In this document: piece by piece, positions 1-64,000 of the stretch
How positions within the stretch are numbered: the first letter of the stretch is position 1
Layout of the letters: each line of letters begins with the position of its first letter
DNA from: Candidatus Poribacteria bacterium
GTDB taxonomy: Bacteria > Poribacteria > WGA-4E > WGA-3G
Direction: 5' to 3'
Assembly (NCBI GenBank): GCA_965205015.1
Contig: OZ242029.1
Location: forward strand, 2,304,001 to 2,368,000
DNA: 64,000 nt
Notes under the pieces: model-generated
The model's input: the letters and a program-made list of their open reading frames with translations, nothing else
Told to the model about the DNA's origin: nothing
Database searches by the model: none
Program-made: the position numbers and the translations under genes

Positions 1-434
1 TATTCACTGGCACTGGCGCGTAACAAGTAAGCACCCATCGCGCCGTTCAGCAACGGAAGTATGGCATCAAAGAGAATCCATACGAACTGTCGAGTGCCCA
101 TGTTGACAGCAGTGAAGTCTGACCCGATATCGCTGATACCGAACCAGTTCCAGAGGAAGATGATCGCCGCGAACATAAACCCATAGAACATTGTGTTCGC
201 CGCTATAAACTCTTGGACGCTTGCATCCGCACCGGCACGGCTCATGCGACTGTAACTGAAAATCACGCCCAGTATTATTGAAATAGCAGAGAGCCAGTTG
301 ATATAGTCCCAAGCAGAACTGTGCGGACTATCTTCGGTGGAAGTATGGTAAATCGGCTCAAGTACTGTTTGAATGGCGACTATCGCCGCGATGATGATAA
401 GCGCAACGCCTATAACTCGTTTGAGGGCTTCCAT
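1..434 (-). CDS. Hypothetical 4-TM membrane protein, 144 aa (MEALKRVIGVALIII...LLRASASE); probable stop codon cut by the window edge
   Basis: Not in the ORF track; translated by hand. ATG at 434 with AAGGAG RBS, open frame to position 3, four hydrophobic segments, last two bases read TA. Confidence 0.8.
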   Translation of the reverse strand, partial: MEALKRVIGVALIIIAAIVAIQTVLEPIYHTSTEDSPHSSAWDYINWLSAISIILGVIFSYSRMSRAGADASVQEFIAANTMFYGFMFAAIIFLWNWFGISDIGSDFTAVNMGTRQFVWILFDAILPLLNGAMGAYLLRASASE

Positions 435-590
435 GATTTTCTCCTTTTCCCTTAGAGGGATAGTTAAATCCTGTCCCAAGCATCGAAGTTAGGTCCATCA
501 TTTGTTTACAAAGAAATCCACCAAATTCGCCTGCATTATACATTTTACAACATATATAGTCAAATTTTTGCGAAAAAGTATCTCGGGATG

Positions 591-1499
591 TTAAAAGCGA
601 AGGAATGTCTCAATCTCCGCAGCATACCTCTCAAAATCACGCGCAGCGAGAGATTTTAGATTGTCCAACTGCGTAAGGGTATCCAACTCCCAGAAATCAA
701 TTTCTGGATTGATTCGCAGATAATTCTTCTTTAACAGCAGTTTTGCTGTATTCGCGGAGGCTTGAGATTGAAGCGTCATCACATAGGAGGTCAACTTCGC
801 ACCAGCCCACCCCGTGATGAATCCCCATCCGCGTCTGTTGCGATACATATCCACTGAATGTCCCGTGCCAACGGATAGCATCCGAACCTCTTGTGCCTCT
901 TTCCCAAACACCGAGAGTGCCTCTGTGAAAGCGACCGTGGACGGATTGTTTGCCCAGAGACCGCCATCTGCTAACAGGAACTTGCCAACGGATTTTGGCG
1001 CGAAAAATGTAGGCGCGGCACAGGAAGCGAGGATTGCCTCTCTCAGGCTCACATCTTTACCTGTAGGAGCGATCTCCGAATCGCGACATCCATAATTGGA
1101 TCTAAAAATGTGAACTTCACTTTTGGAAATCTCTGAACTCGTTATCATCAACGGGTTTGCTATTTCGTGAAGAGGCGTTGGGGGGATATGCTTCGCGAGA
1201 ATCTGTGCGAGCGGCTCACTCGGATATTTACTGAGAAACAGCGGAATGCGATACCATCTCCTTCGGAAGATATAAGGGGTTTCCGTCTCAAAAAGTTCGA
1301 CAATCTCTGGCATAGGAATGTCGGAGACGGCGGCACCAGCGATGATTGCTCCCGTGCTTGTCCCAGCAATAAGATCAAAACAGGTTCTGATGTGTGTCCC
1401 AAAAGCCTGTTCAATGTTGGCAAGGAGTTGAGCGGTGTATATGCCGCGAGTGCCACCGCCATCTAACGCGAGGATGTGGAAGGTGTCTGTGTTGCTCAT
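591..1499 (-). CDS. Patatin-like phospholipase (CapV-like subfamily)
   Basis: DGGGTRG oxyanion motif, GTSTG nucleophile elbow, DGGLWANNPS catalytic Asp motif. Start chosen at MSNTD (1499). Confidence 0.9.
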   Translation of the reverse strand: MSNTDTFHILALDGGGTRGIYTAQLLANIEQAFGTHIRTCFDLIAGTSTGAIIAGAAVSDIPMPEIVELFETETPYIFRRRWYRIPLFLSKYPSEPLAQILAKHIPPTPLHEIANPLMITSSEISKSEVHIFRSNYGCRDSEIAPTGKDVSLREAILASCAAPTFFAPKSVGKFLLADGGLWANNPSTVAFTEALSVFGKEAQEVRMLSVGTGHSVDMYRNRRGWGFITGWAGAKLTSYVMTLQSQASANTAKLLLKKNYLRINPEIDFWELDTLTQLDNLKSLAARDFERYAAEIETFLRF

Positions 1500-1608
1500 T
1501 GGTTGTTTCCTGATATATCTCATACATCGATTTTTCTTTATCTCTTTATCTTTGTATGCTAACTCAAAATACCATACCTTTCTGCCGAAATCAACTGAAT
1601 TTTGGCAC

Positions 1609-1638
1609 TTGACACAAACCCACAATTTCTGCTAAAAT
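1609..1638 (+). promoter_or_regulatory. Sigma70-type promoter of the sod operon
   Basis: TTGACA-18 bp-TAAAAT with an extended TG, about 30 bp upstream of the sod ATG. Confidence 0.6.
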
Positions 1639-1669
1639 GCTTGTCAAAACAGCAGGACAGGGAGAACCC

Positions 1670-2374
1670 ATGAACCGTAGAAACTTTTTAATTCACGGAA
1701 GCACCGCGTTAGCGGGACTTTTCGTTGCGCATAGTCCCCTGCGTGTATATGCCAACCATCACGAAGGTCAGCAATTACCACCCTTACCTTACGCCTACGA
1801 TGCGCTTGAACCGCATATTGACAAGCGCACCATGGAAATCCATCATGGGAAACACCACCAGGGCTACGTCAATAAACTCAACGCAGCAGTCGCACGCAGC
1901 CATGACCTGATGCACATGTCGCTTGAAGGCATGCTCCGAAATATTGAAAGGGTGCCGAAGCATCTCCGACAAGCCGTTATCAACAGCGGCGGTGGACACG
2001 CCAACCATACGCTTTTCTGGAGTATTATGATTCCGGGAGGCAGCGAACCGACAGGTAAAGTCGCCGAAGCCATTCAATCCACTTTCGGTTCCTTTGATGC
2101 CGGCAGTGAAATGTTCGTCAAAGCAGCGAAAACGCATTTCGGGTCAGGATGGGCATGGCTCGTTGTCGACGAAAACAAGAAGTTGCAGATCTACTCAACA
2201 TCGAATCAGGATAGCCCACTGATGAAGGGGCATACCCCTATCCTCGGTCTCGATGTCTGGGAACACGCCTATTATCTCAATTATCAGAACCGACGCGCCG
2301 ACTACGTTGATGCGTGGGGCAAAGTCGTCAATTGGGAGCAGGTCAACACCAACTATCTCGCAGCAATGAAGTGA
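1670..2374 (+). CDS. sodA: Mn/Fe superoxide dismutase (Mn-type signature) with Tat signal peptide
   Basis: [51 protein letters not shown]-terminal MNRRNFL twin-arginine leader; GGAG RBS. Confidence 0.93.
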
Positions 2375-2413
2375 TAACAAACATCGGCGCAGTTAAAGTA
2401 GAGAGGAGACACT

Positions 2414-3550
2414 ATGGAGCGTAGAGATTTTTTGCGGCAGAGCGGTTTAACGCTTACCGGGTTGCTGCTCAGCCCGTGGGCGGTCTACGCCTTCCCGAGT
2501 CGTGAAGGTGAAGTGCTTATTCCATTTACCGATCAGCCACCGGAACCGCCTTCAAAGCGCGGTTTACTGGATTGGGACGCGCTCGATTCCTTTATCACAC
2601 CGAACGCTGAATTCTTCAACGTTTCACATTACGGCAAACCTGAGGTAGACCTCGCGACGTGGAAGCTGGAAGTAAGTGGCTTGGTTGAAAACCCGCTGAT
2701 GTTCACGATTGAGGACATCAAAGCACGTCCCCGACAGGAGGTGACCTTTACGCTGGAATGCTCCGGTAACCACGGATTTCCAACGTTCACTGGTGGTATT
2801 GGCAACGCGAAATGGGCAGGGACACCCCTCGCACCGATTCTCAAAGAAGCCGGTATCCGAGAAAACGGCATTGAGGTCATCTTCTTCGGACACGATGTCG
2901 GGGAAGAGGAACGGCGTAAAGTGAAAATGCGTCAGAATTTCGCCCGAAGCATGTCCGTTGAAGACGCACTACAGGACACAAATCTCCTCTGCTATGAGAT
3001 GAACGGTGAACCGTTACCACACGCAAATGGGGCACCCTTGCGTCTGATCGCTCCCGGTTGGTATGGGATTGCCTGTGTCAAGTGGCTCAAACGCATTGAG
3101 GTGCGCGATACCCGGTACATGGGACGGTTCATGGGACGCGATTATGTCACGATACGCGAGGAGAAACGTCCGGATGGTGAATCGGTGTGGATGGAGACTT
3201 CGGTGGGTAGAACAAAGTTGAAATCGTTAGCGGCGAAGGTAACCCGTATCGGCGATAAATACCGTATCTACGGAGCCGCGTGGGGTGCTCCGATCCAAAC
3301 GGTTGAAGTGAGCATTGACGGAGGCGCATGGCAAAAGGCGACGATAGACTCGGAGGAGGACGCTGAATTCGCGTGGAAAATCTGGCATCTCGACTGGAAC
3401 AGCCCGTCGAAGGGGGAACACACCGTCGTCTCCAGAGCCATTGATACGATGGGAAACATCCAACCCGCGGGTGATTCCGACTACATTACTGGAAAGCACA
3501 CCTATTGGGAGAGCAACGGTCAGGTTATCCGCCGAGTCAATATTGAATAG
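2414..3550 (+). CDS. Sulfite oxidase family molybdoenzyme (SorA/SoxC-like) with Tat signal
   Basis: MERRDFL leader, TLECSGN Mo-ligand Cys, GNAKWAG, NGEPLPHANGAPLRLIAPGWYG, VKWL, C-terminal dimerisation domain. Confidence 0.9.
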   Translation: MERRDFLRQSGLTLTGLLLSPWAVYAFPSREGEVLIPFTDQPPEPPSKRGLLDWDALDSFITPNAEFFNVSHYGKPEVDLATWKLEVSGLVENPLMFTIEDIKARPRQEVTFTLECSGNHGFPTFTGGIGNAKWAGTPLAPILKEAGIRENGIEVIFFGHDVGEEERRKVKMRQNFARSMSVEDALQDTNLLCYEMNGEPLPHANGAPLRLIAPGWYGIACVKWLKRIEVRDTRYMGRFMGRDYVTIREEKRPDGESVWMETSVGRTKLKSLAAKVTRIGDKYRIYGAAWGAPIQTVEVSIDGGAWQKATIDSEEDAEFAWKIWHLDWNSPSKGEHTVVSRAIDTMGNIQPAGDSDYITGKHTYWESNGQVIRRVNIE

Positions 3551-3569
3551 AAGACTTTATGGAGATTGT

Positions 3570-4349
3570 ATGCACATAACCGATGTACAAAAACAGCAAT
3601 TCCAAGAGGAAGGCTATTTCATTTTAGAGAATGTGATCCCAGAACCGCTGCTGGAACTGCTCCGCGGTGAATGCGGAACCTTTATCGATCAGATGGATGC
3701 CGATATGGACCGGCAGGACACGGATGTCCTCGGCATCAATCATCGCAACAAACGCTATTTCGTCTCAAACTGCTTCAGGAAACAGCCGAAACTTCGCGAA
3801 TTCCTATTCAGCGATTTAATGGCGGAAGTCTGCCGTGCCACCTTAGGCGAGACGGCGTACCTTTTCTGGGAACAGTATGTCGTCAAAGGCGCAGAAGCCG
3901 GGATGAAGTTCAGCTGGCACCAGGATTCAGGCTACGTCGGTTATCCTGACCATAAGCCGTATCTTACCTGTTGGTGCGCACTCGATGATATGTCCGAAGA
4001 GAACGGCACCGTCTACGTGATGCCATTTTCGAGTATCGGCATCCGTTCATGGGTGAAGCATATCCGTGAAGCGGGAAGCAACGATATGGTGGGTTATTTC
4101 GGACCGGAAAAAGGGGTACCTGCGATTGTGCCTGCGGGCAGCATTGTCGCCTTCACGAGTATCAATTTCCACTCCAGCGGCACAAACTACACGCCCAACC
4201 TGCGGCGTGCGTATCTTGCGCAGTATTCAGCGGAACCGCTCCTTTCACACGACGGGAGTCGGTTGTGGGGCAATGCAGAGCCATTGTTGCGGGATGGAAA
4301 GTCTGTTGTCGGGGAACCACCACCGGATATTACGTCGCGGTTTGATTGA
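3570..4349 (+). CDS. Phytanoyl-CoA dioxygenase (PhyH) family Fe(II)/2OG dioxygenase
   Basis: FQEEGYFILENV, WHQD, WCALDD..EENG, distal H in FHSSG..N; GGAG RBS. Confidence 0.9.
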   Translation: MHITDVQKQQFQEEGYFILENVIPEPLLELLRGECGTFIDQMDADMDRQDTDVLGINHRNKRYFVSNCFRKQPKLREFLFSDLMAEVCRATLGETAYLFWEQYVVKGAEAGMKFSWHQDSGYVGYPDHKPYLTCWCALDDMSEENGTVYVMPFSSIGIRSWVKHIREAGSNDMVGYFGPEKGVPAIVPAGSIVAFTSINFHSSGTNYTPNLRRAYLAQYSAEPLLSHDGSRLWGNAEPLLRDGKSVVGEPPPDITSRFD

Positions 4350-4401
4350 TGAGAGTTGGTCGGCGGACTGTTTTGCTAAACAGATTTACATTATCTCTGA
4401 T

Positions 4402-6621
4402 TCACTCAGTGTTATCAAGTTCTTGAAGCGATTGCTCTATCTCAGCTTTAAGGTCTTGATTGTCCGTATCTTCTGCCAATTCCAAGGCTTTCTGGAAATC
4501 CGCTTTTGCTGCCTGATCTCTGCCTAGGAGAGCGTTTGCTTTGCCTCGGGTATCATATGCTTCGGCATAATTCGGACTTAGGCGGAGGGCTTCGGTACAG
4601 TCAGTAATAGCATTCTCATATTCGCTCAGTAAGATTTTGGCAATCCCGCGGTTACGATAGGCATAGATATCATCGGGATTTAACTGGATAGCCTTATTAA
4701 GATCAGCAATAGCAGCCTCATATTCCCCTAATTTACTTTTATCAATGCCTCGGTTATGGTAGGCATGGGCATCATTTGAATTAATCTTAATAGCCTCGCT
4801 ATAATCTTGGATGGCAGCCTCATGTCTTCCTAACTGCCCCTTCACATATCCACGATTATAATAAGTAACAGCATCCGGATTTAATTGGATAGTCTTGTTG
4901 TAGTCAGCAATAGCAGCCTCATATTCCCCTAGTTCACGCTTTGCGTCCGCCCTGTCTTTGTAGGCTTGTGCCAAAGTGGGGTTAACCTTAATGGCCTCGT
5001 CATAGTCAGCAATAGCCTTTATGTATCGCCCTATGGTGCTTTTCACATTGCCACGAAGGATATAGGCAAGATCTATATGATTTAGAGAACGATCAGATTT
5101 AATCTGGATAGCTTTATCAAGATCATCAATCGCAGTTTCATATTGACCTCTTATGAATTTTACACCCCCTCGCATGGTGTAGGCAAAGCCTATATGGTTT
5201 ACAGCAGGATCAGGTTTTAGCCGAATGGCTTGGTCGATATCTACAATAGCAGCGTCGTATTGTTTCCTCGTGAACTGTGCTATTCCTCGTATAAGGTAGG
5301 CATAGGGAGCGTCTACTTTGAGTTGAATGCTCTTATCAAAATCAGCAAGTGCAGCTTCAAACATATTTTCGCCGAGTTTGCTAAGTCCTCGCCTAAAGTA
5401 AGCGTCCGCGTCATCTGATTTATGGCGTATTACTTCGTCATAGTCAGCGACAGCAGCCTCATGTAGACCTAATGCAGCCCTCGCGTGTCCACGCATAACA
5501 TAAGTTGCAACATCACTTGGATTGTGCCGGAGAGCTTCGTTAAAATCACCAATAGCCTCTTCATATTCTTTGCGGGCATTCCTTGCACCACCGCGAGCGG
5601 TGTAAGCAAGATAGATGGAAGGATCATCCAAATTTAATCGGAGGGCTTCATCAGCATCAGCAATAGCAGTCTCATATTGACCCAGTAATCTATTTATACC
5701 ACTGCGAATGAGATAAGCGAAGTAAACACAAACTTCATCTGAATCCAATTGGATAACTTTGTCAAAATCAGCAATAGCAGCCTCATATTGACTCAGCGTG
5801 CACTTTACATTGGCGAGCTTAAGATAGGCATAAGGATCAGCTGGGTTAATCCGAATGGCTTCATTGAAGTCAGCAACCGCGGATTCATACTGCCCAAGCG
5901 AGTATTTTGCCTCGCCACAGTAATAGTAGGTTTCAGCAGAATCAGGTTTTAGCCCAATTGATTGATGGTAAGCGAGAATTGCTTCTTCTTTTTTATCTCC
6001 TGCGAAAAGAGAGTTACCGATGGAGAAAAATGCCTCCGCTGCGAGCACGTTGAGGGGTTTTTCCGGCAACCCGGTAGGATTATCGTGTCGATCCTCATTT
6101 TTTATGTTGTCTGGATTTGTGCCTTCTGTTAGTTCAGGAAACAGATCTGTCAATTTTGGAAAGTGCTCGTTCTCATATTCCGTGATAAGAATACCGATGA
6201 AATCCATTAATGGTGCCAAGGGATGCTTTTCATCGTCACCGACGACATAGATTAACTCTTTCAATACCGTATCAAGTTGTTTGTAGTCGGTTTCGGTTAG
6301 TGTAGTGAAGCTGTTATTTGCATTCCGATTCGCTATATCGGTTAACTCTTCAAGGACCTCTACAAGCCATTGGTAGTCGCTTTCCGGATATGAAGCGGAT
6401 TCAACCTGTTGCTGTACTGATGCTTGCACCGGTTCGGAAAATAATATGGGAATTTCAGGAGCGTTCTCCCACATCAGTGTTTGTAGATGTTCAGAACTGA
6501 ATTCAGCAATTGTTTGCTTTTGGAGGAACGCACTAATGTCTGTTTTCTCAAATAGGACATTAAGTCCCAAAGAAATTGGTGTTGGTGATACATTTTGTGT
6601 AGGAGATTTTTCAATTAACAT
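4402..6621 (-). CDS. HigA-type antitoxin N-terminal domain fused to 15 TPR repeats, no HTH
   Basis: aa ~107-155 TETDYKQLDTVLKELIYVVGDDEKHPLAPLMDFIGILITEYENEHFP resembles HigA N-termini. 15 TPR units counted from aa ~195. Starts 3 bp after the higB stop. Confidence 0.8.
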   Translation of the reverse strand: MLIEKSPTQNVSPTPISLGLNVLFEKTDISAFLQKQTIAEFSSEHLQTLMWENAPEIPILFSEPVQASVQQQVESASYPESDYQWLVEVLEELTDIANRNANNSFTTLTETDYKQLDTVLKELIYVVGDDEKHPLAPLMDFIGILITEYENEHFPKLTDLFPELTEGTNPDNIKNEDRHDNPTGLPEKPLNVLAAEAFFSIGNSLFAGDKKEEAILAYHQSIGLKPDSAETYYYCGEAKYSLGQYESAVADFNEAIRINPADPYAYLKLANVKCTLSQYEAAIADFDKVIQLDSDEVCVYFAYLIRSGINRLLGQYETAIADADEALRLNLDDPSIYLAYTARGGARNARKEYEEAIGDFNEALRHNPSDVATYVMRGHARAALGLHEAAVADYDEVIRHKSDDADAYFRRGLSKLGENMFEAALADFDKSIQLKVDAPYAYLIRGIAQFTRKQYDAAIVDIDQAIRLKPDPAVNHIGFAYTMRGGVKFIRGQYETAIDDLDKAIQIKSDRSLNHIDLAYILRGNVKSTIGRYIKAIADYDEAIKVNPTLAQAYKDRADAKRELGEYEAAIADYNKTIQLNPDAVTYYNRGYVKGQLGRHEAAIQDYSEAIKINSNDAHAYHNRGIDKSKLGEYEAAIADLNKAIQLNPDDIYAYRNRGIAKILLSEYENAITDCTEALRLSPNYAEAYDTRGKANALLGRDQAAKADFQKALELAEDTDNQDLKAEIEQSLQELDNTE

Positions 6622-6624
6622 GGT

Positions 6625-6945
6625 TTACCTTCTCCAATTTCCTGTATCATACTCATCGTGCGTTAGCACCTGATCGATAATCACAACCTGCTTCGTGTAT
6701 TGTACAACCGCAATGAGACGGGCATCGTTGCCACTAATATTGAAAACCGTTAGTGTTACCGATTCGCGATTAAATCTTCGGGGTTGTACCTTCACCGGTG
6801 AAACGCGTCCGAACGTTTCACGCAGGTCAATAATTGACTTAAAACTTCCTTCTCTTATCACTTGAGCCCAATGGTTGAGGGAGGCACGAGTATTCGGATG
6901 TCGCTTTGCAAATTTCGCTAACTCATTTTCTCTAACAATTCGCAT
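6625..6945 (-). CDS. higB: HigB family mRNA interferase toxin
   Basis: MRIV...L.KFAKRHP...L.HW, VFNISGNDARLIAVVQY, VLTHDEYD.G.W. Confidence 0.9.
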   Translation of the reverse strand: MRIVRENELAKFAKRHPNTRASLNHWAQVIREGSFKSIIDLRETFGRVSPVKVQPRRFNRESVTLTVFNISGNDARLIAVVQYTKQVVIIDQVLTHDEYDTGNWRR

Positions 6946-7076
6946 AAAAGGGCCGTGTAGTGTGTTTGTTGAATTAAGGACTGCGTATGTTTTTGAAATA
7001 CCAGCAGAGGAACCGCCGGCACGGCCGATAGTAAAATTACATTATCTTATTCGATCTGTCCCTCAAGACCGCTAAT

Positions 7077-7105
7077 ATTATACCACGTGAAAATCTATAT
7101 GACAA
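7077..7105 (-). promoter_or_regulatory. Sigma70-type promoter of the higB operon
   Basis: Minus strand TTGTCA-17 bp-TATAAT with an extended TG. Confidence 0.6.
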
Positions 7106-7143
7106 AAGAATTGCGTTGATAGAGCAGCACCCTTAAGTTGTTT

Positions 7144-8436
7144 CTATTGGTCTGGCGCGAGTTTACCGCTAACGTTACTAACCGAATGACGACTAAATCC
7201 GGTCAGATAATCCCCAATCTTATCTTGAAGACTTCGTGCAAGTCTTGCTGGACCGATATAATGACTGATGAGGATACCGAACGCGAACACCTCATCGTCT
7301 GCTGTCACGGTGTAGCCAGCCAGCGCAGATACCCCGCTCAACGTCCCTGTCTTCGCACGTAGGACCTTTTCGGCGGACATCCCTTGCATCCGATTTTTCA
7401 AGGTGCCATCAACACCCGCAATCGGCAGCGATGCCAGAAACTCCGGCATCACCTCGAAATTGTGATACATATAGACGAGCAACTTCGTGAGCAATTCGGC
7501 ATTGAGAAGGTTGTATCGAGAGAGTCCAGAACCGTCAACGAACCGGTGTATCGGCGGCTCGTCCATGATTTCTGCTAAAAACCCACCGACAACGTCTCTC
7601 CCCTTTTTCCATGTCCCCGGTTCACTGATAACTTCAGCACCGATCGTTTTGAAAAGCAATTCGGCGGTCCAGTTGTCACTCGGTTTGTTCATCAACTTGA
7701 GGATGTCGGCGAGCGGCGGTGATAGATGCTTGCCGACCCGATGTGCATCTGGGGGCACTGTTCCTTGAACGACATCACCCATTACGTGAACGCCTTTTTC
7801 CATGAGCGCAGTTTTCAAGAGGTGTCCACAGGCGAGTGCCCTGCTCATTTTGTTCGCATCGGGTTCGACTTCTCGGATACTCAAAGCACTGATCCACAGC
7901 GGTCTATCGTCCCACATCCACCCTGGACCTTCCCAAATGGCATCGAGGTATGTGTCATCAACGACGATGTGATCCTGTATCGACTTGACACCCATTTGAA
8001 GCAGGGCATCTGTCAATTTTACAATGTCTTGAGGGCGGAGCACCGGATCAGCCCTGCCTTTTAGATAGATATTTCCTACGACGGCACCCTTCACAATGGT
8101 ATCCGCATAGAGTGTTGTCTCAAATTGATAGTCCGATCCCAATTTCGCTAAGGCAGTCGCTGCGGTGAAGAGTTTTGTTGTAGAGGCGGGATGGTGCAAC
8201 TTGTGGCTGTTTTTTTCGTAAATCACTTCCTCTGTTTCAACGGCAACAACCTTGATGCCGATGCTTGCAGTTGTGAACAAAACTTCCTCCAAGACGGCAT
8301 CGATATCGGTGTGTAGTTTTTTGAGCGGGTCTACAACGGGTGTCGGTGGTGCGGTTTGAATCGGCGTGGTAGTGAATATCCCACACCCTGAGAGCAACAC
8401 CGCACCGCAAAATAGAAAAATAGCAAAGGTCTTCAT
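7144..8436 (-). CDS. dacB: D-alanyl-D-alanine carboxypeptidase/endopeptidase PBP4 (peptidase S13), lipoprotein
   Basis: PASTTK (SxxK), SDN, KTGTL and DGSGLSR motifs; LSGC lipobox. Confidence 0.93.
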   Translation of the reverse strand: MKTFAIFLFCGAVLLSGCGIFTTTPIQTAPPTPVVDPLKKLHTDIDAVLEEVLFTTASIGIKVVAVETEEVIYEKNSHKLHHPASTTKLFTAATALAKLGSDYQFETTLYADTIVKGAVVGNIYLKGRADPVLRPQDIVKLTDALLQMGVKSIQDHIVVDDTYLDAIWEGPGWMWDDRPLWISALSIREVEPDANKMSRALACGHLLKTALMEKGVHVMGDVVQGTVPPDAHRVGKHLSPPLADILKLMNKPSDNWTAELLFKTIGAEVISEPGTWKKGRDVVGGFLAEIMDEPPIHRFVDGSGLSRYNLLNAELLTKLLVYMYHNFEVMPEFLASLPIAGVDGTLKNRMQGMSAEKVLRAKTGTLSGVSALAGYTVTADDEVFAFGILISHYIGPARLARSLQDKIGDYLTGFSRHSVSNVSGKLAPDQ

Positions 8437-8490
8437 GGTTTCTAATCATATCACAATTGGGTGAATTGTCAAAATAGAAATTGATGGGTT

Positions 8491-8524
8491 GGTTGTCAGT
8501 GATCGGTTATCAGTTGTCAGTAAG
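8491..8524 (+). repeat. Heptamer tandem repeat (TTGTCAG-like), copy 1
   Basis: ggttgtcagtgatcggttatcagttgtcagtaag; related arrays at 21555, 51926 and 56979. Confidence 0.55.
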
Positions 8525-8556
8525 TGATAGTAGAGGAGTGTCGGGTTTGAAAGAGA

Positions 8557-8578
8557 GGCGAGGTTGAGAAACCTCGCC
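8557..8578. repeat. REP-like palindrome
   Basis: GGCGAGGTT-gaga-AACCTCGCC perfect 9-bp stem, intergenic, no U-tract. Confidence 0.55.
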
Positions 8579-8610
8579 CAGTGTGGGAAGTTATGTAAGT
8601 CCTGCAAAAT

Positions 8611-8639
8611 TTGACTTTTCCCCTGAAATGTGATAAAAT
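8611..8639 (+). promoter_or_regulatory. Sigma70-type promoter of cimA
   Basis: TTGACT-17 bp-TAAAAT with an extended TG. Confidence 0.6.
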
Positions 8640-8736
8640 ATCAATAGGCAGATTAGACAGAAATTAGACGCGAAAATATAAAAGGGGACACTGAATTTTG
8701 GCGTAGCCTGAAGCCAAAACTTGCTGGAAAAACAAC

Positions 8737-10320
8737 ATGGTTGAATTTTATGATACAACACTCAGGGATGGCAGCCAAGCAGAAGGCGTAGCGTTTTCTG
8801 TTGAAGATAAACTCATCATCATAGAGGCACTCGATAAGTTAGGCATCCGTTATATTGAGGGCGGCTATCCCGGTTCCAATCCAAAAGACATAGAATTTTT
8901 CAAACGAGCAAAAGGCATGACGTTGGAAACGGCAACAATCGTGCCGTTCGGTAGCACGCGCTATCCCACCTATACCGCCGATGTCGATCCGAATTTAACC
9001 GCGTTGCTCGACACTGGTGCAAGAACTGTAACGATCTTTGGAAAAAGTTGGCGACTCCATGCCACTGAGGTCCTGCGTGTCACAGCAGAAGAGAACTTGG
9101 AGTTGATTGAGAGTTCTGTCCGTTATCTCGTGGAAAATGGTCGCGAAGTTATCTACGATGCCGAACATTTCTTCGATGGTTACGCCGATGATCCTGCGTA
9201 TGCGATAGAGACGCTACGAGCCGCTGCTGCTGGCGGCGCGAGTTGCCTCGTCCTCTGTGATACGAATGGTGGCAGATTGCCCTTAGAAGTTCAGGAAGGT
9301 GTCGAAGTCGTCCTTTCCGATCTGTCATTGCCTGTCGGTATCCATACCCACAACGACGCTGGAATGGGTGCCGCGAACGCAGTACTCGCCGTGCAAGCAG
9401 GTGCAAGCCATGTGCAAGGTACTTTCAACGGTTACGGTGAACGGTGTGGAAACGCGAATCTTGCCTCAATTATCCCCACAATTCAACTCAAACTCGGAAT
9501 CAAATGCCTCCGCGATACGCAATTACAAGCACTCACAAGCGTGTCCCGACTTATCAGTGAATTGGCGAACCTCCCGCATGACGAACGTCAACCCTACGTT
9601 GGGCGTTCCGCCTTTGCGCATAAAGGTGGTTTGCATACCGATGCCATCCGTAAAAACCGCCTCACCTATGAACATATCGTGCCGGAAACAGTCGGCAACA
9701 CACAACGGATTCTCGTTTCCGATCAGGCAGGGCGCGGCACTATTATGAAGAAAATCGAGAGGGCGTATCCCGATTACGACAAGAATTCACCACAGGTGCT
9801 GGAACTCTTTAAACGCCTCAAAGCAGCGGAACAGGAAGGCTACCAATACGAAGCCGCTGAAGCATCGTTTGAACTCTTGACGCATAAGGTATTCAACGGG
9901 TACGAAACCTTCTTTGAATCTGTTGGTTTCCGCGTGATTATCGAACAGTTCAGCGACTTCGCCATGCGTTCCGAGGCGACCATCAAGGTTACGACGCCGG
10001 ATGGTCTTACGGCGCATACCGCCGCTGATGGAGATGGTCCCGTCAATGCCCTTGACACTGCCCTCCGAAAAGCACTGGAACAGTTCTATCCCGCCCTGCA
10101 GACAGTTCGACTCATAGATTACAAGGTTCGGGTGTTGGATACGAAAGCTGGCACGGGTTCAAAAGTTCGGGTGTTAATTGAAGCGAGCGATGGTGAAAGG
10201 ATTTGGAGTACCGTGGGTGTTTCAGAGAATATTATCTCCGCAAGTTGTGAAGCACTGATAGATAGTTTCGAGTATAAACTTTATACAGACAAAGTTCGTG
10301 CCGCTTCGTTGCATACCTAA
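8737..10320 (+). CDS. cimA: Citramalate synthase (LeuA/CimA family)
   Basis: YDTTLRDGSQAEG, YIEGGYPGSNPKD, HTHND, GYGERCGNANL, YVGRSAFAHKGG, GDGPVNALD regulatory domain. Confidence 0.92.
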   Translation: MVEFYDTTLRDGSQAEGVAFSVEDKLIIIEALDKLGIRYIEGGYPGSNPKDIEFFKRAKGMTLETATIVPFGSTRYPTYTADVDPNLTALLDTGARTVTIFGKSWRLHATEVLRVTAEENLELIESSVRYLVENGREVIYDAEHFFDGYADDPAYAIETLRAAAAGGASCLVLCDTNGGRLPLEVQEGVEVVLSDLSLPVGIHTHNDAGMGAANAVLAVQAGASHVQGTFNGYGERCGNANLASIIPTIQLKLGIKCLRDTQLQALTSVSRLISELANLPHDERQPYVGRSAFAHKGGLHTDAIRKNRLTYEHIVPETVGNTQRILVSDQAGRGTIMKKIERAYPDYDKNSPQVLELFKRLKAAEQEGYQYEAAEASFELLTHKVFNGYETFFESVGFRVIIEQFSDFAMRSEATIKVTTPDGLTAHTAADGDGPVNALDTALRKALEQFYPALQTVRLIDYKVRVLDTKAGTGSKVRVLIEASDGERIWSTVGVSENIISASCEALIDSFEYKLYTDKVRAASLHT

Positions 10321-10355
10321 TAGAGGTCGCCGTGCCTCACATCTTTGGGGGAAAC

Positions 10356-10946
10356 ATGGGACATTTAGACACAATTGAAAAAGCAGCACAAAGGTTGATT
10401 ACGCTCTGTCAGAAAGAGAAACAGACAAAAACAGACAAAGAGAAGATGCTCGGAATACACGCTGAGATCCTTACAAGCATTGAAAACCTTGCCGAATGTG
10501 AACTCTGCGGCGCAATCACAGAAATGATTGTAACGATGACCTTGGCTGATGTCACAGCGAAGTTGTGTAAGGCGTGTGGTGTCAAATCCTTGGAGGTAGG
10601 AAAGATTCAGGCTTCCAAACAGGGGGCATCTCGGAAACGGACCCGCCGCGCGAAGACACCGACTGCTACCACAGCGAGATCAAAGACGAAAAAAAACAGT
10701 AAAACATCTTCCAAACCTGCAGCACCCGTTGAAGAACCAGAAACGCCAGCCGCGCTACATACCCGTATTGAAGCACAAACCGGCATAAAGAAAACCGATG
10801 TAAAACGTCTCCATAAGATTGTTCAGGACATTGCCACCCCAATGACCCCGGAACATACGCTCGCCTATGTCCAACGCGAGGTAGAGATAGCGAAGATAAA
10901 GGTAGACGCAGATGCATTAAAAAGAGCAGTTCCCTTGCTAACTTAG
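10356..10946 (+). CDS. Hypothetical protein with CxxC...CxxC motif and Lys/Arg-rich region
   Basis: CELC and CKAC pairs, basic low-complexity segment, GGGG upstream of ATG 10356. Confidence 0.7.
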   Translation: MGHLDTIEKAAQRLITLCQKEKQTKTDKEKMLGIHAEILTSIENLAECELCGAITEMIVTMTLADVTAKLCKACGVKSLEVGKIQASKQGASRKRTRRAKTPTATTARSKTKKNSKTSSKPAAPVEEPETPAALHTRIEAQTGIKKTDVKRLHKIVQDIATPMTPEHTLAYVQREVEIAKIKVDADALKRAVPLLT

Positions 10947-11011
10947 CGGGTATAAGAGACGCATTTCATAGTTCTAACGCACGTTGTTCCTCCGCAAGGT
11001 AAAATTAAAAA
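10947..11011 (+). repeat. Dispersed CCGCAAGG element, copy A
   Basis: cgggtataagagacgc...atagttctaacgcacgttg...ccgcaaggtaaaattaaaa; aligns by eye with copies B-E. Confidence 0.75.
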
Positions 11012-11988
11012 TCTGTCTGGATGTGTTGTGCCCATTCCCGATTTGCTTGGTACCACTCCACAAGCGCAGTGATGCCTTCACGAAAACTGACTTGTGGACG
11101 CCACCCTAAAAGTTTTTCCGCTTTACGAATGTCCGCCCACGTCGCGCGAGCGTCCGCCGGATGAAACGGTTGGTGTGAGAGTTCGGCTTTTCTACCAACG
11201 AGTTCCTCTATCAGTCGGATCGTATCAATAAGCACGATGGGACTATCTGAACCGAGATTAATCACTTCGTATTTGAGGGGTTTCAATCCGGCAATCACAC
11301 CACGGGCAATGTCCTCAAGGTAGGTATAGTCGCGTGAGGATTCTTTGCCATCGCCATAGACGGTAACCGGTTTCCCTTCACTAATCCAATGTACAAAGCG
11401 AAACGCGCTCATATCGGGTCTGCCAGCGGGTCCATACACAGTGAAAAAACGGAAGACTGTCACGTCAATACCGTAGAGATGGTGGTAACTATGGCAGATC
11501 GATTCAGCCCCTTTTTTCGAGGCAGCATAAGGGGACAACGGTCCATCTGTGTTCGTCTCCTCACTGAACGGAAGACTGTTATTCGAACCGTATAGACTTG
11601 ATGTGGATGCCAACACAAATTTTTTAACGTCAAATTCGCGGCACAAATCCAGCAGATTCAGCGTGCCGGTCACGTTTGTATCCACGTATACCCATGGATC
11701 CTCAACAGAATGCCTCACGCCAGCACGCGCTGCGAGATTAATCACAGCGTCAAATGTAGGGGTTTCCCTCTTGAATATTGCCTGCAATGTTTCCCGATCA
11801 CAGATGTCTGAGCGGTGGAACTCGAAATTTGGGGTGCCTTCAAGTTGTTCAAGCCTCCATTGCTTGACCTGCGTGTCATACGAGGCATTTAAGTTATCGA
11901 TCCCAACAACGGTATGACCCGCCTCCAGCATAAATTCCGTCACTTTCCATCCGATAAATCCAGCGCAACCGGTGACGAGATATTTCAT
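11005..11988 (-). CDS. NAD-dependent epimerase (UDP-glucuronate 4-epimerase-like)
   Basis: TGCAGFIG, NLAARAGVR, YAASKK, RFFTVYGPAGRPDM. Confidence 0.92.
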   Translation of the reverse strand: MKYLVTGCAGFIGWKVTEFMLEAGHTVVGIDNLNASYDTQVKQWRLEQLEGTPNFEFHRSDICDRETLQAIFKRETPTFDAVINLAARAGVRHSVEDPWVYVDTNVTGTLNLLDLCREFDVKKFVLASTSSLYGSNNSLPFSEETNTDGPLSPYAASKKGAESICHSYHHLYGIDVTVFRFFTVYGPAGRPDMSAFRFVHWISEGKPVTVYGDGKESSRDYTYLEDIARGVIAGLKPLKYEVINLGSDSPIVLIDTIRLIEELVGRKAELSHQPFHPADARATWADIRKAEKLLGWRPQVSFREGITALVEWYQANREWAQHIQTDF

Positions 11989-12006
11989 ATCTGTTCCCTT
12001 TCATGG

Positions 12007-12870
12007 TTATACGCAACCTGCCTTGAATGCTTCAAAACGCTCTTGAAACAGTGACAGTGCTATTTCCGACATCTCATATTGTGTTTGGGTGTCTGTCTCC
12101 AATTTTTGTAGTTCGGTTTCGTTTTGCGACAGGAGTGCGTCAATTTCCTCGACTTCCTGTTTCAACGCAAGGATCGCTTCAAATGCTGAGGTTTCACTGG
12201 TACACGCTGTCAACAATTCGTGATAAAGCGTCACGCCCCCATCAAGTCTTTTGAAATCGCGGTGTATCTGATTCAATACGCCACGGTAATGCTCCGGTAC
12301 CATCGGGTTCTCTGTCTCAGCGAGCGTTTTTAAAGTGGTACCTAACTGGGTCAACTGAATCTGCTTATCCGACCAGAGAATCTTTTTCGCGACACCGTCC
12401 ACATTGTCGCTATCTATGACGGGCGCGTGCTTCTGTAAGTCATCGTGAAGTTGAGTTTCCAATTCAACCAATTTGGCTTGAAATGCCTTGATACGGCGTT
12501 TGAATTCCTCAGAATACCTCCGAACTTCAGGGAACTTCTCATGAAGTGCGTCGTGTTTCTCTTTTAATTTGTGAACCTTCAAGATGTAAGTAGGATAACG
12601 CACCTTGAGGCTCTGGGCAAGTGTTCGCACTTCCCGCAGGTCACTCTTGGTCAGTTTCCTAACTTGTTTACCCTCCAACACCCCTATGAACCCATATACC
12701 GCAGCAGATAAACCGCAAAGGGTTAGGAGGATAGACGCTAAGATCTGAAAGACCCCGTCATCTACTGCCACGCGAATTGCCAAGAAACCGAATCCTCCGA
12801 GAAGTAGACCGGCAACAAGAAGAAAGATTGGATTGGACAAATAGGGTTCTATTCTAATTTTTGTTGACAT
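12007..12870 (-). CDS. Hypothetical protein, 2 TM plus coiled coil
   Basis: Two N-terminal hydrophobic helices followed by a long heptad-rich region. Confidence 0.75.
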   Translation of the reverse strand: MSTKIRIEPYLSNPIFLLVAGLLLGGFGFLAIRVAVDDGVFQILASILLTLCGLSAAVYGFIGVLEGKQVRKLTKSDLREVRTLAQSLKVRYPTYILKVHKLKEKHDALHEKFPEVRRYSEEFKRRIKAFQAKLVELETQLHDDLQKHAPVIDSDNVDGVAKKILWSDKQIQLTQLGTTLKTLAETENPMVPEHYRGVLNQIHRDFKRLDGGVTLYHELLTACTSETSAFEAILALKQEVEEIDALLSQNETELQKLETDTQTQYEMSEIALSLFQERFEAFKAGCV

Positions 12871-12928
12871 ATTTCCCCCATCACAGAGGATGTTCTATGA
12901 TCGGAGCAAGACACTGATACAGAAAAGA

Positions 12929-13477
12929 TTAATTGGCATCGGGTGTTGCTAAAAGTTTGTCAATTGCTTGCTTCAGTTCAGCGTAGGTTTCTGCTTTGAA
13001 ATCCGATTTCCGGTGGAACACAATAATCCCTTCCTGCGAGATGAGGTAGAGCGTCGGTTTCTTTTTTTCTGTCTGATACCGCTTGTGCACTTCCCCTTTC
13101 CAATCCAGCAGGAATCCCACAGCAGGCGGGTTTTTCTTCAATTGGCTCCTGATAAACCGTTTCGGTATGAATCCCGGAACGCTCCGTAAATCACCAATGA
13201 TGTAGGCGACGACCTGTTCGTTCTCTCCGTACGCCTTCTGGAACGCCTCTGCCCACTTGTCGTCTTCCTCTCGAATCTTACGGTTGCCCATAATGAGGAA
13301 AACGACCTTACCGCGCAACTTCTTCAGATGGTGATCCTTTTCCTCAGCGTCTTGGAGCGTCCACTCCGGTGCTGTATCGCCGACTTTCGGCGGTGCTGTT
13401 TCCGATTTTTCATCGGCAACAGCCACGAACATTCCAAAAAGACGAATGCTAATAGCTGCAACGATAAGTAGTTTCAT
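12929..13477 (-). CDS. Secreted redoxin/AhpC-TSA-fold protein lacking catalytic cysteines
   Basis: KVGDTAPEWTLQD...LRGKVV, LLDWKG, PTLYLISQEG; no Cys; signal-like N-terminus. Confidence 0.75.
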   Translation of the reverse strand: MKLLIVAAISIRLFGMFVAVADEKSETAPPKVGDTAPEWTLQDAEEKDHHLKKLRGKVVFLIMGNRKIREEDDKWAEAFQKAYGENEQVVAYIIGDLRSVPGFIPKRFIRSQLKKNPPAVGFLLDWKGEVHKRYQTEKKKPTLYLISQEGIIVFHRKSDFKAETYAELKQAIDKLLATPDAN

Positions 13478-13505
13478 AGCGGACAGCAACTCCTGCGAAT
13501 TTGCC

Positions 13506-13904
13506 TCAGTGTGGATGAAGTTCAATCGTTCCAGTTAAGAATGAGATATTGATATCAAAATGATCCAGGAAATTCATGCCTAACAGACCATCTATTATTG
13601 AATTTTCAGGTAAGTCGTGGCACAAGACATCAATATTCTCAAGAGTTTGTCCAAGAGCGGTTAATTTACGCACAGTGACAATTTTCGCGGAAACGGTACC
13701 GCCTCCGGTAATGATTTCTACCTCTTGCTTCGGATTTGATAAATCATATCCTAAAGCGGTGGCAACCTTCGGGGGAATAGTTGTATTTGAGGCACCAGTA
13801 TCTAAAGCCACGGGCAACAGATCAGAGTCGTTTCCATCAATGCTACCGACTTCAAGATGCAGAATGATCAACCGACGTATGCGAGTGAAAGGGACACGTG
13901 CCAT
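13506..13904 (-). CDS. Retropepsin-like (clan AA) aspartic protease
   Basis: ALDTGASNT and DGLLGMNFL motifs. Confidence 0.88.
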   Translation of the reverse strand: MARVPFTRIRRLIILHLEVGSIDGNDSDLLPVALDTGASNTTIPPKVATALGYDLSNPKQEVEIITGGGTVSAKIVTVRKLTALGQTLENIDVLCHDLPENSIIDGLLGMNFLDHFDINISFLTGTIELHPH

Positions 13905-14131
13905 TACAAGATATACTCCACATCTTCTGGAATTTCGCGCGTAGAATGTATAGCCACCTTTCCTTTGTAGTCAGCTATGGCATCATGAATATCTTCTCGG
14001 AATTTGCTATGGACAGCCACTACTCCGGACAGCAGTTCGGTATTTTCGCTGATTTCGCAATCCACGATAAGCAGCCATTCATCTGGGTACTTCTGCTCTA
14101 TTTCTTGGAGTGTTAGTCGTTCGTTTGTCAT
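13904..14131 (-). CDS. Small acidic protein (DUF5678-like) coupled to the aspartic protease
   Basis: EIEQKYPDEWLLI...GVVAVHS; TAATG stop/start overlap; GGAG RBS. Confidence 0.7.
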   Translation of the reverse strand: MTNERLTLQEIEQKYPDEWLLIVDCEISENTELLSGVVAVHSKFREDIHDAIADYKGKVAIHSTREIPEDVEYIL

Positions 14132-14322
14132 CTTCAGGTTCTCCTTTTCAAATAGGCATAATCAATTGATTTACGCCTATTGTAACATTAATGCTTTCCT
14201 CTTAGCAAGAGGTATTCAAAACTTTCAATAATTGTCAAGTTGATTTTTTAGTGGAAACCTGCTACGCTATTAGACAAGAAAATTGTGCTAACAAACGCTT
14301 TCCTATTATTCGGATCCGCAAT

Positions 14323-15027
14323 ATGAATGCTGAACGCACTATCCCTACACTTTTGAATCAAATTCGGGAGGAAGTCCTCCCGTCCATCGCACACCCTTCG
14401 GAACTCCAGACAACTGAGGGTTTGCAAGACCTCAGGAGTCGGCTCCACAGCCTCCACTATTACTGCATCCGCTCACAGATTCCCAATCCGGTTTGCAATC
14501 GTGTAGAGACTTTGCTTTCAACGAGTTCAGGTCTTTGGCATCTCATCGCTGAAAATGAGTTGATGCTGAAGAATCTGAAAGAGTATACCCGCGTGCGGAC
14601 CTTCTCTGCAGAGGCAGAAGGAATTACCAATATTGAGGAGCTCCTTTCTGGCGAAGATACCCTTCGCGATGTGCTCATCAACAGTGTCGCGTTTATGCTC
14701 AATTGGAAAGCGAATACAATTTGGGTGGACTCCGCGAAACGCGCACGTACCGCAATGGCAAAAAACTATATGCTGGAAATCCAGGATCGCATCTGGCAGT
14801 TCATCAAAGAAAGCGCGGTGGAAACAGAAGACGACTTAGCGAAAGCCGAGCAGATCCGCGAACGCGCGGACAGATTGCTCGCAGTCGTCCATGCCAGCGA
14901 TTTACCAACCGAAGCGCAGGTTACGCTCCTGATGCAGATCTATACACTACTCTTGCGCCTTCAGCTCGGTCAACTGATTATTCAATTAGAGACCCTTCAA
15001 GACCAAGAGAACGGAACGAACGCATGA
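14323..15027 (+). CDS. Hypothetical alpha-helical protein
   Basis: Long ORF with ATGA overlap to the next gene; start uncertain. Confidence 0.7.
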   Translation: MNAERTIPTLLNQIREEVLPSIAHPSELQTTEGLQDLRSRLHSLHYYCIRSQIPNPVCNRVETLLSTSSGLWHLIAENELMLKNLKEYTRVRTFSAEAEGITNIEELLSGEDTLRDVLINSVAFMLNWKANTIWVDSAKRARTAMAKNYMLEIQDRIWQFIKESAVETEDDLAKAEQIRERADRLLAVVHASDLPTEAQVTLLMQIYTLLLRLQLGQLIIQLETLQDQENGTNA

Positions 15028-16265
15028 AAACACGTCTTTTTCTCCGTTCCAATTATTTATGCCGCAGCGTGAGAATCGTATGCTGCAATACACTCCTACT
15101 GCTGCTGTGCCATAGTGTGCTCGCCGCCGAGGTGCCTACCGTGTCGCCGGGCAGAGAAGTACGCATCACGGCTCCAAAAACAGGGAAGACCTTCCTGCTT
15201 TACGTTCCGGTGGATTACACCGATAAACGTCCATTTCCGGTTATTTTTTGTTATCACGGCTACCGCGGATCAGCGACAACCTGGCCCTTCAAACAGGTGA
15301 CAAAGGGGCAAGGGTTTATCGTTGTGGGTATGAATTACGCAACTGATGCTTACTACCACAAACTCCGGTTCACCACAACGGGACCGGAGAAAATCTTCTT
15401 TGATGAGGCATTAGAAATTATCTCAACACGGGTGAACGTTGCCCAAGACTACATTTTTATGGGGGGCTATAGCCAGGGCGGCTACTCAACGACCGTTCTC
15501 GGAGAACAGCTGTTAGATCGGTTGGCGGGGAGTCTCGTCCTTGGTGCTGGTAGATGCTATGTGGATATGCAGCCACCACCGGCGGAGCTCATCCGCGGGC
15601 ATCCGTTCTTCTATGGTGTTGGGGAATTAGATGACCCACATTACCCACGCGCAAAACGTGCTTTGCGGTTTTATACAGAGTGCGGCGCAGATGTGACCTT
15701 TGAGGGATGGAAAGATGAAACGCACAAGCTCTCTTCACAGTGGATGAGAAAAACAAAGATGCGGGAGTGGCTTATCGCTTATGGACCCATGAAACAGGCT
15801 GCGTCTGGATTTGAAAAGGCACAGACCGCAGAGAAGAAGGGTAAACTGGGTGAGGCGTTCACGCTTTACACCCAAATTGCGGAGATTTTACCGGATACAG
15901 AACTGTGCCGCACGGCGGAAGAATCAGCAATACATCTCGGCACCGAAGCCGAAACGCAATTCAATCGGTTGAAAAAGACGGCTGATGAAAAATCCTACGC
16001 TGAGGTGGTAAAGGCGTTAGAAGCATTCCGCGATAAATATGTCGGAAGCGTCTTTGAAGAACACGCGGTGCAACTGCTCGGTGAACTGCTGAATGCCAAG
16101 GCAGATGCGTTAGAGGGTCGAGCGCGCGAGGCAGAAGCAGAGAAAAAATATACGCGTGCTTTGCAACTCTACAAACTCTATCTTACCCACTTCCCAAAGG
16201 CAAGGCGCTACGCGGAAGTCCAAAGACAGGTAAAAGCGTTGAGAAACAGAACAGGAACAAAATAA
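15024..16265 (+). CDS. Secreted alpha/beta hydrolase (esterase-like) with C-terminal TPR-like helices
   Basis: LYVPVDY...PVIFCYHG, GYSQGG nucleophile elbow, GELD, ETH; helical repeat tail. Confidence 0.8.
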   Translation: MKTRLFLRSNYLCRSVRIVCCNTLLLLLCHSVLAAEVPTVSPGREVRITAPKTGKTFLLYVPVDYTDKRPFPVIFCYHGYRGSATTWPFKQVTKGQGFIVVGMNYATDAYYHKLRFTTTGPEKIFFDEALEIISTRVNVAQDYIFMGGYSQGGYSTTVLGEQLLDRLAGSLVLGAGRCYVDMQPPPAELIRGHPFFYGVGELDDPHYPRAKRALRFYTECGADVTFEGWKDETHKLSSQWMRKTKMREWLIAYGPMKQAASGFEKAQTAEKKGKLGEAFTLYTQIAEILPDTELCRTAEESAIHLGTEAETQFNRLKKTADEKSYAEVVKALEAFRDKYVGSVFEEHAVQLLGELLNAKADALEGRAREAEAEKKYTRALQLYKLYLTHFPKARRYAEVQRQVKALRNRTGTK

Positions 16266-16275
16266 GGAGGATCCT

Positions 16276-17076
16276 ATGCAAAAAAAATTGTTTGAAGAAC
16301 TTGTCGGTGTCATAGCCACGTTAAGAAGTGAGAACGGATGTCCGTGGGATCGGGAACAGACGCATGAAACGCTGAAATCTACACTCATTGAGGAAACTTA
16401 CGAAACACTTGAAGCCATTGATGCAGGCGACCCGAAAAAATTGAAAGAGGAATTGGGTGATCTCCTGCTGAACGTTATGCTCCAAGCACAGATCGCAGCA
16501 GAACATAAGGATTTTGACATCTACGCCGTGATTGAAACACTCACAGAGAAACTCATTCGGCGACATCCGCACGTCTTTGGCGATATCGACGTTGAGGATT
16601 CAGACGAGGTTGTGAAAAACTGGGAAGAAATTAAACGCCAAGAGGCAGGCTACGAAGATCGAAAATCGGTCCTTGACGGAATTCCGGACGCCCTTCCAAC
16701 CCTGCTCCGCGCCCAGAAGATACAGAACCGGGCAGCACGTGTCGGTTTCGATTGGGATAAACTCACCGATGTTGTTGCCAAAGTTGACGAAGAACTTCAA
16801 GAGGTCAAGGCGAGTATCCGGGCGGATAAACCGGAAGCAATTTCGATGGAACTTGGGGATCTGTTCTTTGCCATCGTCAATCTGTGCCGCTTTATGGAGA
16901 TCCAAGCCGAGGAGACACTGCGGGCGGCGAACCGTAAGTTTGTAAGCCGCTTTAAATGGATGGAAGCGGAATTGGAACGCCGCGGCACAAATTTTGAAGC
17001 GCAAGACTTAGAGAGCCTCGATGCAATCTGGGAAGAAGCGAAAAAGGCGGAAGTTGATGGGGACCTCGGTCCGTAG
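16276..17076 (+). CDS. mazG: Nucleoside triphosphate pyrophosphohydrolase MazG (two-domain)
   Basis: GCPWDREQT, EELGDLL, KLIRRHPHVF, GFDW, ELGDLFF; AAGGAGG RBS. Confidence 0.96.
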   Translation: MQKKLFEELVGVIATLRSENGCPWDREQTHETLKSTLIEETYETLEAIDAGDPKKLKEELGDLLLNVMLQAQIAAEHKDFDIYAVIETLTEKLIRRHPHVFGDIDVEDSDEVVKNWEEIKRQEAGYEDRKSVLDGIPDALPTLLRAQKIQNRAARVGFDWDKLTDVVAKVDEELQEVKASIRADKPEAISMELGDLFFAIVNLCRFMEIQAEETLRAANRKFVSRFKWMEAELERRGTNFEAQDLESLDAIWEEAKKAEVDGDLGP

Positions 17077-17156
17077 TAGCGCAATAGCGCAAGTCGCGTG
17101 TGGATTTACGGGACGATGCGCCTTGCGTAAGTCCTAATATGCAACAGGAGCGCGTG

Positions 17157-17266
17157 GACGAATGGCACATTCACTATTGGAGTTTTCCACCTTTGTAGCA
17201 TAGGCTGTTAGCCTGTGATCCTAAAAGCACAAACACGGGTAGACGAATGGCACATTCACTATTGGA
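17157..17266 (+). repeat. 25-bp direct repeat duplicating the start of the NadD-like gene
   Basis: GACGAATGGCACATTCACTATTGGA at 17157-17181 and 17242-17266. Confidence 0.85.
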
Positions 17267-17996
17267 CCTGTTGATACAAAAATGTGAAAACCACCCGGAC
17301 TATGACCGGTACACCGAACTCTTTAATCGGTTGGATCCAACAGCAGCGCCGCGGATAGAGTTGGTGCACCGTGCGAAATCATCAGTATCTGAACGTGGTA
17401 AGAGACTCGGCATTTTTTCAGGTTCCTTCAATCCGCTGACGCTTGCGCATACCAAGATGATCGAGGACACAATTGCTGAATATCGGTTGGACGAACTGCT
17501 TCTACTCCTTGCGAAGGCGAATGTAGATAAGACGGTGTTCGGCTTACCGCTTGCGGCGAGACTCTTGACACTCAAAAGGTACACGCAGGACCGAGAAAGA
17601 TTCTCTGTTGGTGTATCGAGCCACGGTAGGTATATTGATAAAGTCACCGCTTTAAAAACTATTTCACCACCAGAAACCGAGTTCTATTTTATCATTGGGT
17701 ACGATACGCTCGTTAGAATCTTTGATCCGAAATACTACACGGATTTCCACGCTGAATTGGAAGAACTCTTTGTAGATGCCCGTTTTATTGTTGCGAACCG
17801 AGCAGCGGCTGATATCAAAACAATAGAATCCTTCATGGACCAACTGGAAGTCCGACGATATACTTCTTACGTTTCATGTCTGTTACTCCCTGATGTTTAC
17901 GCTTATATGTCCTCAACAGAGGTTCGCGAACTGTTAGCGCGCGGAGAATCCATTGAACACCTCGTTCCCCCCAGTATTCTTGCCATGCTTGCCTAA
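17247..17996 (+). CDS. Nicotinate/nicotinamide mononucleotide adenylyltransferase, Pof1-like
   Basis: GSFNPLTLAH, LLLLAKANVDK, IIGYDTLVRIFDPKYY, MSSTEVR. Confidence 0.82.
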   Translation: MAHSLLDLLIQKCENHPDYDRYTELFNRLDPTAAPRIELVHRAKSSVSERGKRLGIFSGSFNPLTLAHTKMIEDTIAEYRLDELLLLLAKANVDKTVFGLPLAARLLTLKRYTQDRERFSVGVSSHGRYIDKVTALKTISPPETEFYFIIGYDTLVRIFDPKYYTDFHAELEELFVDARFIVANRAAADIKTIESFMDQLEVRRYTSYVSCLLLPDVYAYMSSTEVRELLARGESIEHLVPPSILAMLA

Positions 17997-18062
17997 TTTT
18001 TAATTTTTCCTTGCGGTTAAATAACGTGTGTTAGAACTATCGGACGCCTCCCTTAAATCCGC
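17996..18062 (-). repeat. Dispersed CCGCAAGG element, copy B
   Basis: Reverse complement gcggatttaagggaggcg...atagttctaacacacgttatttaaccgcaaggaaaaattaaaa, close to copy A. Confidence 0.75.
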
Positions 18063-18163
18063 AATATGTTTCTATTTTCCTACATAAATGTATATCTCTT
18101 GTCCTATTGTGTTTAATTACACACATTTTTCTGACTTATTCGCCCACATTGGCATCCCTACGA

Positions 18164-18179
18164 TGGCATGATTCTTGCT
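18164..18179 (+). promoter_or_regulatory. Sigma54 (-24/-12) promoter
   Basis: TGGCATGATTCTTGCT fits TGGCAY-N5-TTGCW with GG-N10-GC spacing. Confidence 0.7.
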
Positions 18180-18343
18180 ATGCTACCCATTAGTTGGAAA
18201 ACTTAACATGCAAAATTTGAAACCGACTCATAGATATTTTCGTTTACTGCATGCAATAATTCAGGCGATACTCTCAAGTTTTGAGAAACGTCTACAGGTT
18301 CATATAGAGCCATTATAAAATCGAATATTGAGGAGAACATACG

Positions 18344-18496
18344 ATGTTCAACGGAATAGAATTCATTATCGGCAGTTTGGGTGCCCTCATCGGTATTGGT
18401 GGCGGCTACTTAGTCCTTTCTGCCTTCTTCGCGGGTATCCGGCACATCACGAAGCCCGGTGCCGTTGAGGTCAAAGAGACGAGGCAAGAGAAATAG
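18344..18496 (+). CDS. Small single-TM protein, 50 aa (MFNGIEFIIGSLGALIGIGGGYLVLSAFFAGIRHITKPGAVEVKETRQEK)
   Basis: Below the ORF-track cutoff; GAGGAG RBS, Gly-rich hydrophobic helix, charged tail. Confidence 0.7.
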   Translation: MFNGIEFIIGSLGALIGIGGGYLVLSAFFAGIRHITKPGAVEVKETRQEK

Positions 18497-18527
18497 TTAT
18501 TGGGCTCATAAGCTACGCGGAGAAGGC

Positions 18528-18556
18528 TTGACAATCGAAGTGTTTTGTGTTATAAT
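18528..18556 (+). promoter_or_regulatory. Consensus sigma70 promoter upstream of nfi
   Basis: TTGACA-17 bp-TATAAT with an extended TG. Confidence 0.8.
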
Positions 18557-18656
18557 TTATTAAACATCCATCGTGGAGGGTTGACCTCCGCACGCTTTCT
18601 TTGTGCCTGAAACATTTAAAACACGACGTTTACATTGAAAACGAACAGCGGCAGCT

Positions 18657-19346
18657 ATGCAGTATCGCGACCTCCATTCATGGGATGTTACGCCTGAAGA
18701 AGCGCGGCAGCTCCAAAACGAACTCCGCACGCAGGTGGTTGGAACAGACCGGTTTGGAAAAATCAACACCGTTGCTGGGGCAGATATCGGATTCAAGAAG
18801 GACATCGCACGTGCATCCGTGGTAGTCCTCAGTTTTCCGGAGTTGCAGGTGGTGGAGAGCGTGGTCACTGAAAGCCCTGTTCGTTTTCCTTATATACCGG
18901 GACTGTTGTCCTTTCGGGAGATCCCGCCCCTGCTGACAGCATTCACGCAGTTACAAACCGAGCCGGATCTGGTGATAGTAGACGGACAGGGGATCGCACA
19001 CCCCAGGCGGTTTGGACTCGCATCGCACTTGGGGCTGGTTTTGGATAAACCCACGATTGGATGTGCAAAATCCCGACTTTGGGGACGCTACGAGGAGCCG
19101 GAAACGGAACAGGCCTCTTACACCTACCTGATGGACAAAGACGAGGTGATCGGTGCCGCTGTCCGCACGCGTAAAAATGTTCAGGTGGTGTACATATCTA
19201 TAGGACACCGAATTTCTCTGGATTCCGCACGTACATGGACGCTCGCGTGTTGTCGAGGCTACCGCTTACCCGAGACGACCCGTTATGCACATAACGCTGC
19301 ATCCGGTAAAGTTCCCCAAAATACACCAATGCTTCCAATACCATGA
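18657..19346 (+). CDS. nfi: Endonuclease V (deoxyinosine 3' endonuclease)
   Basis: VAGADIG, FPYIPGLLSFRE, VDGQGIAHPRRFGLASHLG, GCAKS, RLPETTR.AH. Confidence 0.96.
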   Translation: MQYRDLHSWDVTPEEARQLQNELRTQVVGTDRFGKINTVAGADIGFKKDIARASVVVLSFPELQVVESVVTESPVRFPYIPGLLSFREIPPLLTAFTQLQTEPDLVIVDGQGIAHPRRFGLASHLGLVLDKPTIGCAKSRLWGRYEEPETEQASYTYLMDKDEVIGAAVRTRKNVQVVYISIGHRISLDSARTWTLACCRGYRLPETTRYAHNAASGKVPQNTPMLPIP

Positions 19347-20134
19347 ATAATCGCAATTCGCTGCACTGGTCCTTTGACTACAATTACGGTGCCCAAAACC
19401 CCCAATTTGCACAAGAATTAATCGGAACGCTTCGCGGATATGGTCCAGAAGTTGGCGCGCACGACACCCAGACAGCGCAAACGATCACACATGTTTACAA
19501 TGTGCTACCGAACTATTGGCGTGGTTATCACAGAGGAGGGAACACGGAGACACTGCGGATCGGAACAGCCATCGTCGAACGGCGCAAAAACGACAATCTG
19601 TGGCACTATTCTGTCACATACGAGAATACAACGAGCGGCGAGAACCTACGAATGCAATTCTGTTGTCGTGATGAAAACTACCGTCCGCTTCGGGGTGATT
19701 GGAGTGTTGATGCCCGGAACAGTGCTAACGATGAATACTCCGAATTGACGTGTACGGGTTATCTCACCTCGGATTCAGAGGTGTGGCTGCGCATCAACGG
19801 GACTGAAATTGCTGCAGGAACAGTGGACGGAGTCGTCACATTAACGTGCAATTGGGCACTCTTCGATGTGATTCCCATGCTTGCCCGAACAATTCAGGCA
19901 TCGGGCGATGGGATAGACCTCGCTGTACTTGAGGACTTGGAACAACTGAGACTAAAAAGTAAGATCGGTTTCCTTGAGTCGATCCAGACCCCTATCCCGC
20001 TTGACGGTTATTATCTTTACGGTACTGGACTGTTGCCTTCGTATTGGTGGCTCGATGCACACGGAAACATCGCTATCGCTTCAACCTTTTTCGAGACGTT
20101 CGTGCTGAGAGAGAGGATGGAGGACCGTGTATGA
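19343..20134 (+). CDS. Hypothetical protein
   Basis: 263 aa with ATGA overlaps on both sides; no motif recognised. Confidence 0.75.
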   Translation: MNNRNSLHWSFDYNYGAQNPQFAQELIGTLRGYGPEVGAHDTQTAQTITHVYNVLPNYWRGYHRGGNTETLRIGTAIVERRKNDNLWHYSVTYENTTSGENLRMQFCCRDENYRPLRGDWSVDARNSANDEYSELTCTGYLTSDSEVWLRINGTEIAAGTVDGVVTLTCNWALFDVIPMLARTIQASGDGIDLAVLEDLEQLRLKSKIGFLESIQTPIPLDGYYLYGTGLLPSYWWLDAHGNIAIASTFFETFVLRERMEDRV

Positions 20135-21561
20135 ACAAACGTCCCAATATTCTTTTTATCAACACCGACCAGCACTCGTGGGATGCGATTTCGGCTTACG
20201 GTAATCCGTTCCTTCGAACACCCAATATTGATGAACTTCATCGAAACGGGACCTCCTTTCGCAGATCGTTCTGCACAGATCCAGTGTGTGCCGCCGCTCG
20301 TTCCAGTTGGGCGACGGGTCTATACACCTCCGAAACGGGAGTCCCGTTTAACGGTGGATATTTGCACCCAGAAATCCCTGACCTTGGACAATTGCTCAAC
20401 GCAGGTGGCTATCAAGCATTCCACTGCGGTAAGTGGCATGTTCCGGGCAGAGATGTCCGCGAGAGTTTTCAGACCCTCTATTACGGGCAACAGGACATTG
20501 GCGCAGGGGGTGCCGCATACTACGATTCGGCATCTACGCACGCAGTTGCTGATTTCTTGACGAACTACAACAGCGACGATCCATTCTACCTCCAGATCGG
20601 TTACGTTGATCCGCACGACGTATGCGAATATTTGCACAACCATGAGGAGAAGCATATCCCAAATCCATTGGAGCAGGGAATCGTTTCCGAAGACGATCTG
20701 CCGCCGCTCCCAGAAAACTTCGATTACGATGAACGGGAAACGGCGTTACATCGTGTCTGCCGAAGGGTTGACGACGCGCTTATCCACGCGGCGATTCTTA
20801 AAGGGGTCCGGGATTGGGATGAATTCCACTGGCGTTACCTGAGATGGAACTATTACCGGTTCATTGAGAAGGTTGACGCAGAAATTGGGAGAGTCCTCAC
20901 GTTGCTCCGAGAGACATCTCGACACCATAACACGCTCATTATCTTCAGCGCCGACCACGGGGAGGCATGCGGTAGCCACCAGATGTTCCAGAAATTCACG
21001 CTTTATGAAGAGAGCGTGAAGGTCCCGTTCATCGTCGCATGTTTGGGAGAAGATGTTCCTGTAGAGAAGGATCGGTTTGATGATACGCATTTCATTTCTG
21101 GTGTTGATCTATTCCCTACTGTCTGCGATTACGCCGGTATTGATGTGCCTGAAGGGATACAGGGATTAAGTGTCCGTCCGCTTGCGGAGGGGAAGGATGT
21201 CCCTTGGCGCGATTACGCCTACATAGAGAGCAATTATTGGGGACGTGCAATTGTCACTGATCGGTATAAATACGTTACAGAATACAAACCGAAAGCAGTA
21301 GAGGACTTCCAACCTCCTGGACCGGATACCGAACAACTTGGACTGGCACAGTTGTTTGACCGACAGAGTGATCCTGGGGAGACGGAAAATTTAGCAGGAA
21401 ACCCAACTTACGACGAAGCCGTTAAGATATGCAGAAACAAATTGTTCGCCCAAGAAGCCACACTTCATCGGCAAGTCCTCGTGCATCCAAGTCCAAAGCG
21501 AGTCATATCGAATTGGGGCGATCGGTTACGAACGTATTGGCAGATGGCAGACAGCCATTAG
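20131..21561 (+). CDS. Formylglycine-dependent sulfatase (S1 family)
   Basis: RPNILFINTDQ, CAAAR (CxAxR) motif, GKWH, SADHG, YEESVKVPFI; GGAGG RBS. Confidence 0.92.
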   Translation: MNKRPNILFINTDQHSWDAISAYGNPFLRTPNIDELHRNGTSFRRSFCTDPVCAAARSSWATGLYTSETGVPFNGGYLHPEIPDLGQLLNAGGYQAFHCGKWHVPGRDVRESFQTLYYGQQDIGAGGAAYYDSASTHAVADFLTNYNSDDPFYLQIGYVDPHDVCEYLHNHEEKHIPNPLEQGIVSEDDLPPLPENFDYDERETALHRVCRRVDDALIHAAILKGVRDWDEFHWRYLRWNYYRFIEKVDAEIGRVLTLLRETSRHHNTLIIFSADHGEACGSHQMFQKFTLYEESVKVPFIVACLGEDVPVEKDRFDDTHFISGVDLFPTVCDYAGIDVPEGIQGLSVRPLAEGKDVPWRDYAYIESNYWGRAIVTDRYKYVTEYKPKAVEDFQPPGPDTEQLGLAQLFDRQSDPGETENLAGNPTYDEAVKICRNKLFAQEATLHRQVLVHPSPKRVISNWGDRLRTYWQMADSH

Positions 21562-21611
21562 CAATCAGCAGTTAGTTAAGAGGTTTTCGTCTCACAAAAA
21601 TATCCTCTTAA
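21555..21611 (+). repeat. Heptamer repeat with TTAAGAGG...CCTCTTAA hairpin, copy 2
   Basis: cattagcaatcagcagttagTTAAGAGG-20 nt-CCTCTTAA. Confidence 0.55.
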
Positions 21612-21625
21612 GAGAGCCTCAAATC

Positions 21626-21715
21626 CCGTAGTCCGTAAGCGTAGCGGAGGGCGAATTTGAGAGACGCACGTTATAGTCCAAACGCACGAACTGTACCCGC
21701 AAGGTATAATTAAAA
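21626..21715 (+). repeat. Dispersed CCGCAAGG element, copy C
   Basis: gtagtccgtaagcgtagcggagggcg...gagacgcacgttatagtccaaacgcacg...ccgcaaggtataattaaaa directly before ATG 21717. Confidence 0.75.
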
Positions 21716-21716
21716 G

Positions 21717-22892
21717 ATGAATATATTTTCAAAACGCTTAAATCGACTCCCACCCTACATGTTCGGCAAACTCAGGCAGTTAACACACGAACGTCGGCAG
21801 CAAGGCATCGATATTATCGATTTGGGGATGGGCAATCCGAATCAACCGACCCCGCAACCTATTATTGATAAATTGACGGAGGCGGCACAAGAACTCAGAA
21901 ATCACCGCTATTCCGTTTCGCGTGGTATCTACAACCTGCGTAGGGAAGTCAGTTGGCATTATGAACGCCGGTTCGGTGTTGATATTGATCCGAATGAGGA
22001 GGCAATCGCTGTTATTGGCACAAAAGAGGGACTTGGACACCTCGCTTTAGCTTTGATTGACAATGGCGACTTAGCGATGGTCCCGAATCCGACCTTTCCC
22101 ATTCACATGTACAGCATTGTGCTCGCGGGTGGAAGCGTTGTGAGCATACCCCTCACAGAAGAGAACGCTTTCATCCCCTCGCTCACCGAAATCACGCGCG
22201 ACATTTGGCCCAGACCCAAGGTATTAATCTTAAGTTTTCCGCATAACCCAACGGGTGCTGTTGTCGACCTCGGATTCTTTGAGGAGATTGTTGCCTTCGC
22301 GAAACGCCAAGAGATTGTTGTGATCCACGATTTGGCGTATGCAGACATTGTTTTTGATGGCTACAAGGCACCGAGTCTCTTGCAAGCAAAAGGGGCGAAG
22401 GATATCGGTATCGAATTTATCTCTCTGTCTAAATCCTACAACATGGCGGGGTGGCGGTGTGGGTTTGCTGCTGGAAACCGTGAGATTGTCGAAGCACTCG
22501 CTCGGATTAAAGGATATTACGATTATGGGATTTTCGCACCGATCCAGGTTGCTGCGATTATGGCACTGCGGACCCCAGAGGATACGGTGATGGAAAACGC
22601 TGCCGTTTACCAAAAACGCCGGGATGTGCTTGTGGATGGTCTCAACAGGATCGGATGGAGGGTCCCAAAACCGCAGGCATCAATGTTCGTCTGGGCACCG
22701 ATTCCTGACGCATGGAAGCACCTCAGCTCCATGGAATTCGCCATGAGACTTCTGAGTGAGGCAGAGGTCTGTGTTTCTCCGGGTGCAGGGTTCGGGCACA
22801 ACGGTGAGGGATATATCCGTATTGCCCTCGTAGAGAACGAAGATCGGATTCGTCAGGCAGTGCGTCAGATCCGACGGGCACTGTTCGGTTAA
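21717..22892 (+). CDS. PLP-dependent class I/II aminotransferase (AlaC/LL-DAP aminotransferase-like)
   Basis: RLPPYMF, DLGMGNP, FPHNPTG, HDLAY, SLSKSYNMAGWR, SPGAGFG. Confidence 0.92.
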   Translation: MNIFSKRLNRLPPYMFGKLRQLTHERRQQGIDIIDLGMGNPNQPTPQPIIDKLTEAAQELRNHRYSVSRGIYNLRREVSWHYERRFGVDIDPNEEAIAVIGTKEGLGHLALALIDNGDLAMVPNPTFPIHMYSIVLAGGSVVSIPLTEENAFIPSLTEITRDIWPRPKVLILSFPHNPTGAVVDLGFFEEIVAFAKRQEIVVIHDLAYADIVFDGYKAPSLLQAKGAKDIGIEFISLSKSYNMAGWRCGFAAGNREIVEALARIKGYYDYGIFAPIQVAAIMALRTPEDTVMENAAVYQKRRDVLVDGLNRIGWRVPKPQASMFVWAPIPDAWKHLSSMEFAMRLLSEAEVCVSPGAGFGHNGEGYIRIALVENEDRIRQAVRQIRRALFG

Positions 22893-22926
22893 TCGTAGGG
22901 ACGCGCTAAATACCAAATATTAGATG

Positions 22927-22992
22927 GATATGTATACAAATTATACATATCAACGCCGATATGTATAAAAATCGCCAAAAATTATACATGTC
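22927..22992. repeat. Double-palindrome element upstream of fic
   Basis: GATATGTATA-caaat-TATACATATC followed by GATATGTATA-N15-TATACATGTC. Confidence 0.88.
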
Positions 22993-23016
22993 CGGTTGTC
23001 AAGACTGGTGACAACA

Positions 23017-24102
23017 ATGCCTCAACTCGATCCAAATCTCCCATGGAACGATATTCCTGAACTTCCGCCTCCTGTAGACCTTGAATCGCGTGACATCCTC
23101 AAAGCGTGCATACCAGCGATGACTGCGCTTGCGAGGGCAAATGCCTTGGTGCAGCAGCTGCCAAGCGAAGAGGTTCTGATAAATACACTACCGCTTCAGG
23201 AAGCACGTAGGAGTTCGGAAATCGAAAACATCGTTACAACGAACGATGAACTGTACCGAGCTATGACATCTGATAGAAACCAAATTGCCTCCAATGTCAA
23301 AGAAGTGTTACGCTACCGCGAGGCATTGTGGGAAGGTGTCAGTCACATCCGAGAAGGCTCAACTCTGGACATACAACTCTTTGAACAGATCTGCTCGCGT
23401 ATTCTTGACGAAAAAATGAAAGTACGTAACGGCCCGGTAGTGATTGAAAACCGAGCGACACAAGAGCTCATTTACAGACCCCCAACCGGATATGGAAATC
23501 TTATTAGATTGTTAATTAATCTTGAGCGATTCATTAATGATAAGGATGATGGATTTGAACCGCTTGTCAAAATGGCCGTGATGCACTACCAGTTTGAGGC
23601 AATACACCCTTTCATGGATGGCAATGGGCGAACGGGACGCATACTTAATATCCTCTATTTGGTACAACAAGGACTGCTTGATGTACCAATACTTTATCTC
23701 AGCCGTTTCTTTATCCAAAATCGGGATGAGTATTATTGCTATCTTCGTGAAGTCACGGAAAACGGAAGTTGGCAGCAGTGGATTCTCTACATCTTGGCAG
23801 CAGTGGAACAGACCTCACGAGACACTGTAGAGAAAATAGAGGCAGTTAATCGCCTTATCAACAACGTCGTGATAAAAACGCGTGGCAGAACAAAAGCCGT
23901 TGAACGAGAAGGATTTGTCGATTTGCTTTTCAAGTGGCCTTACTGCAAAATTAATATCGTTGAAAGGGAACTAGCGTGTAGTCGTATTACAGCTACAAGG
24001 TACCTGAACCAAATGGTAACACTTGGGGTACTTGAGCGAGTGAAGATAGGACGAGAGTACTACTACATCAACAAGGGGCTTATGGAATTGCTGTCAGAAT
24101 AA
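23017..24102 (+). CDS. fic: Fic family AMPylase, SoFic-like (class II, C-terminal wHTH)
   Basis: HPFMDGNGRTGR Fic motif, SSEIEN autoinhibitory motif, PWNDIPELPP N-terminus, SRITATRYL...GVL HTH. Confidence 0.92.
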   Translation: MPQLDPNLPWNDIPELPPPVDLESRDILKACIPAMTALARANALVQQLPSEEVLINTLPLQEARRSSEIENIVTTNDELYRAMTSDRNQIASNVKEVLRYREALWEGVSHIREGSTLDIQLFEQICSRILDEKMKVRNGPVVIENRATQELIYRPPTGYGNLIRLLINLERFINDKDDGFEPLVKMAVMHYQFEAIHPFMDGNGRTGRILNILYLVQQGLLDVPILYLSRFFIQNRDEYYCYLREVTENGSWQQWILYILAAVEQTSRDTVEKIEAVNRLINNVVIKTRGRTKAVEREGFVDLLFKWPYCKINIVERELACSRITATRYLNQMVTLGVLERVKIGREYYYINKGLMELLSE

Positions 24103-24127
24103 ACTTTAGGTGAAAACTGGAAATAGA

Positions 24128-24192
24128 ATATGTATACAAATTATACATATCAGCTTGGATATGTATACAAATTGCGAAAAAGTATACATATC
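24128..24192. repeat. Double-palindrome element downstream of fic
   Basis: Direct repeat of 22928-22992 at a 1200-bp offset with identical internal spacing; enclosed by ACTTTAGGT/ACCTAAAGT. Confidence 0.88.
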
Positions 24193-24244
24193 TGACCTAA
24201 AGTGATAGAAATTGCTCAAAAACCATGTCCCTTAAGTGTGAGAA

Positions 24245-25147
24245 CTACTCCAATCCCCACTCTTTCTTCGCTTCCTCGAACGAAATCTTTTGGCTGCCCG
24301 TGTGAGAGATCGGGTTTTTGCCGACCCATCGTTCATCAATTGGGTCCTCTGCGGGTTGGAAACGGATGTCACAACTGATTCGCCATCTATCGGAGAGATT
24401 CTTCGTAGAGGTGTGCATCGTGTGCATCGTAAAGATGATGACATCCCCCATCTCGAAATCCGCTGTTTGCCAGTCCCCCCCATATTTTTCGCTGATCTCC
24501 ATCGGAACGCGCCCGAAATGTCCGGGGGTGCCGTCTCTGTCGACATCTGTTTTGCCGTAGGTGTCCCGAATCGGGGCGAAACTTGGGAGGTTGTGCGATC
24601 CGACAAGCACAGCCAACGTTCCCATTGTTGCTGGCACATCGCCGAACGGCACCCAACAGGTATGCAACTGCTCTGAACCTCTCCCCATATACACAAAATC
24701 GAAATGGGGTCCCGACCAGCCGTCAGGGCGGACGAATCGGAGCCACTTGTAATCGAAGGTGCGGGTATCGCCGCTAAAGAAGGTTCGGAAGAACTTGAAA
24801 AGTTCATCCCCCTCCAAAACCGCCTGCACGTCTGGATGGTGTGTAACGGCGGGCGTGCCCATCGTTCGACCAGGACTGCCACCACCAGCGATCGCCTCCA
24901 TTATGTCAGTGTCGGACTTGAAAACGTCGTCTTTTCCGTTGCCATTGGCGTATTCAAGGATAGCCCGACGCCCCGCAACAATCTTTTCTTTATCAATTAA
25001 GCCCCGAACGAGGAGATACCCGTCCTCTGCTATCTGTTCGTGTAAGCCTTCTCCTGAGTCGAGGACAGCGTTACAGTCCCGAAGCACACCGAGGTGTGGA
25101 CCCGGAAAGGTGAGTTCATGTTCTCCGAGAAAAACGGTTTCTGCCAT
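24245..25147 (-). CDS. Phytanoyl-CoA dioxygenase (PhyH) family protein
   Basis: EDGYLLVRG, HFDFVYMGRG, WVPFGD, GSH, GDVIIF...HTS, RISCDIRFQ. Confidence 0.88.
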   Translation of the reverse strand: MAETVFLGEHELTFPGPHLGVLRDCNAVLDSGEGLHEQIAEDGYLLVRGLIDKEKIVAGRRAILEYANGNGKDDVFKSDTDIMEAIAGGGSPGRTMGTPAVTHHPDVQAVLEGDELFKFFRTFFSGDTRTFDYKWLRFVRPDGWSGPHFDFVYMGRGSEQLHTCWVPFGDVPATMGTLAVLVGSHNLPSFAPIRDTYGKTDVDRDGTPGHFGRVPMEISEKYGGDWQTADFEMGDVIIFTMHTMHTSTKNLSDRWRISCDIRFQPAEDPIDERWVGKNPISHTGSQKISFEEAKKEWGLE

Positions 25148-25794
25148 TATTTCCCTCCAAATAGGGACGTTTCAATCCGTCGCGCCCCAAGTTGAAAAAG
25201 TGCTTTGTTTGCTGGTGTGTCAAAGGTAAAAACGGGTTTGCCCCATGATATTATCATCTGTGCGAATTCCAAGGTTTTGCTACCTTCTGCAGCGTGCGCG
25301 ATACAAATTTTGTCCGCAAGTGCTGCAACAAAAGCGTTTCGCTGGTTCGCCAATGCCGCAGTTGATCGCCGCTGATGACTTCCAAAAACGGATAAAATTA
25401 AGAGTCTATTTTCGGCGAATGCATCCTTCCACACCGATTTTAGCCGCATGTTCTCGATGCTGCGTGCCGGGCATAAAAGGATGGGTTGTGCGCCTCGCAA
25501 TAAAACGCGTAGGCATTCCTGCTCAACTGGCGAGTGGTACCCACCGATCGTTGGGATGCCTATTTCCTTGAATCTCTGTGCCAAGTCGTGCGCTTTCAGG
25601 ATAATCTCTCCCGGACATTTGCTGGAGCAGAAGAGTGCCCAGAGGTCCCCGTTTAAGGTGGTATTTTGCCCAGGTAATAAGTCGATATTCCCGCGTCCCC
25701 AGATCGTCTCTGGGGTTTCTGTTTTTAAATACCGTTCTAATCCTGCTGGATAATTTGGGTCTTTTTGTGTGATACGTTGAATCGGCTGCGTCAC
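25147..25794 (-). CDS. DprA/Smf-like Rossmann (SLOG) domain protein
   Basis: DPNYP..L, WGRGNIDLL, FCSSKCPG, GGYHSPVE, RNAFVAALAD, GSKT; GTG start. Confidence 0.8.
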   Translation of the reverse strand: MTQPIQRITQKDPNYPAGLERYLKTETPETIWGRGNIDLLPGQNTTLNGDLWALFCSSKCPGEIILKAHDLAQRFKEIGIPTIGGYHSPVEQECLRVLLRGAQPILLCPARSIENMRLKSVWKDAFAENRLLILSVFGSHQRRSTAALANQRNAFVAALADKICIAHAAEGSKTLEFAQMIISWGKPVFTFDTPANKALFQLGARRIETSLFGGK

Positions 25795-26038
25795 TTCCCA
25801 ATCCTACATGATATTAACTGACAGTTGGTGGAAGATAAATGCTATTTTTCTCTTGTAAAGGGTCTAAATGTCAGTAGGACTATTTTAACAAAACCCAGTA
25901 ATTAGTGCAAGCATCTAACTTATTGGTTATTGTCACTGCCCTCCATTTTTTTTCGAGGGTAGATTGTAGTTGATACCGTCAGGTTTGTAGTTTTAGGTTG
26001 GCTATTGGAAACTATAGAGATCTGAAAATTTCATAGTA

Positions 26039-26250
26039 TTTCACAGTAAGCGTTTGCACGAAGGTCTTTGTAACCCTTTCAAAACATAGGTGTGGTCTGG
26101 GTTTAGAGCCATTTGGGGCGTATGGAATTTTTGGGGGTTTACTGTGAAATTTTTAAAATTGAGACTCGGTTCGATCCTCTGAAAACCCAGTCACGGTGTG
26201 GGTTTAGAGCCACTTTGGGAATTTCGTGTTTTTTGGGGGTTACTGTGAAA
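26039..26250. repeat. Two ~69-bp imperfect direct repeats (101-bp period) plus an inverted TTTCACAGTAA
   Basis: AAAAC..TGGGTTTAGAGCCA..TTGGG..TTTTTGGGGGT(T)TACTGTGAAA at 26081-26149 and 26182-26250. Confidence 0.75.
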
Positions 26251-26296
26251 ATATTGTTATGTTGTATCAAAAATAACATATAGATAAATTTTTACC

Positions 26297-26839
26297 TTAA
26301 AATGTTACAGCAGAAAGCCGACGATGCGCTTCAGGCGGTGCCCCATTTTGCAACCAGAAAATAGGGTGTTCTTCCGTTGTCTTATCTGGATTTACCCATA
26401 TAATATTTCGGATTTCGCCAACCTGTTGGGATGCGCGCTTGAAAAGCACGCGGACGGTTTCATCAAGCGAAATGACGGTTTGATCAGTTGCCAGTGCCGC
26501 TTGAAGAAGATGAAAATCTTTTTGTATCGTTTCAATCTCATCTTCATCGCTTGCTGTATCTGTGACTTTGTCTTGAAGCTCCTCATTTTCTGGCGGATTG
26601 ATGCGATCTATTTTTCTGCGCGCATCCATTGACACCCGCCACTCAAGGGCAAAGCGAGATCGATGTCTTTTCCACTCATCGCTGATCTTTCTTGTCATTA
26701 CTACTCTATGATTCTGGGACCTTACTGCCTTTAGGAAATCACGACAATGAATAGCGCGTGGATCAGTCGCATCTTCATCACCGGAAGCTTGGGCAACATC
26801 AGTGTCAATCACCAATCGTTTTGAATCTCTTGCTCTCAC
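26297..26839 (-). CDS. PIN-fold-like putative nuclease
   Basis: LVIDTDV, EW, KDFHLLQAAL, VISLDE give a PIN-like acidic pattern; GTGA overlap with the ATPase. Confidence 0.65.
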   Translation of the reverse strand: MRARDSKRLVIDTDVAQASGDEDATDPRAIHCRDFLKAVRSQNHRVVMTRKISDEWKRHRSRFALEWRVSMDARRKIDRINPPENEELQDKVTDTASDEDEIETIQKDFHLLQAALATDQTVISLDETVRVLFKRASQQVGEIRNIIWVNPDKTTEEHPIFWLQNGAPPEAHRRLSAVTF

Positions 26840-28137
26840 GAAGTCTCCTTGCTGCCAAATCTAACGTTATCAACGGCATCAAGAAAACGGCTCTGCACGT
26901 TGAGACTGACCTCTGCAAAATCTTCGGGCCACTCTCCATAAGTCCCCGCTTCGTCTAAATCCATGCTATCAACTTCGGTTACTCCATCTTCGCGCCGTGT
27001 GAACCAATGCAACTTGACTAACTCTGGCGGGAGGTCTCCTTCAGCAACAAGTGTTTGAAGAGTCAATAGCAGCAGCGAACTGTGCATTTCGGTGACGACG
27101 CGCACACCCCGTTTTGCCGCGTCTGCAAGCACTTGTGCCAATGCGACCTGGGCGCGTGGATGGAGATGTAGCTCGGGTTGTTCAAGATAGACTAACTGCC
27201 CTGGCTCTGCGACAATTAGTGCCGCCAAAACGGGCAATACCTGGGATACCCCTAATCCGACATCGGCGATGTTAACCAGGTCCGCTTCGTCGGTTCTGTC
27301 ATGCGGGAGGCGACTAACTCGAACTTCAATACTAACATCACCAATTTTTTGAGTCCGAACTTGTCCAGTCAAGCCAAGTGTGTAAAGTGCGTCGGCAACC
27401 GTTTTCAGGCGTTTGTCTTTCGTCTCTTGCCACTCGTGAATAATACTCGCAGTATAGTTTTCAAACGTGCCGGAATACTGGGGACCGGTGCTGCTCAATT
27501 TGTAAATGCGTTCTGGATTCCCGCGTAATCCGGGGAGGTGAATGGTATTAAAAATATATGTTCCAAAGCCATAAGTAACCTCATAGAAACTGCTACTATG
27601 TTGAGATCCCAAATACAAGAAACAACGCGAACGCTTCACTATATCAAAATTCTTGAATGCCGGATCTTGATCACCCAGCGACTTGATTTCTTCAGGCGAC
27701 ATCTCTGGATATAATGTAAGGGACTTGGTAGATAACGTTTGATCGGGACCTGAATTTTCTTTAGCCATTTCGACAATTTCAATCCCATTCTTTCCCTTTC
27801 TAAAAGTCGTCCGTACTGCGTTAGAAACATTGGATTTATGAGTCTCAATCAGAACTTGAAAACGATCTGATCTTTTTCCATTAGGTAATGTGGACAAAAA
27901 TTGCGCTGCTTCAGTAAATTCAACGTTTGGTCCATCAATCTTCAACGGTCCTGGATCATAAGGTGCCTCCAGCGTCTGCTTCAGCATCAATAACGGTTGC
28001 ATGATGCTGGATTTCCCCGAACTGTTCGCGCCGGCAAGGATCGTCAGCGGACGGATGTCGATCTCACGTTCTTCCGCGATTGACTTGAAACCCTTCACGG
28101 CTATCTTGGTAATACCTTCGATCGTTTTTTCCGACAT
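26836..28137 (-). CDS. ABC/AAA_21-type ATPase with DUF3696-like C-terminus
   Basis: KGFKSI, GANSSGKS, DVGLGVSQVLP signature, LEQPELHLHP, EMHS, WPEDF. Confidence 0.9.
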   Translation of the reverse strand: MSEKTIEGITKIAVKGFKSIAEEREIDIRPLTILAGANSSGKSSIMQPLLMLKQTLEAPYDPGPLKIDGPNVEFTEAAQFLSTLPNGKRSDRFQVLIETHKSNVSNAVRTTFRKGKNGIEIVEMAKENSGPDQTLSTKSLTLYPEMSPEEIKSLGDQDPAFKNFDIVKRSRCFLYLGSQHSSSFYEVTYGFGTYIFNTIHLPGLRGNPERIYKLSSTGPQYSGTFENYTASIIHEWQETKDKRLKTVADALYTLGLTGQVRTQKIGDVSIEVRVSRLPHDRTDEADLVNIADVGLGVSQVLPVLAALIVAEPGQLVYLEQPELHLHPRAQVALAQVLADAAKRGVRVVTEMHSSLLLLTLQTLVAEGDLPPELVKLHWFTRREDGVTEVDSMDLDEAGTYGEWPEDFAEVSLNVQSRFLDAVDNVRFGSKETS

Positions 28138-28165
28138 GTAGATCCTACTTCTTATGTTGGCGTAG

Positions 28166-28237
28166 TTAATCACGCAATTAATCGTTCACCTAATCGCCTA
28201 ATTAATCGCCTAATTAATCGCCTAATTAATCAGTTAC
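28166..28237 (-). repeat. Six 12-bp tandem units NNNNNN-GAT-TAR overlapping and following the stop codon of the AlbA_2 gene
   Basis: (T/C)TAATC at 28166, 28178, 28190, 28202, 28214 and 28226. Confidence 0.9.
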
Positions 28238-29605
28238 TTTTCGGACGTACTTGGTTCCTCGTCCCTTTCCTACCACAGTCAGTAAACCTTTGTTGGTCAA
28301 ATCGGTTAGTTCTGCATAGGCCGTCTGGCGCGAGACATGATTAATCTCTACATACTTCTTGGTTGTAATTTGCCCGTGTCTTTGCACATAGAAAAATGCA
28401 TTCCTTTGCCGCTCATTTAACTGCTCCGAGATGTCGTCAATTTCAATGTAGGTCGTCTCTTGAATCGGAGAGTCAAAGATGATTGTGGTTTGAAGTGGAT
28501 GAAAGGCGTAACGCGGTTCTGTGTTTCCCCACTCCGCAGAGAGTCTTTTCATCATTCTGATGCCAGCACCATACCGTTCAATAAACCCGACATCATACAT
28601 CAATTGGCTCAAAGTAGGATTTACCGGTTCATGAACTGGTTCATCTGGATTGACACCTTCTGGAAAAGTGCCGGGATTAATAATCTCAACGCGGTTATCA
28701 AATATAAAGACCCGGACATCTGCGGATTTTTGATAGTTGCGGTGAATTAGTGCATTGATAATCGCTTCCCTTAATGCCTTAAGCGGATATTCAAATTTAT
28801 CGTCTCGTTGGAAACTCATTGAAGTCCGAAGACTCAGGAGCCGAATATTTTTCCTGATGAATTCCTCCGCAGCATCGACCATCTCCCAAAGTGCCCCAGA
28901 GCAATCCAGTCGATTAATGACAGGATGGGTAACCGATATTCCTTTGAATCTGACAACCCTCAATTGTGCGTTTCGGAAGAATCTTTGGGGATACTTGCCA
29001 AAGAAGAGAATACCGGCATAGGTTGGGGTCTCTTCATCGCTAAGTCCATCAATATTCTTCAACAAGGCAGTTAAACGCATATCCTGTGGCTTTGCCACAT
29101 TTCGGATCGTTTCTCGACGGGTCAGATACCATTCGACTTTTTTCTCATCTATATCATCAATTCCGGCACGTGTAACTACAAGTTGATCCCAACTCTGTCC
29201 AGTGGCGTTGAGGTGCATCTGGGCAATCTCTTGTGGAGACATGACTCGGTTACTATTCCCGACCCTCTTATAACACACGCCTTTAACAGAAACAGGTTTT
29301 AGCGACGATTCCGAGATATGTATCAACAAAATCGATTTTCCACCTATATCAACCGATTCAATTTCCAGAACCACCCGCGGTTCGGTCGCCTGGGCGATCC
29401 GGTTTGACCAGTTTCTGAGTGTCTCTTTTCCAATGGTAATTCCTCGGATCTCTCCGTTATCAGAGACACCGATAAAAATGATCCCTCCGTGGGTATTGGC
29501 AAATGCAGCGGCGGTCTCAATAGCCTCCTGATCAAAATTCTCTTTGAATTCGGTTGTGGTGTTTTCGCCTTGTGTGATGCGTTGTTTAAGATCAGCAGTT
29601 TCCAT
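28226..29605 (-). CDS. Schlafen/AlbA_2 + HATPase_c_4 + wHTH protein
   Basis: GENTTTEFKE, AAFANTHGGIIFIGVSD, ALREAIINALIHRNY, NPGTFP, IERYGAGI, LNERQ...GKGRGTKY. Confidence 0.9.
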   Translation of the reverse strand: METADLKQRITQGENTTTEFKENFDQEAIETAAAFANTHGGIIFIGVSDNGEIRGITIGKETLRNWSNRIAQATEPRVVLEIESVDIGGKSILLIHISESSLKPVSVKGVCYKRVGNSNRVMSPQEIAQMHLNATGQSWDQLVVTRAGIDDIDEKKVEWYLTRRETIRNVAKPQDMRLTALLKNIDGLSDEETPTYAGILFFGKYPQRFFRNAQLRVVRFKGISVTHPVINRLDCSGALWEMVDAAEEFIRKNIRLLSLRTSMSFQRDDKFEYPLKALREAIINALIHRNYQKSADVRVFIFDNRVEIINPGTFPEGVNPDEPVHEPVNPTLSQLMYDVGFIERYGAGIRMMKRLSAEWGNTEPRYAFHPLQTTIIFDSPIQETTYIEIDDISEQLNERQRNAFFYVQRHGQITTKKYVEINHVSRQTAYAELTDLTNKGLLTVVGKGRGTKYVRKVTD

Positions 29606-29627
29606 AGTTTTTGGCAAATTCTAATAC

Positions 29628-29831
29628 CTATTCTTCCGAAGGATTGTCAACTGGAATTGGTTTACTGCGTCCCATGTATTTCAACTTAACCCGTATTGTA
29701 CCAGATTGACGTGGTGGAGGGGTAACTATGACCGCATCCACGTTAAGGATGTCCTCTTCATCGTAGACAGGAAAATCAGGGCGTTGCATCGGCTTTTCGT
29801 TGGTTGTGTTTGTGTATTGTAGTGTTTTCAT
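29628..29831 (-). CDS. Small hypothetical protein, 67 aa
   Basis: AAAGGAG RBS; PPPRQSGTIRVKLKYMGRSKPIP. Confidence 0.6.
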   Translation of the reverse strand: MKTLQYTNTTNEKPMQRPDFPVYDEEDILNVDAVIVTPPPRQSGTIRVKLKYMGRSKPIPVDNPSEE

Positions 29832-29893
29832 GATATGTTCAGTTCTCCTTTTACATACAATTCTAACAAAGATTTGCCGGATGTGCAACCATA

Positions 29894-31522
29894 TTACAAA
29901 GGAAAAAATACATTCCGATTAAGGTCTTGAATTCCAAACCATTTCAGGTTCCAATCACCGATTCTTGTTCCCGGTCTGGAAACTAAATAATGCTCTCTTT
30001 CCTTAGGCAGGTACTTTCGGTCTTTTAGCCATTGCATCGTAGATCGAAGGCTGTCCGTCGTTTTTAACTTTTCTATGAGATGATTGGCTCGAATGACAGG
30101 TACGTTGGGAGCTTGAACATTACCATAACCGATCCAATTCTCCGATACAACAACTCCTTCAAGTCTGTAACTCGAGTCGATGTTGAGTTTGTCTAATAAC
30201 GGCTTATAGTTTTCCGTAAAAGCTTGTTTTAGTTTTAGAATCTGAGAAATGCCCGTTTTAATTTCTTTAGATTTATTAATACGTTCATGTGCTGTCGTTG
30301 GAGCAATGAACCATTTGAGTTCTAAGAGTAAACACGCTTTTTCGGAATGATTTACAATAGCGAGATCAATATCTGTTAATTTTGCTACATTGCCCGAATA
30401 AAATTTAAAATCTTTATCAGATAATCGGGTCTTAAAACGCTCTCTCATGAGGTTTTCTTTTTTATCAACATATTTTTCATAGATTGTCTTTTCAGTTGGG
30501 AACCTATTTAAAAGCGAAATAAAATTCCGCTCTGCTGCGGAACAAATCCATATATTAGGTGCAATTGCATAATGTTTTGAATTTAATTTCATTAAAGGTT
30601 GTAAGGCAGGGATAGGCCTTTTAATATTACTACCTCCATAGGTCAAATCATCAAGAACACTTTTTACCTTTATAGGGGACATATCAGAATATCTCGCAAC
30701 GGACCTTATCAATCTACCGTAGGTTATTAGGTAAATACCATCAACATAACCTTTATGAGCACAGCCCTGCTTCATAGCCATTATCCGTGCTCCCCAGTGA
30801 ATATGTGCTATAGCACATATTACCTCAAAAACCTTCCGAAAATCGCCTAACGAGTAGCGACCGAATTTCCATTCACTGGGTAGTAAAAACATTCTGTCAA
30901 ATAGAGGTTTCAGGTATATTTTCACATCAGAAACCATTCTTGTATCCAATTTATAGCTGAATCTATCGCCTTCTACCTGTAGAGAATTTTGGATTGCTGC
31001 TATAGGAAAATTACTAGGATCCAAGAAAGATAATGCTTCTTCAGGTTCACGCGGATCAATCAAGATATTATACGCTTCGTATTCTATACTTGAGAAAAAA
31101 TTCCCCGTTGGTTGAATAGTTGATCCTTGAAGTTCCAATTCAAGTTCCCCCCCACTGGCACATGTGTAGGCGAAGACGAACCAATCATATTTCCTGCCTA
31201 ACTCAAACAAATCCTTAGATGGGTTATAAAGTTCGGGGTTATAAGCAGAGGGAATTTTCCCACCTTGTTCGCACTCACGGTGGAGCCAAGACACAGAGTG
31301 CTCGATTTCAGTAATAAAGTCACTACTCAGCGCGTGGCTATCTTGTACTCTGGTTATTCCACGAGTTTGCTCATTTAGCATATACTCTTCAGCATACGCC
31401 AACAAAGACCACGCGGCAGTTGCAAAAGAATGTTTGAGAAGCAGATTAGATTTGTAATAATCGTCTATTTCTTTCTCAATTTTTCGCAATTCACGTGAGA
31501 CATTGTCAGGGGCTTTCGTCAT
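29894..31522 (-). CDS. Hypothetical protein with C-terminal PD-(D/E)XK (NERD-like) nuclease domain
   Basis: TDIDLAIV...LLLELKW, later GISQ; AT-rich sequence. Confidence 0.7.
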   Translation of the reverse strand: MTKAPDNVSRELRKIEKEIDDYYKSNLLLKHSFATAAWSLLAYAEEYMLNEQTRGITRVQDSHALSSDFITEIEHSVSWLHRECEQGGKIPSAYNPELYNPSKDLFELGRKYDWFVFAYTCASGGELELELQGSTIQPTGNFFSSIEYEAYNILIDPREPEEALSFLDPSNFPIAAIQNSLQVEGDRFSYKLDTRMVSDVKIYLKPLFDRMFLLPSEWKFGRYSLGDFRKVFEVICAIAHIHWGARIMAMKQGCAHKGYVDGIYLITYGRLIRSVARYSDMSPIKVKSVLDDLTYGGSNIKRPIPALQPLMKLNSKHYAIAPNIWICSAAERNFISLLNRFPTEKTIYEKYVDKKENLMRERFKTRLSDKDFKFYSGNVAKLTDIDLAIVNHSEKACLLLELKWFIAPTTAHERINKSKEIKTGISQILKLKQAFTENYKPLLDKLNIDSSYRLEGVVVSENWIGYGNVQAPNVPVIRANHLIEKLKTTDSLRSTMQWLKDRKYLPKEREHYLVSRPGTRIGDWNLKWFGIQDLNRNVFFPL

Positions 31523-31544
31523 GAAATCCTATCCTTTGGCTGCG

Positions 31545-31604
31545 TTAATTCCTCAATCCCATCCGATATTTGATGTCGTAGTTGATGATGAAATCTAATT
31601 CCTC
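31545..31604 (-). pseudogene. Orphan duplicate of the methyltransferase 3' end (EELDFIINYDIKYRMGLRN*)
   Basis: 31555-31604 matches 35568-35617 at 48 of 50 positions. Confidence 0.88.
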
Positions 31605-31662
31605 TCCTCAAAATGATCGACATGAAAACAGATGGAGAACATGATTTTTGACCTGAACTGAT

Positions 31663-33222
31663 TTAGTCCGTTTCTGTATCATTCTGCAAATGCCTACGGA
31701 TAAACTCTGTTGCCTCCGGTCCTAATAACTTTTTCTTACCACCTTCAGTTTTGACAAAAAGTTTCCCGCTACTTGTGTAAAAGATGTCCTTTCTCTGTAG
31801 AGGTGGAACTAAAAGTTCAACAACCCACAAATCCTCTATTGTTTCTTTGTTCAAGTTATAGACGGGATGCAATTCAAGCTGCCAATCTTCAACACTAATT
31901 GGGGGTTGTACAGCCCCCAGTTTTTCAGATACTTTACGCCGCACCTCATCTCTTTGTCGGTCATCAAGAGGGATGCCTACTGTGATTCTATTACGATCCC
32001 TTATTCCCCAGAAGATGCGTCCGCCCTCACCATTAAGAAAGGCAACAGCATATTCATCAGAAGTATTTGTAATTGGGCTAACAGGATTTTTACTTTTGAT
32101 TTCCTTAAATTCATAAAAGCGTGTTTCTTCAAAAGGGACAGGTTGCTTCTGGATAAAACGGATTTGGGTCGGTTTGGTTAATTTATCAGCATCAGTCGCA
32201 ATTGCTAAGTATTTTTCAGCTATCTGTTTGTTGTCACGTAATTCGGAAAATTGACTTTCTGAGTCAAACGCAATGCCTTTTTCAAAACACTCAAGTGCTT
32301 TTTGGTATTGTTTGAGACTGAGAAAAGTCAAACCTCTGTTGTTTAAAACAATTGCCTTGTGGCTTGCATCTTGCACCGCGTCAAGTGCATCATCGAAATT
32401 GTTGAGAGCAGCTTGGAATTCTCCAAGATGAAGGAATGCTAAACCATCATCAGATAAGTCAATCGGATTAACATACGTAATCAATTGTCCAGTGCGCCAA
32501 TTCTGTGCTAAGTCCTCCTCCACTTTACGGGAGCCAAAAACCCTTGTCCCTGTTGTCTCAACGTACTTTTCGTTGATGGTTGCCAAGCTCACTTGGGTAC
32601 TTATCTTGACCAACCGAATTTGGAGTTTGTCGTGAAGAGACATATAAGCGATAGGGTTCATATCAGCAGCAAGCATTTCCGATAATTTCATCATGAATTC
32701 GTTATTCAGGTTTTGAAGGAGTTCGTCACGAGTCCAACCAGGAGAATCTAACTGATTCCAATGTGACCAAGATTCGTTAAAAGCTGCTGTGTCACCATGC
32801 AAAGCAAAAAACAATGCTGAGGGAGACGCGAGTAGTATTCTTCCGATTTGCTGTTTCTCCCCATCAGTTTGATACACTGAATCAAGGTAGAAACGTCTAA
32901 GAACATAGTCAACTAACCGATAGTCAATTCTAGCAAAGTAATACTCAGAAGTAATAAATTGCTCCGTTTCCTCATCATTTTCTTCTTTCTCTGAAAGGAA
33001 CTCTTTAACTAATCGTGCGAAAGTTTCAATATCTTTTCTGAGAACATACTGACTTACCTCATCTTGGCCTACTTTTTCACCAATATTTTCTGAGACGAGT
33101 GCTGTAAGTTGCTCCTCTATAGCTGCCAACAACTCACCAATCTCATTAGCAATTTCGTTTGTAGTCTTGGGAGTGCAATCTAATAAGTGTAAAATAATTT
33201 TTTTCCGGATTAAAGTATCCAT
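31663..33222 (-). CDS. wHTH + TPR + C-terminal Schlafen/AlbA_2 protein
   Basis: N-terminal ILHLL..PKTTNEIANEIG HTH, two TPRs, ETRFYEFKE...AVAFLNGEGGRIFWGIRD; GGAGG RBS before ATG 33222. Confidence 0.82.
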   Translation of the reverse strand: MDTLIRKKIILHLLDCTPKTTNEIANEIGELLAAIEEQLTALVSENIGEKVGQDEVSQYVLRKDIETFARLVKEFLSEKEENDEETEQFITSEYYFARIDYRLVDYVLRRFYLDSVYQTDGEKQQIGRILLASPSALFFALHGDTAAFNESWSHWNQLDSPGWTRDELLQNLNNEFMMKLSEMLAADMNPIAYMSLHDKLQIRLVKISTQVSLATINEKYVETTGTRVFGSRKVEEDLAQNWRTGQLITYVNPIDLSDDGLAFLHLGEFQAALNNFDDALDAVQDASHKAIVLNNRGLTFLSLKQYQKALECFEKGIAFDSESQFSELRDNKQIAEKYLAIATDADKLTKPTQIRFIQKQPVPFEETRFYEFKEIKSKNPVSPITNTSDEYAVAFLNGEGGRIFWGIRDRNRITVGIPLDDRQRDEVRRKVSEKLGAVQPPISVEDWQLELHPVYNLNKETIEDLWVVELLVPPLQRKDIFYTSSGKLFVKTEGGKKKLLGPEATEFIRRHLQNDTETD

Positions 33223-33336
33223 CGCATCCTCCATGTTTGGCAATTTGTGAGATGTATTCTATTCTTCTTGTCAATTTCCCGAATCCATACGATATTAGGT
33301 GGAGTCCAACGTTAGTTGTATTGTGGCTTGTATTTC

Positions 33337-35234
33337 TCACTGCTTCAGTCCATCAATACCGATTTCCTCAGATGGCACGGGTTCCATTTCTGGTTTGTTC
33401 ACGAAGTTTAACACCGGGACTGTAAACCTCTCAGCTTTCACGTATACGTTCTTTAGGTCAATATCTCTTGCCAAAACTGAAATTGGATCTTCGTAATTGG
33501 TAATGTTGTTTCTTTGCAGGAAATCCTCGACAACGTTGAATTTTATGGCGAAATTGACGTTTTGATTCCGGACAACATCAGGATTAAGACTACTCACAAC
33601 AACCCCAACCACATTTCCAGCAGAATCCAATACAGGGCCCCCACTGTTCCCTCCTTGGGTTGGTGCAGTGTACTGAAAAAGATTATTGGGTTGGGGATCA
33701 CCTATTGTAGATGTCAGTCCGCTAACAATGCCTGATGTACCATTACCTCTGTATGACAATAGACTACTCAGTGGATAGCCGAACACGGCCACCTCTTCTC
33801 CAAAATCAACCGGATAACTCCTGAATGTCGCAGTATTGGGATTTCCGTGTGGATCAAACAGTAATGCCAAATCAATATCTTCATCCACCGCGATTACTTT
33901 TACGCGGTGGTAAGGAGTGCGTAACTCATCGCATGAATTTATAACGTGAGCATTGGTCAGAATGTGATTTTCGCTGATATAAAACCCTGTGCCAGAGGAA
34001 GCTAGCCGCTTGGGTTTCCAGTTATCAATTTGTTTCTGAATTTCACTTTTCTGTTTTTCAGATAATCTATTTCCAACATTTGATGCTTCTTTAGCTACTT
34101 CGGCAGCAATGTTGTGAAAGTCTGTCTTATCCAAGCCAGGTTGTCCTCAAGTGCTAAGCTATACCAATAATATGCTTCCTCGTCGTCTAGTGGTACCTTT
34201 TCCTGCCCTTTGGTGAAGTTCATGCCAAGATTGGCCTGTGCGATAGCAAAACCTTGCTGAGCAGATGCAAAAGTGAGCCTCCGCGCCATTTCGGGGTTAT
34301 AGGACACACCTTTTCCCTCGTTATACATTTCGGCCAAACCATGTTGGGCCCGCGCCAATTCCTGTTCAGCTGCCATTTGATACCATTTGGCAGCTTCTTT
34401 GAAATTCTGGTTTATGCCATTACCCTTAAGGTAAACGAGACCGAGGCTGAATTGAGATTCAGCAATGCCTTGTTCAGCTGCCATTTGATACCATCTTAAT
34501 GCCTCTTTAAAGTCCCGCTCCACTCCACTTCCGGTAGCATACATTGTGGCGAGATTGTGTTGCGCTGGAGCATAGCCTTTCTTATATGGAGAGCCTTCAC
34601 TAAGATTTGGAGTTGCTGCCTTTGTAAACAATTCCAAGGCCTTTTCAGAGTCTTTCACAACTCCCCACAAGCCAGTTCGGTATATCTCGGCAAGTTCATA
34701 TTGGGCTGGTGGATAATTTTGCTCCACAGCCTTCTCATTCCAGTCTACTATTAGGACGGGTAATTCAATAGCCCTTGTAGCATCCGTAAAGGAAGAAAGA
34801 ACAACACCTAATCTGCACATTAAGGCAGCATTAAATTGTGCAACCGCATTGCCTTGGTTTGCTGCATCGTGGAACCACTTCAAAGCTATTTGGAACCACT
34901 GCAAAACTATTGTTAATATTTCAATTCCGAACTCCTTACTCGAAAGTAATGCATGTGCCCCAATACATTCATACATTACACCGAGATCGTTTTGGGCTAG
35001 AACATAACCTTGTTCGGCAGCTTTTGTATACCATGCGATAGCTTTTTCAAGGTCAGGTCTTACTCCTCTACCGTGCTTGTACATGAAACCGAGGCAGAAT
35101 TGTGCTACGGGATCGTCGTGGACGACTGCCCTTTGTTCAAAATCGTACATTGCCATTTCGTAGTGTCCACGATAGTAAGCTGCGAGGCCTGCATCGTAGT
35201 TTGAAGACTCCTCGGCTGTTGGTGGAATTTCCAT
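33337..35234 (-). pseudogene. SEL1-repeat + trypsin-like serine protease, split by a 1-bp frameshift near 34140
   Basis: ORF 34095-35234 carries SEL1 repeats; ORF 33337-34134 carries TNAHV, DLALL, GNSGGP. Adding one A (GAC AAA CCT GGC TTG GAT AAG) fuses them. Confidence 0.75.
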
Positions 35235-35298
35235 TATAATTATTCCTCCGTTGGTTATCAAAATTGAATGTTTGTCTAAACACAAGTTAACACTTGCT

Positions 35299-35374
35299 TA
35301 TAGACATAGCACTCCGCTGGAGTACAAGGGTTTGAATACGCCGTTTTCTATAGACATACCACCCCTCTGGGGTG
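35299..35374 (+). repeat. Two REP-like units with a 50-bp period
   Basis: TATAGACATAg-CACTCCgctGGAGT and TATAGACATAc-CACCCCtctGGGGTG. Confidence 0.7.
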
Positions 35375-36093
35375 AAGAAAGGTGCTGAAAAAGGGATTCA
35401 AACGATCAGAATTCGTTAGTAGCAAGTTGGGTTAAATAGCGCGGAATGAATCGGAAATTCTTCTGAATAACACCCTGATAATGTCAACAAATATTAAGTA
35501 TAGCACACAGCACAAGGAAGGTCAAATTTATTTGTTTTTTGCGTCCAATTGGCTGTATTAATGCCCTAATCCCATCCGATATTTGATGTCGTAGTTGATG
35601 ATGAAGTCCAATTCCTCGTCGGTGAAGCCGTAGTGTTTAGCGAGCACGCGGTCGATGTCGTCTATAATGTCTTTACTCAAACGTGGGTAGAACTCTTGAT
35701 AGATAATCTGTCCTGTCCGGGACGAGGTTTGTTCCTTCAGTTGACTGTTTTCTCTGTAATCGACCATCAACTTTTTACATAAAGATTCTAATTCATTGGC
35801 ATGGGTTGCTGATAATTGCGTTAAATTTATTGGAAACTCGTAAAGGACACTTGGAGCCAAATCACGACAGTTTGTCGTAAGTATGTAATACCAATAAAAT
35901 AAGGAACTACTCAAGATCGAGATTCCGATGTTTCTCGCTCTTTCTTCTTGAAAATATAGATGGTTTTCTTTACTCGACATAGATTCCTTGCCGTTTAAAA
36001 CGAACCGGGGTTGGAAGTTCGTGAATATTTTCCAGTATCGTCCGCCACTCGTTCGATAATAAATAGGAGATGAAGACCGCTTTAATAAATGAG

Positions 36094-37448
36094 CTGATAT
36101 TTCTCAAAAGTTGTCCTAAAGCAATAGTTATCAAGGTTCTTTAGGATTAAGTTTATGAAAATGCGTCATGAAATCCATGAGCGTCTGTCTTTCTCCGGTG
36201 AGTTGAAGCTGTATTTGATGAAATGTGCGTCGCTCTGAGATGCTAACTTGAAGCAACATCAGGTAGCTCATGGCTTTTATGCCAAGACTCACATACGCAC
36301 CTTCTCTGCTTTCCAAACTCATCGCGGAGATGTGCAAACTCGATTTCAAATACCGCCAATACTGTTCAATACCATGGTGTTGCGACCAAATCCTCAGTGC
36401 CTCGCAGGTGCGTAGCGGTTTACCAAAGATTAAGAGGGTGCGTATCTTTTTCCGATCCACAAAGAAGATGACGACACACTCGCCAAAAGTTGGGCTTTCC
36501 GCTTTGAGACGACAGACGGGTTTATCACACCCCCATTGATCTTCACGCAACTCTATGTGCTTTTTATGAGCCGAAAGTTTCGCAGTTGTATCGCCTATGG
36601 TCATGACATAGTTGTTTTTTCCGTGAACGAGTATGCAAGCAAACCCTAACTCCGATAAGGCCTCAACGAGTTTACGACTGCCATACCACGAATCGAAGGT
36701 AATCGGATACTTTCTTAGATCAACGCCTTGGGTATCAAAGAAATCTAAGACATCTTTGAGCATCGCTATCGCAAGACTCGGTTTATCTGTATTGCCACGT
36801 CCTTGTTTACTGACAAGACGCGTCTGTAATGGAATCACGCGATCGCCAACTTTTAGTGTGATCCCTAAGACGTTCTGACACCAGATAGAGGTCTTGTGTT
36901 TTTTCGACCACCACTTTGAACAATAAGAGAGCGTCTCTCCGTAGCGAGGTAGATTCGTATCATCAACACTGACGGTAATCCGCCGCCGCGATTGCGTTGA
37001 AGCACTCTTGCTTTCGGCGTCTTTGATGAAATCGACTGCCATCGCACACCCGAGTCGTAGATTCAAAGACTTCGAGTGATAGAAACTCAGAGAACCGAGG
37101 TGCCGATAAAGACCGGCTTTCGGAAGTTCCAAGGCATCGGCAACTTGATTCGGGTTGTAAAGTCCAAAGAGATGACAAACGCAGAGCAGCAGCAGTGTCT
37201 CAACGACTTGACGCTTCATACACTGAAAGGAAGAACAAAGAAGGTCTTGAAAAAAGAGGGTGGATTTGATAAGATGATCACGCATGCGATGGCCTCCTAA
37301 TGACTCAAAGGTGGTTCTCTGAATCCTTAGGATGCCATTTCATGTGCTAAAAATCAAGCACCCTTTTCAAAACCATCGCATTTTCACCTTGCTATACCTG
37401 CTTTCTCTTTGTTATTACTGCCTTCATGATAACTGTGATAAATATCAG
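36094..37448 (-). mobile_element. Insertion sequence, IS701/IS4-like DDE, 1355 bp
   Basis: Imperfect IRs CTGATATTTCTCAAAAGTTGTC and CTGATATTTATCACAGTTATC; 5-bp TSD ATGAG on both sides. Confidence 0.9.
36131..37285 (-). CDS. DDE transposase (IS701/IS4-like)
   Basis: VSVDDT, ITFDSWYGS, HHGIEQYWRYLK. Confidence 0.88.
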   Translation of the reverse strand: MRDHLIKSTLFFQDLLCSSFQCMKRQVVETLLLLCVCHLFGLYNPNQVADALELPKAGLYRHLGSLSFYHSKSLNLRLGCAMAVDFIKDAESKSASTQSRRRITVSVDDTNLPRYGETLSYCSKWWSKKHKTSIWCQNVLGITLKVGDRVIPLQTRLVSKQGRGNTDKPSLAIAMLKDVLDFFDTQGVDLRKYPITFDSWYGSRKLVEALSELGFACILVHGKNNYVMTIGDTTAKLSAHKKHIELREDQWGCDKPVCRLKAESPTFGECVVIFFVDRKKIRTLLIFGKPLRTCEALRIWSQHHGIEQYWRYLKSSLHISAMSLESREGAYVSLGIKAMSYLMLLQVSISERRTFHQIQLQLTGERQTLMDFMTHFHKLNPKEP

Positions 37449-37508
37449 ATGAGTTTGTAAGTTCCCAACATAAAAAAATAATTTTGCAAGAATACTCGCC
37501 TCGGTATT

Positions 37509-38848
37509 CAGGGTCATTCAATTTTAAGATTCCTCATTTTATGAGGTTAACTGCGAGTATAGGTTTTGCTGCGAGATATTGGAGAGCATCAGTGATTTTT
37601 GTATGTCCGGTGAATCGTAAAACAGAAAGTGCCGTGTTTCGCATGGCTGCCATGACTTGAGGGATCACGCCGGTTCGGACGCATGAGGCATCCTCTCGAA
37701 AGACGGTATCTCGGACCCAATGAAGTTTATTCTCAATCGTCCAATGCTCACGTCGGAGTTTGAGCAAATCCGCTGCCGAGGCACGTTGAGGTGTCAGACT
37801 CGTGATGCCATACTGCACGTGGCACTTGACCTTTTTGGTGTTTTTCTGTTCCTGGTGTGTGATGTATTGATAAACTTGCTGTAGCCCTGGCCAGTCGGAA
37901 TCCTCTCTCAAGAGGGTGCTTGCGGTGAGGGTGCGAGTGGTAATCCTACCTTTTGCGTCTTCTGTGTCTGTATACGTCTGAAGTGTTGCCTCGTTTTCTA
38001 CGTGAAGGTTTTCAAACCGGCGATGCTCGACTTCAGGGGGGTCAGTTTCATCAAAGGGTTCAAAGAGGTCTCGAATATCTTCATATAACTGCTTCTGATT
38101 CGCTTTGACGGGGAGACAATAATCTGCGTGATTTTCAAGAATCTGTTGACAGAACTTACGTTGGCTGAGAAGGGCATCGGTGGTAATCACCAGACCTGCG
38201 ACATCAAAGGCTTTCAGGAGTTCGATGGAAAGTGGGATTTCATTGGTCTTTTCACCCACCGCAGCTTCTGCCACAGGGATGCCTACCTCATGAAAGACGG
38301 CTGCGAGGAGATGTGTCCTGCGGGCATCTTCGCTATGACTGTTGCCTAAGGTTTTGCCATCTATGGCAAGTCCCTTCAAGCCAGACGTGGAAATGGGCAA
38401 ACTGGCTAAAGTCTGTGTTGTCCACTGCGTGAGCGTCTTTTCTACAGCCGTGATGTCCAGACGTTGATAAAGATAATGAAACGTCGATGCTGCCGGGGTT
38501 TGTTTGGCTCTGAACCCCAAGGCGTTTGGCAGGTCTGGGTGGAGGCGTGCCCATTTGGCAATCTGTGTATAGCTGCGTTGTCCACACAAGAGTCCGACAA
38601 CCGTGAGGGCGAGCATCGCGGCTAAGGGGTGGCGGCGTCCTTTTTTCTTGCGTGGATCTGGCACTTTTGCTAACATATCAAGTAAGTGGCAAGAGGAACG
38701 TCTTGTCATGATTCACCTCAAAAACGTGGTAATTTTTAGGGTGAAGTATAGCAGAAGTCGCGTGAAAAGTCACGCGACTTCTGCTTATCTGAAAATATTA
38801 ACACCTGTGAAAAATATGACACCAAAAACCTACAATTGAATGGCCCTG
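37509..38848 (-). mobile_element. ISAs1 family insertion sequence, 1340 bp
   Basis: IRs CAGGGTCATTCAATT and CAGGGCCATTCAATT; 10-bp TSD CCTCGGTATT at 37499-37508 and 38849-38858. Confidence 0.94.
37534..38709 (-). CDS. ISAs1 family transposase
   Basis: VPDPR...RHPL, AIDGKT, KTNEIP, ITTDALLSQ, VKANQ, HWTIENKLHWVRD. Confidence 0.95.
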   Translation of the reverse strand: MTRRSSCHLLDMLAKVPDPRKKKGRRHPLAAMLALTVVGLLCGQRSYTQIAKWARLHPDLPNALGFRAKQTPAASTFHYLYQRLDITAVEKTLTQWTTQTLASLPISTSGLKGLAIDGKTLGNSHSEDARRTHLLAAVFHEVGIPVAEAAVGEKTNEIPLSIELLKAFDVAGLVITTDALLSQRKFCQQILENHADYCLPVKANQKQLYEDIRDLFEPFDETDPPEVEHRRFENLHVENEATLQTYTDTEDAKGRITTRTLTASTLLREDSDWPGLQQVYQYITHQEQKNTKKVKCHVQYGITSLTPQRASAADLLKLRREHWTIENKLHWVRDTVFREDASCVRTGVIPQVMAAMRNTALSVLRFTGHTKITDALQYLAAKPILAVNLIK

Positions 38849-39448
38849 CCTCGGTATTGGAGCAAAGTTTTGGAATAACATGTGGTTTGACTTTCTCCAC
38901 TGCAAAATGGTAAGTAATGCGATGAAAAAGATGAAATCTTTCATCGCTAGTCCACTTCATAAATTCAGTTGTAGCAAGAGCACATTCGCCCTTTCTCCCG
39001 GCTCTGCTTAGTAAAATTGTCAATAGAACATCAGCCCCAGCGAAGAGTTTGCTAGGTCTTTCAGCGAAATTACTTAGCCAAACTAATTTTGATGATCGAA
39101 TAAGTATTTTCTGCATCGTTTCCATTCTCTGAGTACCGACAAGACTTATGGGGACAATAAAGCCAAAACCTCCAGAATTATTCAAAAGCCTCAAACTTCT
39201 TTCACTCGCAAACGCGTAGAGGTTACCACAATCTTCTGTCTCATAATTTTTCACGGCGTAGTCTTTCCTAACCTTTCTATATTCCACATACGGCGGGTTA
39301 CCAATAATCACATCAAAGCCACCGTCCTTCAGAATCCCGTAGAACGCAATGAACCAGTGGAACGGCTTATGTGAAGAAAGCCATGCCTGATAAGCGGGAT
39401 TGGTATCCGCCGAGTCGAGATTTACTTTTTGCTTATCGTTTGTAAAGT

Positions 39449-39459
39449 GGGGGGGGGGG
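39449..39459 (+). repeat. G11 homopolymer inside the methyltransferase gene, out of frame
   Basis: 11 G; G12 or G9 restores the frame into NPPY. Confidence 0.85.
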
Positions 39460-41623
39460 CCGCATTGTATTCGCCAGCAAGGTATTCGTTGAGTTCGTTT
39501 TCTAACGCCCTGAGTTTATCCTGTAAAACTTGTTTGTCTGCTGGGCGCACATCGCCTCCCAATTCCGTCTGCTGCTCCCGAAACAGGAAAGACAACCGCT
39601 CAACATCTTCAACCTTTTCTTCAATGCGCTTCATGGTATCGTCGAAGTCAAATTTACCGGTGACTGCTTCCTTCACCTCATCGTAGGAGGTATAACCGAC
39701 GAGGGTATTTCCTGCCTGAATGTTAAAGTCGATGTCTGGTAGTGGCTCGATCCGTCTCACGTCCTCAAGTTGCGCTACCATTTTTAAGAAAAGGCGCAGT
39801 TTGCAAATCTCAATTGCCTCCTCCATGATGTCTACGCCGTAGAGGTTGTTGATAATGATGGATTTGAGGATGAAGTAACGGTGATTTGGGTGCTGCTTAA
39901 TGTCCTCAAGGATATTGCGGAAGTCGTTATATTTACGAGAGGAGCGTGATTCAGAAATCATTTCTATCTCGTCTAAGAAGACTTGCATCCGATCAAGACA
40001 TGCCTCATAGAGCGGTTCGAGGATATTCAGTGCGGCAAATAGGAATGCCCCGGAACCACAAGTGGGGTCGAGTATTGTCACCTGCGTGATGGATTTCCAG
40101 AAGGCGCGGAGGAGTTCGGGACTTTCACAATTTTCAATAACATCCTGCGCGAATTGACGGATGTTAAGGTTGTAGGTGATTAGATCGTTGATGTCGCGGA
40201 CCTCTCCATTTGCGAGTTTGGCTCGAACGGTCTTGTAACGTTGCCGCCGTGCGACAACCTCTCGCCAGATCTCGGTTGGCAAGGCGTATTCATCGGACGC
40301 GAGTGTGTTCCAGCAATCGTTACGTTTGGAGACATCGTCGATTCCAGCAGCGATTTCCTCTGGCAAATCTAATTTGACCCCTTTTTTTACGGCATCGTAG
40401 ATGTAACGGTCAGGATCTTCTTGTAGGGGTTTCCAGACAGACGGGTTGCCTTCAAACTCGGTTTTGCATGCCTTTCGCGCCTTGTCAAAGAGGCATGGGA
40501 TGATGGTATTTTTGCTGATATAGTCCGTGATGTCTTCTTTGGTGTAGTAGGCACCCATCTGCTTCTGGTTGATGTATTTCTCAAAGATGTAACCGAGGAC
40601 ATCAGGGTTAATCTCGTTATCGTTCCGTAGCGGACGATCGTCGAGATGCCACTGGTATTGCTCAAAGAACTTGAAAAGTTGTTCAAATGCTTTGTCAGGA
40701 ATCTCAATGTTTTCACCGTGGAGTGTTTCAAGGTGGTGTTTCTGAAAGATGCCCCCGTTGAGATAGGGGATTTTACCGAGCAGACGTTTCACCTCTCTGC
40801 TCCGTTCGTTTTCCGGTTTCGCGAATCCGTCAAAGAAAAGCGGACAGAGGAATCCTTTGTAATATCGGTCAGTGTTCTGTGTCAACTTGTTGCGCAGATA
40901 GTTTGGATCGTCATCAAGGAAGCCTTTCTTCTGGATGAAGTAGATGAACATCAAGCGATTAAGCATGACGGAGGCGTACCAGCGTTGCATTTCTTCATCG
41001 GGAATGCCGTTGAGGAATTTGAGGAATGCAGTATGCTCTCTTTTGAAATGGTCATAGAATTTTTTGGTAACCCTTTCAATGTCAAAACTTACCCGAACAC
41101 GGCTCGTTACATCGAACAGTGTAAGTTGCCCTTCCTCCTCAAAACTAAAGGCAATGGCTTCAAGTTTTTGGATCAGCAAGTCACCGGGTTGTGTTGTATG
41201 ATACCGATGTTCACGACACGCTGTGGGTTTTCCGTGCTCTCGCCTTACCCACTGCCAGATGTGTGTGTTTTTTGGGGCATCAGTGTAAATGATAAAGTGC
41301 TCGTAAAAAGATTTTGCAACTTCCTTTTGAATCTTGCGGCGAGTCGTGTAATCTGGGATGTGGTCATCAGATGTAGTTGGTGAACACTCAAAGACGACCA
41401 TCCCGCGTTTTTCAGCAATGGCCGTGAGTCGATAGTCGGTTTCGTCTACTGTGATATTGAGTGGTTGGGTGCGATGATAATCCCAACCGAGTTCTTCAAT
41501 AAAGAGGGTTTCAAATTCGGATTCTTTGAGATATTGGCGTGTTTCTCGAAGGTTCAGCATTTATGTTTTCCTGTGAATTCGTGTGGTTTCAAAGCCTAAC
41601 GATCCAATTTGAGTAGATCATGG

Positions 41624-41905
41624 TTAATAGATATCACCACGATTATCAATTTGAACAATGCGAATTACCCGTCTGTCTCTATCAACTCGGTAAACGAAAC
41701 GAATATCCCCGATGCGATAGCGATAACGTTCTTTTGTTCTGCCGCGCAATCGCCTGATTGTCATAGGGTTTTCGTGATGAAAAGGAGAGTGGGTGATATA
41801 TTCAAAAGCGGCATTAATTCGTTCCCGTGTTTTTTGATCTCGCCGCTTAATAAAATTTTCAACCTTTCTTGGAAGAGGCTCAAGCGTGAAGGGCTGGTGA
41901 TTCAC
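41624..41905 (-). CDS. RelE/ParE family toxin
   Basis: IRRLRG...YRYRIGDIRFVYRV...IDNRGDIY. Confidence 0.9.
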   Translation of the reverse strand: MNHQPFTLEPLPRKVENFIKRRDQKTRERINAAFEYITHSPFHHENPMTIRRLRGRTKERYRYRIGDIRFVYRVDRDRRVIRIVQIDNRGDIY

Positions 41906-42231
41906 AGCCCAATCTCCTTCTTAATCTGAGACCACGGTTTTCCGCCGCCAGCATCTAATTCCTGTTCTGCCTCAGCAATATCTGCCAGGACCTCTGGTTC
42001 TGAATTGATGAGTGCTGTTTCGCGCCAATCCGCAAGAAAAACCGAAAACGTTTCGCGATATTTTTTTTCTTCTGAGGTGTGTGTTAGCAGTTCAAGCAAT
42101 TCCTCGAAAAACTCAACAAGTTCCTCGGGATCCAACCATTTAAGCCACTCAAGGGACTTTGAAATCGGAACAGATTTGACGAACAATTGATCATTCATGA
42201 GGTGTCCAACGACAAGTTTGGGCTTTTTCAT
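41902..42231 (-). CDS. Putative cognate antitoxin
   Basis: Acidic; WRETALI.SEPEVLADIAEAEQEL..G...WSQIKKEIGL RelB/Phd-like tail; GTGA overlap with relE. Confidence 0.8.
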   Translation of the reverse strand: MKKPKLVVGHLMNDQLFVKSVPISKSLEWLKWLDPEELVEFFEELLELLTHTSEEKKYRETFSVFLADWRETALINSEPEVLADIAEAEQELDAGGGKPWSQIKKEIGL

Positions 42232-42269
42232 CTGAGGTCTCCATGTGTGTCAGTGTTAGGTTTAGGCAG

Positions 42270-42298
42270 ATTATACACGATGTATTGATGGGATTCAA
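42270..42298 (-). promoter_or_regulatory. Sigma70 promoter of the antitoxin-relE pair
   Basis: TTGAAT-17 bp-TATAAT; paralogous to 46518-46546. Confidence 0.7.
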
Positions 42299-42398
42299 GT
42301 ATCTTTTTAGGTAAACTAAGGTTTTGGATCTAAGAGTCCGGGGCGGTTAGGTGAAAGACCCTACCGGTTCTGGGACGAGTCTATCTTTTTTCGTAGAT

Positions 42399-45300
42399 TT
42401 ATGCGTTACTTGTACGAAGTCCTAACGAACAAACAATCTGCGGTTCTCGCGTTTGCCGCTCTTCCTCAATAATGCAAAGCCGATCCGTTTCCCATAAATC
42501 AATTACCAATTCTGCAAGAGCTTCGTTGGAAATACTGCTGCGGAGTTGACGGTTGAGAGTATCAGTTGCTGTCTGCCGCAGCGGATACCGGTAAATAGCT
42601 TCAATGACCTGTTTAAGTTGAGGCGTGTTAAGTAGCGTTCCTTCGACCTCTGAGGCGTAATCCTTCAGGCGTTCATAAGTGCGGAACCGTGCCCCTGATG
42701 GGCGTCCGAGTTGTCCGCCACTCGTCCGTTCTTCAGAGACAATCAACTTTGCGGCTTCTTCCACAAGGCGGTGATGTTCTTCGAGCGGTGAGAGTGCCTC
42801 AGTCTTCGGTTGGCACGCTGCAGCTTGGAGAATCGCAAACTGGGATTCGGTTACGCTTTGACCGTCTTGATCTATCCATGCCAGCGCGTCGTTTTCCTGT
42901 CCCGTTCGGATGTAGACCAGCGCGCCTTCGGGTTCGTTATCGGTTAGCGTATGCGGTTGGGTTGAATAGACGACAGAGGAGAGTGCAGGAACAATTTTTT
43001 CTAAATTCGGATCTTGCGTAATGGCGTTTTTCCAAATCTGGTAGGCATGAGAGGCGAGGTCAACATCGTTATCCCGTTCATCGTCAAGCAAGCCTGCCTC
43101 CTCATTATAGAGATTAACAATCGTCTGATTGCCTTCCTCACCGTCGTCTTCAAAAAAGGCTTCGTCCGTGCCGACAACCTCTGCGTTCTGGCGAAGGCGC
43201 GCACGGACGCGTCCGCGTAAGTTAATGATGCGCTCCACGCCTTCGGCGGGTAGGAACGAATAGCACAAAATGTCTTCTGACATCTGACCAATCCGGTCAA
43301 CCCGACCTGCACGCTGCACCAAGCGTATGATTGCCCATGGCAGATCGTAGTTGACAACAATTGAACAGTCCTGCAAATTTTGTCCCTCACTCAGGACATC
43401 TGTACTAATGAGCACCCGCAATTCGTCTGCCCGATTAATTCTATCCCGTTTATTGTTGCTGATAGGACTAAAGCGATGTGCTAAGGCGGTGGGATCTGCC
43501 GAATCGCCAGTCGCTGGAGCGATTTGTGTCATCCCGCGTTCTGAGAGGACATCTGTGAGATACTGCACTGTATCCGCGAATTGTGTGAAGACTAAGACCT
43601 TATCGTCCGGATGTGTCTGGATTAGCAGTTCTTGAAGGGCATTGAGTTTTGCGTCTTGTTCGGGGTTCCATGTGCCGTATTGCTGCAGGATCTCAGTGAG
43701 TGCGAGCGCGTCACCAGTAAGGTCTTTCCGTAGCACGGACAAAAAGAGATTTGGACGCAGCCACTTAAACCTGCTTTTATACTTTGTCCTGTAGAGTCGA
43801 TAGATAGCAGCGGCGCGTTGTTTGTAGCCGTCGTCCGTGTATTGCCGAGATTGTGAGTCGGTATTATCAATCTGTGTGTCATCTTCATCACCAGAAGCAT
43901 CTAAGATAACGGTGGCGTCCTCGGTATCTCTGTCTTCAAACCGAGAATCGAGCATCTCGGCGTTCTGGGATCCGATCGGCAGCGGTTCATCGTTTTCAAG
44001 GGCGTGAAGGAAGATATAATTCCGTAGGATATGCCGATCAACGGATTGAATGAACGCTTGTCCACTGCTTTCGAGTCGTTTGAAAAGATTCGTTCGGCAA
44101 AATCCCATCAATCGTTGTCCCCCACGGGAGAGGTCTTCTAACTGCTGCTGCTCTGTTTCCGTCGGTGGCTCCGATGGTGCGTCAACAATGTAGTTTGCAA
44201 GTCCATACCGAGCCAACTTGAGACTGCTAATCACGTTCACAACAGAAGCAGAGTATAGTTGTGCGTAGGTATCGTCTGGATTTTGATCGTCAATTTCAAA
44301 CTGTATTGTTTTTGGCACGCGCGTAGGAAAGTAGGATCGCGTGCCGTCAGGAAAGGAGAGGAATTTCCGCTGTGTCTCAGGATCCGTGTCGGCGTAATTT
44401 TCCGTGATGAAACTTCGCGTGCGACGCACAAGATACCGGCGCATCAACTCACGCCAGTCGTCAATATACTCACTGTGTTCAAACGCTGAAAGCGTCCGGA
44501 CTCCGCTTTGGTGTTTACGGATAAACTCGGTTTCACTGCCTAACTTCTTGATGTATTGCTCTGGTCGAATGCCGAGATCCTCGGTTTCATCAACAAAAAG
44601 GCGGAGTTGATTAGAGAGATCGAGATAGGTTTTGTTATAGGGGGTCGCGGAGAGGAGGATGACCTTGCTCTCGTTTTGTTGGATATAGTCCTGAATGGCG
44701 CGGTAACGTTTGCCTTCACGGTTTCTGAGATTATGGCTTTCATCAATCATGACGAGGCGATAGCGTCGGAGATCGGGCAATTCGTTAAGCACTCGGCTAA
44801 TTGAGAGCACCCTTCCCCGTAGGCGATATTCCTCTCGATAGTCTTCCCACATATTAACGAGATTCTTCGGACAGATAATCAGTGTTTCAAGGTCGTAATC
44901 GTCTTCCTGTATGCGCGCCAGTGCCGTCCCCATGAGCGTTTTGCCGAGTCCGACGACATCCCCTATGAGCACACCCCCGCGTCTGTTGAGATGATGCGCT
45001 GCGATTTTCACGGCAGCCGTTTGGAATTCAAAGAGTTTGTCCTCAAATTCGCGTGGAATCTGAAATTCAGTCAACCCAGCGCGTGCTTCCTGTGAGAGGT
45101 GATACGCCATTTTGATATAAATGTGATATGGGGGGATGCGTTCCTCACGCGCCCAACTCTGCTCGATAATTTCAATCAATTCCTTAGAAATGTCGATGCA
45201 CCATCTGTCATTCCACCGGTCTTCAAACCAATCCTCTAACTTATCACAAGAATCTGAGTCAACAACATCAATGTTGAGTTCTGCCTGATGTGACAGCCCA

Positions 45301-45797
45301 GAAAGCGTCAAATTGCTACTGCCGAGGTAACCCACAGTCGGCGCGACGAGGTCAGAACGATAGATTAAATAGAGTTTCGCATGGAGCGTATGTCGCAGAA
45401 AGAGTTTTACCTTTACTTTCTCGTCACGAAGTTGTTGTGCCAACTGACGCAATCCTATTTCATCCGCACGCGTCGGCACACCGACAGTCAGTTGTTCTCG
45501 AAATTCCTCTGCCAATCTCCGTTTCAAACGGAGTGCGGTTTGGTTGTCGATTCTGCCGTCCTGCTTCGCGAGTCTCTTGGCATGCCGGAGTTCTTCATTT
45601 GGCAAGCGTTGCATGCCGACAAGTAAGCGGCAGCATTCGTCTGCACCGCCATCCCAATTCTCAACGTAAGATGCGAGTCCTCTCCAGCCACGAAGATTGA
45701 AATAGCCGACACAAAAGTCGGCATGTGTAGCGGTTTCAAGTGTCTGTTGGAGTGCAGGAAGTAGCGGTTGGTCGATATTATCGAAGATACGGGGCAT
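42399..45797 (-). CDS. PLD (HxK) nuclease + SNF2-type SF2 helicase
   Basis: [21 protein letters not shown]; [40 protein letters not shown]. Confidence 0.93.
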
Positions 45798-46478
45798 TTA
45801 GAATGATGTCTCCTCGTCGTCCTCGTCATCCATATCCATTCCGAGGTAAAGTCCCATGGGAGCGAGACCTGCTTTGACTTTTTGGAGTGATCCCATCCCG
45901 AAATGATTGATCTGTAGTAGTTCTGATTCCGTTTTTTCGACGAGTGCTCGTAAGGTATAGATGTTTTCCCTTTCGAGGCAATTGTGGGCTCGGGTCGGGA
46001 GTCTGAGTGCAGTGATAGAGAGAGTTAAGTAATCATCCCGCTCCTGTTCCGTCACATCAGCGATCTCCGGTTCCCTGTAGATGTTAGGGAACAGTGGGTC
46101 CCGTTCATCTTGGACATCGATAATATTTACCCAAGGTGAATCCAACTCCTGTTCTGCCTCAGTCATATCTGACAAGACATCGCTTTCTGGATGGAGCAAA
46201 ACTCTTTGGAGCAAAGGAGGGAGAGATTCCCAAATCCTCGCGTAATCCTCCGATTCTAATGCGGTTTCACGCCAATGGTCCAGAAAGGTCCGAAGCGTCT
46301 CGCTATCTTCCTTTCCCTCTGAAATCTGTGCTATCAATTCAAATAATCCCTCAAAAAACGGAACAAGTTCTTCGACCACTAACGAGCTGATCCAATTGAG
46401 GGGTTTTGAAATCTTAACAGATTTCACGAGCATTTCGTCTTCAATAAGGTATCCAACGACAAGTTTAGCCTTTTTCAT
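45798..46478 (-). CDS. Antitoxin paralogue fused to an RNA polymerase alpha C-terminal domain
   Basis: N-terminus aligns with 41902-42231. C-terminus LRLPTRAHNCLERENIYTLRALVEKTESELLQINHFGMGSLQKVKAGL.MGLYLGM matches the alphaCTD pattern. Confidence 0.85.
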   Translation of the reverse strand: MKKAKLVVGYLIEDEMLVKSVKISKPLNWISSLVVEELVPFFEGLFELIAQISEGKEDSETLRTFLDHWRETALESEDYARIWESLPPLLQRVLLHPESDVLSDMTEAEQELDSPWVNIIDVQDERDPLFPNIYREPEIADVTEQERDDYLTLSITALRLPTRAHNCLERENIYTLRALVEKTESELLQINHFGMGSLQKVKAGLAPMGLYLGMDMDDEDDEETSF

Positions 46479-46517
46479 TTGAAACCTCTGTGTAGCAAGA
46501 GTGTTAAATTTATGCCA

Positions 46518-46546
46518 ATTATACAGGACGTATTGATAGTGTTCAA
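46518..46546 (-). promoter_or_regulatory. Sigma70 promoter of the alphaCTD-fusion/helicase unit
   Basis: TTGAAC-17 bp-TATAAT; spacer shares ATCAATAC with the copy at 42270. Confidence 0.7.
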
Positions 46547-46763
46547 GGTTTTTCGGAGGTCGGAATTACAACTGAACAAATTTTGGAGATTTCGACAAGG
46601 TTTTTCAGAAGAATTGGTTTGACACAATTTTGACTTTCAATTAAACTATCTCCACAAATTGCAGTTCTTGCGTTCGATTTTTCATGGAAGCGGCGGATTT
46701 CGTGCCGTTCCCAAATTGTGCTCTTAAGGCACAATGTGTTTTTCCTTTACAGTGGAGGCTCTC

Positions 46764-47411
46764 ATGTCGAAAATTCTCGTGTTATCAGGTGAAAACCACG
46801 GTTTCAGTGCAAGTGCCAGCATCATTCACGACTTTCTCTCCGAAGATGCTAATATTTCAGCGACGCTAACTGACGATAAAGCGATTTTAGCATCCGAGGC
46901 GTTGAATACCTACGATGTGTGTGTCTTTGGCACCGGCTTCACACGTACAGAACGCCAAGAGGACGGCTCCGTCGCTCGTGTCTCTGATTTAGCATCCGCT
47001 GAAGAAGAAGGTTTGTTCCAATTTGTCAATAGCGGCAAAGGGTTGGTCGGCATTCACGGGACCGCGTGGTGGATCGGCGGTCAAGCAATGGATCTCATCG
47101 GTGGTGCTTCCAATTGGCATCCGCCCGGCTCGACCTTTACCGTCCATATTGAGGATAGTGAACATCCGACAACCCAAGGCGTTGAAGATTTTGATGTGGA
47201 GGATGAAATTTATATCTCCGCGCATGATCCCCATATTCACGTGCTGGCATCTGCTGAGTGGTTCGGCAAGTCACACCCGATGGCTTGGGTGAAACCTTAC
47301 GGTTCTGGACGCGTCTTTTATACCACGTTAGGACACGGACCCGGAACTTTCGAGCGTGCCGGAATGCAGAAATTCCTCACCCAAGGCGTGAAATGGGCAG
47401 CGGCATCGTAG
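46764..47411 (+). CDS. ThuA-like domain protein (class I glutamine amidotransferase-like fold)
   Basis: GKGLVGIHG, HPP, HPTTQG, DEIY, PMAWVKPYGSGRVFYTTLGH. Confidence 0.88.
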   Translation: MSKILVLSGENHGFSASASIIHDFLSEDANISATLTDDKAILASEALNTYDVCVFGTGFTRTERQEDGSVARVSDLASAEEEGLFQFVNSGKGLVGIHGTAWWIGGQAMDLIGGASNWHPPGSTFTVHIEDSEHPTTQGVEDFDVEDEIYISAHDPHIHVLASAEWFGKSHPMAWVKPYGSGRVFYTTLGHGPGTFERAGMQKFLTQGVKWAAAS

Positions 47412-47505
47412 TTTTATGTGGCACGTTTTGAAAACCGATAGGCTACACCCAAAATTCTGTAAGGCGGGGCACCCATGCCTCGCCACTCCATTACCTTAAA
47501 GCTAA

Positions 47506-48588
47506 ATGCCCACACTAAAAATCGCAAACATAGAGACCGAGATCGTTCAGGTAAACCACCGCGGCAATTGGGTCTTCGTCAAAGTCCATGCCGACGACGG
47601 CACAATCGGTGTTGGTGAGGCGTCCCACGGTAGGGATGACGCAAGCATCCAACATATCATTAACAACACCCTCAAATCTGCGTTCATCGGTTGGGATCCG
47701 TTTCAACTGGAAGCATTTCGCCAGCGTTTCTATCACGACTCTGAAAGCCATACCTACCATACCGCTCTCAGTGGGATCGAGCAGGGGATGTGCGATCTGA
47801 TAGGGAAGGGGTTGGAGGTACCGAGTTATCAATTGTTAGGTGGCAAGTGCCGAGAGAAGATCCGTCTTTACGCCAATATCAACCGTGCGACACTCGATCG
47901 CAGCCCTGTCGGTTTCGCCACCAATGCGGAGCGCGCCGTCGCTGAGGGGTTTACTGCCATAAAATGTGCGCCCTTTGACGATGTTTCCGTCGCGAACCTT
48001 TCGCGCGGGACGCTGACTCCTGCTATCTGCGCCGGAATTGATCGCATTCGCACGATACGCGCCGCGATTGGAGACGATATCGATCTCATGGTGGATTGCC
48101 ATAGCCGTTTTAACCCGGGGATTCTTATCCAAGTCGCCAAGGAACTGGAGGATTTGCACCTTTTCTGGATTGAGGACGCCGTGTCGCTGGACAATCTCGA
48201 TGCCTTCGCCTATATGAGCCAATCCATCGGTATCCCGATTGCAACCGGCGAACGTTTACGAACCCTCACAGATTTTGATCGGTTGCTAACCGAGGCACAC
48301 GTCGATTATATTTTACCGGATGTCAAGCATGTTGGCGGAATTACGGGTTTGAAAAGAATTGCGACGCTTGCTGCTGCACGAAACGTCATGGTAACACCTC
48401 ACAATCCGAGCGGTCCCGTGGCAACTGCCGCGAGTGTGCAATGCATGGCGAGTGTCCCGAACTTCGCAATCCTTGAATACGCGTGGGGGGAAGTCGACTG
48501 GCGTGCTGCTCTCATTGATCCGCCAGAAGACATCGTTGATGGGTTTATTGAAGTGCCTTCCCGACCGGGATTAGGTATCACGTTCTAA
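47506..48588 (+). CDS. Mandelate racemase/muconate lactonizing family enzyme (galactonate dehydratase-like)
   Basis: WVFVKV..DDG..GVGE, LLGG..R, VDCH, WIED, ATGE, PHNPSGP, RPGLG. Confidence 0.9.
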   Translation: MPTLKIANIETEIVQVNHRGNWVFVKVHADDGTIGVGEASHGRDDASIQHIINNTLKSAFIGWDPFQLEAFRQRFYHDSESHTYHTALSGIEQGMCDLIGKGLEVPSYQLLGGKCREKIRLYANINRATLDRSPVGFATNAERAVAEGFTAIKCAPFDDVSVANLSRGTLTPAICAGIDRIRTIRAAIGDDIDLMVDCHSRFNPGILIQVAKELEDLHLFWIEDAVSLDNLDAFAYMSQSIGIPIATGERLRTLTDFDRLLTEAHVDYILPDVKHVGGITGLKRIATLAAARNVMVTPHNPSGPVATAASVQCMASVPNFAILEYAWGEVDWRAALIDPPEDIVDGFIEVPSRPGLGITF

Positions 48589-48606
48589 AACATATCAGGA
48601 GTCTTA

Positions 48607-49383
48607 ATGATGCTGTGCAATGTTAATAGACAAGTTATCACAAAATGTACTTTCGTTTCTCTCTTTCTACTTGTCGTTGTTCTTGCTGGATGCCTCGGGA
48701 ATATACAGACGATGCAAACGGGAACCGAAGCGTCTACCCCTGCTACAGAGACGGAGGAAGCACCACCTCCGCTCGCGGAACTCCAACTTTCGACACCTAA
48801 AACAAATTACGCTGCACAGGAAGAGATTCCCCTTCAACTCAATATTCAGAACGGCAAATTTGACCTTCTTGTGCCTTCTTTTGGGGTCGCAACAAAGGGT
48901 GCCTTTACCCAGATAACAGTGAAGGACGCGAACGGACAGGTTGTCGAACCGAAGCGCCCGATTACGCAAGAGAACCCGCAGAAATATATAACGCACGACG
49001 GAAAATCCGTCCGATGTATTCACGGGTTTGATTTCAAAGCGGACATGAATCAGGAACTGAAATTCAAAGATATCCAACGATACTATCGGTTACAACCCGG
49101 TACTTACACGATAACACTCGCAATTGATCTGGAAGTTTACCGAGAATCTATCATTGAAGATCACCCCGAGATACTCGAATTAAAGCGCGATCTCACACGG
49201 CTTCAGACGGATCCGAATCTTCAAGCCGCCGCAAAGGCAGACGCTGTCAATTACTACCAAGAACAAATTAAACTGATTGAGGAAAGACACAAGGATGCAG
49301 TGAAGGACATTTACTTGCCTGTCAAATCTCGGCGTGGAAAGGCGTCGCTTGTATCTAACGAAATCACACTAACGATAGAGTAA
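48607..49383 (+). CDS. Hypothetical lipoprotein, paralogue 1
   Basis: LAGC lipobox; similar along its length to 49392-50117. Confidence 0.8.
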   Translation: MMLCNVNRQVITKCTFVSLFLLVVVLAGCLGNIQTMQTGTEASTPATETEEAPPPLAELQLSTPKTNYAAQEEIPLQLNIQNGKFDLLVPSFGVATKGAFTQITVKDANGQVVEPKRPITQENPQKYITHDGKSVRCIHGFDFKADMNQELKFKDIQRYYRLQPGTYTITLAIDLEVYRESIIEDHPEILELKRDLTRLQTDPNLQAAAKADAVNYYQEQIKLIEERHKDAVKDIYLPVKSRRGKASLVSNEITLTIE

Positions 49384-49391
49384 AATTTTCT

Positions 49392-50117
49392 ATGAAACCA
49401 TCTAATTGTCTTGCCCTTCTTTGTATAGTTCTGATTTTAAGCGTGATGGGGTGCATCACGAGTTTACAAACCCCATCTTCCCCAACCGATGTAGCGACTG
49501 CGGTTTCAGGTGTTACCCTCTCTCTTAAAACGTCCACATCGACTTATACCTCTAAGGCACCTATTCCTCTCGAACTCAGCATTCAGGGTGGGGAGTTTAA
49601 TCTGCTCGTTCCTTTTGTCAATGTCGCAACATCCGGTGCGTTTACCCAACTGAAAGTAACCGATCCCGAAGGCAACGTTGTTGAACCCAAACGTCCAGTT
49701 ACGCTTCCCAACACAGAAGAAATTTTTATCGAAAAAAAGGGTAAATCTGTTCAGTGCATCCGAGGCTTTGAATTGAAATCTGCCACAACACAGGTTGCCT
49801 CTCTCGCGGATTTGCGGAAATATTATAAGTTTCAGAAAGGTAACTACACAATCGCACTCACGATGGAACTACCGGTTTACCGAGATTTTCTGAAAAAGCG
49901 AAATCCAGAGATTATAGAATTAGAAGAAGAGATTAAAAGGATTAAAAAGGTTACAGATGCCCATGTCTCCGCTGCCGACAAACGTTCCGCAGTGAACGAT
50001 CTACAGCAACAGATTGAACGTCTTGAAAAGAGGTCCAAAGAGGTCTATCTGCCCGTCAAATCATTGCTCGGTAAGGCAACGCTCACGTCCAACACTGTTG
50101 TCTTGACGATAGAATAA
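49392..50117 (+). CDS. Hypothetical lipoprotein, paralogue 2
   Basis: VMGC lipobox; shared GAFTQ..V.D..G.VVEPKRP, GKSV.CI.GF and YLPVKS..GKA.L.SN motifs. Confidence 0.8.
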   Translation: MKPSNCLALLCIVLILSVMGCITSLQTPSSPTDVATAVSGVTLSLKTSTSTYTSKAPIPLELSIQGGEFNLLVPFVNVATSGAFTQLKVTDPEGNVVEPKRPVTLPNTEEIFIEKKGKSVQCIRGFELKSATTQVASLADLRKYYKFQKGNYTIALTMELPVYRDFLKKRNPEIIELEEEIKRIKKVTDAHVSAADKRSAVNDLQQQIERLEKRSKEVYLPVKSLLGKATLTSNTVVLTIE

Positions 50118-50266
50118 CCCGAGTTTTGTAGCGTAAACTTTCAGCCGTGGTTGCTAACAACCCCATGGGGTGCAGTTAAAAGTCGGGACTGAATCTGGAC
50201 GCTGGAGAGGTGTTCTCGTGAAAATAGGTATGAACACCACGCGCCCGCGCCCGTTAAAAATTTTAC

Positions 50267-50295
50267 TTGCAAATTGGCGTAGAATGATATATAAT
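50267..50295 (+). promoter_or_regulatory. Sigma70 promoter of the nuo operon
   Basis: TTGCAA-17 bp-TATAAT, about 70 bp upstream of nuoA. Confidence 0.6.
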
Positions 50296-50363
50296 TTATT
50301 AAGTAACGAAACACATACACCCTAAAGTTTTCGCAATATCGCGGTTCTCAAGGATCATTCAGA

Positions 50364-50774
50364 ATGCTTTTTAACTTCGCAAATGTGCTAATCTTTTTGA
50401 TTGTTGGTTGTGTATTTGTCGTCCTAAACCTTACTATCTCTCGCCTCCTGCATACCAAACTGTTCTCAGGCGAAAAGTATATCCCCTATGAATGCGGTGA
50501 AGATCCGATCGGTGATACGCGGATTAAGTTTAACACCCGCTTTTACGTCATCGCGCTCATTTTCCTCATTTTCGACGTAGAAGTCGTATTCCTTTTCCCG
50601 TGGGCGGTTGTTTTCCGCGACTTCGGGCTCTTCGCGTTTTTGGAAATGCTTGTTTTCATCGCCATTCTGTTAGTCGGGCTTGCATACGTCTGGGCAAAAG
50701 GGGATCTGGAGTGGATCCGATCCACGCAGTTGGAAGTCCAATCCGTTCGGAGGGAAGAAAGTTATGATAATTGA
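50364..50774 (+). CDS. nuoA: NADH-quinone oxidoreductase subunit A
   Basis: [28 protein letters not shown]. Confidence 0.96.
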
Positions 50775-51345
50775 TGAGAAACTGGACAAAAATGTTATTG
50801 TCACCTCAGTTGATGCCGTCGCGAACTGGGCACGTTCGTCTGCACTCTGGCCGATGACGTTCGGACTCGCCTGTTGTGCCATTGAATTTATGGCGACTGC
50901 GGCTTCTAACTACGACCTCGACCGATTCGGGGCGGGTGTGCCGCGGGCGACACCCCGTCAATCTGATCTCATGGTCATCTCTGGCACGGTGACGCTCAAA
51001 ATGGCAACTCGGATCCGACGGCTTTATGAACAGATGCCGGAACCGAAATATGTTATTTCGATGGGCAGTTGCGCTACCAGTGGCGGCCCCTATTGGCAAC
51101 ACGGATACCACGTCCTCAAAGGCGTTGATCGGGTTATTCCTGTTGATGTTTATGTGCCTGGATGTCCACCGCGCCCAGAAGCACTTATTGAAGGGCTGCT
51201 CAAATTACAAGAGAAGATTAAAACCCAGACCGTCGCGAAACGCGATCACGTGCCGTTCCTGAAGAGACTCTTTACAAAAACAGAGTGGTACGAACTCGAA
51301 GGAACCGAAACTGCAGAAGGCGATACCCCTGAAACCAACGCCTAA
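50764..51345 (+). CDS. nuoB: NADH-quinone oxidoreductase subunit B
   Basis: [30 protein letters not shown]. Confidence 0.96.
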
Positions 51346-51443
51346 GATGCCAATGCGTTCAACAGCGGGAGTGATCTGTAATCGCGGCTTTTTCAACCAA
51401 CAGTAAGAGCGATTTGTAATCGCGATCATGGAGCAGGATATAC

Positions 51444-51929
51444 GTGAAACCGGAAGAAATCTATGAAGTCCTAACCAAACAGTTTGGTGAAGCCATTCTC
51501 GGTTTTGACACCGAACTCGCTGGTGATCCGAACATACGCATTGTTCCCTCAGCAATCGCCGATGTGTGCCAATATCTCGCCGAAACCGACACATTGGCAT
51601 TTGATTCCCTGATGTGCCTCAGTGGCGTTGATTTGAATGCCAGGGATGAAGAATTTGCGATTGTCTATCATCTCTATGCCATGCGGCACCGGCATAGCGT
51701 TGTTCTAAAAACGACAGTTCCGAAAACCGATCCACACCTCCCCAGCGTTTCGCATATATGGAAAACCGCAGATTGGCACGAACGCGAGGCGTACGACCTC
51801 TACGGAATCTTCTTTGAGGGACACAGTGACCTCCGCCGCATCCTGCTTCCCGATGACTGGGAAGGATATCCCTTACGCAAGGACTACCAGGAGCCTGAAT
51901 TCTATCGCGGTATGCGTGTGCCATATTAG
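51444..51929 (+). CDS. nuoC: NADH-quinone oxidoreductase subunit C
   Basis: ADWHEREAYDLYGIFFEGH.DLRRIL, GYPLRKDY. Confidence 0.95.
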   Translation: MKPEEIYEVLTKQFGEAILGFDTELAGDPNIRIVPSAIADVCQYLAETDTLAFDSLMCLSGVDLNARDEEFAIVYHLYAMRHRHSVVLKTTVPKTDPHLPSVSHIWKTADWHEREAYDLYGIFFEGHSDLRRILLPDDWEGYPLRKDYQEPEFYRGMRVPY

Positions 51930-52059
51930 CTGTTGGTTGTCAGTTCTCAGTTAAGAAGTTTTCCTATAACAATTGACGCTCTATGGGCGGACTTCAAGAA
52001 AGAGAGAATTGCTATAAAATACCTCTTAACCAACAACCGATGACTGAAAACTGAAAACT
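51926..52059. repeat. Long hairpin element with heptamer tandem arms, copy 3
   Basis: ggttgtcagttctcagttaagaag..tataacaatt // aattgctata..ctcttaaccaacaaccgatgactgaaaactgaaaact. Confidence 0.65.
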
Positions 52060-52069
52060 ACTTTGAGAT

Positions 52070-52098
52070 TTGACATTAGACGGCAAAAATGGTATCAT
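52070..52098 (+). promoter_or_regulatory. Internal sigma70 promoter upstream of nuoD
   Basis: TTGACA-17 bp-TATCAT with an extended TG. Confidence 0.6.
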
Positions 52099-52194
52099 AT
52101 ATATTCAGAGAGTCCATGCGAAAGCGTGGCGTTCCCAGTCTGAAGAGATTGATGGTAAAACCCAAAGATGTGGAGACGAATCCGAAATCAAGCC

Positions 52195-52306
52195 TGTAGT
52201 CCGTAACGAAGTGGAGAACGGTTCTTGAGAAAGGCGCGTTGAACTTTTAGGGGAAACACCCAAGCAAAAACACCTATGCTGTTTAACGGCAAGGTAAAAT
52301 TAAAAA
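52195..52306 (+). repeat. Dispersed CCGCAAGG element, copy D
   Basis: gtagtccgtaacgaagtggagaacgg...cggcaaggtaaaattaaaaa directly before the nuoD ATG. Confidence 0.7.
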
Positions 52307-53512
52307 ATGGAAAATACACCACAGACTGAAAGCAAAATTATAGAGTTGAAACCGTTCGCCGATGAAATGGTTGTCAATATGGGACCTCAGCATCCAAGTA
52401 CACACGGTGTGTTACGGCTGGAATTGAAATTGGATGGTGAAGTCGTTCGGGAAGCGATTCCCCACATCGGTTACCTGCATCGCTGCTTTGAGAAGCACTC
52501 CGAGAATCTCTCCTACCCCCAAATTATTCCCTTTACCGACCGAATGGATTACATAGCGGCGATGAACCAGAATTGGGGATTCTGTCTTGCTGTTGAGAAA
52601 TTGTTGGAGGCGGATGAGAGCAAAGACTTTGAGGTACCGGAACGGGCGGAATACCTGCGCGTGCTTATCTGTGAATTAAATCGTATTGCGAGCCATCTCC
52701 TCTCCTTCGGGACCTACGGAATGGACATCGGCGCATTTACCCCATTTCTCTACGCATTCCGGGATCGGGAACGATTGCTCCTGCTTTTTGAGAAAATATG
52801 CGGCGCACGCCTCACCTATAACTATATCCGCATCGGTGGGGTCTCCGAAATCATCCCGATGGAGTCGGGTTCCATTGCCGAACAGAACTTTTTGGACGAA
52901 GTCGAAGCGTTTTTAGACTACTTTGAACCGTTGATTGATGAATATAACGAACTCCTGACAAAAAACAGTATCTTCGCGCAACGCACGACGGGGGTCGCTG
53001 TCATGTCAGCAGAGATGGCGCTGAGCTACGGCGCAACGGGTCCGAACCTTCGCGGTTCCGGTGTTGATTGGGATCTGCGACGAGACGAACCCTACTCTAT
53101 TTACGACAGATTTGACTTTGATGTGCCTGTTGCTGTGGATGTCCCAGAATTAGGCTCCGTCGTTGGGGACTGCTGGAGTCGATACAAAATACGTATGGAT
53201 GAGATGAAGCAATCCGTCCGGATTGTACGACAGATTTTAGCGGAAGGACTCCCCGACGGTCCCGTCATGGCAGATTTGAAAGCCGTCCGTCCACCGAAAG
53301 GCGAAATCTATTTCCGCAGTGAAGCCCCGCGCGGTGAACTTGGGTTCTACATCGTCAGCGATGGCACACCGAAGCCGGTGCGTCTCAAGGGACGTTCCCC
53401 GTGTTTCAGTGCTTTGAGTGCGCTCCAGGAACTCAGTCGCGGTTTGATGGTCGCAGATATTATCGCCATTATCGGCAGCATTGATATTGTGATGGGAGAA
53501 GTGGACCGCTAA
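52307..53512 (+). CDS. nuoD: NADH-quinone oxidoreductase subunit D
   Basis: NMGPQHPSTHGVLRL, GYLHR, DRMDY, EAPRGE, DIVMGEVDR. Confidence 0.97.
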   Translation: MENTPQTESKIIELKPFADEMVVNMGPQHPSTHGVLRLELKLDGEVVREAIPHIGYLHRCFEKHSENLSYPQIIPFTDRMDYIAAMNQNWGFCLAVEKLLEADESKDFEVPERAEYLRVLICELNRIASHLLSFGTYGMDIGAFTPFLYAFRDRERLLLLFEKICGARLTYNYIRIGGVSEIIPMESGSIAEQNFLDEVEAFLDYFEPLIDEYNELLTKNSIFAQRTTGVAVMSAEMALSYGATGPNLRGSGVDWDLRRDEPYSIYDRFDFDVPVAVDVPELGSVVGDCWSRYKIRMDEMKQSVRIVRQILAEGLPDGPVMADLKAVRPPKGEIYFRSEAPRGELGFYIVSDGTPKPVRLKGRSPCFSALSALQELSRGLMVADIIAIIGSIDIVMGEVDR

Positions 53513-53536
53513 ACGCACTTGATAGTGGAGTAAAAA

Positions 53537-53830
53537 ATGAGAATCATAGCGAAGGAACAGACAAAGGGAGTAATGTGGGGTGCCTTTGGATTATTACTTT
53601 TCTATGCGTTGATAGTCTGTTTGACCGATTTTGGTGGAATCAACTTATTCGCTATCACTGGCGTTTTTTTTAGTGTTTTGATCACTAGCGTTCGTATAGC
53701 GGATCCCGAGTGTCTCCCAATATCAATATTATCGAACAACAAGTTTTTGCAGGGGACATTTGTCTTTTTAATTGTTTTTATGCTAACACATGGAGTTTTT
53801 GAGCTCTGGAAAGTTATATCTACAGGATAG
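53537..53830 (+). CDS. Hypothetical 3-TM protein between nuoD and nuoH
   Basis: GGAG RBS, three hydrophobic segments, AT-rich. Confidence 0.6.
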   Translation: MRIIAKEQTKGVMWGAFGLLLFYALIVCLTDFGGINLFAITGVFFSVLITSVRIADPECLPISILSNNKFLQGTFVFLIVFMLTHGVFELWKVISTG

Positions 53831-53904
53831 TCGACACGACATTCTGTATGAAGATAGAGATTAATTTGTAGGCAATAGGTTTTGAATTAGATTGAGGAGG
53901 TTAG

Positions 53905-55173
53905 ATGTCGGATTTTAGGGCGATGCTTGTAGGTTTCCCATATTTCAATGTATCTGAAAGTTTCTTACCCAATATAGAGCTACAAGATGGACGCAATTGG
54001 GCTGAGGAATTTATACAGAATGTTGTGATTCCGCGACTACCAGAAGCCGCTGCTTCGCATTTTCCGGTGGAGATAGGCACAGTTCTCGTCATGTTTGCAT
54101 GTGCTGGTGTTTTTGTTGGAGTCGTCCCACTACTTCCTTTGGTGTTGGTGCTCGCAGAGCGAAAGGTCTCCGCACGTTTCCAAAATCGAACGGGACCCAT
54201 GCGGGTCGGACCGTGGGGTATACTGCAAACGTTAGCCGACGGCGTAAAACTTATCTTCAAAGAGGATTATATCCCACCGCAAGGCGATAAATTCCTTTTC
54301 TTACTTGCCCCCTACATCATTTTTGCCTGCTCGTTTGCTGTCTTCGCTGCGATTCCCTTCGGTCAAGGTATATTGGTGAGTGACTTTAATATTGGTATCT
54401 TCTATATCATGGCGATCTCCTCTGTAATTGTCATGGGAGTGATTATGGCGGGCTGGTCTTCAAACAGTAAATGGTCGTTGTTGGGTTCGCTCCGCTCCGC
54501 CGCACAGATCGTCAGTTATGAAATCCCGCTCGGTCTTTCCATCCTGACGGTCGTCATGCTCGTCGAAAGTTTGAGCATGCAAGAGATTGTCGCAAGTCAA
54601 TCCAATGGTGTTTTCAGTTGGCTCATTTTCCGAACTCCATTCACCTTTATCGCCTTCTTTGTCTTCTTTATTTCTTCTATTGCTGAGGTAAATCGAACCC
54701 CCTTTGATTTGCCCGAAGCCGAATCTGAAATCGTTGCCGGCTTCCATACCGAGTACAGCGGAATGCGCTTTGCCCTCTTCTTCATCGCTGAATACGCGAA
54801 TATGTTCGCTGTGAGTGCAATCGCTGTGACACTTTTCCTCGGCGGTTGGGAGGGTGTTTTGCCGGGTTACGATATTCTCGGTGGATTCCCCGGTTTCGTT
54901 ATCAAATCTATGGCACTCGTCTTTTTGATGATGTGGTTGAGATGGACGTTGCCGCGCTTGCGGGTAGATCAGCTGATGAATCTCTGCTGGAAATACTTTA
55001 TTCCGATCGCCTTCTTCAATATCTTAGGCACCGGCATCTGGGGACTCATTTTTCCAGAGGACACCGTGATTAGCACCGCCATTAGCTGCGCAATTATCTA
55101 TATTGGACTTATCGCCGCATATAAAGTTGCTGGACGGGGTCTCGCAGAGAGACCAGCACCACAACCGAGTTAG
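53905..55173 (+). CDS. nuoH: NADH-quinone oxidoreductase subunit H, N-terminally extended
   Basis: ERKV, GPMRVGP.GILQ..ADG.KL..KE, NRTPFDLPEAESE, PRLRVDQLM; GAGGAGG RBS. Confidence 0.96.
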   Translation: MSDFRAMLVGFPYFNVSESFLPNIELQDGRNWAEEFIQNVVIPRLPEAAASHFPVEIGTVLVMFACAGVFVGVVPLLPLVLVLAERKVSARFQNRTGPMRVGPWGILQTLADGVKLIFKEDYIPPQGDKFLFLLAPYIIFACSFAVFAAIPFGQGILVSDFNIGIFYIMAISSVIVMGVIMAGWSSNSKWSLLGSLRSAAQIVSYEIPLGLSILTVVMLVESLSMQEIVASQSNGVFSWLIFRTPFTFIAFFVFFISSIAEVNRTPFDLPEAESEIVAGFHTEYSGMRFALFFIAEYANMFAVSAIAVTLFLGGWEGVLPGYDILGGFPGFVIKSMALVFLMMWLRWTLPRLRVDQLMNLCWKYFIPIAFFNILGTGIWGLIFPEDTVISTAISCAIIYIGLIAAYKVAGRGLAERPAPQPS

Positions 55174-55212
55174 GGTCGTATCTGTATCCATTATTTGGAA
55201 GGAGCACCTAAA

Positions 55213-55932
55213 ATGGACAAATACATACGGAACATCTACAGAGGCGTTTATACCGTTCTCGTCGGGATGCGGGTGACAATCAGGCAGTTCTTTGAACCGA
55301 ACGTCACGCATCAATACCCGTATGAACACGACTTTGAAAAGAAACAGAACATCCGAGAGATTCCGAAAGGATATCGTGGGCAACTCTATAATCGAATTGA
55401 GGATTGCATCGGGTGCAAAAAATGTGAAATGATTTGTCCTGTTGATTGCATTACGATCACAGGCACCAAACTTCCCAAGGGTGAACAGCTCTGGGATAGC
55501 ATGAACGTTGTGCACCTTAAGGATGGGCGTGAAGTCATCGGTATTGTTGAAGGCGACGATAAAAAGATAAAGTCGGCAGATTCGATAACCCTTACGAATA
55601 TCACTTCTCGCCAGGGAACACAGGAGGTCATAGACCGCCTTGAGCCATCCGGGGTTGAGCGTCGAACCCAGACCTTTTCCAGTGACGAGGTATCGCGTGT
55701 TGTTACCCGAAATCCGGTGGTCTTCTACCTCGATCAGTTTGATATTGATATGTCCCTCTGTATGTATTGTGGACTTTGTACTGAGGTTTGTCCGACAGAG
55801 TGTCTCACCATGAAGGACACACTCGCCGGGATTGAGTACTCCAAATTCGACCGATCGGATCTAATCTTTAAGTTTGACAAGCAAGAGATGTACGGTAAAG
55901 GTAGCACCGAGGAAGTGGATGCCGCAGATTAG
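55213..55932 (+). CDS. nuoI: NADH-quinone oxidoreductase subunit I with an internal ~70-aa insertion
   Basis: CIGCKKCEMICP and CMYCGLCTEVCP separated by an extra domain. Confidence 0.92.
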   Translation: MDKYIRNIYRGVYTVLVGMRVTIRQFFEPNVTHQYPYEHDFEKKQNIREIPKGYRGQLYNRIEDCIGCKKCEMICPVDCITITGTKLPKGEQLWDSMNVVHLKDGREVIGIVEGDDKKIKSADSITLTNITSRQGTQEVIDRLEPSGVERRTQTFSSDEVSRVVTRNPVVFYLDQFDIDMSLCMYCGLCTEVCPTECLTMKDTLAGIEYSKFDRSDLIFKFDKQEMYGKGSTEEVDAAD

Positions 55933-56130
55933 CACTTTCATAACATCGGATCTTGCGTTGCAGATTTAATTCGTATTGAACGAGGTTTCTGTGTCACTTG
56001 CTTGATGTCCTAAAAAGTTGAAAAGACTGGCAAAAGTCAGCAGCACTGCAACAATGGCAGCAGTGCGGACTTGAAAAGAGGAGCTGCACGCCAAGTAATC
56101 CTGACAATTCGCTTGCGCCAGCTTAAAAGA

Positions 56131-56649
56131 ATGGAATTTACGCTCAAAACCTTTATTTTTTACGGTTTCGCCCTGATGACAATTGCGTCCGCGCTCGTTG
56201 TTGTCACGGTACGAAACATCGTCCACGCGGCGTTTTCGCTCATGGTGACGCTCTTCGGTGTTGCCGGGCTTTACGTCTTTTTACAAGCTGATTTCCTTGC
56301 TGCAACGCAGGTGATTGTTTATGTCGGCGGTATACTCGTTCTCATTCTATTCGGTGTCATGATGACAAGCGGACGCTTAGAGATGCGCATTCATATTGAA
56401 CGCGGGCAACTTCTGCTCGGTGGTGTTGTTTCATTGGCACTGCTCATGTTGCTTTTAACTGTTATTGCGAATACACCCGCATGGAAGAATCTCACCGATG
56501 ACGGCACCGAGCTTCCACCGACAACAGAACGTATTGGCGAGTTGATTTTGAATGGACCATTTCTCCTACCATTTGAAGTCGTCTCCGTGCTGCTATTGGT
56601 CGCATTAATCGGAGCCGCCCTAATTTCCCGAAAGGAGGTTAGGGACTAA
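56131..56649 (+). CDS. nuoJ: NADH-quinone oxidoreductase subunit J
   Basis: QVIVYVGGILVLILF, PFEVVSVLLLVALIGA. Confidence 0.95.
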   Translation: MEFTLKTFIFYGFALMTIASALVVVTVRNIVHAAFSLMVTLFGVAGLYVFLQADFLAATQVIVYVGGILVLILFGVMMTSGRLEMRIHIERGQLLLGGVVSLALLMLLLTVIANTPAWKNLTDDGTELPPTTERIGELILNGPFLLPFEVVSVLLLVALIGAALISRKEVRD

Positions 56650-56666
56650 ATCCCCTGCGTAACACA

Positions 56667-56975
56667 ATGACCTTACAACATTATCTCGTCATCAGTGCGA
56701 TTCTGTTCACACTCGGCATTTTCGCCGTCCTGACCCGACGGAACGCTATTAGCATTTTGATGGGAATTGAACTTATTCTCAATTCGTGTAATCTTAACTT
56801 TGCCGCATTCTCGCGTTTTATGACGCCACTGGAGGACATCAGCGGACAAATTATCGCGATTTTCGGGATTGTGCTCGCCGCAGCGGAAGCCGCTGTCTTT
56901 CTGGCGATTATCCTCGCCATCTATCGTGAATTCGGTAGCATACGTCCCAACGAAGTCGATACGCTAAAAGGTTAG
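56667..56975 (+). CDS. nuoK: NADH-quinone oxidoreductase subunit K
   Basis: RRNAI..LMGIELILN, AAAEAAV.LA, LKG. Confidence 0.96.
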   Translation: MTLQHYLVISAILFTLGIFAVLTRRNAISILMGIELILNSCNLNFAAFSRFMTPLEDISGQIIAIFGIVLAAAEAAVFLAIILAIYREFGSIRPNEVDTLKG

Positions 56976-56978
56976 AAG

Positions 56979-57074
56979 GCTTATCGGCTATCAGTTATCG
57001 GTTGTCAGTTACAAGAGGGTTTTATTCAACGAAAACCTCTTGACGGATGGTTTCCAACAGTTTCCGACAGCTGA
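56979..57074. repeat. Heptamer tandem/hairpin element, copy 4
   Basis: ttatcggctatcagttatcggttgtcagttaCAAGAGGgtttt..aaaaCCTCTTG..ccgacagctga. Confidence 0.6.
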
Positions 57075-57109
57075 ATCCTAAAAAAAGAAAAGGCTTAAAC
57101 AGAAAAAAT

Positions 57110-59329
57110 ATGATGATCCCGTTAATAAGTCTCATCTTGCTTTGCCCGCTTGCCGCATTTGCGATCTTTGGGCTTTTGGGCTTGGGAAATCGGAGTTTCC
57201 CGCGACAGGACTACCTATCCACTGCAGCAATGCTCATTGCGCTCGTATGTTCGTTCCTGCTTTTGGGAGAAGTCGGCCCCGAGCCAGAACCTCATACAGT
57301 TAAGTGGATTTCGCTCGGTGGTGTTACCTTCTCTATGGGTTTTTATTTGGACAGCGTCACAGCGATCATGCTGATTGTCGTCACGCTCGTCAGTAGCCTC
57401 GTCCATATTTTCTCGATGGGCTACATGCACGGTGATCCGAGATACCCACGGTTTTTTGCCTATCTTTCGCTTTTCTCCTTTTCGATGCTTTTCTTGGTCG
57501 TGTCGGATAACCTGCTCGGTATTTATATCGGTTGGGAACTCGTTGGACTCTGTTCCTATCTGCTCATCGGTTTCTGGTTTGAAAAGGACTCCGCCGCGGA
57601 TGCGTGTAAAAAGGCGTTCTTGACGACGCGTGTCGGTGATGTCGGTATGTTCATCGGCATGATGATGCTCTTCACTAAGTTTAAGACGCTCTCGCTCTAC
57701 GGAGAAGGCGGTATTTTTGCCCTCGCCGCCAGCCTGAATACCGGCGATATGGTATGGCTCTCGATCGCGGGGGTCCTCATCTTTTGCGGTGCCATCGGTA
57801 AATCGGCACAGGTGCCGCTACATACATGGCTTCCTGACGCAATGGAAGGTCCTACACCCGTCAGTGCTTTGATTCATGCCGCTACGATGGTTGCTGCTGG
57901 CGTGTATCTCACCGCTCGGATGTTCCCTATTCTGACGGAGACGTCATCCTTAGTCATCGCCTATATCGGTGGTATCACCGCACTTATCGCTGCAACTATC
58001 GCTATTGTCCGTTTCGACATTAAACGGGTTCTGGCATATTCCACGATTAGCCAACTTGGGTATATGATGCTTGGGATTGGCGTTGGTAGTTATGTCGCAG
58101 GGCTTTTCCACCTCACGACACACGCCTTTTTCAAAGCACTGCTGTTTCTCGGTTCAGGAAGCGTTATCCACGCCTTCCATGCCATGCATGCGCACGCACA
58201 TGATGATGAACACGTCCACGATGACCACGATACGCACGGACATGACCACGATAACCACGGTTTAGTACATGCTCACGGTTCGGAAATTCCGCCCGATCAG
58301 GACATGCGAAACATGGGTGGGTTGCGCCACAAAATGCCAATTACTTTTGTCACAATGCTCATCGCAACGTTGTCTATTTCTGGGGTGCCTTTTGTCTTCT
58401 CTGGGTTCTGGAGTAAGGACGCAATCTTAGCCGGCGTGCTGGGGCGGGCGATGGAATGGAACTCTGTTCATCACTATCTCCTCTTCGGTATCGCACTCTT
58501 TGCCGCTGGAATTACGGCGTTCTATATGTTCCGACTGATTTTCATGACCTTCTTCGGTGAACCACGCAATCAGGAGATGCACGACATGGCGCATGAATCC
58601 CCGAAGTCGATGACCGTGCCACTCCTTATTCTGGCAGTTCTGAGTCTGCCTATCGTGAATACACTTTGGTTTAACCAAGACTATGTTAAACCACCAGAAC
58701 AACCACATCTTCATGCCCCGCAGCATGCACATGTCTCACCTGACAGCAAAACTGACACGGTCGGAGCCACGCTATCACTCTTCGGTGTTTCTGAAGCAGT
58801 CGCAGCCGAAGAAGGCGGACACGACACACACGGCGCACACGCGGATGATGGGCATCATGGACACGGTCCCGCACATACCATCGCGATGGTACTATCTATC
58901 TGCGTCGCTGGATTCGGTATCCTGTTTTCATGGTTGTTCTACCACAGGAGAACGTTGTCTGCCGAATCTGTCGCAACGACTTTCCGACCGCTTTATAATC
59001 TTTTCTGGCACAAATACTACTTTGACGAATTTTACGACGGTGTATTGGTCGCGCTAACGGTGTATAAAGCACGACTCTTCGCTCAATTTGATGGGATTAT
59101 CGTTGACGGCATCGTCAACGGTGTTGGAAAAGTGACGCGGGACTTCCTCGCCGTGTTCATCGGCTTCTTTGATAATCGTGTCGTCGATGGCATGGTCAAT
59201 CGAGTCGCTCAGGTTACATGGGCAGTCGGCGGAAGGGTCCGTCGGATCCAGACCGGCGCGATTCAGACCTATCTCTTCGTTGTGCTGGCTGGAATTGTGT
59301 TGTTAATCTTAATTTTCCGGGCTTTTTAA
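57110..59329 (+). CDS. nuoL: NADH-quinone oxidoreductase subunit L with His-rich insertions
   Basis: GKSAQVPLHTWLPDAMEGPTPVSALIHAATMV, HAFFKALLFL, SGFWSKD, QTG. Confidence 0.97.
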   Translation: MMIPLISLILLCPLAAFAIFGLLGLGNRSFPRQDYLSTAAMLIALVCSFLLLGEVGPEPEPHTVKWISLGGVTFSMGFYLDSVTAIMLIVVTLVSSLVHIFSMGYMHGDPRYPRFFAYLSLFSFSMLFLVVSDNLLGIYIGWELVGLCSYLLIGFWFEKDSAADACKKAFLTTRVGDVGMFIGMMMLFTKFKTLSLYGEGGIFALAASLNTGDMVWLSIAGVLIFCGAIGKSAQVPLHTWLPDAMEGPTPVSALIHAATMVAAGVYLTARMFPILTETSSLVIAYIGGITALIAATIAIVRFDIKRVLAYSTISQLGYMMLGIGVGSYVAGLFHLTTHAFFKALLFLGSGSVIHAFHAMHAHAHDDEHVHDDHDTHGHDHDNHGLVHAHGSEIPPDQDMRNMGGLRHKMPITFVTMLIATLSISGVPFVFSGFWSKDAILAGVLGRAMEWNSVHHYLLFGIALFAAGITAFYMFRLIFMTFFGEPRNQEMHDMAHESPKSMTVPLLILAVLSLPIVNTLWFNQDYVKPPEQPHLHAPQHAHVSPDSKTDTVGATLSLFGVSEAVAAEEGGHDTHGAHADDGHHGHGPAHTIAMVLSICVAGFGILFSWLFYHRRTLSAESVATTFRPLYNLFWHKYYFDEFYDGVLVALTVYKARLFAQFDGIIVDGIVNGVGKVTRDFLAVFIGFFDNRVVDGMVNRVAQVTWAVGGRVRRIQTGAIQTYLFVVLAGIVLLILIFRAF

Positions 59330-59436
59330 TGATGCGCAAGGCGTTAGCAAGGGTAATTTGTTTATTGACGGTTTTTTCTGGGAGTCGCCTGCTCCGTTGT
59401 TGCAGGCTGCCGTCTTAAGCTAATTTTACAAAACGC

Positions 59437-59525
59437 ATCGTCCGTAATGAAATGGAGGACGGGTATACGGAAAGGCATTCTAAACCCCAAACCCGCCTGA
59501 CCGAACCGCAAGGAATAATTAAAAA
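59437..59525 (+). repeat. Dispersed CCGCAAGG element, copy E
   Basis: atcgtccgtaatgaaatggaggacgggtat...aaccgcaaggaataattaaaaa directly before the nuoM ATG. Confidence 0.72.
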
Positions 59526-61037
59526 ATGTTACTATCGCTGATGATTTTTATCCCGTTGCTCGGGATGATCGCTGTTTTACTTCTGCCGCGCGAGTCAGAG
59601 GAACTGGTTAAACGCGTTACGCTCCTCTTTACACTCATCCCACTCGCACTCGCAGTCGCTTTATTCATATCCTACGACCGCTCGACTGCAGGAACGCAGT
59701 ATGTCGTTAACGTTCCTTGGATCCAAGCGTTTAACATCCAATATCACATCGGCATTGATGGGCTCAGTGTGACGCTTCTGCTCCTCACTGCGCTCTTAGG
59801 TCCCATCTGCGTTATTGCCTCTTGGCGCAACATCGAAAAAGGTATCAAGGCTTATATGGCGTTGTTCCTACTGCTTGAGACCGGAATGTTGGGGTTCTTT
59901 GCCGCCTTGGATCTGTTCCTTTTCTACGTCTTTTTTGAATTGACACTCCTGCCGATGTACTTCCTGATCGGTATCTGGGGTGGACCGCGCCGCGAATACG
60001 CTGCGATTAAGTTCTTCCTCTATACCCTCTTCGGCAGTGTGTTAATGTTGGTGGCAATGATAGCGGTTTATCTCAACAGTGGTGCCCCGGGGGCGCGAAC
60101 CTTTGATATTCCGACACTCATTACGTTAGCATCTACGGAAGGACACGCGCTTAACACCCTCAACTTCCAGATCTGGGTCTTCCTCGGTTTCTTTATCGGG
60201 TTTGCCGTTAAGGTGCCGATCTTCCCGTTCCATACGTGGCTTCCCGATGCACACGTCGAAGCACCGACAGCCATTAGCGTTATCCTTGCCGGGATTCTCC
60301 TAAAGATGGGGACTTATGGGTTGGTTCGGGTTAATATGGCGATGTTTCCACACGGCTTGGACTTCTTCTGTAATGGAATCGGTTTCTGGGGCAACAGTCT
60401 CGCACTTCTTGGGTTTATTAATATCGTCTACGGCTCCTTCTGCGCATTGGCACAAACCGACTTTAAGAAGTTGGTCGCATATTCGAGTATCGGACACATG
60501 GGCTTCGTCATCTTAGGACTTTCCGCCCGAAATGACAGCGGCATCACTGGGGCAATTCTTCAGATGTTTAACCACGGTGTTATCAGCGCGATGCTCTTCC
60601 TACTCGTCGGTGTTCTTTACGACAGGGCACACCATCGTGAAATCAACGGATTCGGCGGTCTGGGAACCAAAATGCCTGTCTACACCGGCATTACGACGCT
60701 TGCGTTCATGGCTTCTTTGGGATTGCCCGGCTTGAGCGGATTCGTCGGAGAGGCGCTCTCCTTACTCGGTGCCTACGATAAATTCAAACTATTGACCATC
60801 TTATCCACAATCGGTATTGTTGTCGGTGCGGCATATTTCCTCTGGACGCTCCAAAGGGTTTTCTTAGGGACACTCAATCCTAAATATGAAGACCTTCCCG
60901 AAATCAATGGACGCGAAATCCTGACGCTGGTGCCGCTTGGAATCCTAACCATTGTGCTTGGTGTCTGGCCCAACTTCGCTATTGATATGTTTAGAGAATC
61001 GGTTACCAACCTCATAGACGTCCTACAGGCGATATAG
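59526..61037 (+). CDS. nuoM: NADH-quinone oxidoreductase subunit M
   Basis: GIDGLS, PMYFLIGIWGG, PFHTWLPDAHVEAPT, LLKMGTYG, GLPGLSGFVGE. Confidence 0.97.
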   Translation: MLLSLMIFIPLLGMIAVLLLPRESEELVKRVTLLFTLIPLALAVALFISYDRSTAGTQYVVNVPWIQAFNIQYHIGIDGLSVTLLLLTALLGPICVIASWRNIEKGIKAYMALFLLLETGMLGFFAALDLFLFYVFFELTLLPMYFLIGIWGGPRREYAAIKFFLYTLFGSVLMLVAMIAVYLNSGAPGARTFDIPTLITLASTEGHALNTLNFQIWVFLGFFIGFAVKVPIFPFHTWLPDAHVEAPTAISVILAGILLKMGTYGLVRVNMAMFPHGLDFFCNGIGFWGNSLALLGFINIVYGSFCALAQTDFKKLVAYSSIGHMGFVILGLSARNDSGITGAILQMFNHGVISAMLFLLVGVLYDRAHHREINGFGGLGTKMPVYTGITTLAFMASLGLPGLSGFVGEALSLLGAYDKFKLLTILSTIGIVVGAAYFLWTLQRVFLGTLNPKYEDLPEINGREILTLVPLGILTIVLGVWPNFAIDMFRESVTNLIDVLQAI

Positions 61038-61053
61038 GAGGTTTGAGGAAAGT

Positions 61054-62544
61054 ATGCAACCCTTAAGCAACATCGGAAGCCTCCTCTACTTCAGTCCAGA
61101 AATCCTCCTCGTGATTTTTGCCGCAGCTGTTGTGCTCCTTGATCTCGTTGTGAAAGATAGAGAGAGTTCCGCGGTCGCACATCTCTCCCTCGCAGGATGT
61201 ATTTGTGTCTTCGCCGCTGTCCTGATCACGCATTTCTCTTTCGGCAATGAAGGTCCTATTTCCCTCTTTTTCGGAATGATCCGACTTGACACGTTTTCCA
61301 GTTTTTTCAAGGTGCTGCTGCTGCTTGCAACCGCTGCAACGATTCTCTTTTCTCTCCGCTCCGAGGAACTCGACGCGCGGTTGAAAGGCGAATACTACGC
61401 ACTCTTGTTAGCGATTACCCTTGGGATGTTCCTGATGGCATCGTCGACGAATCTGTTGATGATATTCATCTCGTTGGAAACGGTGAGTCTTACCTCCTAT
61501 ATCCTCGCTGGGTTCTTGACGCATAATCCCCGTTCCAGTGAAGCGGCGTTCAAATACATTACGTATGGCGCAGTCGCCTCCGGAACCATGCTCTTCGGGC
61601 TGTCCCTCCTCTTCGGGATGGCTGGTTCTGGCGATCTCGGTCAAATTAGCGTGCGACTCACGGAACTCCTCGCAGCCGGGGACGTTGCGCCTCTTGCCGT
61701 GTTGATTGCGATAACCTTCATTCTTGCGGGTGTCGGCTATAAGATAGCCTCAGTTCCGTTTCACATGTGGTCCCCCGATGTTTACGAAGGCGCGCCTATT
61801 CCGATCACCGCTTTTCTGTCAGTCGCTTCAAAATCCGCAGGTTTTGCCCTGTTCATCAGATTTTTCTACGCCGGGTTTGGCAACTCTGAATTGATGCAAG
61901 CTGTTGATTGGACCCTTATGTTGGCGATCGTCTCCGCATTGACGATGACTGTCGGAAATCTTGCCGCTTTGCCACAACAGAATGTGAAACGTTTATTGGC
62001 GTATTCCAGCATCGCACACGGTGGTTACCTTTTGATGGGCGGTGTCCTGCTCACCTCTGAAGGCATCGGCGCGATCCTCTTCTACCTCGTTGTCTATCTC
62101 TTTATGAACTTGGGGGCGTTTTATGTCGTTGTGCTGATTGCGAACGAGGAGGGAACTGAGATGGTTGAGGGTTATCGGGGTCTTGCCTCGCGGGCACCGA
62201 TGGTCGCTTGGGCAATGGCGATTTTCCTATTTTCGCTGACCGGGATTCCGCCGTTCGCAGGTTTCTTCGGAAAATGGCTACTCTTTGCCGCTGTCCTTGA
62301 GCAAGGCTACTATTGGCTGGCACTTGTCGGTCTACTCAATAGCGTTGTCTCGCTCTACTATTATGCCCGCATTGTGAAAGCGATGTTTCTTGAAGATGCT
62401 GGCGAGGAAACAACGCAGGTCTCCTTTTCTACTGGTACCTTTGCCCTTTTGAGCGTCTTTGTCATCCCAACGATCCTCATCGGATTCCTCAATATTTTCT
62501 ATACCTTCTCCAATATCTCAGTTTCGGTCATGCCGATGCAGTAA
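61054..62544 (+). CDS. nuoN: NADH-quinone oxidoreductase subunit N
   Basis: EAAFKY, VPFHMWSPDVYEGAP, KRLLAYSSIAH, SLTGIPPFAGF.GK. Confidence 0.97.
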   Translation: MQPLSNIGSLLYFSPEILLVIFAAAVVLLDLVVKDRESSAVAHLSLAGCICVFAAVLITHFSFGNEGPISLFFGMIRLDTFSSFFKVLLLLATAATILFSLRSEELDARLKGEYYALLLAITLGMFLMASSTNLLMIFISLETVSLTSYILAGFLTHNPRSSEAAFKYITYGAVASGTMLFGLSLLFGMAGSGDLGQISVRLTELLAAGDVAPLAVLIAITFILAGVGYKIASVPFHMWSPDVYEGAPIPITAFLSVASKSAGFALFIRFFYAGFGNSELMQAVDWTLMLAIVSALTMTVGNLAALPQQNVKRLLAYSSIAHGGYLLMGGVLLTSEGIGAILFYLVVYLFMNLGAFYVVVLIANEEGTEMVEGYRGLASRAPMVAWAMAIFLFSLTGIPPFAGFFGKWLLFAAVLEQGYYWLALVGLLNSVVSLYYYARIVKAMFLEDAGEETTQVSFSTGTFALLSVFVIPTILIGFLNIFYTFSNISVSVMPMQ

Positions 62545-62648
62545 ATTTCCATGGCTACGTTTTACCTTGCGCAAAGTTTATCTTCAAGGTATAATGTTCG
62601 GAGAGTGGTTATCCTTTTTAATTCCTAAAAATGAAAAATCAGCATGGC

Positions 62649-62870
62649 ATGAATGATAAGCTCAAAGAAGAAATTGGCTGGTTAAAGGTTATATTTGCTA
62701 TTTTGCTTGCAACCGATATTTCTTTAATCGCTTGGCTCGTCCAGAATTATGGAAGAGTTAACTCAGTTCTTTTTCTCATCGGAGCTCTTGCGGCAATTCT
62801 ACTTACATTTCTAAATGTCTTGATTAATAGAATAGCATATCGAAAGATTGATGAATTGGAGGAAGATTGA
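62649..62870 (+). CDS. Small 2-TM protein (MNDKLKEEIGWLK...)
   Basis: Two hydrophobic helices with a KIDELEED tail; TTGCGC-17 bp-TATAAT promoter upstream. Confidence 0.7.
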   Translation: MNDKLKEEIGWLKVIFAILLATDISLIAWLVQNYGRVNSVLFLIGALAAILLTFLNVLINRIAYRKIDELEED

Positions 62871-62971
62871 TGAATTGGATGGAATGGGTTATTGCGGGTG
62901 TATTTATTGCTTTTCTTGCTGGTTTGGGTACAATCGTAGGCACTGCTATTAGACACGCGAACAAAAGTTAA
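62870..62971 (+). CDS. 33-aa single-TM peptide (MNWMEWVIAGVFIAFLAGLGTIVGTAIRHANKS)
   Basis: TGATG overlap with the previous gene; GGAGG RBS. Confidence 0.55.
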   Translation: MNWMEWVIAGVFIAFLAGLGTIVGTAIRHANKS

Positions 62972-62992
62972 ATTTACTTATCTGTCGAAAAA

Positions 62993-63021
62993 TTGACAAA
63001 CGCGATTTCTTAAGGTATACT
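62993..63021 (+). promoter_or_regulatory. Sigma70 promoter of the tRNA operon
   Basis: TTGACA-17 bp-TATACT. Confidence 0.75.
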
Positions 63022-63051
63022 TAAACATAACACGCCGCAAATGCGTGTTAA

Positions 63052-63122
63052 TGCCCGGTCGTCTAATGGTAGGACACGTGGCTCTGGACCACGTAGTGAA
63101 GGTTCGAGTCCTTCCCGGGCAG
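63052..63122 (+). tRNA. tRNA-Gln(CUG), CCA not encoded
   Basis: Acceptor TGCCCGG/CCGGGCA, anticodon arm CGTGG-CTCTGGA-CCACG, T-loop GTTCGAGTC. Confidence 0.96.
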
Positions 63123-63143
63123 TTCTTCCTATTATATCAATGT

Positions 63144-63215
63144 GCCGCTATCGTCTAGGGGTTAGGACGGGTGGTTCTCAGCCACCAAACCGGGGTTCGA
63201 ATCCCCGTAGCGGTA
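63144..63215 (+). tRNA. tRNA-Glu(CUC), CCA not encoded
   Basis: Acceptor GCCGCTA/TAGCGGT, anticodon arm GGTGG-TTCTCAG-CCACC, T-loop GTTCGAATC. Confidence 0.96.
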
Positions 63216-63231
63216 TTTCTTTACCTATAAG

Positions 63232-63264
63232 AGCGGTGCCATACTTCGGGACCGCTCATTTTTT
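63232..63264 (+). terminator. Probable intrinsic terminator after the tRNAs
   Basis: GAGCGGT...ACCGCTC stem followed by ATTTTTT. Confidence 0.65.
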
Positions 63265-63289
63265 CATGTCTTTAAAAAGGTAACGTCAG

Positions 63290-63613
63290 ATGAAACAGGC
63301 ACAAACGTTAGCAGAAGCCCAAAATCAATTGTTCGCGTCTATCCGTTCCTTTGCGGAACATACAGTTTATCGTGCTTGTTCCGGTTATTGTAATTCTGAG
63401 GAAGACACGTTTGCAGAAGTACAGCAGAATCTCTTGAATGCTCTGCGTAACTACGCAGAAACATTGGTTTATGATGCTTATTCGCGATATGACCCGTATG
63501 ACGGGGGCGAGTTTTTGACGCATGAAGCTTATGCGGAAATCTTAAAATCACTTGAGGATGATGAAGTAATTCCAATGGAAGATGTTGCCAAGGAGTTAGG
63601 GATCAAGTGGTGA
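63290..63613 (+). CDS. Putative antitoxin with an internally duplicated N-terminus
   Basis: LAEAQNQL..SIRSFAE.TVY.A repeats as FAEVQQNL..ALRNYAE.LVY.A; IPMEDVAKELG tail; overlaps a relE. Confidence 0.7.
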   Translation: MKQAQTLAEAQNQLFASIRSFAEHTVYRACSGYCNSEEDTFAEVQQNLLNALRNYAETLVYDAYSRYDPYDGGEFLTHEAYAEILKSLEDDEVIPMEDVAKELGIKW

Positions 63614-63804
63614 AACTCGGGTGGAAGAAACAAGCGCGTGATGTCTTTACCAAGTTGGACACTACTATTCAGAGACGTATCACCAATAAACTCGAAGAAA
63701 TAGTAGGGAATGCCCCGCGTTATCCTCACCGACCTCTGAGAGGAGACCTTGCTGGTAATTTTAGATTCCGAGTTGGAATCTACCGGATCGTTTATCGGAT
63801 TTAA
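63607..63804 (+). pseudogene. RelE family toxin, C-terminally truncated (65 aa)
   Basis: KLDTTIQRRI..KL, PLRGDLAGNFRFRVGIYRIVYRI, then a premature stop; the last strand and HR..VY are missing. Confidence 0.75.
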
Positions 63805-63840
63805 CCGAGTCTAAAACCCCTGAATTCATTCAGGGGATAC
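63805..63840. mobile_element. IS200/IS605-like end hairpin
   Basis: CCCCTGAA-ttca-TTCAGGGG at 63817-63836, shortly after TTTAA at the relE truncation point. No transposase is visible in the window. Confidence 0.5.
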
Positions 63841-63882
63841 AGTCTCGCCCTCTTGGAAAGGACCAAAGCGTTCATTTTTTGC

Positions 63883-63912
63883 TTGACGTTTGGTCCGAAA
63901 GTGTGGTATAAT
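63883..63912 (+). promoter_or_regulatory. Sigma70 promoter
   Basis: TTGACG-18 bp-TATAAT with an extended TG. Confidence 0.7.
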
Positions 63913-63916
63913 GAGA

Positions 63917-63998
63917 GTATCAGGTTGGCAGACATTACAAGCGTTACCTCTCGGTAATGTGTCTGCCTCCCACTTGTAAGGGGATAAATTCCTGATAC
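63917..63998 (+). ncRNA. Candidate structured RNA or leader with pseudoknot, family unknown
   Basis: GTATCAGG/CCTGATAC, GGCAGACA/TGTCTGCC, CGTTACC/GGTAATG, TCCC/GGGA and a crossing TTACAAG/CTTGTAA pair; begins at the predicted TSS. Confidence 0.55.
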
Positions 63999-64000
63999 CT

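Follow-up and report, generated by a model that had tools for sequence, protein, structure and literature searches.

The window is a 64,000-nucleotide stretch of DNA from a Candidatus Poribacteria bacterium (GCA_965205015.1 OZ242029.1:2304001-2368000), an uncultured sponge symbiont. Two adjacent genes on its minus strand were investigated. The first, higB (6625-6945, stop codon included), encodes a 106-aa protein of the RelE-like, ribosome-dependent mRNA interferase family, and the second encodes a 739-aa partner (4402-6621). By sequence reading, a 3-nt spacer (6622-6624) separates the TAA stop of higB (6625-6627) from the partner ATG, which ends at 6621, and a purine-rich, Shine-Dalgarno-like GGAGAAGG lies within the 3' end of higB, 6 nt before that ATG. 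A profile scan of genome contigs found the same 3-nt gap between higB and the partner in the related loci L002-L010. Upstream of higB, a consensus scan detected a promoter-like site at 7077-7105 on the minus strand (TTGTCA, 17 nt, TG-TATAAT; 11 of 12 matches), which is a candidate only, because the scanned region contained four such sites and 6.5 were expected from shuffles. No inverted repeat was found upstream of higB in 6900-7160, and a sequence-feature scan of the locus found no terminator-like site.

The neighbouring genes encode a patatin, a superoxide dismutase, a molybdopterin oxidoreductase, PhyH, a PBP4-type carboxypeptidase, a citramalate/isopropylmalate-type synthase and an epimerase, with the PhyH gene located downstream of the partner in convergent orientation. 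The surroundings are those of housekeeping genes, not of a defence island, and synteny is conserved among relatives. No third gene is conserved beside the higB-partner pair in the window and the related loci. The locus is best explained as a toxin-antitoxin operon of two genes that sits on the chromosome of this Candidatus Poribacteria sponge symbiont and is inherited vertically. Sponge metatranscriptomes (three runs from one study) provided only short contigs, 90-95% alike, that covered higB at 6653-6757, the core of the partner at 6108-6261 and parts of its repeat array (e.g., 4988-5191); these are sequences of relatives in RNA libraries and do not demonstrate that this copy is transcribed or co-transcribed.

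HigB matched Pfam PF09907 (HigB_toxin) with an E value of 1.2e-19 (70.8 bits, cutoff 27) over model positions 2-73 of 74, and its best solved relatives by phmmer were the E. coli/Shigella HigB chains 5ycl_B and 5ifg_A (1.6e-6). It retains all invariant or near-invariant columns of 26-28 family members and has the C-terminal T-H-x-E-Y-D stretch in common with E. coli HigB. Identity among syntenic relatives is 85-93%, and pairwise dN/dS against seven orthologues is 0.09-0.23. HigB contains an inserted loop at residues ~52-62. Judged by sequence, HigB falls into the family of ribosome-dependent mRNA interferases to which E. coli K-12 HigB belongs. HigB also resembles the PADLOC PD-Lambda-2_A models (1e-17), and in PD-lambda-2 itself toxicity came from the second component on its own and was relieved by component A (PMC9519451). 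These observations would fit an unusual pair in which HigB is inactive or the roles are distributed as in PD-lambda-2. We consider this very improbable, since the conserved columns are kept, HigB is under strong purifying selection, and the partner lacks a peptidase or any further enzyme domain, with TPRs only among the best 25 of 33 Pfam and the best 25 of 36 NCBIfam families.

The partner begins with a leader (residues 1-75; 6397-6621) of low-confidence helices (pLDDT 25-35), which is 55-76% identical in orthologues, has a dN/dS of 0.29-0.63 and is deleted in an orphan copy, L013. An antitoxin would have to be cytoplasmic. A secreted host-interaction protein was considered and dropped, as no hydrophobic signal-like N-terminus was seen by eye. 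The leader is followed by a degenerate partial copy of the first core helix (residues 76-99; 6325-6396), detected as a second profile match, and by a HigA N-domain-like core that carries the predicted HigB-binding surface (residues 100-165; 6127-6324; from homology and interface). Residues 73-99 matched the same profile positions as residues 108-134 (8.0 bits, E 1.2e-4, one sequence), and one of 2000 shuffles reached the self-alignment score. The core has a pairwise dN/dS of 0.08-0.18 against the seven orthologues.

Residues 1-200 of the partner had no match in Pfam, NCBIfam or PDB, and no Pfam or NCBIfam model covers the HigA N-domain. A phmmer search with residues 1-185 against 1.84 billion proteins returned 305 matches, among them P0092 (1.1e-8, query residues 98-156), a full-length canonical HigA by BLASTP to E. 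coli HigA (2e-18) and to PDB 5ifg_B (1e-9). A core HMM built solely from 15 TPR-fused proteins (Z set to 1e6) matched the N-domains of five Poribacteria proteins of 135-148 aa at 8.4e-7 to 4.7e-5, and a search of a small local database linked the same five to E. coli HigA (1.5e-12 to 3.1e-15). By tblastn, residues 66-170 matched 46 plasmid records (7e-6 to 2e-5); one of these matches (1e-5) lies over residues 25-70 of a protein annotated in A. baumannii as 'Antitoxin HigA', which adjoins an 'mRNA interferase HigB'. HigA among solved structures was not reached by a 45-sequence core profile (best 0.062, noise), and when the fusion alignment was compared by hhalign with E. coli HigA as a single sequence, residues 134-152 paired with HigA 45-63 at an E value of only 0.055-0.085. 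A protein atlas gave no usable match and a phage collection gave none. The two-step links through canonical HigA, together with the direct tblastn match to a plasmid higA, indicate homology between residues ~76-165 and the part of E. coli K-12-type HigA that precedes the HTH, its N-terminal domain. No HTH family of Pfam or NCBIfam matched residues 1-200 at E values up to 10, and the rest of the partner is TPR. The partner is a carrier of the HigA N-domain and not a full member of the K-12-type HigA family, because the C-terminal Xre-type HTH is absent.

The model of the N-domain is a three-helix bundle (pLDDT 81) with helices at residues 80-99, 110-127 and 136-153, the latter two with a pLDDT of about 90. 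Foldseek ranked HigA chains 1-5 among 350,542 chains, with weak E values of 0.9-2.0, and VIA-align gave HigA chains Z scores of 4.3-4.7, below those of unrelated helical bundles (Z 5-6); the best local fit by VIA-align was to 6kmq_B (rmsd 2.5 A over 52 residues, model 41-98 versus chain 23-76). Prediction of HigB together with partner residues 66-170 yielded an ipSAE of 0.78 (runs 0.78, 0.81 and 0.77), whereas the best of three controls reached 0.01. Of 157 solved complexes, 116 attain the ipSAE mark, as do 2 of 215 mismatched pairs; these counts are only rough here because our own alignments were used. The predicted complex has 87-90 contacts and a partner pLDDT of 75-78, with at least 91% of the contacts shared between runs, and its interface lies on the conserved core (residues 117-164 plus 78, 82 and 85). 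In the whole-protein model, residues 1-186 (pLDDT 25-57) make no confident contact with the solenoid formed by the rest of the partner and do not dock on it. The N-domain of K-12 HigA is the part that reportedly contacts HigB, a finding attributed to Yang et al. in 2016. The complex prediction supports binding of HigB to the HigA-like segment, although, with an E. coli HigBA complex already solved, the score may reflect likeness to that complex and not binding by this copy. We regard the locus as very probably a real toxin-antitoxin pair that is neutralised through the N-domain.

A flexible linker (residues 166-190; 6052-6126; pLDDT <50) connects the core to a solenoid of 15 TPRs and a C-terminal cap helix (residues 191-739; 4405-6051; Pfam and AlphaFold2). 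The linker, of ~25 aa, is 24-52% identical and has a dN/dS of 0.54-1.07, close to neutral. Pfam TPR_1 matched 15 stretches of the partner (E 6.9e-90), the AlphaFold2 model contains 15 helix pairs (residues 190-718) plus the cap helix, with pLDDT mostly above 90, and a motif scan placed 14 TPR units in register at a spacing of 33-39 residues. Recent repeat expansion was considered and dropped, as no DNA-level tandem repeats were found in the gene. The architecture agrees with the first-pass annotation, which had described a HigB toxin gene followed after 3 bp by a 739-aa partner with a HigA-like segment, a degenerate partial copy before it, no HTH and 15 TPRs.

Selection on the array was examined by comparison with the seven orthologues. 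Its pairwise dN/dS is 0.12-0.32, indicating that selection is on average purifying and not diversifying; HigB and the HigA-like core likewise evolve under purifying selection. Changes among orthologues amount to 0.41 at TPR positions 2, 5, 9, 12, 13, 33 and 34, which we take to be the usual ligand-facing positions, versus 0.26 elsewhere in the array. Positions 2, 5, 6, 9, 12 and 13 are the most divergent between the 14 repeats of the partner, and the variable array positions include many ordinary exposed ones (16, 18, 19, 22, 25 and 29).

Relatives of the fusion were found in 18 loci, and the core domain is present in 99 of 120 sampled Poribacteria genomes, often in several copies per genome. 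The partner occurs as a bare form of 75-106 aa, as a form with an HTH (135-148 aa), as a form of ~360 aa with one TPR and another domain (weak HSDR_N_2 match) and as long TPR arrays of 284-810 aa. The C-terminal position therefore acts as a variable module that is empty or holds an HTH, one TPR with HSDR_N_2, or an array, and the TPR-array antitoxin design is common across the phylum. The first-pass annotation was thus right that the fusion is lineage-wide, and its phrase 'in place of the HTH' stands as a description of the architecture. The history it implies has to be refined: since bare forms without an HTH are common, the array may have joined a partner form that had lost the HTH earlier. 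Its further parallel with an alphaCTD-antitoxin some 40 kb away is not supported, as the 226-aa alpha-CTD protein (45798-46478) directly precedes a 1132-aa PLD + SNF2 helicase (PADLOC HKD+Snf2, 1.8e-55) and not a toxin.

The array could belong to a real pair and sense nothing, replacing the HTH as a module for oligomerisation, solubility or stability, with HigB freed by proteolysis or dilution of the antitoxin. The K-12-type HigBA tetramer is joined only through HigA, whose HTH is C-terminal (PMC7984235, PMC6987408), which makes it plausible that dimerisation would call for some substitute. The repeats are also near the generic TPR pattern, with only generic TPR families among the best 25 of 33 Pfam and the best 25 of 36 NCBIfam matches, and the purifying average selection on the array, the housekeeping surroundings and the stable synteny all favour a non-sensing array. 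However, the bare forms, which have neither HTH nor TPR, adjoin higB, and no added module is therefore required for a working pair. Fifteen repeats, partners of 284-810 aa and several arrays per genome exceed the needs of dimerisation, and sequence constraint across 549 codons exceeds the needs of a spacer. We consider a non-sensing array unlikely, but of real weight.

We investigated how often higB accompanies the partner. It lies directly upstream in 12 of the 18 related loci, in 15 of 24 core copies from five genomes and in 19 of 20 long partners; the latter were sampled among the matches listed (150 of 363 core matches), and three of the 20 are places already among the 18 related loci. Two TPR-fused pairs with different HigB lineages occur together in each of two genomes (L025 and L030 in G001; L024 and L031 in G004). 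Among ten window-type loci (L002-L010 and L013), higB is broken or gone in three with the TPR ORF still open: that of L008 has an in-frame stop at codon 28, that of L007 has lost its 5' end and that of L013 is lost entirely, while ORFs of 447 aa (L007), 489 aa (L008) and 721 aa (L013) are kept. L026, a TPR form of 354 aa, has no higB within 1.5 kb. Loss of higB with retention of the TPR ORF is in keeping with a role independent of HigB, and equally with simple toxin-first decay, which is the expected path for any toxin-antitoxin pair.

A HigB-independent role would mean that the main job of the TPR protein lies elsewhere, in sponge-symbiont interaction or as a cytoplasmic scaffold, and that HigB and the HigA N-domain are an often-lost appendage serving to stabilise the gene or to adjust its expression. 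Besides the three broken loci and L026, vertical inheritance of the locus amid housekeeping genes favours such a role, and TPRs are the most frequent repeat domains of Poribacteria and are discussed as eukaryote-like host-interaction proteins (PMC3909097). Against it, conservation within the pair is strongest in HigB and the HigA-like core (dN/dS 0.08-0.23), and higB is kept by nearly all of the sampled long partners. The antitoxin part is N-terminal, so a stop inside the array would leave the toxin bound and free none of it, and the pair is thus unable to force the array to be kept. Toxin-first decay, being general to toxin-antitoxin pairs, likewise weakens the argument from broken loci. We judge a main job elsewhere to be distinctly improbable.

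Under our preferred reading, a toxin-antitoxin pair gated by its TPR array, HigB would be synthesised first, and the partner, with its start 3 nt on, would probably be produced by coupled translation. Residues ~76-165, a three-helix domain, would bind HigB and hold it inactive. The HTH is absent, and the antitoxin would therefore be unable to repress its own promoter. A loosely constrained tether of ~25 residues would lead to the 15-TPR solenoid, which would serve as the input domain for a ligand, possibly a protein of phage, cell or host. Binding of the ligand would change how available the tethered HigA-like domain is, by releasing it, sequestering it or affecting its turnover, and freed HigB would cut mRNA on the ribosome and cause growth arrest. 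The purifying selection on the array, the variable repeat number, the paralogous arrays and the variation at exposed positions are compatible with ligand gating and go no further than that. PD-lambda-2 and CapRel SJ46 provide precedents for this reading. Surroundings that are no defence island, the purifying average selection on the array, the undocked N-terminal part of the whole-protein model and the three loci with higB broken or gone weigh against it. We hold the whole reading, pair and gating together, tentatively, at slightly under an even chance.

In a broader proposal, Poribacteria use their TPR-array antitoxins as protein sensors that stand alone, without an NTPase or a third gene, each array recognising a particular protein (a phage, sponge-host or symbiont factor) and each holding its own HigB on a flexible tether. 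This is speculative and, in our estimate, unlikely. If true, a symbiont cell would carry a small panel of receptor-plus-brake pairs that halt translation on specific cues, and some 'eukaryote-like' TPR proteins would be immune or growth-control receptors and not host-manipulation factors.

What is new here is a HigBA pair whose antitoxin swaps its DNA-binding end for a long TPR array; HigB itself is ordinary. No description of a HigA-TPR or other TPR-fused antitoxin was found in literature titles and abstracts. The triggers of chromosomal toxin-antitoxin pairs have long been in question, and the few solved cases, such as a capsid-sensing antitoxin domain, suggest that the signal enters at the antitoxin. 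The family described here is a natural one that places a protein-recognition array where the canonical antitoxin has its DNA-binding domain, in many lengths and with several paralogues per genome. From its sequence relatives, the HigA N-domain appears to be a portable toxin-binding cassette that is used on its own or joined to an HTH or another C-terminal module. For sponge microbiology the results are a caution, in that some of the abundant Poribacteria TPR 'eukaryote-like proteins' are probably toxin-antitoxin components.

These eukaryote-like TPR proteins of sponge symbionts come from the same phylum and have the same type of repeat as the window partner. PMC3909097 treats them as factors for interaction with the host, and many have signal peptides or membrane helices, whereas the partner is an antitoxin-domain fusion encoded after a toxin gene. 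The word 'toxin' does not occur in that paper.

In toxin-antitoxin-chaperone systems (HigBA-SecB type; CmdTAC), a HigA-like antitoxin with a C-terminal extension has its stability under the control of another protein (PMC9519451). Such an extension is a short, unstructured stretch that depends on a SecB-like third gene, whereas the window partner carries a folded TPR solenoid. CapRel SJ46 is a fused toxin-antitoxin in which the antitoxin domain senses a phage capsid protein (10.1101/2023.12.08.570793), and the likeness is one of working only, in that an antitoxin element doubles as the trigger sensor. It differs in having a tRNA pyrophosphokinase toxin, a single polypeptide, no TPRs and an antitoxin domain that itself senses.

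The first-pass annotation had also invoked Avs systems, an analogy drawn from the TPRs alone. In Avs/STAND NTPases, long TPR arrays recognise phage proteins and switch on an effector. The TPRs are present in the partner, but no NTPase was found in its 739 aa among the best 25 of 33 Pfam and the best 25 of 36 NCBIfam matches, and residues 1-200 match nothing. The likeness therefore concerns function only, through the TPRs; the partner has no NTPase/oligomerisation module, its effector is a separate small protein held by the antitoxin domain, and it is not a member.

PD-lambda-2 of E. coli (Vassallo et al. 2022, PMC9519451) is a validated abortive-infection defence in which a HigB-like protein is encoded with a multi-domain HigA-like partner, and the two loci are alike in having a HigB-like first gene followed by a multi-domain, HigA-derived partner. 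The PD-lambda-2 partner keeps an Xre HTH and adds a peptidase, a P4-antitoxin-like third gene is needed, and in the assay toxin and antidote had exchanged roles, whereas the window pair has two genes, no HTH and no peptidase. In PADLOC, only component A of PD-lambda-2 matched, and the partner matched generic TPR models only.

HigB-HigA of E. coli K-12 (YgjN-YgjM; PDB 5IFG, 5YCL and 6KML) has the same toxin family (PF09907), the same toxin-first order and a homologous N-terminal helical domain in its antitoxin. In the K-12 locus (L001), higA (5729-6145) and higB (6142-6456) overlap by 4 nt. K-12 HigA has 138 aa and a C-terminal DNA-binding HTH, and the tetramer forms only through HigA (PMC7984235, PMC6987408); in canonical HigA this HTH carries DNA binding, dimerisation and autoregulation. 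Compared with K-12 HigA, the window partner is missing the HTH and has gained a 75-aa leader, a partial copy of the first helix, a linker and 15 TPRs.

The higB gene (6625-6945, minus strand; 106 aa, TAA stop) is followed 3 bases past its stop codon by the partner ORF (4402-6621, minus strand; 739 aa), and a purine-rich GGAGAAGG, read from the sequence, lies 6 nt upstream of the partner ATG on that strand. By Pfam (PF09907, 1.2e-19) and by similarity to solved HigB chains (1.6e-6), the toxin belongs with the HigB of E. coli K-12. The toxin-first order with 3-bp spacing described in the first-pass annotation was confirmed. A consensus scan placed a near-consensus candidate promoter-like site at 7105-7077 (minus strand), and no operator-like inverted repeat was found upstream of higB (6900-7160). 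HigBs paired with long partners carried an inserted loop (window residues ~52-62; alignment A4) and were encoded by ORFs of 101-135 aa, except at the related locus L053 (85 aa); those of bare or helix-turn-helix (HTH) partners were 63-97 aa and, like E. coli HigB, lacked the loop.

The partner contained 15 TPR_1 matches by Pfam, and AlphaFold2 modeled residues 190-736 as 15 helix pairs and a cap helix, mostly with pLDDT >90, in agreement with the 15 TPRs counted earlier. In the same model residues 1-186 were poorly defined and no contact between the array and the N-domain was predicted. Residues 1-200 had no match in Pfam, NCBIfam or PDB, and the rest was TPR helix pairs and cap, so that the absence of an HTH was borne out. 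Residues 1-75 (window 6397-6621) open with the motif M-L-T-x-x-x-x-[TP]-[QK]-N-[VI], which recurs, as does the sequence after it, in paralogous partner families (e.g., the starts of phmmer-search proteins P0025, P0028, P0032, P0037 and P0046 and of the partner at locus L027). This recurring N-terminus may serve as a degradation tag or make an additional contact with HigB.

The first-pass annotation had identified a HigA-like segment in the partner. The similarity escaped direct detection, and a profile of this core did not reach HigA among solved structures; the link was made through three independent routes of sequence comparison. A phmmer search with residues 1-185 against 1.84 billion representatives returned 305 matches (57 at <=1e-10), including P0092 (1.1e-8, query residues 98-156), whose alignment with E. 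coli HigA runs from end to end of P0092 (BLASTP 2e-18; 5ifg_B 1e-9) and takes in the C-terminal HTH part. An HMM of TPR-fused forms (15 proteins only, residues 70-170; Z set to 1e6) matched five Poribacteria proteins of 135-148 aa within their first 60 residues (8.4e-7 to 4.7e-5), and the same five matched E. coli HigA at positions 17-137 (1.5e-12 to 3.1e-15, small local database). By tblastn, residues 66-170 hit 46 of 72,556 plasmid records at 7e-6 to 2e-5, mostly from Acinetobacter and Leptospira, under the annotations 'helix-turn-helix domain-containing protein' or 'Antitoxin HigA'; the hit in CP042210.1 spans HigA residues 25-70, and the adjoining gene is 'mRNA interferase HigB'. With a deeper alignment the domain was predicted to form a bundle of three helices (80-99, 110-127 and 136-153; pLDDT 81). 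Foldseek ranked HigA chains 1-5 against this model, though with E about 1, and in VIA-align HigA chains gave Z 4.3-4.7 with unrelated bundles no lower; the case for homology therefore rests on sequence. The degenerate partial copy ahead of the core was also recovered, since residues 73-99 and 108-134 fall on the same positions of the profile, with a self-alignment score reached by 1 of 2000 shuffles; the core profile matches twice in many relatives.

A complex of HigB (26-row alignment) and partner residues 66-170 (37-row alignment) was predicted alongside three controls. It scored 0.78 (runs 0.78, 0.81 and 0.77) against 0.01 for the best control, with 87-90 contacts, at least 91% of them common to the runs, and a partner pLDDT of 75-78. 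Of solved complexes, 116 of 157 attain this score mark, as do 2 of 215 mismatched pairs; the calibration is only rough here because custom alignments were used. The prediction favors binding of HigB by this segment, but the score may reflect likeness to the E. coli HigBA complex, which has been solved. On the partner, the predicted interface takes in residues 117-164 of the conserved core together with 78, 82 and 85 from the partial copy; on HigB, it involves the N-terminal helix, strands 63-66 and 80-91 and the inserted loop (53-59), which is predicted to contribute residues 53 and 55-59. We consider it likely that the window pair is a toxin-antitoxin pair with neutralization through the N-domain.

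Eighteen related loci emerged when one genome per species was scanned; the source titles name 17 as Candidatus Poribacteria or uncultured Poribacteria and the remaining one as 'uncultured bacterium'. Ten of the 18 (L002-L010, L013) were orthologous, window-type loci. Most of these kept the order PBP4-type carboxypeptidase, higB, fusion, PhyH, molybdopterin oxidoreductase; the PBP4 match was absent at L005, and L009 had none of the three flanking genes. PhyH, the convergent neighbor (3441-4349, plus strand), is a dioxygenase; a Poribacteria single-cell paper describes phyH as the domain family of highest abundance in these genomes (PMC3909097). Identity to the window was 73-76% for PBP4, 85-93% for HigB, 75-85% for the core, 55-76% for the leader, 87-92% for PhyH and, for the best segment only, 43-71% for the TPR array. 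The HigB identity and the common gene order point to an origin of the window in Poribacteria. Pairwise dN/dS between the window and 7 of 13 window-type loci (L006-L010 and L013 were omitted because their arrays were shorter or higB was broken or missing) was 0.09-0.23 for HigB, 0.08-0.18 for the core, 0.29-0.63 for the leader, 0.54-1.07 for the linker and 0.12-0.32 for the array. These values indicate purifying selection on toxin, binding domain and array each, with the linker near neutral. Partner lengths ranged from 440 to 739 aa, indicating that repeat number changes.

Whether the array gates the toxin was weighed on this evidence. A ligand-binding input role is favored by sequence constraint across 549 codons, by the variable repeat number, by different arrays on different HigB lineages within one genome, and by the use of the same C-terminal slot for other modules (HTH, HSDR_N-like). 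Among 5 orthologues, change was also higher at TPR positions 2, 5, 9, 12, 13, 33 and 34 (0.41) than elsewhere (0.26); we take these to be the usual ligand-facing positions. Diversity between repeats peaked at positions 2, 5, 6, 9, 12 and 13. Against such a role, average selection on the array is purifying, other exposed positions are equally variable, the model predicts no contact of the array with the N-domain, and the locus is not a defense island. In addition, higB is broken at L008 (3677-3997; in-frame stop at codon 28) and at L007 (3677-3997; 5' end lost or replaced), and at L013 (2659-6076) it is deleted together with the first ~65 partner residues, the PBP4 gene abutting an open 721-aa partner; the TPR ORF is open in all three. 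HigB remnants of 77 aa recur in the protein database (P0201, P0202). The full statement, a toxin-antitoxin pair with sensor gating by the TPR array, is a tentative one, which we place just short of probable.

The core profile recovered 24 copies from five Poribacteria genomes (between 3 and 6 in each), and 15 of these copies adjoin higB. At 1e-5 it matched 99 of 120 sampled genomes of the phylum (363 matches overall), and among the matches listed 50 of 150 fell in open frames of at least 280 aa. From these frames 20 loci were sampled, 3 coinciding with earlier loci, and higB lay directly upstream in 19, the exception being ~740 nt from its contig end; TPR fusions beside higB, for which the first-pass annotation had proposed a survey, are found in relatives. 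Ten of the long partners were 558-810 aa, all with 7-13 TPR-like motifs in a motif scan, and the four run through Pfam were TPR arrays. The other ten formed a ~360-aa class, with one TPR in each of three Pfam-scanned; L051 had a weak C-terminal match to HSDR_N_2, a type I restriction R-protein N-terminus (8.2e-6), absent at 1e-5 in the two others. This class (L044-L053, e.g., L046:2503-3933 and L051:2381-3820) is common in the phylum; in it, a 113-135-aa HigB precedes a partner with a HigA-like N-domain and about one TPR. Two genomes, G001 and G004, each carry two different TPR-fused pairs whose HigBs are ~45-50% identical to that of the window.

Other partners were bare (75-106 aa) or canonical with an HTH (135-148 aa). 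Among the 149 best representative matches 27 had TPRs, and no Pfam model for the core was present in the rest; bare forms were unnamed or 'hypothetical protein' in source records. Bare HigA-N proteins of 60-106 aa without HTH or TPR, for which Pfam and NCBIfam hold no covering model, stand directly after higB wherever context is known (L019:3725-4333, L028, L032, L035, L020; P0094, P0121 and many more phmmer matches), and also occur outside Poribacteria, e.g., in an Anaerolineales MAG. Orphan N-domain-only genes of 108-160 aa without higB (L015-L018, e.g., L016:3983-4363 and L018:3977-4354) adjoin a 642-aa DUF6785/DUF6784 membrane protein, and those of L016 and L018 are followed by restriction-modification genes (N6_N4 methylase with HNH; HSDR_N_2 with N6 methylase/Eco57I). 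Single ORFs that start HigB-like and continue as the HigA-like core (P0035, P0079, P0093, P0117, P0122; L041:1312-1683, which matches both profiles) could be what is left of pairs after a frameshift or fusion, or could result from merged gene calls.

The parallel drawn with an alphaCTD-antitoxin 40 kb away was not supported. The protein in question (45798-46478, minus strand; 226 aa), which has an RNA polymerase alpha C-terminal domain (8e-17), is not paired with a recognizable toxin; its gene directly precedes a 1132-aa PLD + SNF2 helicase (PADLOC HKD+Snf2 1.8e-55; DrmD-like 1.2e-33). The two genes (42399-46478, minus strand) look like a candidate two-gene defense system, not a toxin-antitoxin pair. 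A probable ParDE-like pair lies at 41624-42231 (minus strand), where the gene of a 93-aa ParE-family toxin (9.3e-6) has a 4-nt overlap with the 109-aa ORF upstream of it, which has no family match.

Among known systems, the pair is not a member of Avs, as no NTPase family is among the best 25 of 33 Pfam and 25 of 36 NCBIfam families matched by the partner, nor of PD-lambda-2, as it has neither a peptidase nor a third gene, although its HigB matches the PD-lambda-2 PADLOC model at 1e-17. Two precedents bear on the mechanism: PD-lambda-2 is a validated abortive-infection system of a HigB-like protein and a multi-domain HigA-derived partner (PMC9519451), and in CapRel SJ46 the antitoxin domain itself serves as phage sensor (10.1101/2023.12.08.570793). 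The Poribacteria single-cell paper discusses TPRs, the most frequent repeat domains, as eukaryote-like proteins, and the word 'toxin' does not occur in it (PMC3909097). In titles and abstracts we found no description of a HigB partner of the HigA-N-domain + TPR type. The window pair resembles K-12-type HigBA in how it works and shares its descent, but its partner lacks the C-terminal HTH, one of the defining features of K-12-type HigA; it is therefore filed as a variant, in which the partner of HigB joins a HigA N-domain to TPRs.

Follow-up and report, generated by a model that had tools for sequence, protein, structure and literature searches.

The gene that heads a restriction-like defence operon in a 64-kb stretch of Candidatus Poribacteria DNA (the window; Table 1) encodes an antitoxin-like protein joined to an RNA polymerase alphaCTD, and we regard this fusion, at a probability of about one half, as an antitoxin-derived, toxin-independent transcription regulator (controller) of the defence genes. 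It sits within a defence island, where the gene and its strong sigma70-type promoter move as one cassette, placed directly before either the helicase or the methyltransferase gene, which together form a conserved restriction-modification-like pair.

Table 1. Features of the window around the fusion gene, in window positions.
Feature	Position	Strand	Details
Fusion-gene promoter	46518..46546	-	TTGAAC, 17 nt, TATAAT; A5 tract before
Fusion gene	45798..46478	-	226 aa
Fusion, antitoxin-like part	aa 1-119 = 46122-46478	-	From BLASTP against the short antitoxin
Fusion, disordered stretch	aa 94-133		Predicted
Fusion, RpoA-derived part	from ~aa 134 = 45801-46079	-	Linker, alphaCTD, acidic tail
Fusion, alphaCTD	aa 144-208 = 45855-46049	-	
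HKD(PLD)-nuclease + SNF2 helicase	42399..45797	-	1132 aa, intact; PADLOC HKD+Snf2 1.8e-55
Short-antitoxin promoter (duplicate)	42270..42298	-	TTGAAT, 17 nt, TATAAT
Short antitoxin	41902..42231	-	109 aa; predicted beta-hairpin then five helices
RelE/ParE-superfamily toxin	41624..41905	-	93 aa; PF05016 26.6 bits (cut-off 23); PHROG RelE-like 4.4e-14
PglX/type IIG-like N6-adenine methyltransferase, broken	38736..41560	-	PDLC03628, 3.2e-242
Methyltransferase residues 1-704	39455-41560	-	One frame
Methyltransferase residues 701-903	38850-39461	-	Other frame
Insertion splitting methyltransferase	36131..38709	-	Two DDE transposase genes: 37534-38709, 36131-37285
Displaced methyltransferase C-terminal piece	35561..36082	-	Matches intact L007 orthologue, residues 923-1096

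The open reading frames lie where the preliminary description had placed them, all on the minus strand, and the neighbours it had named (HKD(PLD) plus SNF2 helicase, RelE/ParE-superfamily toxin, type IIG/PglX-like methyltransferase) were recovered as such. At least 67 of 175 Poribacteria genomes encode a full-length orthologue of the helicase (69-93% identity); the methyltransferase of the window is disrupted by a frameshift and IS insertions. The fusion and the short antitoxin are indeed paralogues: BLASTP of the two proteins aligned residues 1-119 with residues 1-103 at 57/123 identities (46%, E 2e-19). The short antitoxin, whose gene overlaps that of the toxin by 4 nt (GTGA) and whose family comprises 236 clusters, stands outside known families and folds and has no recognisable DNA-binding fold; for the antitoxin part, no Pfam family scored above its cut-off, Foldseek gave no convincing fold match (best E-value 1.1), and a profile search of the PDB returned nothing below E 0.44. 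The presence of an alphaCTD in the fusion, for which a profile check had been proposed, was borne out by Pfam RNA_pol_A_CTD over residues 145-205 (E 8e-17; 61.2 bits, cut-off 23.8), by an AF2 model with pLDDT of ~80-94 across the domain and by Foldseek comparison with solved alphaCTD chains (target TM 0.85-0.96, rmsd ~1 A). It had also been claimed that a linker and alphaCTD replaced the terminal helix of the antitoxin; they do follow the antitoxin part, but the loss is smaller. In close relatives of the P0210 type the antitoxin is kept nearly whole, to ...EAEQELDxPWxxI, and its final ~six residues alone are exchanged for ~100 rpoA-derived residues.

The C-terminal part, consisting of linker, alphaCTD and acidic tail, derives from the phylum's own rpoA. 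A tree places 29 fusion alphaCTDs with three Poribacteria RpoA in a single group (SH-aLRT 97), apart from 39 RpoA sequences from other phyla, and the fusions have kept the linker motif Y.EPEP.ID of RpoA as well as its acidic tail. When checked on the annotated E. coli K-12 rpoA record, the residue mapping first proposed proved exact, with R163 (=R265), N166 (=N268), C167 (=C269), G194 (=G296) and S197 (=S299) kept and E. coli N294, K297 and K298 reading H192, M195 and G196. Since Poribacteria RpoA itself has N-F-G-R-T-S at 294-299, the absence of K298 is a trait of the lineage and nothing special to the fusion. Among 37 aligned sequences, R163, C167, G194 and other residues are at least 90% conserved; the protein-contact surfaces (the 261 and 287 determinants) vary, and R317 is D in every fusion aligned. 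Additionally, Poribacteria encode a 105-aa stand-alone alphaCTD and an ORF in which sigma70 region 4 accompanies three alphaCTD repeats, a reuse that fits a domain serving generally for regulation or DNA binding.

An N-domain followed by rpoA linker and alphaCTD parallels alpha minus its RNAP-assembly domain, and the fusion could accordingly be a free 'mini-alpha', a putative dimer showing two alphaCTDs that would compete with RNAP for UP-like A-tracts or titrate alphaCTD-contacting factors; its action would be global or directed at invading DNA, not locus-specific. The conserved DNA-contact residues agree with this, as do the stand-alone alphaCTD proteins that automatic cluster names report in bacteria and phages. 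Nevertheless, the tight linkage to two particular genes and one promoter cassette argues for a local role, and we hold this reading to be unlikely.

Rather than a one-off chimera, the fusion is a conserved Poribacteria family under purifying selection. It comprises 89 clusters at 90% identity, with 39-100% identity to the query, and all four clusters that bear an organism name are Candidatus Poribacteria; query coverage is 93-100% in most clusters and 52-88% in the last four, and PF03118 is found in 88 of the 89. Comparison with nine relatives gave dN/dS of 0.15-0.44 for the alphaCTD, 0.19-0.76 for the N-domain and 0.41-0.92 for the middle region. Where the preliminary description had allowed for a missing alphaCTD profile or a single-genome chimera free of purifying selection, we obtained a strong profile match and a conserved family with dN/dS below 1. 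These data also weigh on the thought that a toxin-antitoxin module recombined into a restriction-modification operon and was kept mainly as a promoter, the protein being a hitch-hiking or decaying mosaic of little function. Such a history would suit the recombinogenic region, in which genomes differ in the kind of cassette and in where it sits, the antitoxin ORFs chimeric with other N-termini (P0211, P0216 and P0221), the helicase and methyltransferase remnants frequent among the loci and the ratios of the middle region. However, the full-length frame stays open in most clusters, down to 39-40% identity (the P0082 cluster is frame-shifted, and a few of the weakest matches are shorter pieces), and the low alphaCTD ratios and the invariant or near-invariant residues across both domains leave this history very improbable.

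The duplication of the promoter, also claimed before, stands out clearly: the window contains exactly two copies of TTGAA-N16-18-TGTATAAT, at the two promoters of Table 1, against 0.01 expected, and none of 100 shuffles reached two. Both promoter spacers have ATCAATAC.TC.TGTATAAT in common, and 11 distinct fusion promoters yield the consensus AAAAA.cTTGAAC...TCGTGTATAAT. Promoter, A5 tract and 5' leader are conserved in fusion and antitoxin cassettes alike and, because antitoxin promoters carry the A-tract too, it is not fusion-specific. A search for an operator left none definable, the inverted repeat ATACA-N3-TGTAT of the window's antitoxin promoter not being conserved across the family. At the other end of the gene, the fusion stop TAA directly precedes the helicase ATG in the window, as had been noticed, and the same immediate succession is seen in 7 of 9 upstream-position copies.

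How the cassette is distributed was followed in two surveys. Survey A covered 17 fusion genes at loci found by a fusion or antitoxin query, the window included; the fusion lies directly upstream of the helicase in eight and of the methyltransferase in five, and before other genes in four. One of these four stands directly before a Schlafen/AlbA_2 gene and another is separated from such a gene by a short ORF. At L005 the fusion adjoins a PhyH gene, and no defence gene flanks it. Survey B covered 30 helicase loci sampled irrespective of cassette: the fusion was found in 12, the short antitoxin in 10 and neither in 9. In neither survey are the counts independent events, given the phylogenetic relatedness of the loci. 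In Survey B, what lay between helicase and methyltransferase was the fusion in nine loci, antitoxin with intact toxin in four, antitoxin with a toxin remnant in one and antitoxin alone in five; the slot was empty in ten, and in one the methyltransferase was absent. The fusion also occurred upstream of the helicase in four loci, and every cassette was co-oriented with the helicase. Fusion and plain antitoxin, with or without toxin, therefore use the same slots in different genomes, and the cassette is dispensable, since 9 of the 30 loci have no antitoxin-family gene.

An intact cognate toxin was present in 1 of the 12 fusion-bearing helicase loci of this sample. A genome-wide search of five fusion genomes with no adjacent toxin found the cognate toxin absent from all five, with ParE-like ORFs at 29-38% identity in three and nothing in two; the antitoxin-family matches were fusions alone in four, and the fifth has an extra 146-aa ORF matching antitoxin residues 1-76. 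The preliminary description had proposed a decoy or guard, whose alphaCTD mimics RNAP alpha so that a phage ADP-ribosyltransferase or alphaCTD-binder would free RelE/ParE or trigger defence. The authentic host-rpoA-derived domain with its R265 equivalent, the 'mini-alpha' likeness conferred by the retained linker and acidic tail, the place in a defence island and the union of fusion, antitoxin and toxin in the window, L007 and L092 all speak for it. The toxin counts, however, do not support release of RelE as the general mechanism, and the mimicry would be poor: fusions share 45-62% identity (median 51%) with host RpoA over linker and alphaCTD, and for the window's copy the alphaCTD figure is ~46-47%, about the distance between the Poribacteria and E. 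coli alphaCTDs (38/81, 47%). With contact surfaces that vary and the uniform R317 to D change as well, we consider a decoy decidedly unlikely.

The same genomes bear on a trans-acting or orphan antitoxin, which would neutralise RelE/ParE toxins encoded elsewhere (anti-addiction) and use its alphaCTD only for autoregulatory DNA binding. The fusion does hold a near-complete antitoxin, and stand-alone antitoxin-toxin pairs of the family are common in Poribacteria, in some cases in the same genome as a fusion (L010 with L022, L009 with L029). Yet purifying selection acts on the fusion in the very genomes that were found toxin-less, which makes this role quite improbable. The motif EAEQELD.PW..I, common to antitoxin and fusion and presumed to be the toxin-binding segment, is still conserved in toxin-less genomes, an observation that the regulator model leaves unexplained.

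Regulation of the operon had been offered as an alternative in the preliminary description, and the anatomy fits it better, since the fusion has its own conserved promoter, comes first in the operon, is co-oriented and often abutting, and occupies antitoxin slots; DNA binding itself, like the sense in which the fusion regulates and the part played by the A-tract, is what we infer. The antitoxin-derived N-terminal part may let the protein associate with itself and recognise an operator at the shared promoter, and the flexibly tethered alphaCTD, with its kept DNA-contact residues, might touch DNA a second time, on the A-tract next to the -35 box. The toxin would then no longer be needed as co-repressor.

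Among known systems, an HKD-nuclease with Swi2/Snf2 helicase and N6-methyltransferase belongs to the ATP-dependent restriction-modification-like and 'Type-2 BREX-related' systems (PMC12839542). The N-terminal HKD on the helicase and the PglX-like partner methyltransferase are shared with what that source describes, whereas the Poribacteria loci have two genes, and no DUF499 ATPase or DUF3780 was noticed beside them among neighbours viewed in passing; neither alpha-CTD nor RpoA occurs in the text of that source. The type II RelE/ParE antitoxins, represented by that of the window, resemble the fusion over ~120 residues and share its promoter cassette and slots, but no toxin gene follows the fusion and most fusion-carrying genomes are without the toxin. 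With RpoA it has fold, linker motif, DNA-contact residues and phylogenetic grouping in common; unlike RpoA, it scores 38-69 bits with NCBIfam rpoA models (cut-offs 228-523), reaches only ~46-62% identity with the alphaCTD of its host, has D at R317 and, because the alpha N-terminal domain is missing, is unable to assemble into RNAP. BrxR/CapW are regulators with WYL and wHTH domains that head varied defence islands; the fusion has neither domain, and its origin and architecture are entirely different, but it likewise heads helicase, methyltransferase and, directly in one locus, Schlafen/AlbA_2 genes. The C proteins of restriction-modification systems are Xre-type HTH dimers, encoded by small genes with their own promoter that come first in the operon, co-oriented with an abutting nuclease gene. 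The fusion differs from them in having, instead of an HTH, an alphaCTD joined to an antitoxin that matches no known fold, in preceding the methyltransferase in many loci and in the lack of a definable C-box-like operator; it resembles them as a small, abutting, operon-heading gene with its own promoter, which presumably times or limits the restriction component.

The 226-aa open reading frame (ORF) in front of the helicase gene joins an antitoxin-like N-terminal part to a copy of the C-terminal domain of the RNA polymerase (RNAP) alpha subunit (alphaCTD), and is called the fusion below. The preliminary description had taken it for a paralogue of the 109-aa short antitoxin, and the two indeed share 46% identity across ~120 residues (E 2e-19), while Pfam recovered the alphaCTD proposed there as PF03118 (RNA_pol_A_CTD) at aa 145-205, with 61.2 bits against a cut-off of 23.8 (E 8e-17). 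Its residue map also held against RpoA of E. coli K-12, as given in the annotated genome record: R163, N166, C167, G194 and S197 of the fusion correspond to the kept R265, N268, C269, G296 and S299, and positions 294, 297 and 298 read H192, M195 and G196. The proposed replacement of the terminal helix can be refined: nearly the entire antitoxin is kept, through EAEQELD.PW..I. In the AF2 model of the fusion, an N-terminal beta-hairpin and helices are followed by a disordered stretch at 94-133 and by a confident alphaCTD at 144-208 (pLDDT ~80-94), which folds as two helix-hairpin-helix motifs and is matched by Foldseek to 9zum, 3n4m, 1lb2 and 3k4g (target TM 0.78-0.96, rmsd 0.8-1.7 A), its superposition on solved alphaCTD structures reaching a target TM of 0.85-0.96.

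If the '265 determinant' for DNA binding in the E. coli alphaCTD comprises R265, N268, C269, G296, K298 and S299, as we take it to do, five of its six residues are kept in the fusion and K298 has become G, which leaves a putative DNA-binding domain. The host RpoA, i.e., RNAP alpha of Poribacteria, has T at position 298; because it too is without K298, the difference is a lineage trait, and the loss of K297/K298 was rejected as a mark of a specialised alphaCTD. The profile PF26169, present on some homologues of the fusion, is just a second helix-hairpin-helix profile (HHH_XRCC3_RpoA in the automatic naming of the ESM Atlas).

A search of 5.8 billion proteins yielded 89 clusters of fusion relatives at 39-100% identity, most of them covering 93-100% of the query (52-88% in the last four) and 88 of them carrying PF03118; all four clusters with an organism named by the source came from Candidatus Poribacteria. 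Invariant and near-invariant residues, including R163, C167 and G194, were found in both halves when 36 fusions were aligned with the short antitoxin, and the acidic tail YLGMDLDDEDDEE..F was conserved in the same alignment. Pairwise dN/dS between the fusion of the window and nine relatives stayed below 1 in all three regions, at 0.15-0.44 in the alphaCTD, 0.19-0.76 in the N-domain and 0.41-0.92 in the middle region.

Judged from its sequence, the C-terminal part of the fusion is derived from rpoA; according to the alignment, the alphaCTD was copied together with its acidic tail and with the linker between the alpha domains (Y.EPEP.ID...), and the copies have diverged since then. In a tree of 71 alphaCTDs, which used 73 columns only and whose outgroup rows depend on what the query pattern happened to retrieve, 29 fusions and 3 Poribacteria RpoA group apart from 39 RpoA of other phyla (SH-aLRT 97), and the fusion copies all lie on one side of a branch. 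Identity to the linker and alphaCTD of host RpoA amounts to 45-62% (median 51%; 89 proteins), the outlier being one truncated protein with 25% over just 28 columns, and the fusion of the window, at ~46-47%, stands about as far from host RpoA as Poribacteria RpoA stands from that of E. coli. None of 115 pattern matches in viral contigs was a fusion relative, and that collection yielded no phage-borne version; the ESM Atlas returned only small stand-alone alphaCTD clusters, whose scores of 0.88-0.89 fall under the 0.9 mark and make them leads only. Poribacteria have still more alphaCTD proteins beside RpoA and the fusion, namely an ORF of at least 569 aa with three alphaCTD repeats and sigma70 region 4 (locus L089, 1-1707, minus strand) and a 105-aa stand-alone alphaCTD (locus L088, 1390-1707, minus strand).

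The fusion is not a bona fide RpoA. Eight NCBIfam rpoA models scored 38-69 bits against cut-offs of 228-523, with the C-terminal ~80 residues alone matching; being without the N-terminal dimerisation/assembly domain, the fusion does not belong to that family, and the genuine rpoA is encoded elsewhere in the genomes of its relatives. For the antitoxin part, no described antitoxin family came above the cut-off in Pfam, NCBIfam, PADLOC or PHROG (DUF6247, 19.1 bits against 26.9), sequence and profile searches gave no meaningful relative in the PDB, and Foldseek found no match there for its AF2 model (pLDDT 78; beta-hairpin and helices; best E 1.1), so that its fold and any DNA-binding motif remain without assignment. 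Three chimeric ORFs (proteins P0211, P0216 and P0221) carry antitoxin residues ~27 to 109 after unrelated N-termini, one of which is a Uma2-type nuclease remnant (PF05685), a sign that the antitoxin gene often recombines. Two metagenome-assembled genomes labelled Candidatus Latescibacterota have the short antitoxin as well (loci L033 and L035, the toxin gene adjoining it in L035); possible explanations are an antitoxin family that is not restricted to Poribacteria and mis-binning of these contigs.

Genes of the fusion-bearing locus and of the rest of its island (window positions)
Feature	Position	Strand	Evidence or remark
Fusion, 226-aa ORF	45798-46478	minus	TAA immediately before helicase ATG
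HKD(PLD)-nuclease + SNF2 helicase, 1132 aa	42399-45797	minus	PADLOC HKD+Snf2 1.8e-55; Pfam PLDc_2, SNF2-rel_dom, Helicase_C
Short antitoxin, 109-aa ORF	41902-42231	minus	Antitoxin by position only; no family above cut-off
RelE/ParE-superfamily toxin, 93-aa ORF	41624-41905	minus	PF05016 26.6 bits vs cut-off 23; PHROG RelE-like 4.4e-14
Methyltransferase piece, 712-aa ORF	39422-41560	minus	PDLC03628 (REase_MTase_IIG) 3.2e-242
Methyltransferase piece, 191-aa ORF	38736-39311	minus	PDLC03628 3.9e-34
Sel1-repeat protein	34095-35285	minus	Rest of island
Trypsin-like protease	33337-34134	minus	Rest of island
TPR + Schlafen/AlbA_2	31663-33243	minus	Rest of island
542-aa ORF, unannotated	29894-31522	minus	Rest of island
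Schlafen/AlbA_2 + HATPase_c_4 + wHTH	28226-29617	minus	Rest of island
AAA_21/AAA_15 ATPase	26836-28173	minus	Rest of island

The context of these genes is an HKD-SNF2/N6-methyltransferase pair resembling a restriction-modification (RM) system, in which the gene for the HKD nuclease-SNF2 helicase adjoins that for a PglX/type IIG-like methyltransferase. Directly after the fusion comes the helicase gene and not the toxin gene, which is preceded instead by the short paralogue, the toxin and short antitoxin ORFs overlapping by 4 nt. According to profile searches (Pfam MmeI_Mtase, Eco57I), the 712-aa and 191-aa ORFs are parts of a single PglX/type IIG-like N6-methyltransferase, which is a pseudogene in the window: its frame switches near 39455-39461, past residue ~903 it is split by an insertion of ~2.8 kb, in which two DDE transposase genes lie at 37534-38709 and 36131-37285, and its C-terminal ~170 residues are displaced to 35561-36082. 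The frame switch could be an assembly error, which the insertion cannot be. Helicase, fusion, short antitoxin and toxin are all intact. A remnant of the C-terminus of a methyltransferase, 22 residues long, also lies at 31548-31613, and the remaining island (26836-35285) contains further defence-type genes, all on the minus strand.

Loci retrieved with the fusion or the antitoxin as query contained 17 fusion genes, that of the window included, of which eight lie directly upstream of the helicase gene, five directly upstream of the methyltransferase gene and four elsewhere. Of these four, two lie upstream of a Schlafen/AlbA_2 + HATPase_c_4 gene, which one precedes directly and the other at the distance of a short ORF; the third precedes short ORFs and an AAA_21 ATPase gene, and the fourth a PhyH gene. 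As this sample is biased by its query, 175 Poribacteria genomes were searched with the helicase instead. A full-length orthologue (69-93% identity) was present in at least 67 of them, and the best 30 helicase loci were examined with flanks of 1.5 kb. The slot between helicase and methyltransferase held a fusion in nine of these loci, the antitoxin with an intact toxin in four, the antitoxin with a 20-residue toxin remnant in one and the antitoxin alone in five; it was empty in ten, and one locus was without a methyltransferase. Upstream of the helicase there were four fusions and one antitoxin with a toxin remnant, the flank being too short to judge in three loci. All cassettes (the promoter with a fusion or antitoxin gene, with or without that of the toxin) were co-oriented with the helicase, and nine loci had no antitoxin-family gene. 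What emerges is an optional cassette that varies in form and keeps to two fixed slots of a conserved two-gene system. The abutment of the fusion stop codon on the helicase ATG, reported earlier for the window (TAA, then ATG directly), was confirmed there and recurs in seven of nine upstream-position fusion copies. The helicase itself is conserved to a degree unusual for a defence gene, with ThuA and enolase-superfamily genes, or a 435-463-aa gene, as recurring neighbours; a second family of helicase paralogues (31-36% identity) is also common in the 175 genomes.

The promoter was likewise said to be duplicated, and the pattern TTGAA-N16-18-TGTATAAT does occur twice in 64 kb, against an expectation of 0.01, before both paralogues and with spacers that are alike. 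TGTATAAT does not form a canonical extended -10, and no TG is flagged by the promoter scan. An A5 tract stands two bases 5' of the -35 box, and the cassette promoter is common to the fusion and antitoxin versions. No inverted repeat is conserved in ~50 cassette promoters, in which conservation is confined to the -35 box, the -10 box, the A-tract and lineage-specific parts of the spacer. One might see in the fusion a hitch-hiking mosaic retained for its promoter, an explanation that we hold to be very unlikely. As for metatranscriptomes, four RNA runs of a single study contained 6-7% of the words, and the contigs, being 90-99% alike with none at or above 99%, originate in a relative. Parts of the helicase (about 42984-45804) are covered, and immediately upstream of its start the contigs diverge; none lies on the fusion, antitoxin or toxin, and no claim is based on them, as starts are invisible in such contigs and DNA carry-over is possible.

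One of the two readings offered in the preliminary description was an integrated decoy or guard that releases RelE. A decoy or guard coupled to the toxin has in its favour that the protein literally reproduces the linker and alphaCTD of alpha behind a new N-domain, that the R265 equivalent is kept and that the gene lies within a defence island. The toxin, however, is missing: in the 30-locus sample, 12 helicase loci bear a fusion and only one of these an intact toxin, and no cognate toxin was found in any of five whole genomes carrying a fusion without an adjacent toxin, three of which have ParE-like ORFs at just 29-38% identity and two nothing. The antitoxin-family genes of four of these genomes are fusions only, the fifth adding an ORF of 146 aa in which antitoxin residues 1-76 are matched, and the fusion is under purifying selection in these toxin-less genomes according to dN/dS. 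That the fusion is so maintained while the toxin is absent argues against a guard releasing RelE, whose toxin linkage falls away, and also against a purely antitoxic role. The window, like loci L007 and L092, belongs to the minority type that combines a fusion with an intact toxin, and the toxin is outside the general mechanism. Together with low identity to host RpoA (45-62%) and varying surface determinants, this makes a toxin-coupled decoy or guard quite improbable; a trans-acting antitoxin appears quite unlikely as well. The complex prediction of fusion residues 1-135 with the toxin scored 0.00 and gives evidence neither way.

Short antitoxins without any toxin stand between helicase and methyltransferase in several loci (L106, L107, L117, L120, L128 and L012-L014), where something other than neutralisation of its toxin seems to maintain the antitoxin gene or its promoter. 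In locus L025, a stop codon within the toxin frame of a stand-alone pair (10327-10605) suggests that this toxin gene is decaying.

The reading that we prefer, with a probability of about 0.5, is that the fusion may be an antitoxin-derived transcription regulator of defence genes, i.e., the other of the two readings offered earlier. It would fit a small protein from an autoregulatory type, first in its operon and with its own strong promoter, as well as the conserved DNA-contact residues in the alphaCTD and the slots that are interchangeable with the plain antitoxin. In classical RelE/ParE modules, the operator binding of the antitoxin is strengthened by the toxin; the tethered alphaCTD might replace this extra DNA contact by binding the A-tract beside the -35 box, upon which control would no longer be toxin-dependent. 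The three forms found in one slot, in which the antitoxin is accompanied by the toxin, stands by itself or is joined to the alphaCTD, fit such a path as a series, in whichever direction it may have run. Against a regulator stand the N-terminal part, which has no recognisable DNA-binding fold, the lack of a definable operator, the dispensability of the cassette in nine of 30 helicase loci, and the motif EAEQELD.PW..I, which is shared with the antitoxin and presumed to bind the toxin, and whose conservation without a toxin is left unexplained.

UP elements, activators and several factors of phages dock onto RNAP mainly at the alphaCTD, and captured copies of this domain fused to other proteins have, to our knowledge, hardly been studied. 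As a free 'mini-alpha', the fusion might conceivably compete for UP-like DNA or for partners of the alphaCTD, which we consider unlikely. It is similarly doubtful that this 'mini-alpha', with its N-domain (presumably a dimer) and the linker and alphaCTD of the host, is a stand-in for RNAP alpha that serves as an integrated-decoy sensor. Factors with which phages modify or bind the alphaCTD, such as ADP-ribosyltransferases and late-gene activators, would then strike the fusion first; they would be titrated, or the hold of the fusion on its promoter would change, and the restriction genes, with the toxin where present, would be switched on during infection.

Within one phylum and in the same slot of the same restriction-like operon, Poribacteria offer a clean natural series of antitoxin with toxin, antitoxin alone and antitoxin-alphaCTD fusion, a direct way to ask how a toxin-antitoxin module becomes a toxin-independent regulator of defence genes and what a tethered alphaCTD does outside RNAP. 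Should the regulator reading be true, the fusion would represent a new controller type for restriction-like systems; should a decoy reading be true, it would represent a new sensing principle.

A toxin-antitoxin pair inside a restriction-modification operon is ordinary, and the helicase-methyltransferase pair represents a known type, the ATP-dependent RM-like systems with HKD-nuclease/SNF2. PMC12839542 describes related systems of three and four genes ('Type-2 BREX-related'), and its supplement may list similar two-gene loci; in full-text literature, nothing relevant came up on an antitoxin-alphaCTD fusion, on the Pfam domain name or on an alphaCTD decoy. We rate the fusion as a proposed regulator cassette for a defence operon, its architecture being unprecedented. 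The controller (C) proteins of restriction-modification systems have an Xre-type helix-turn-helix (HTH), whereas no HTH family in Pfam or NCBIfam matches the fusion, which for want of an HTH is not a C protein. Like a C protein, it is the first gene of a nuclease operon and has its own promoter, and we infer that the fusion may be analogous in its logic to the controller proteins of restriction-modification systems.
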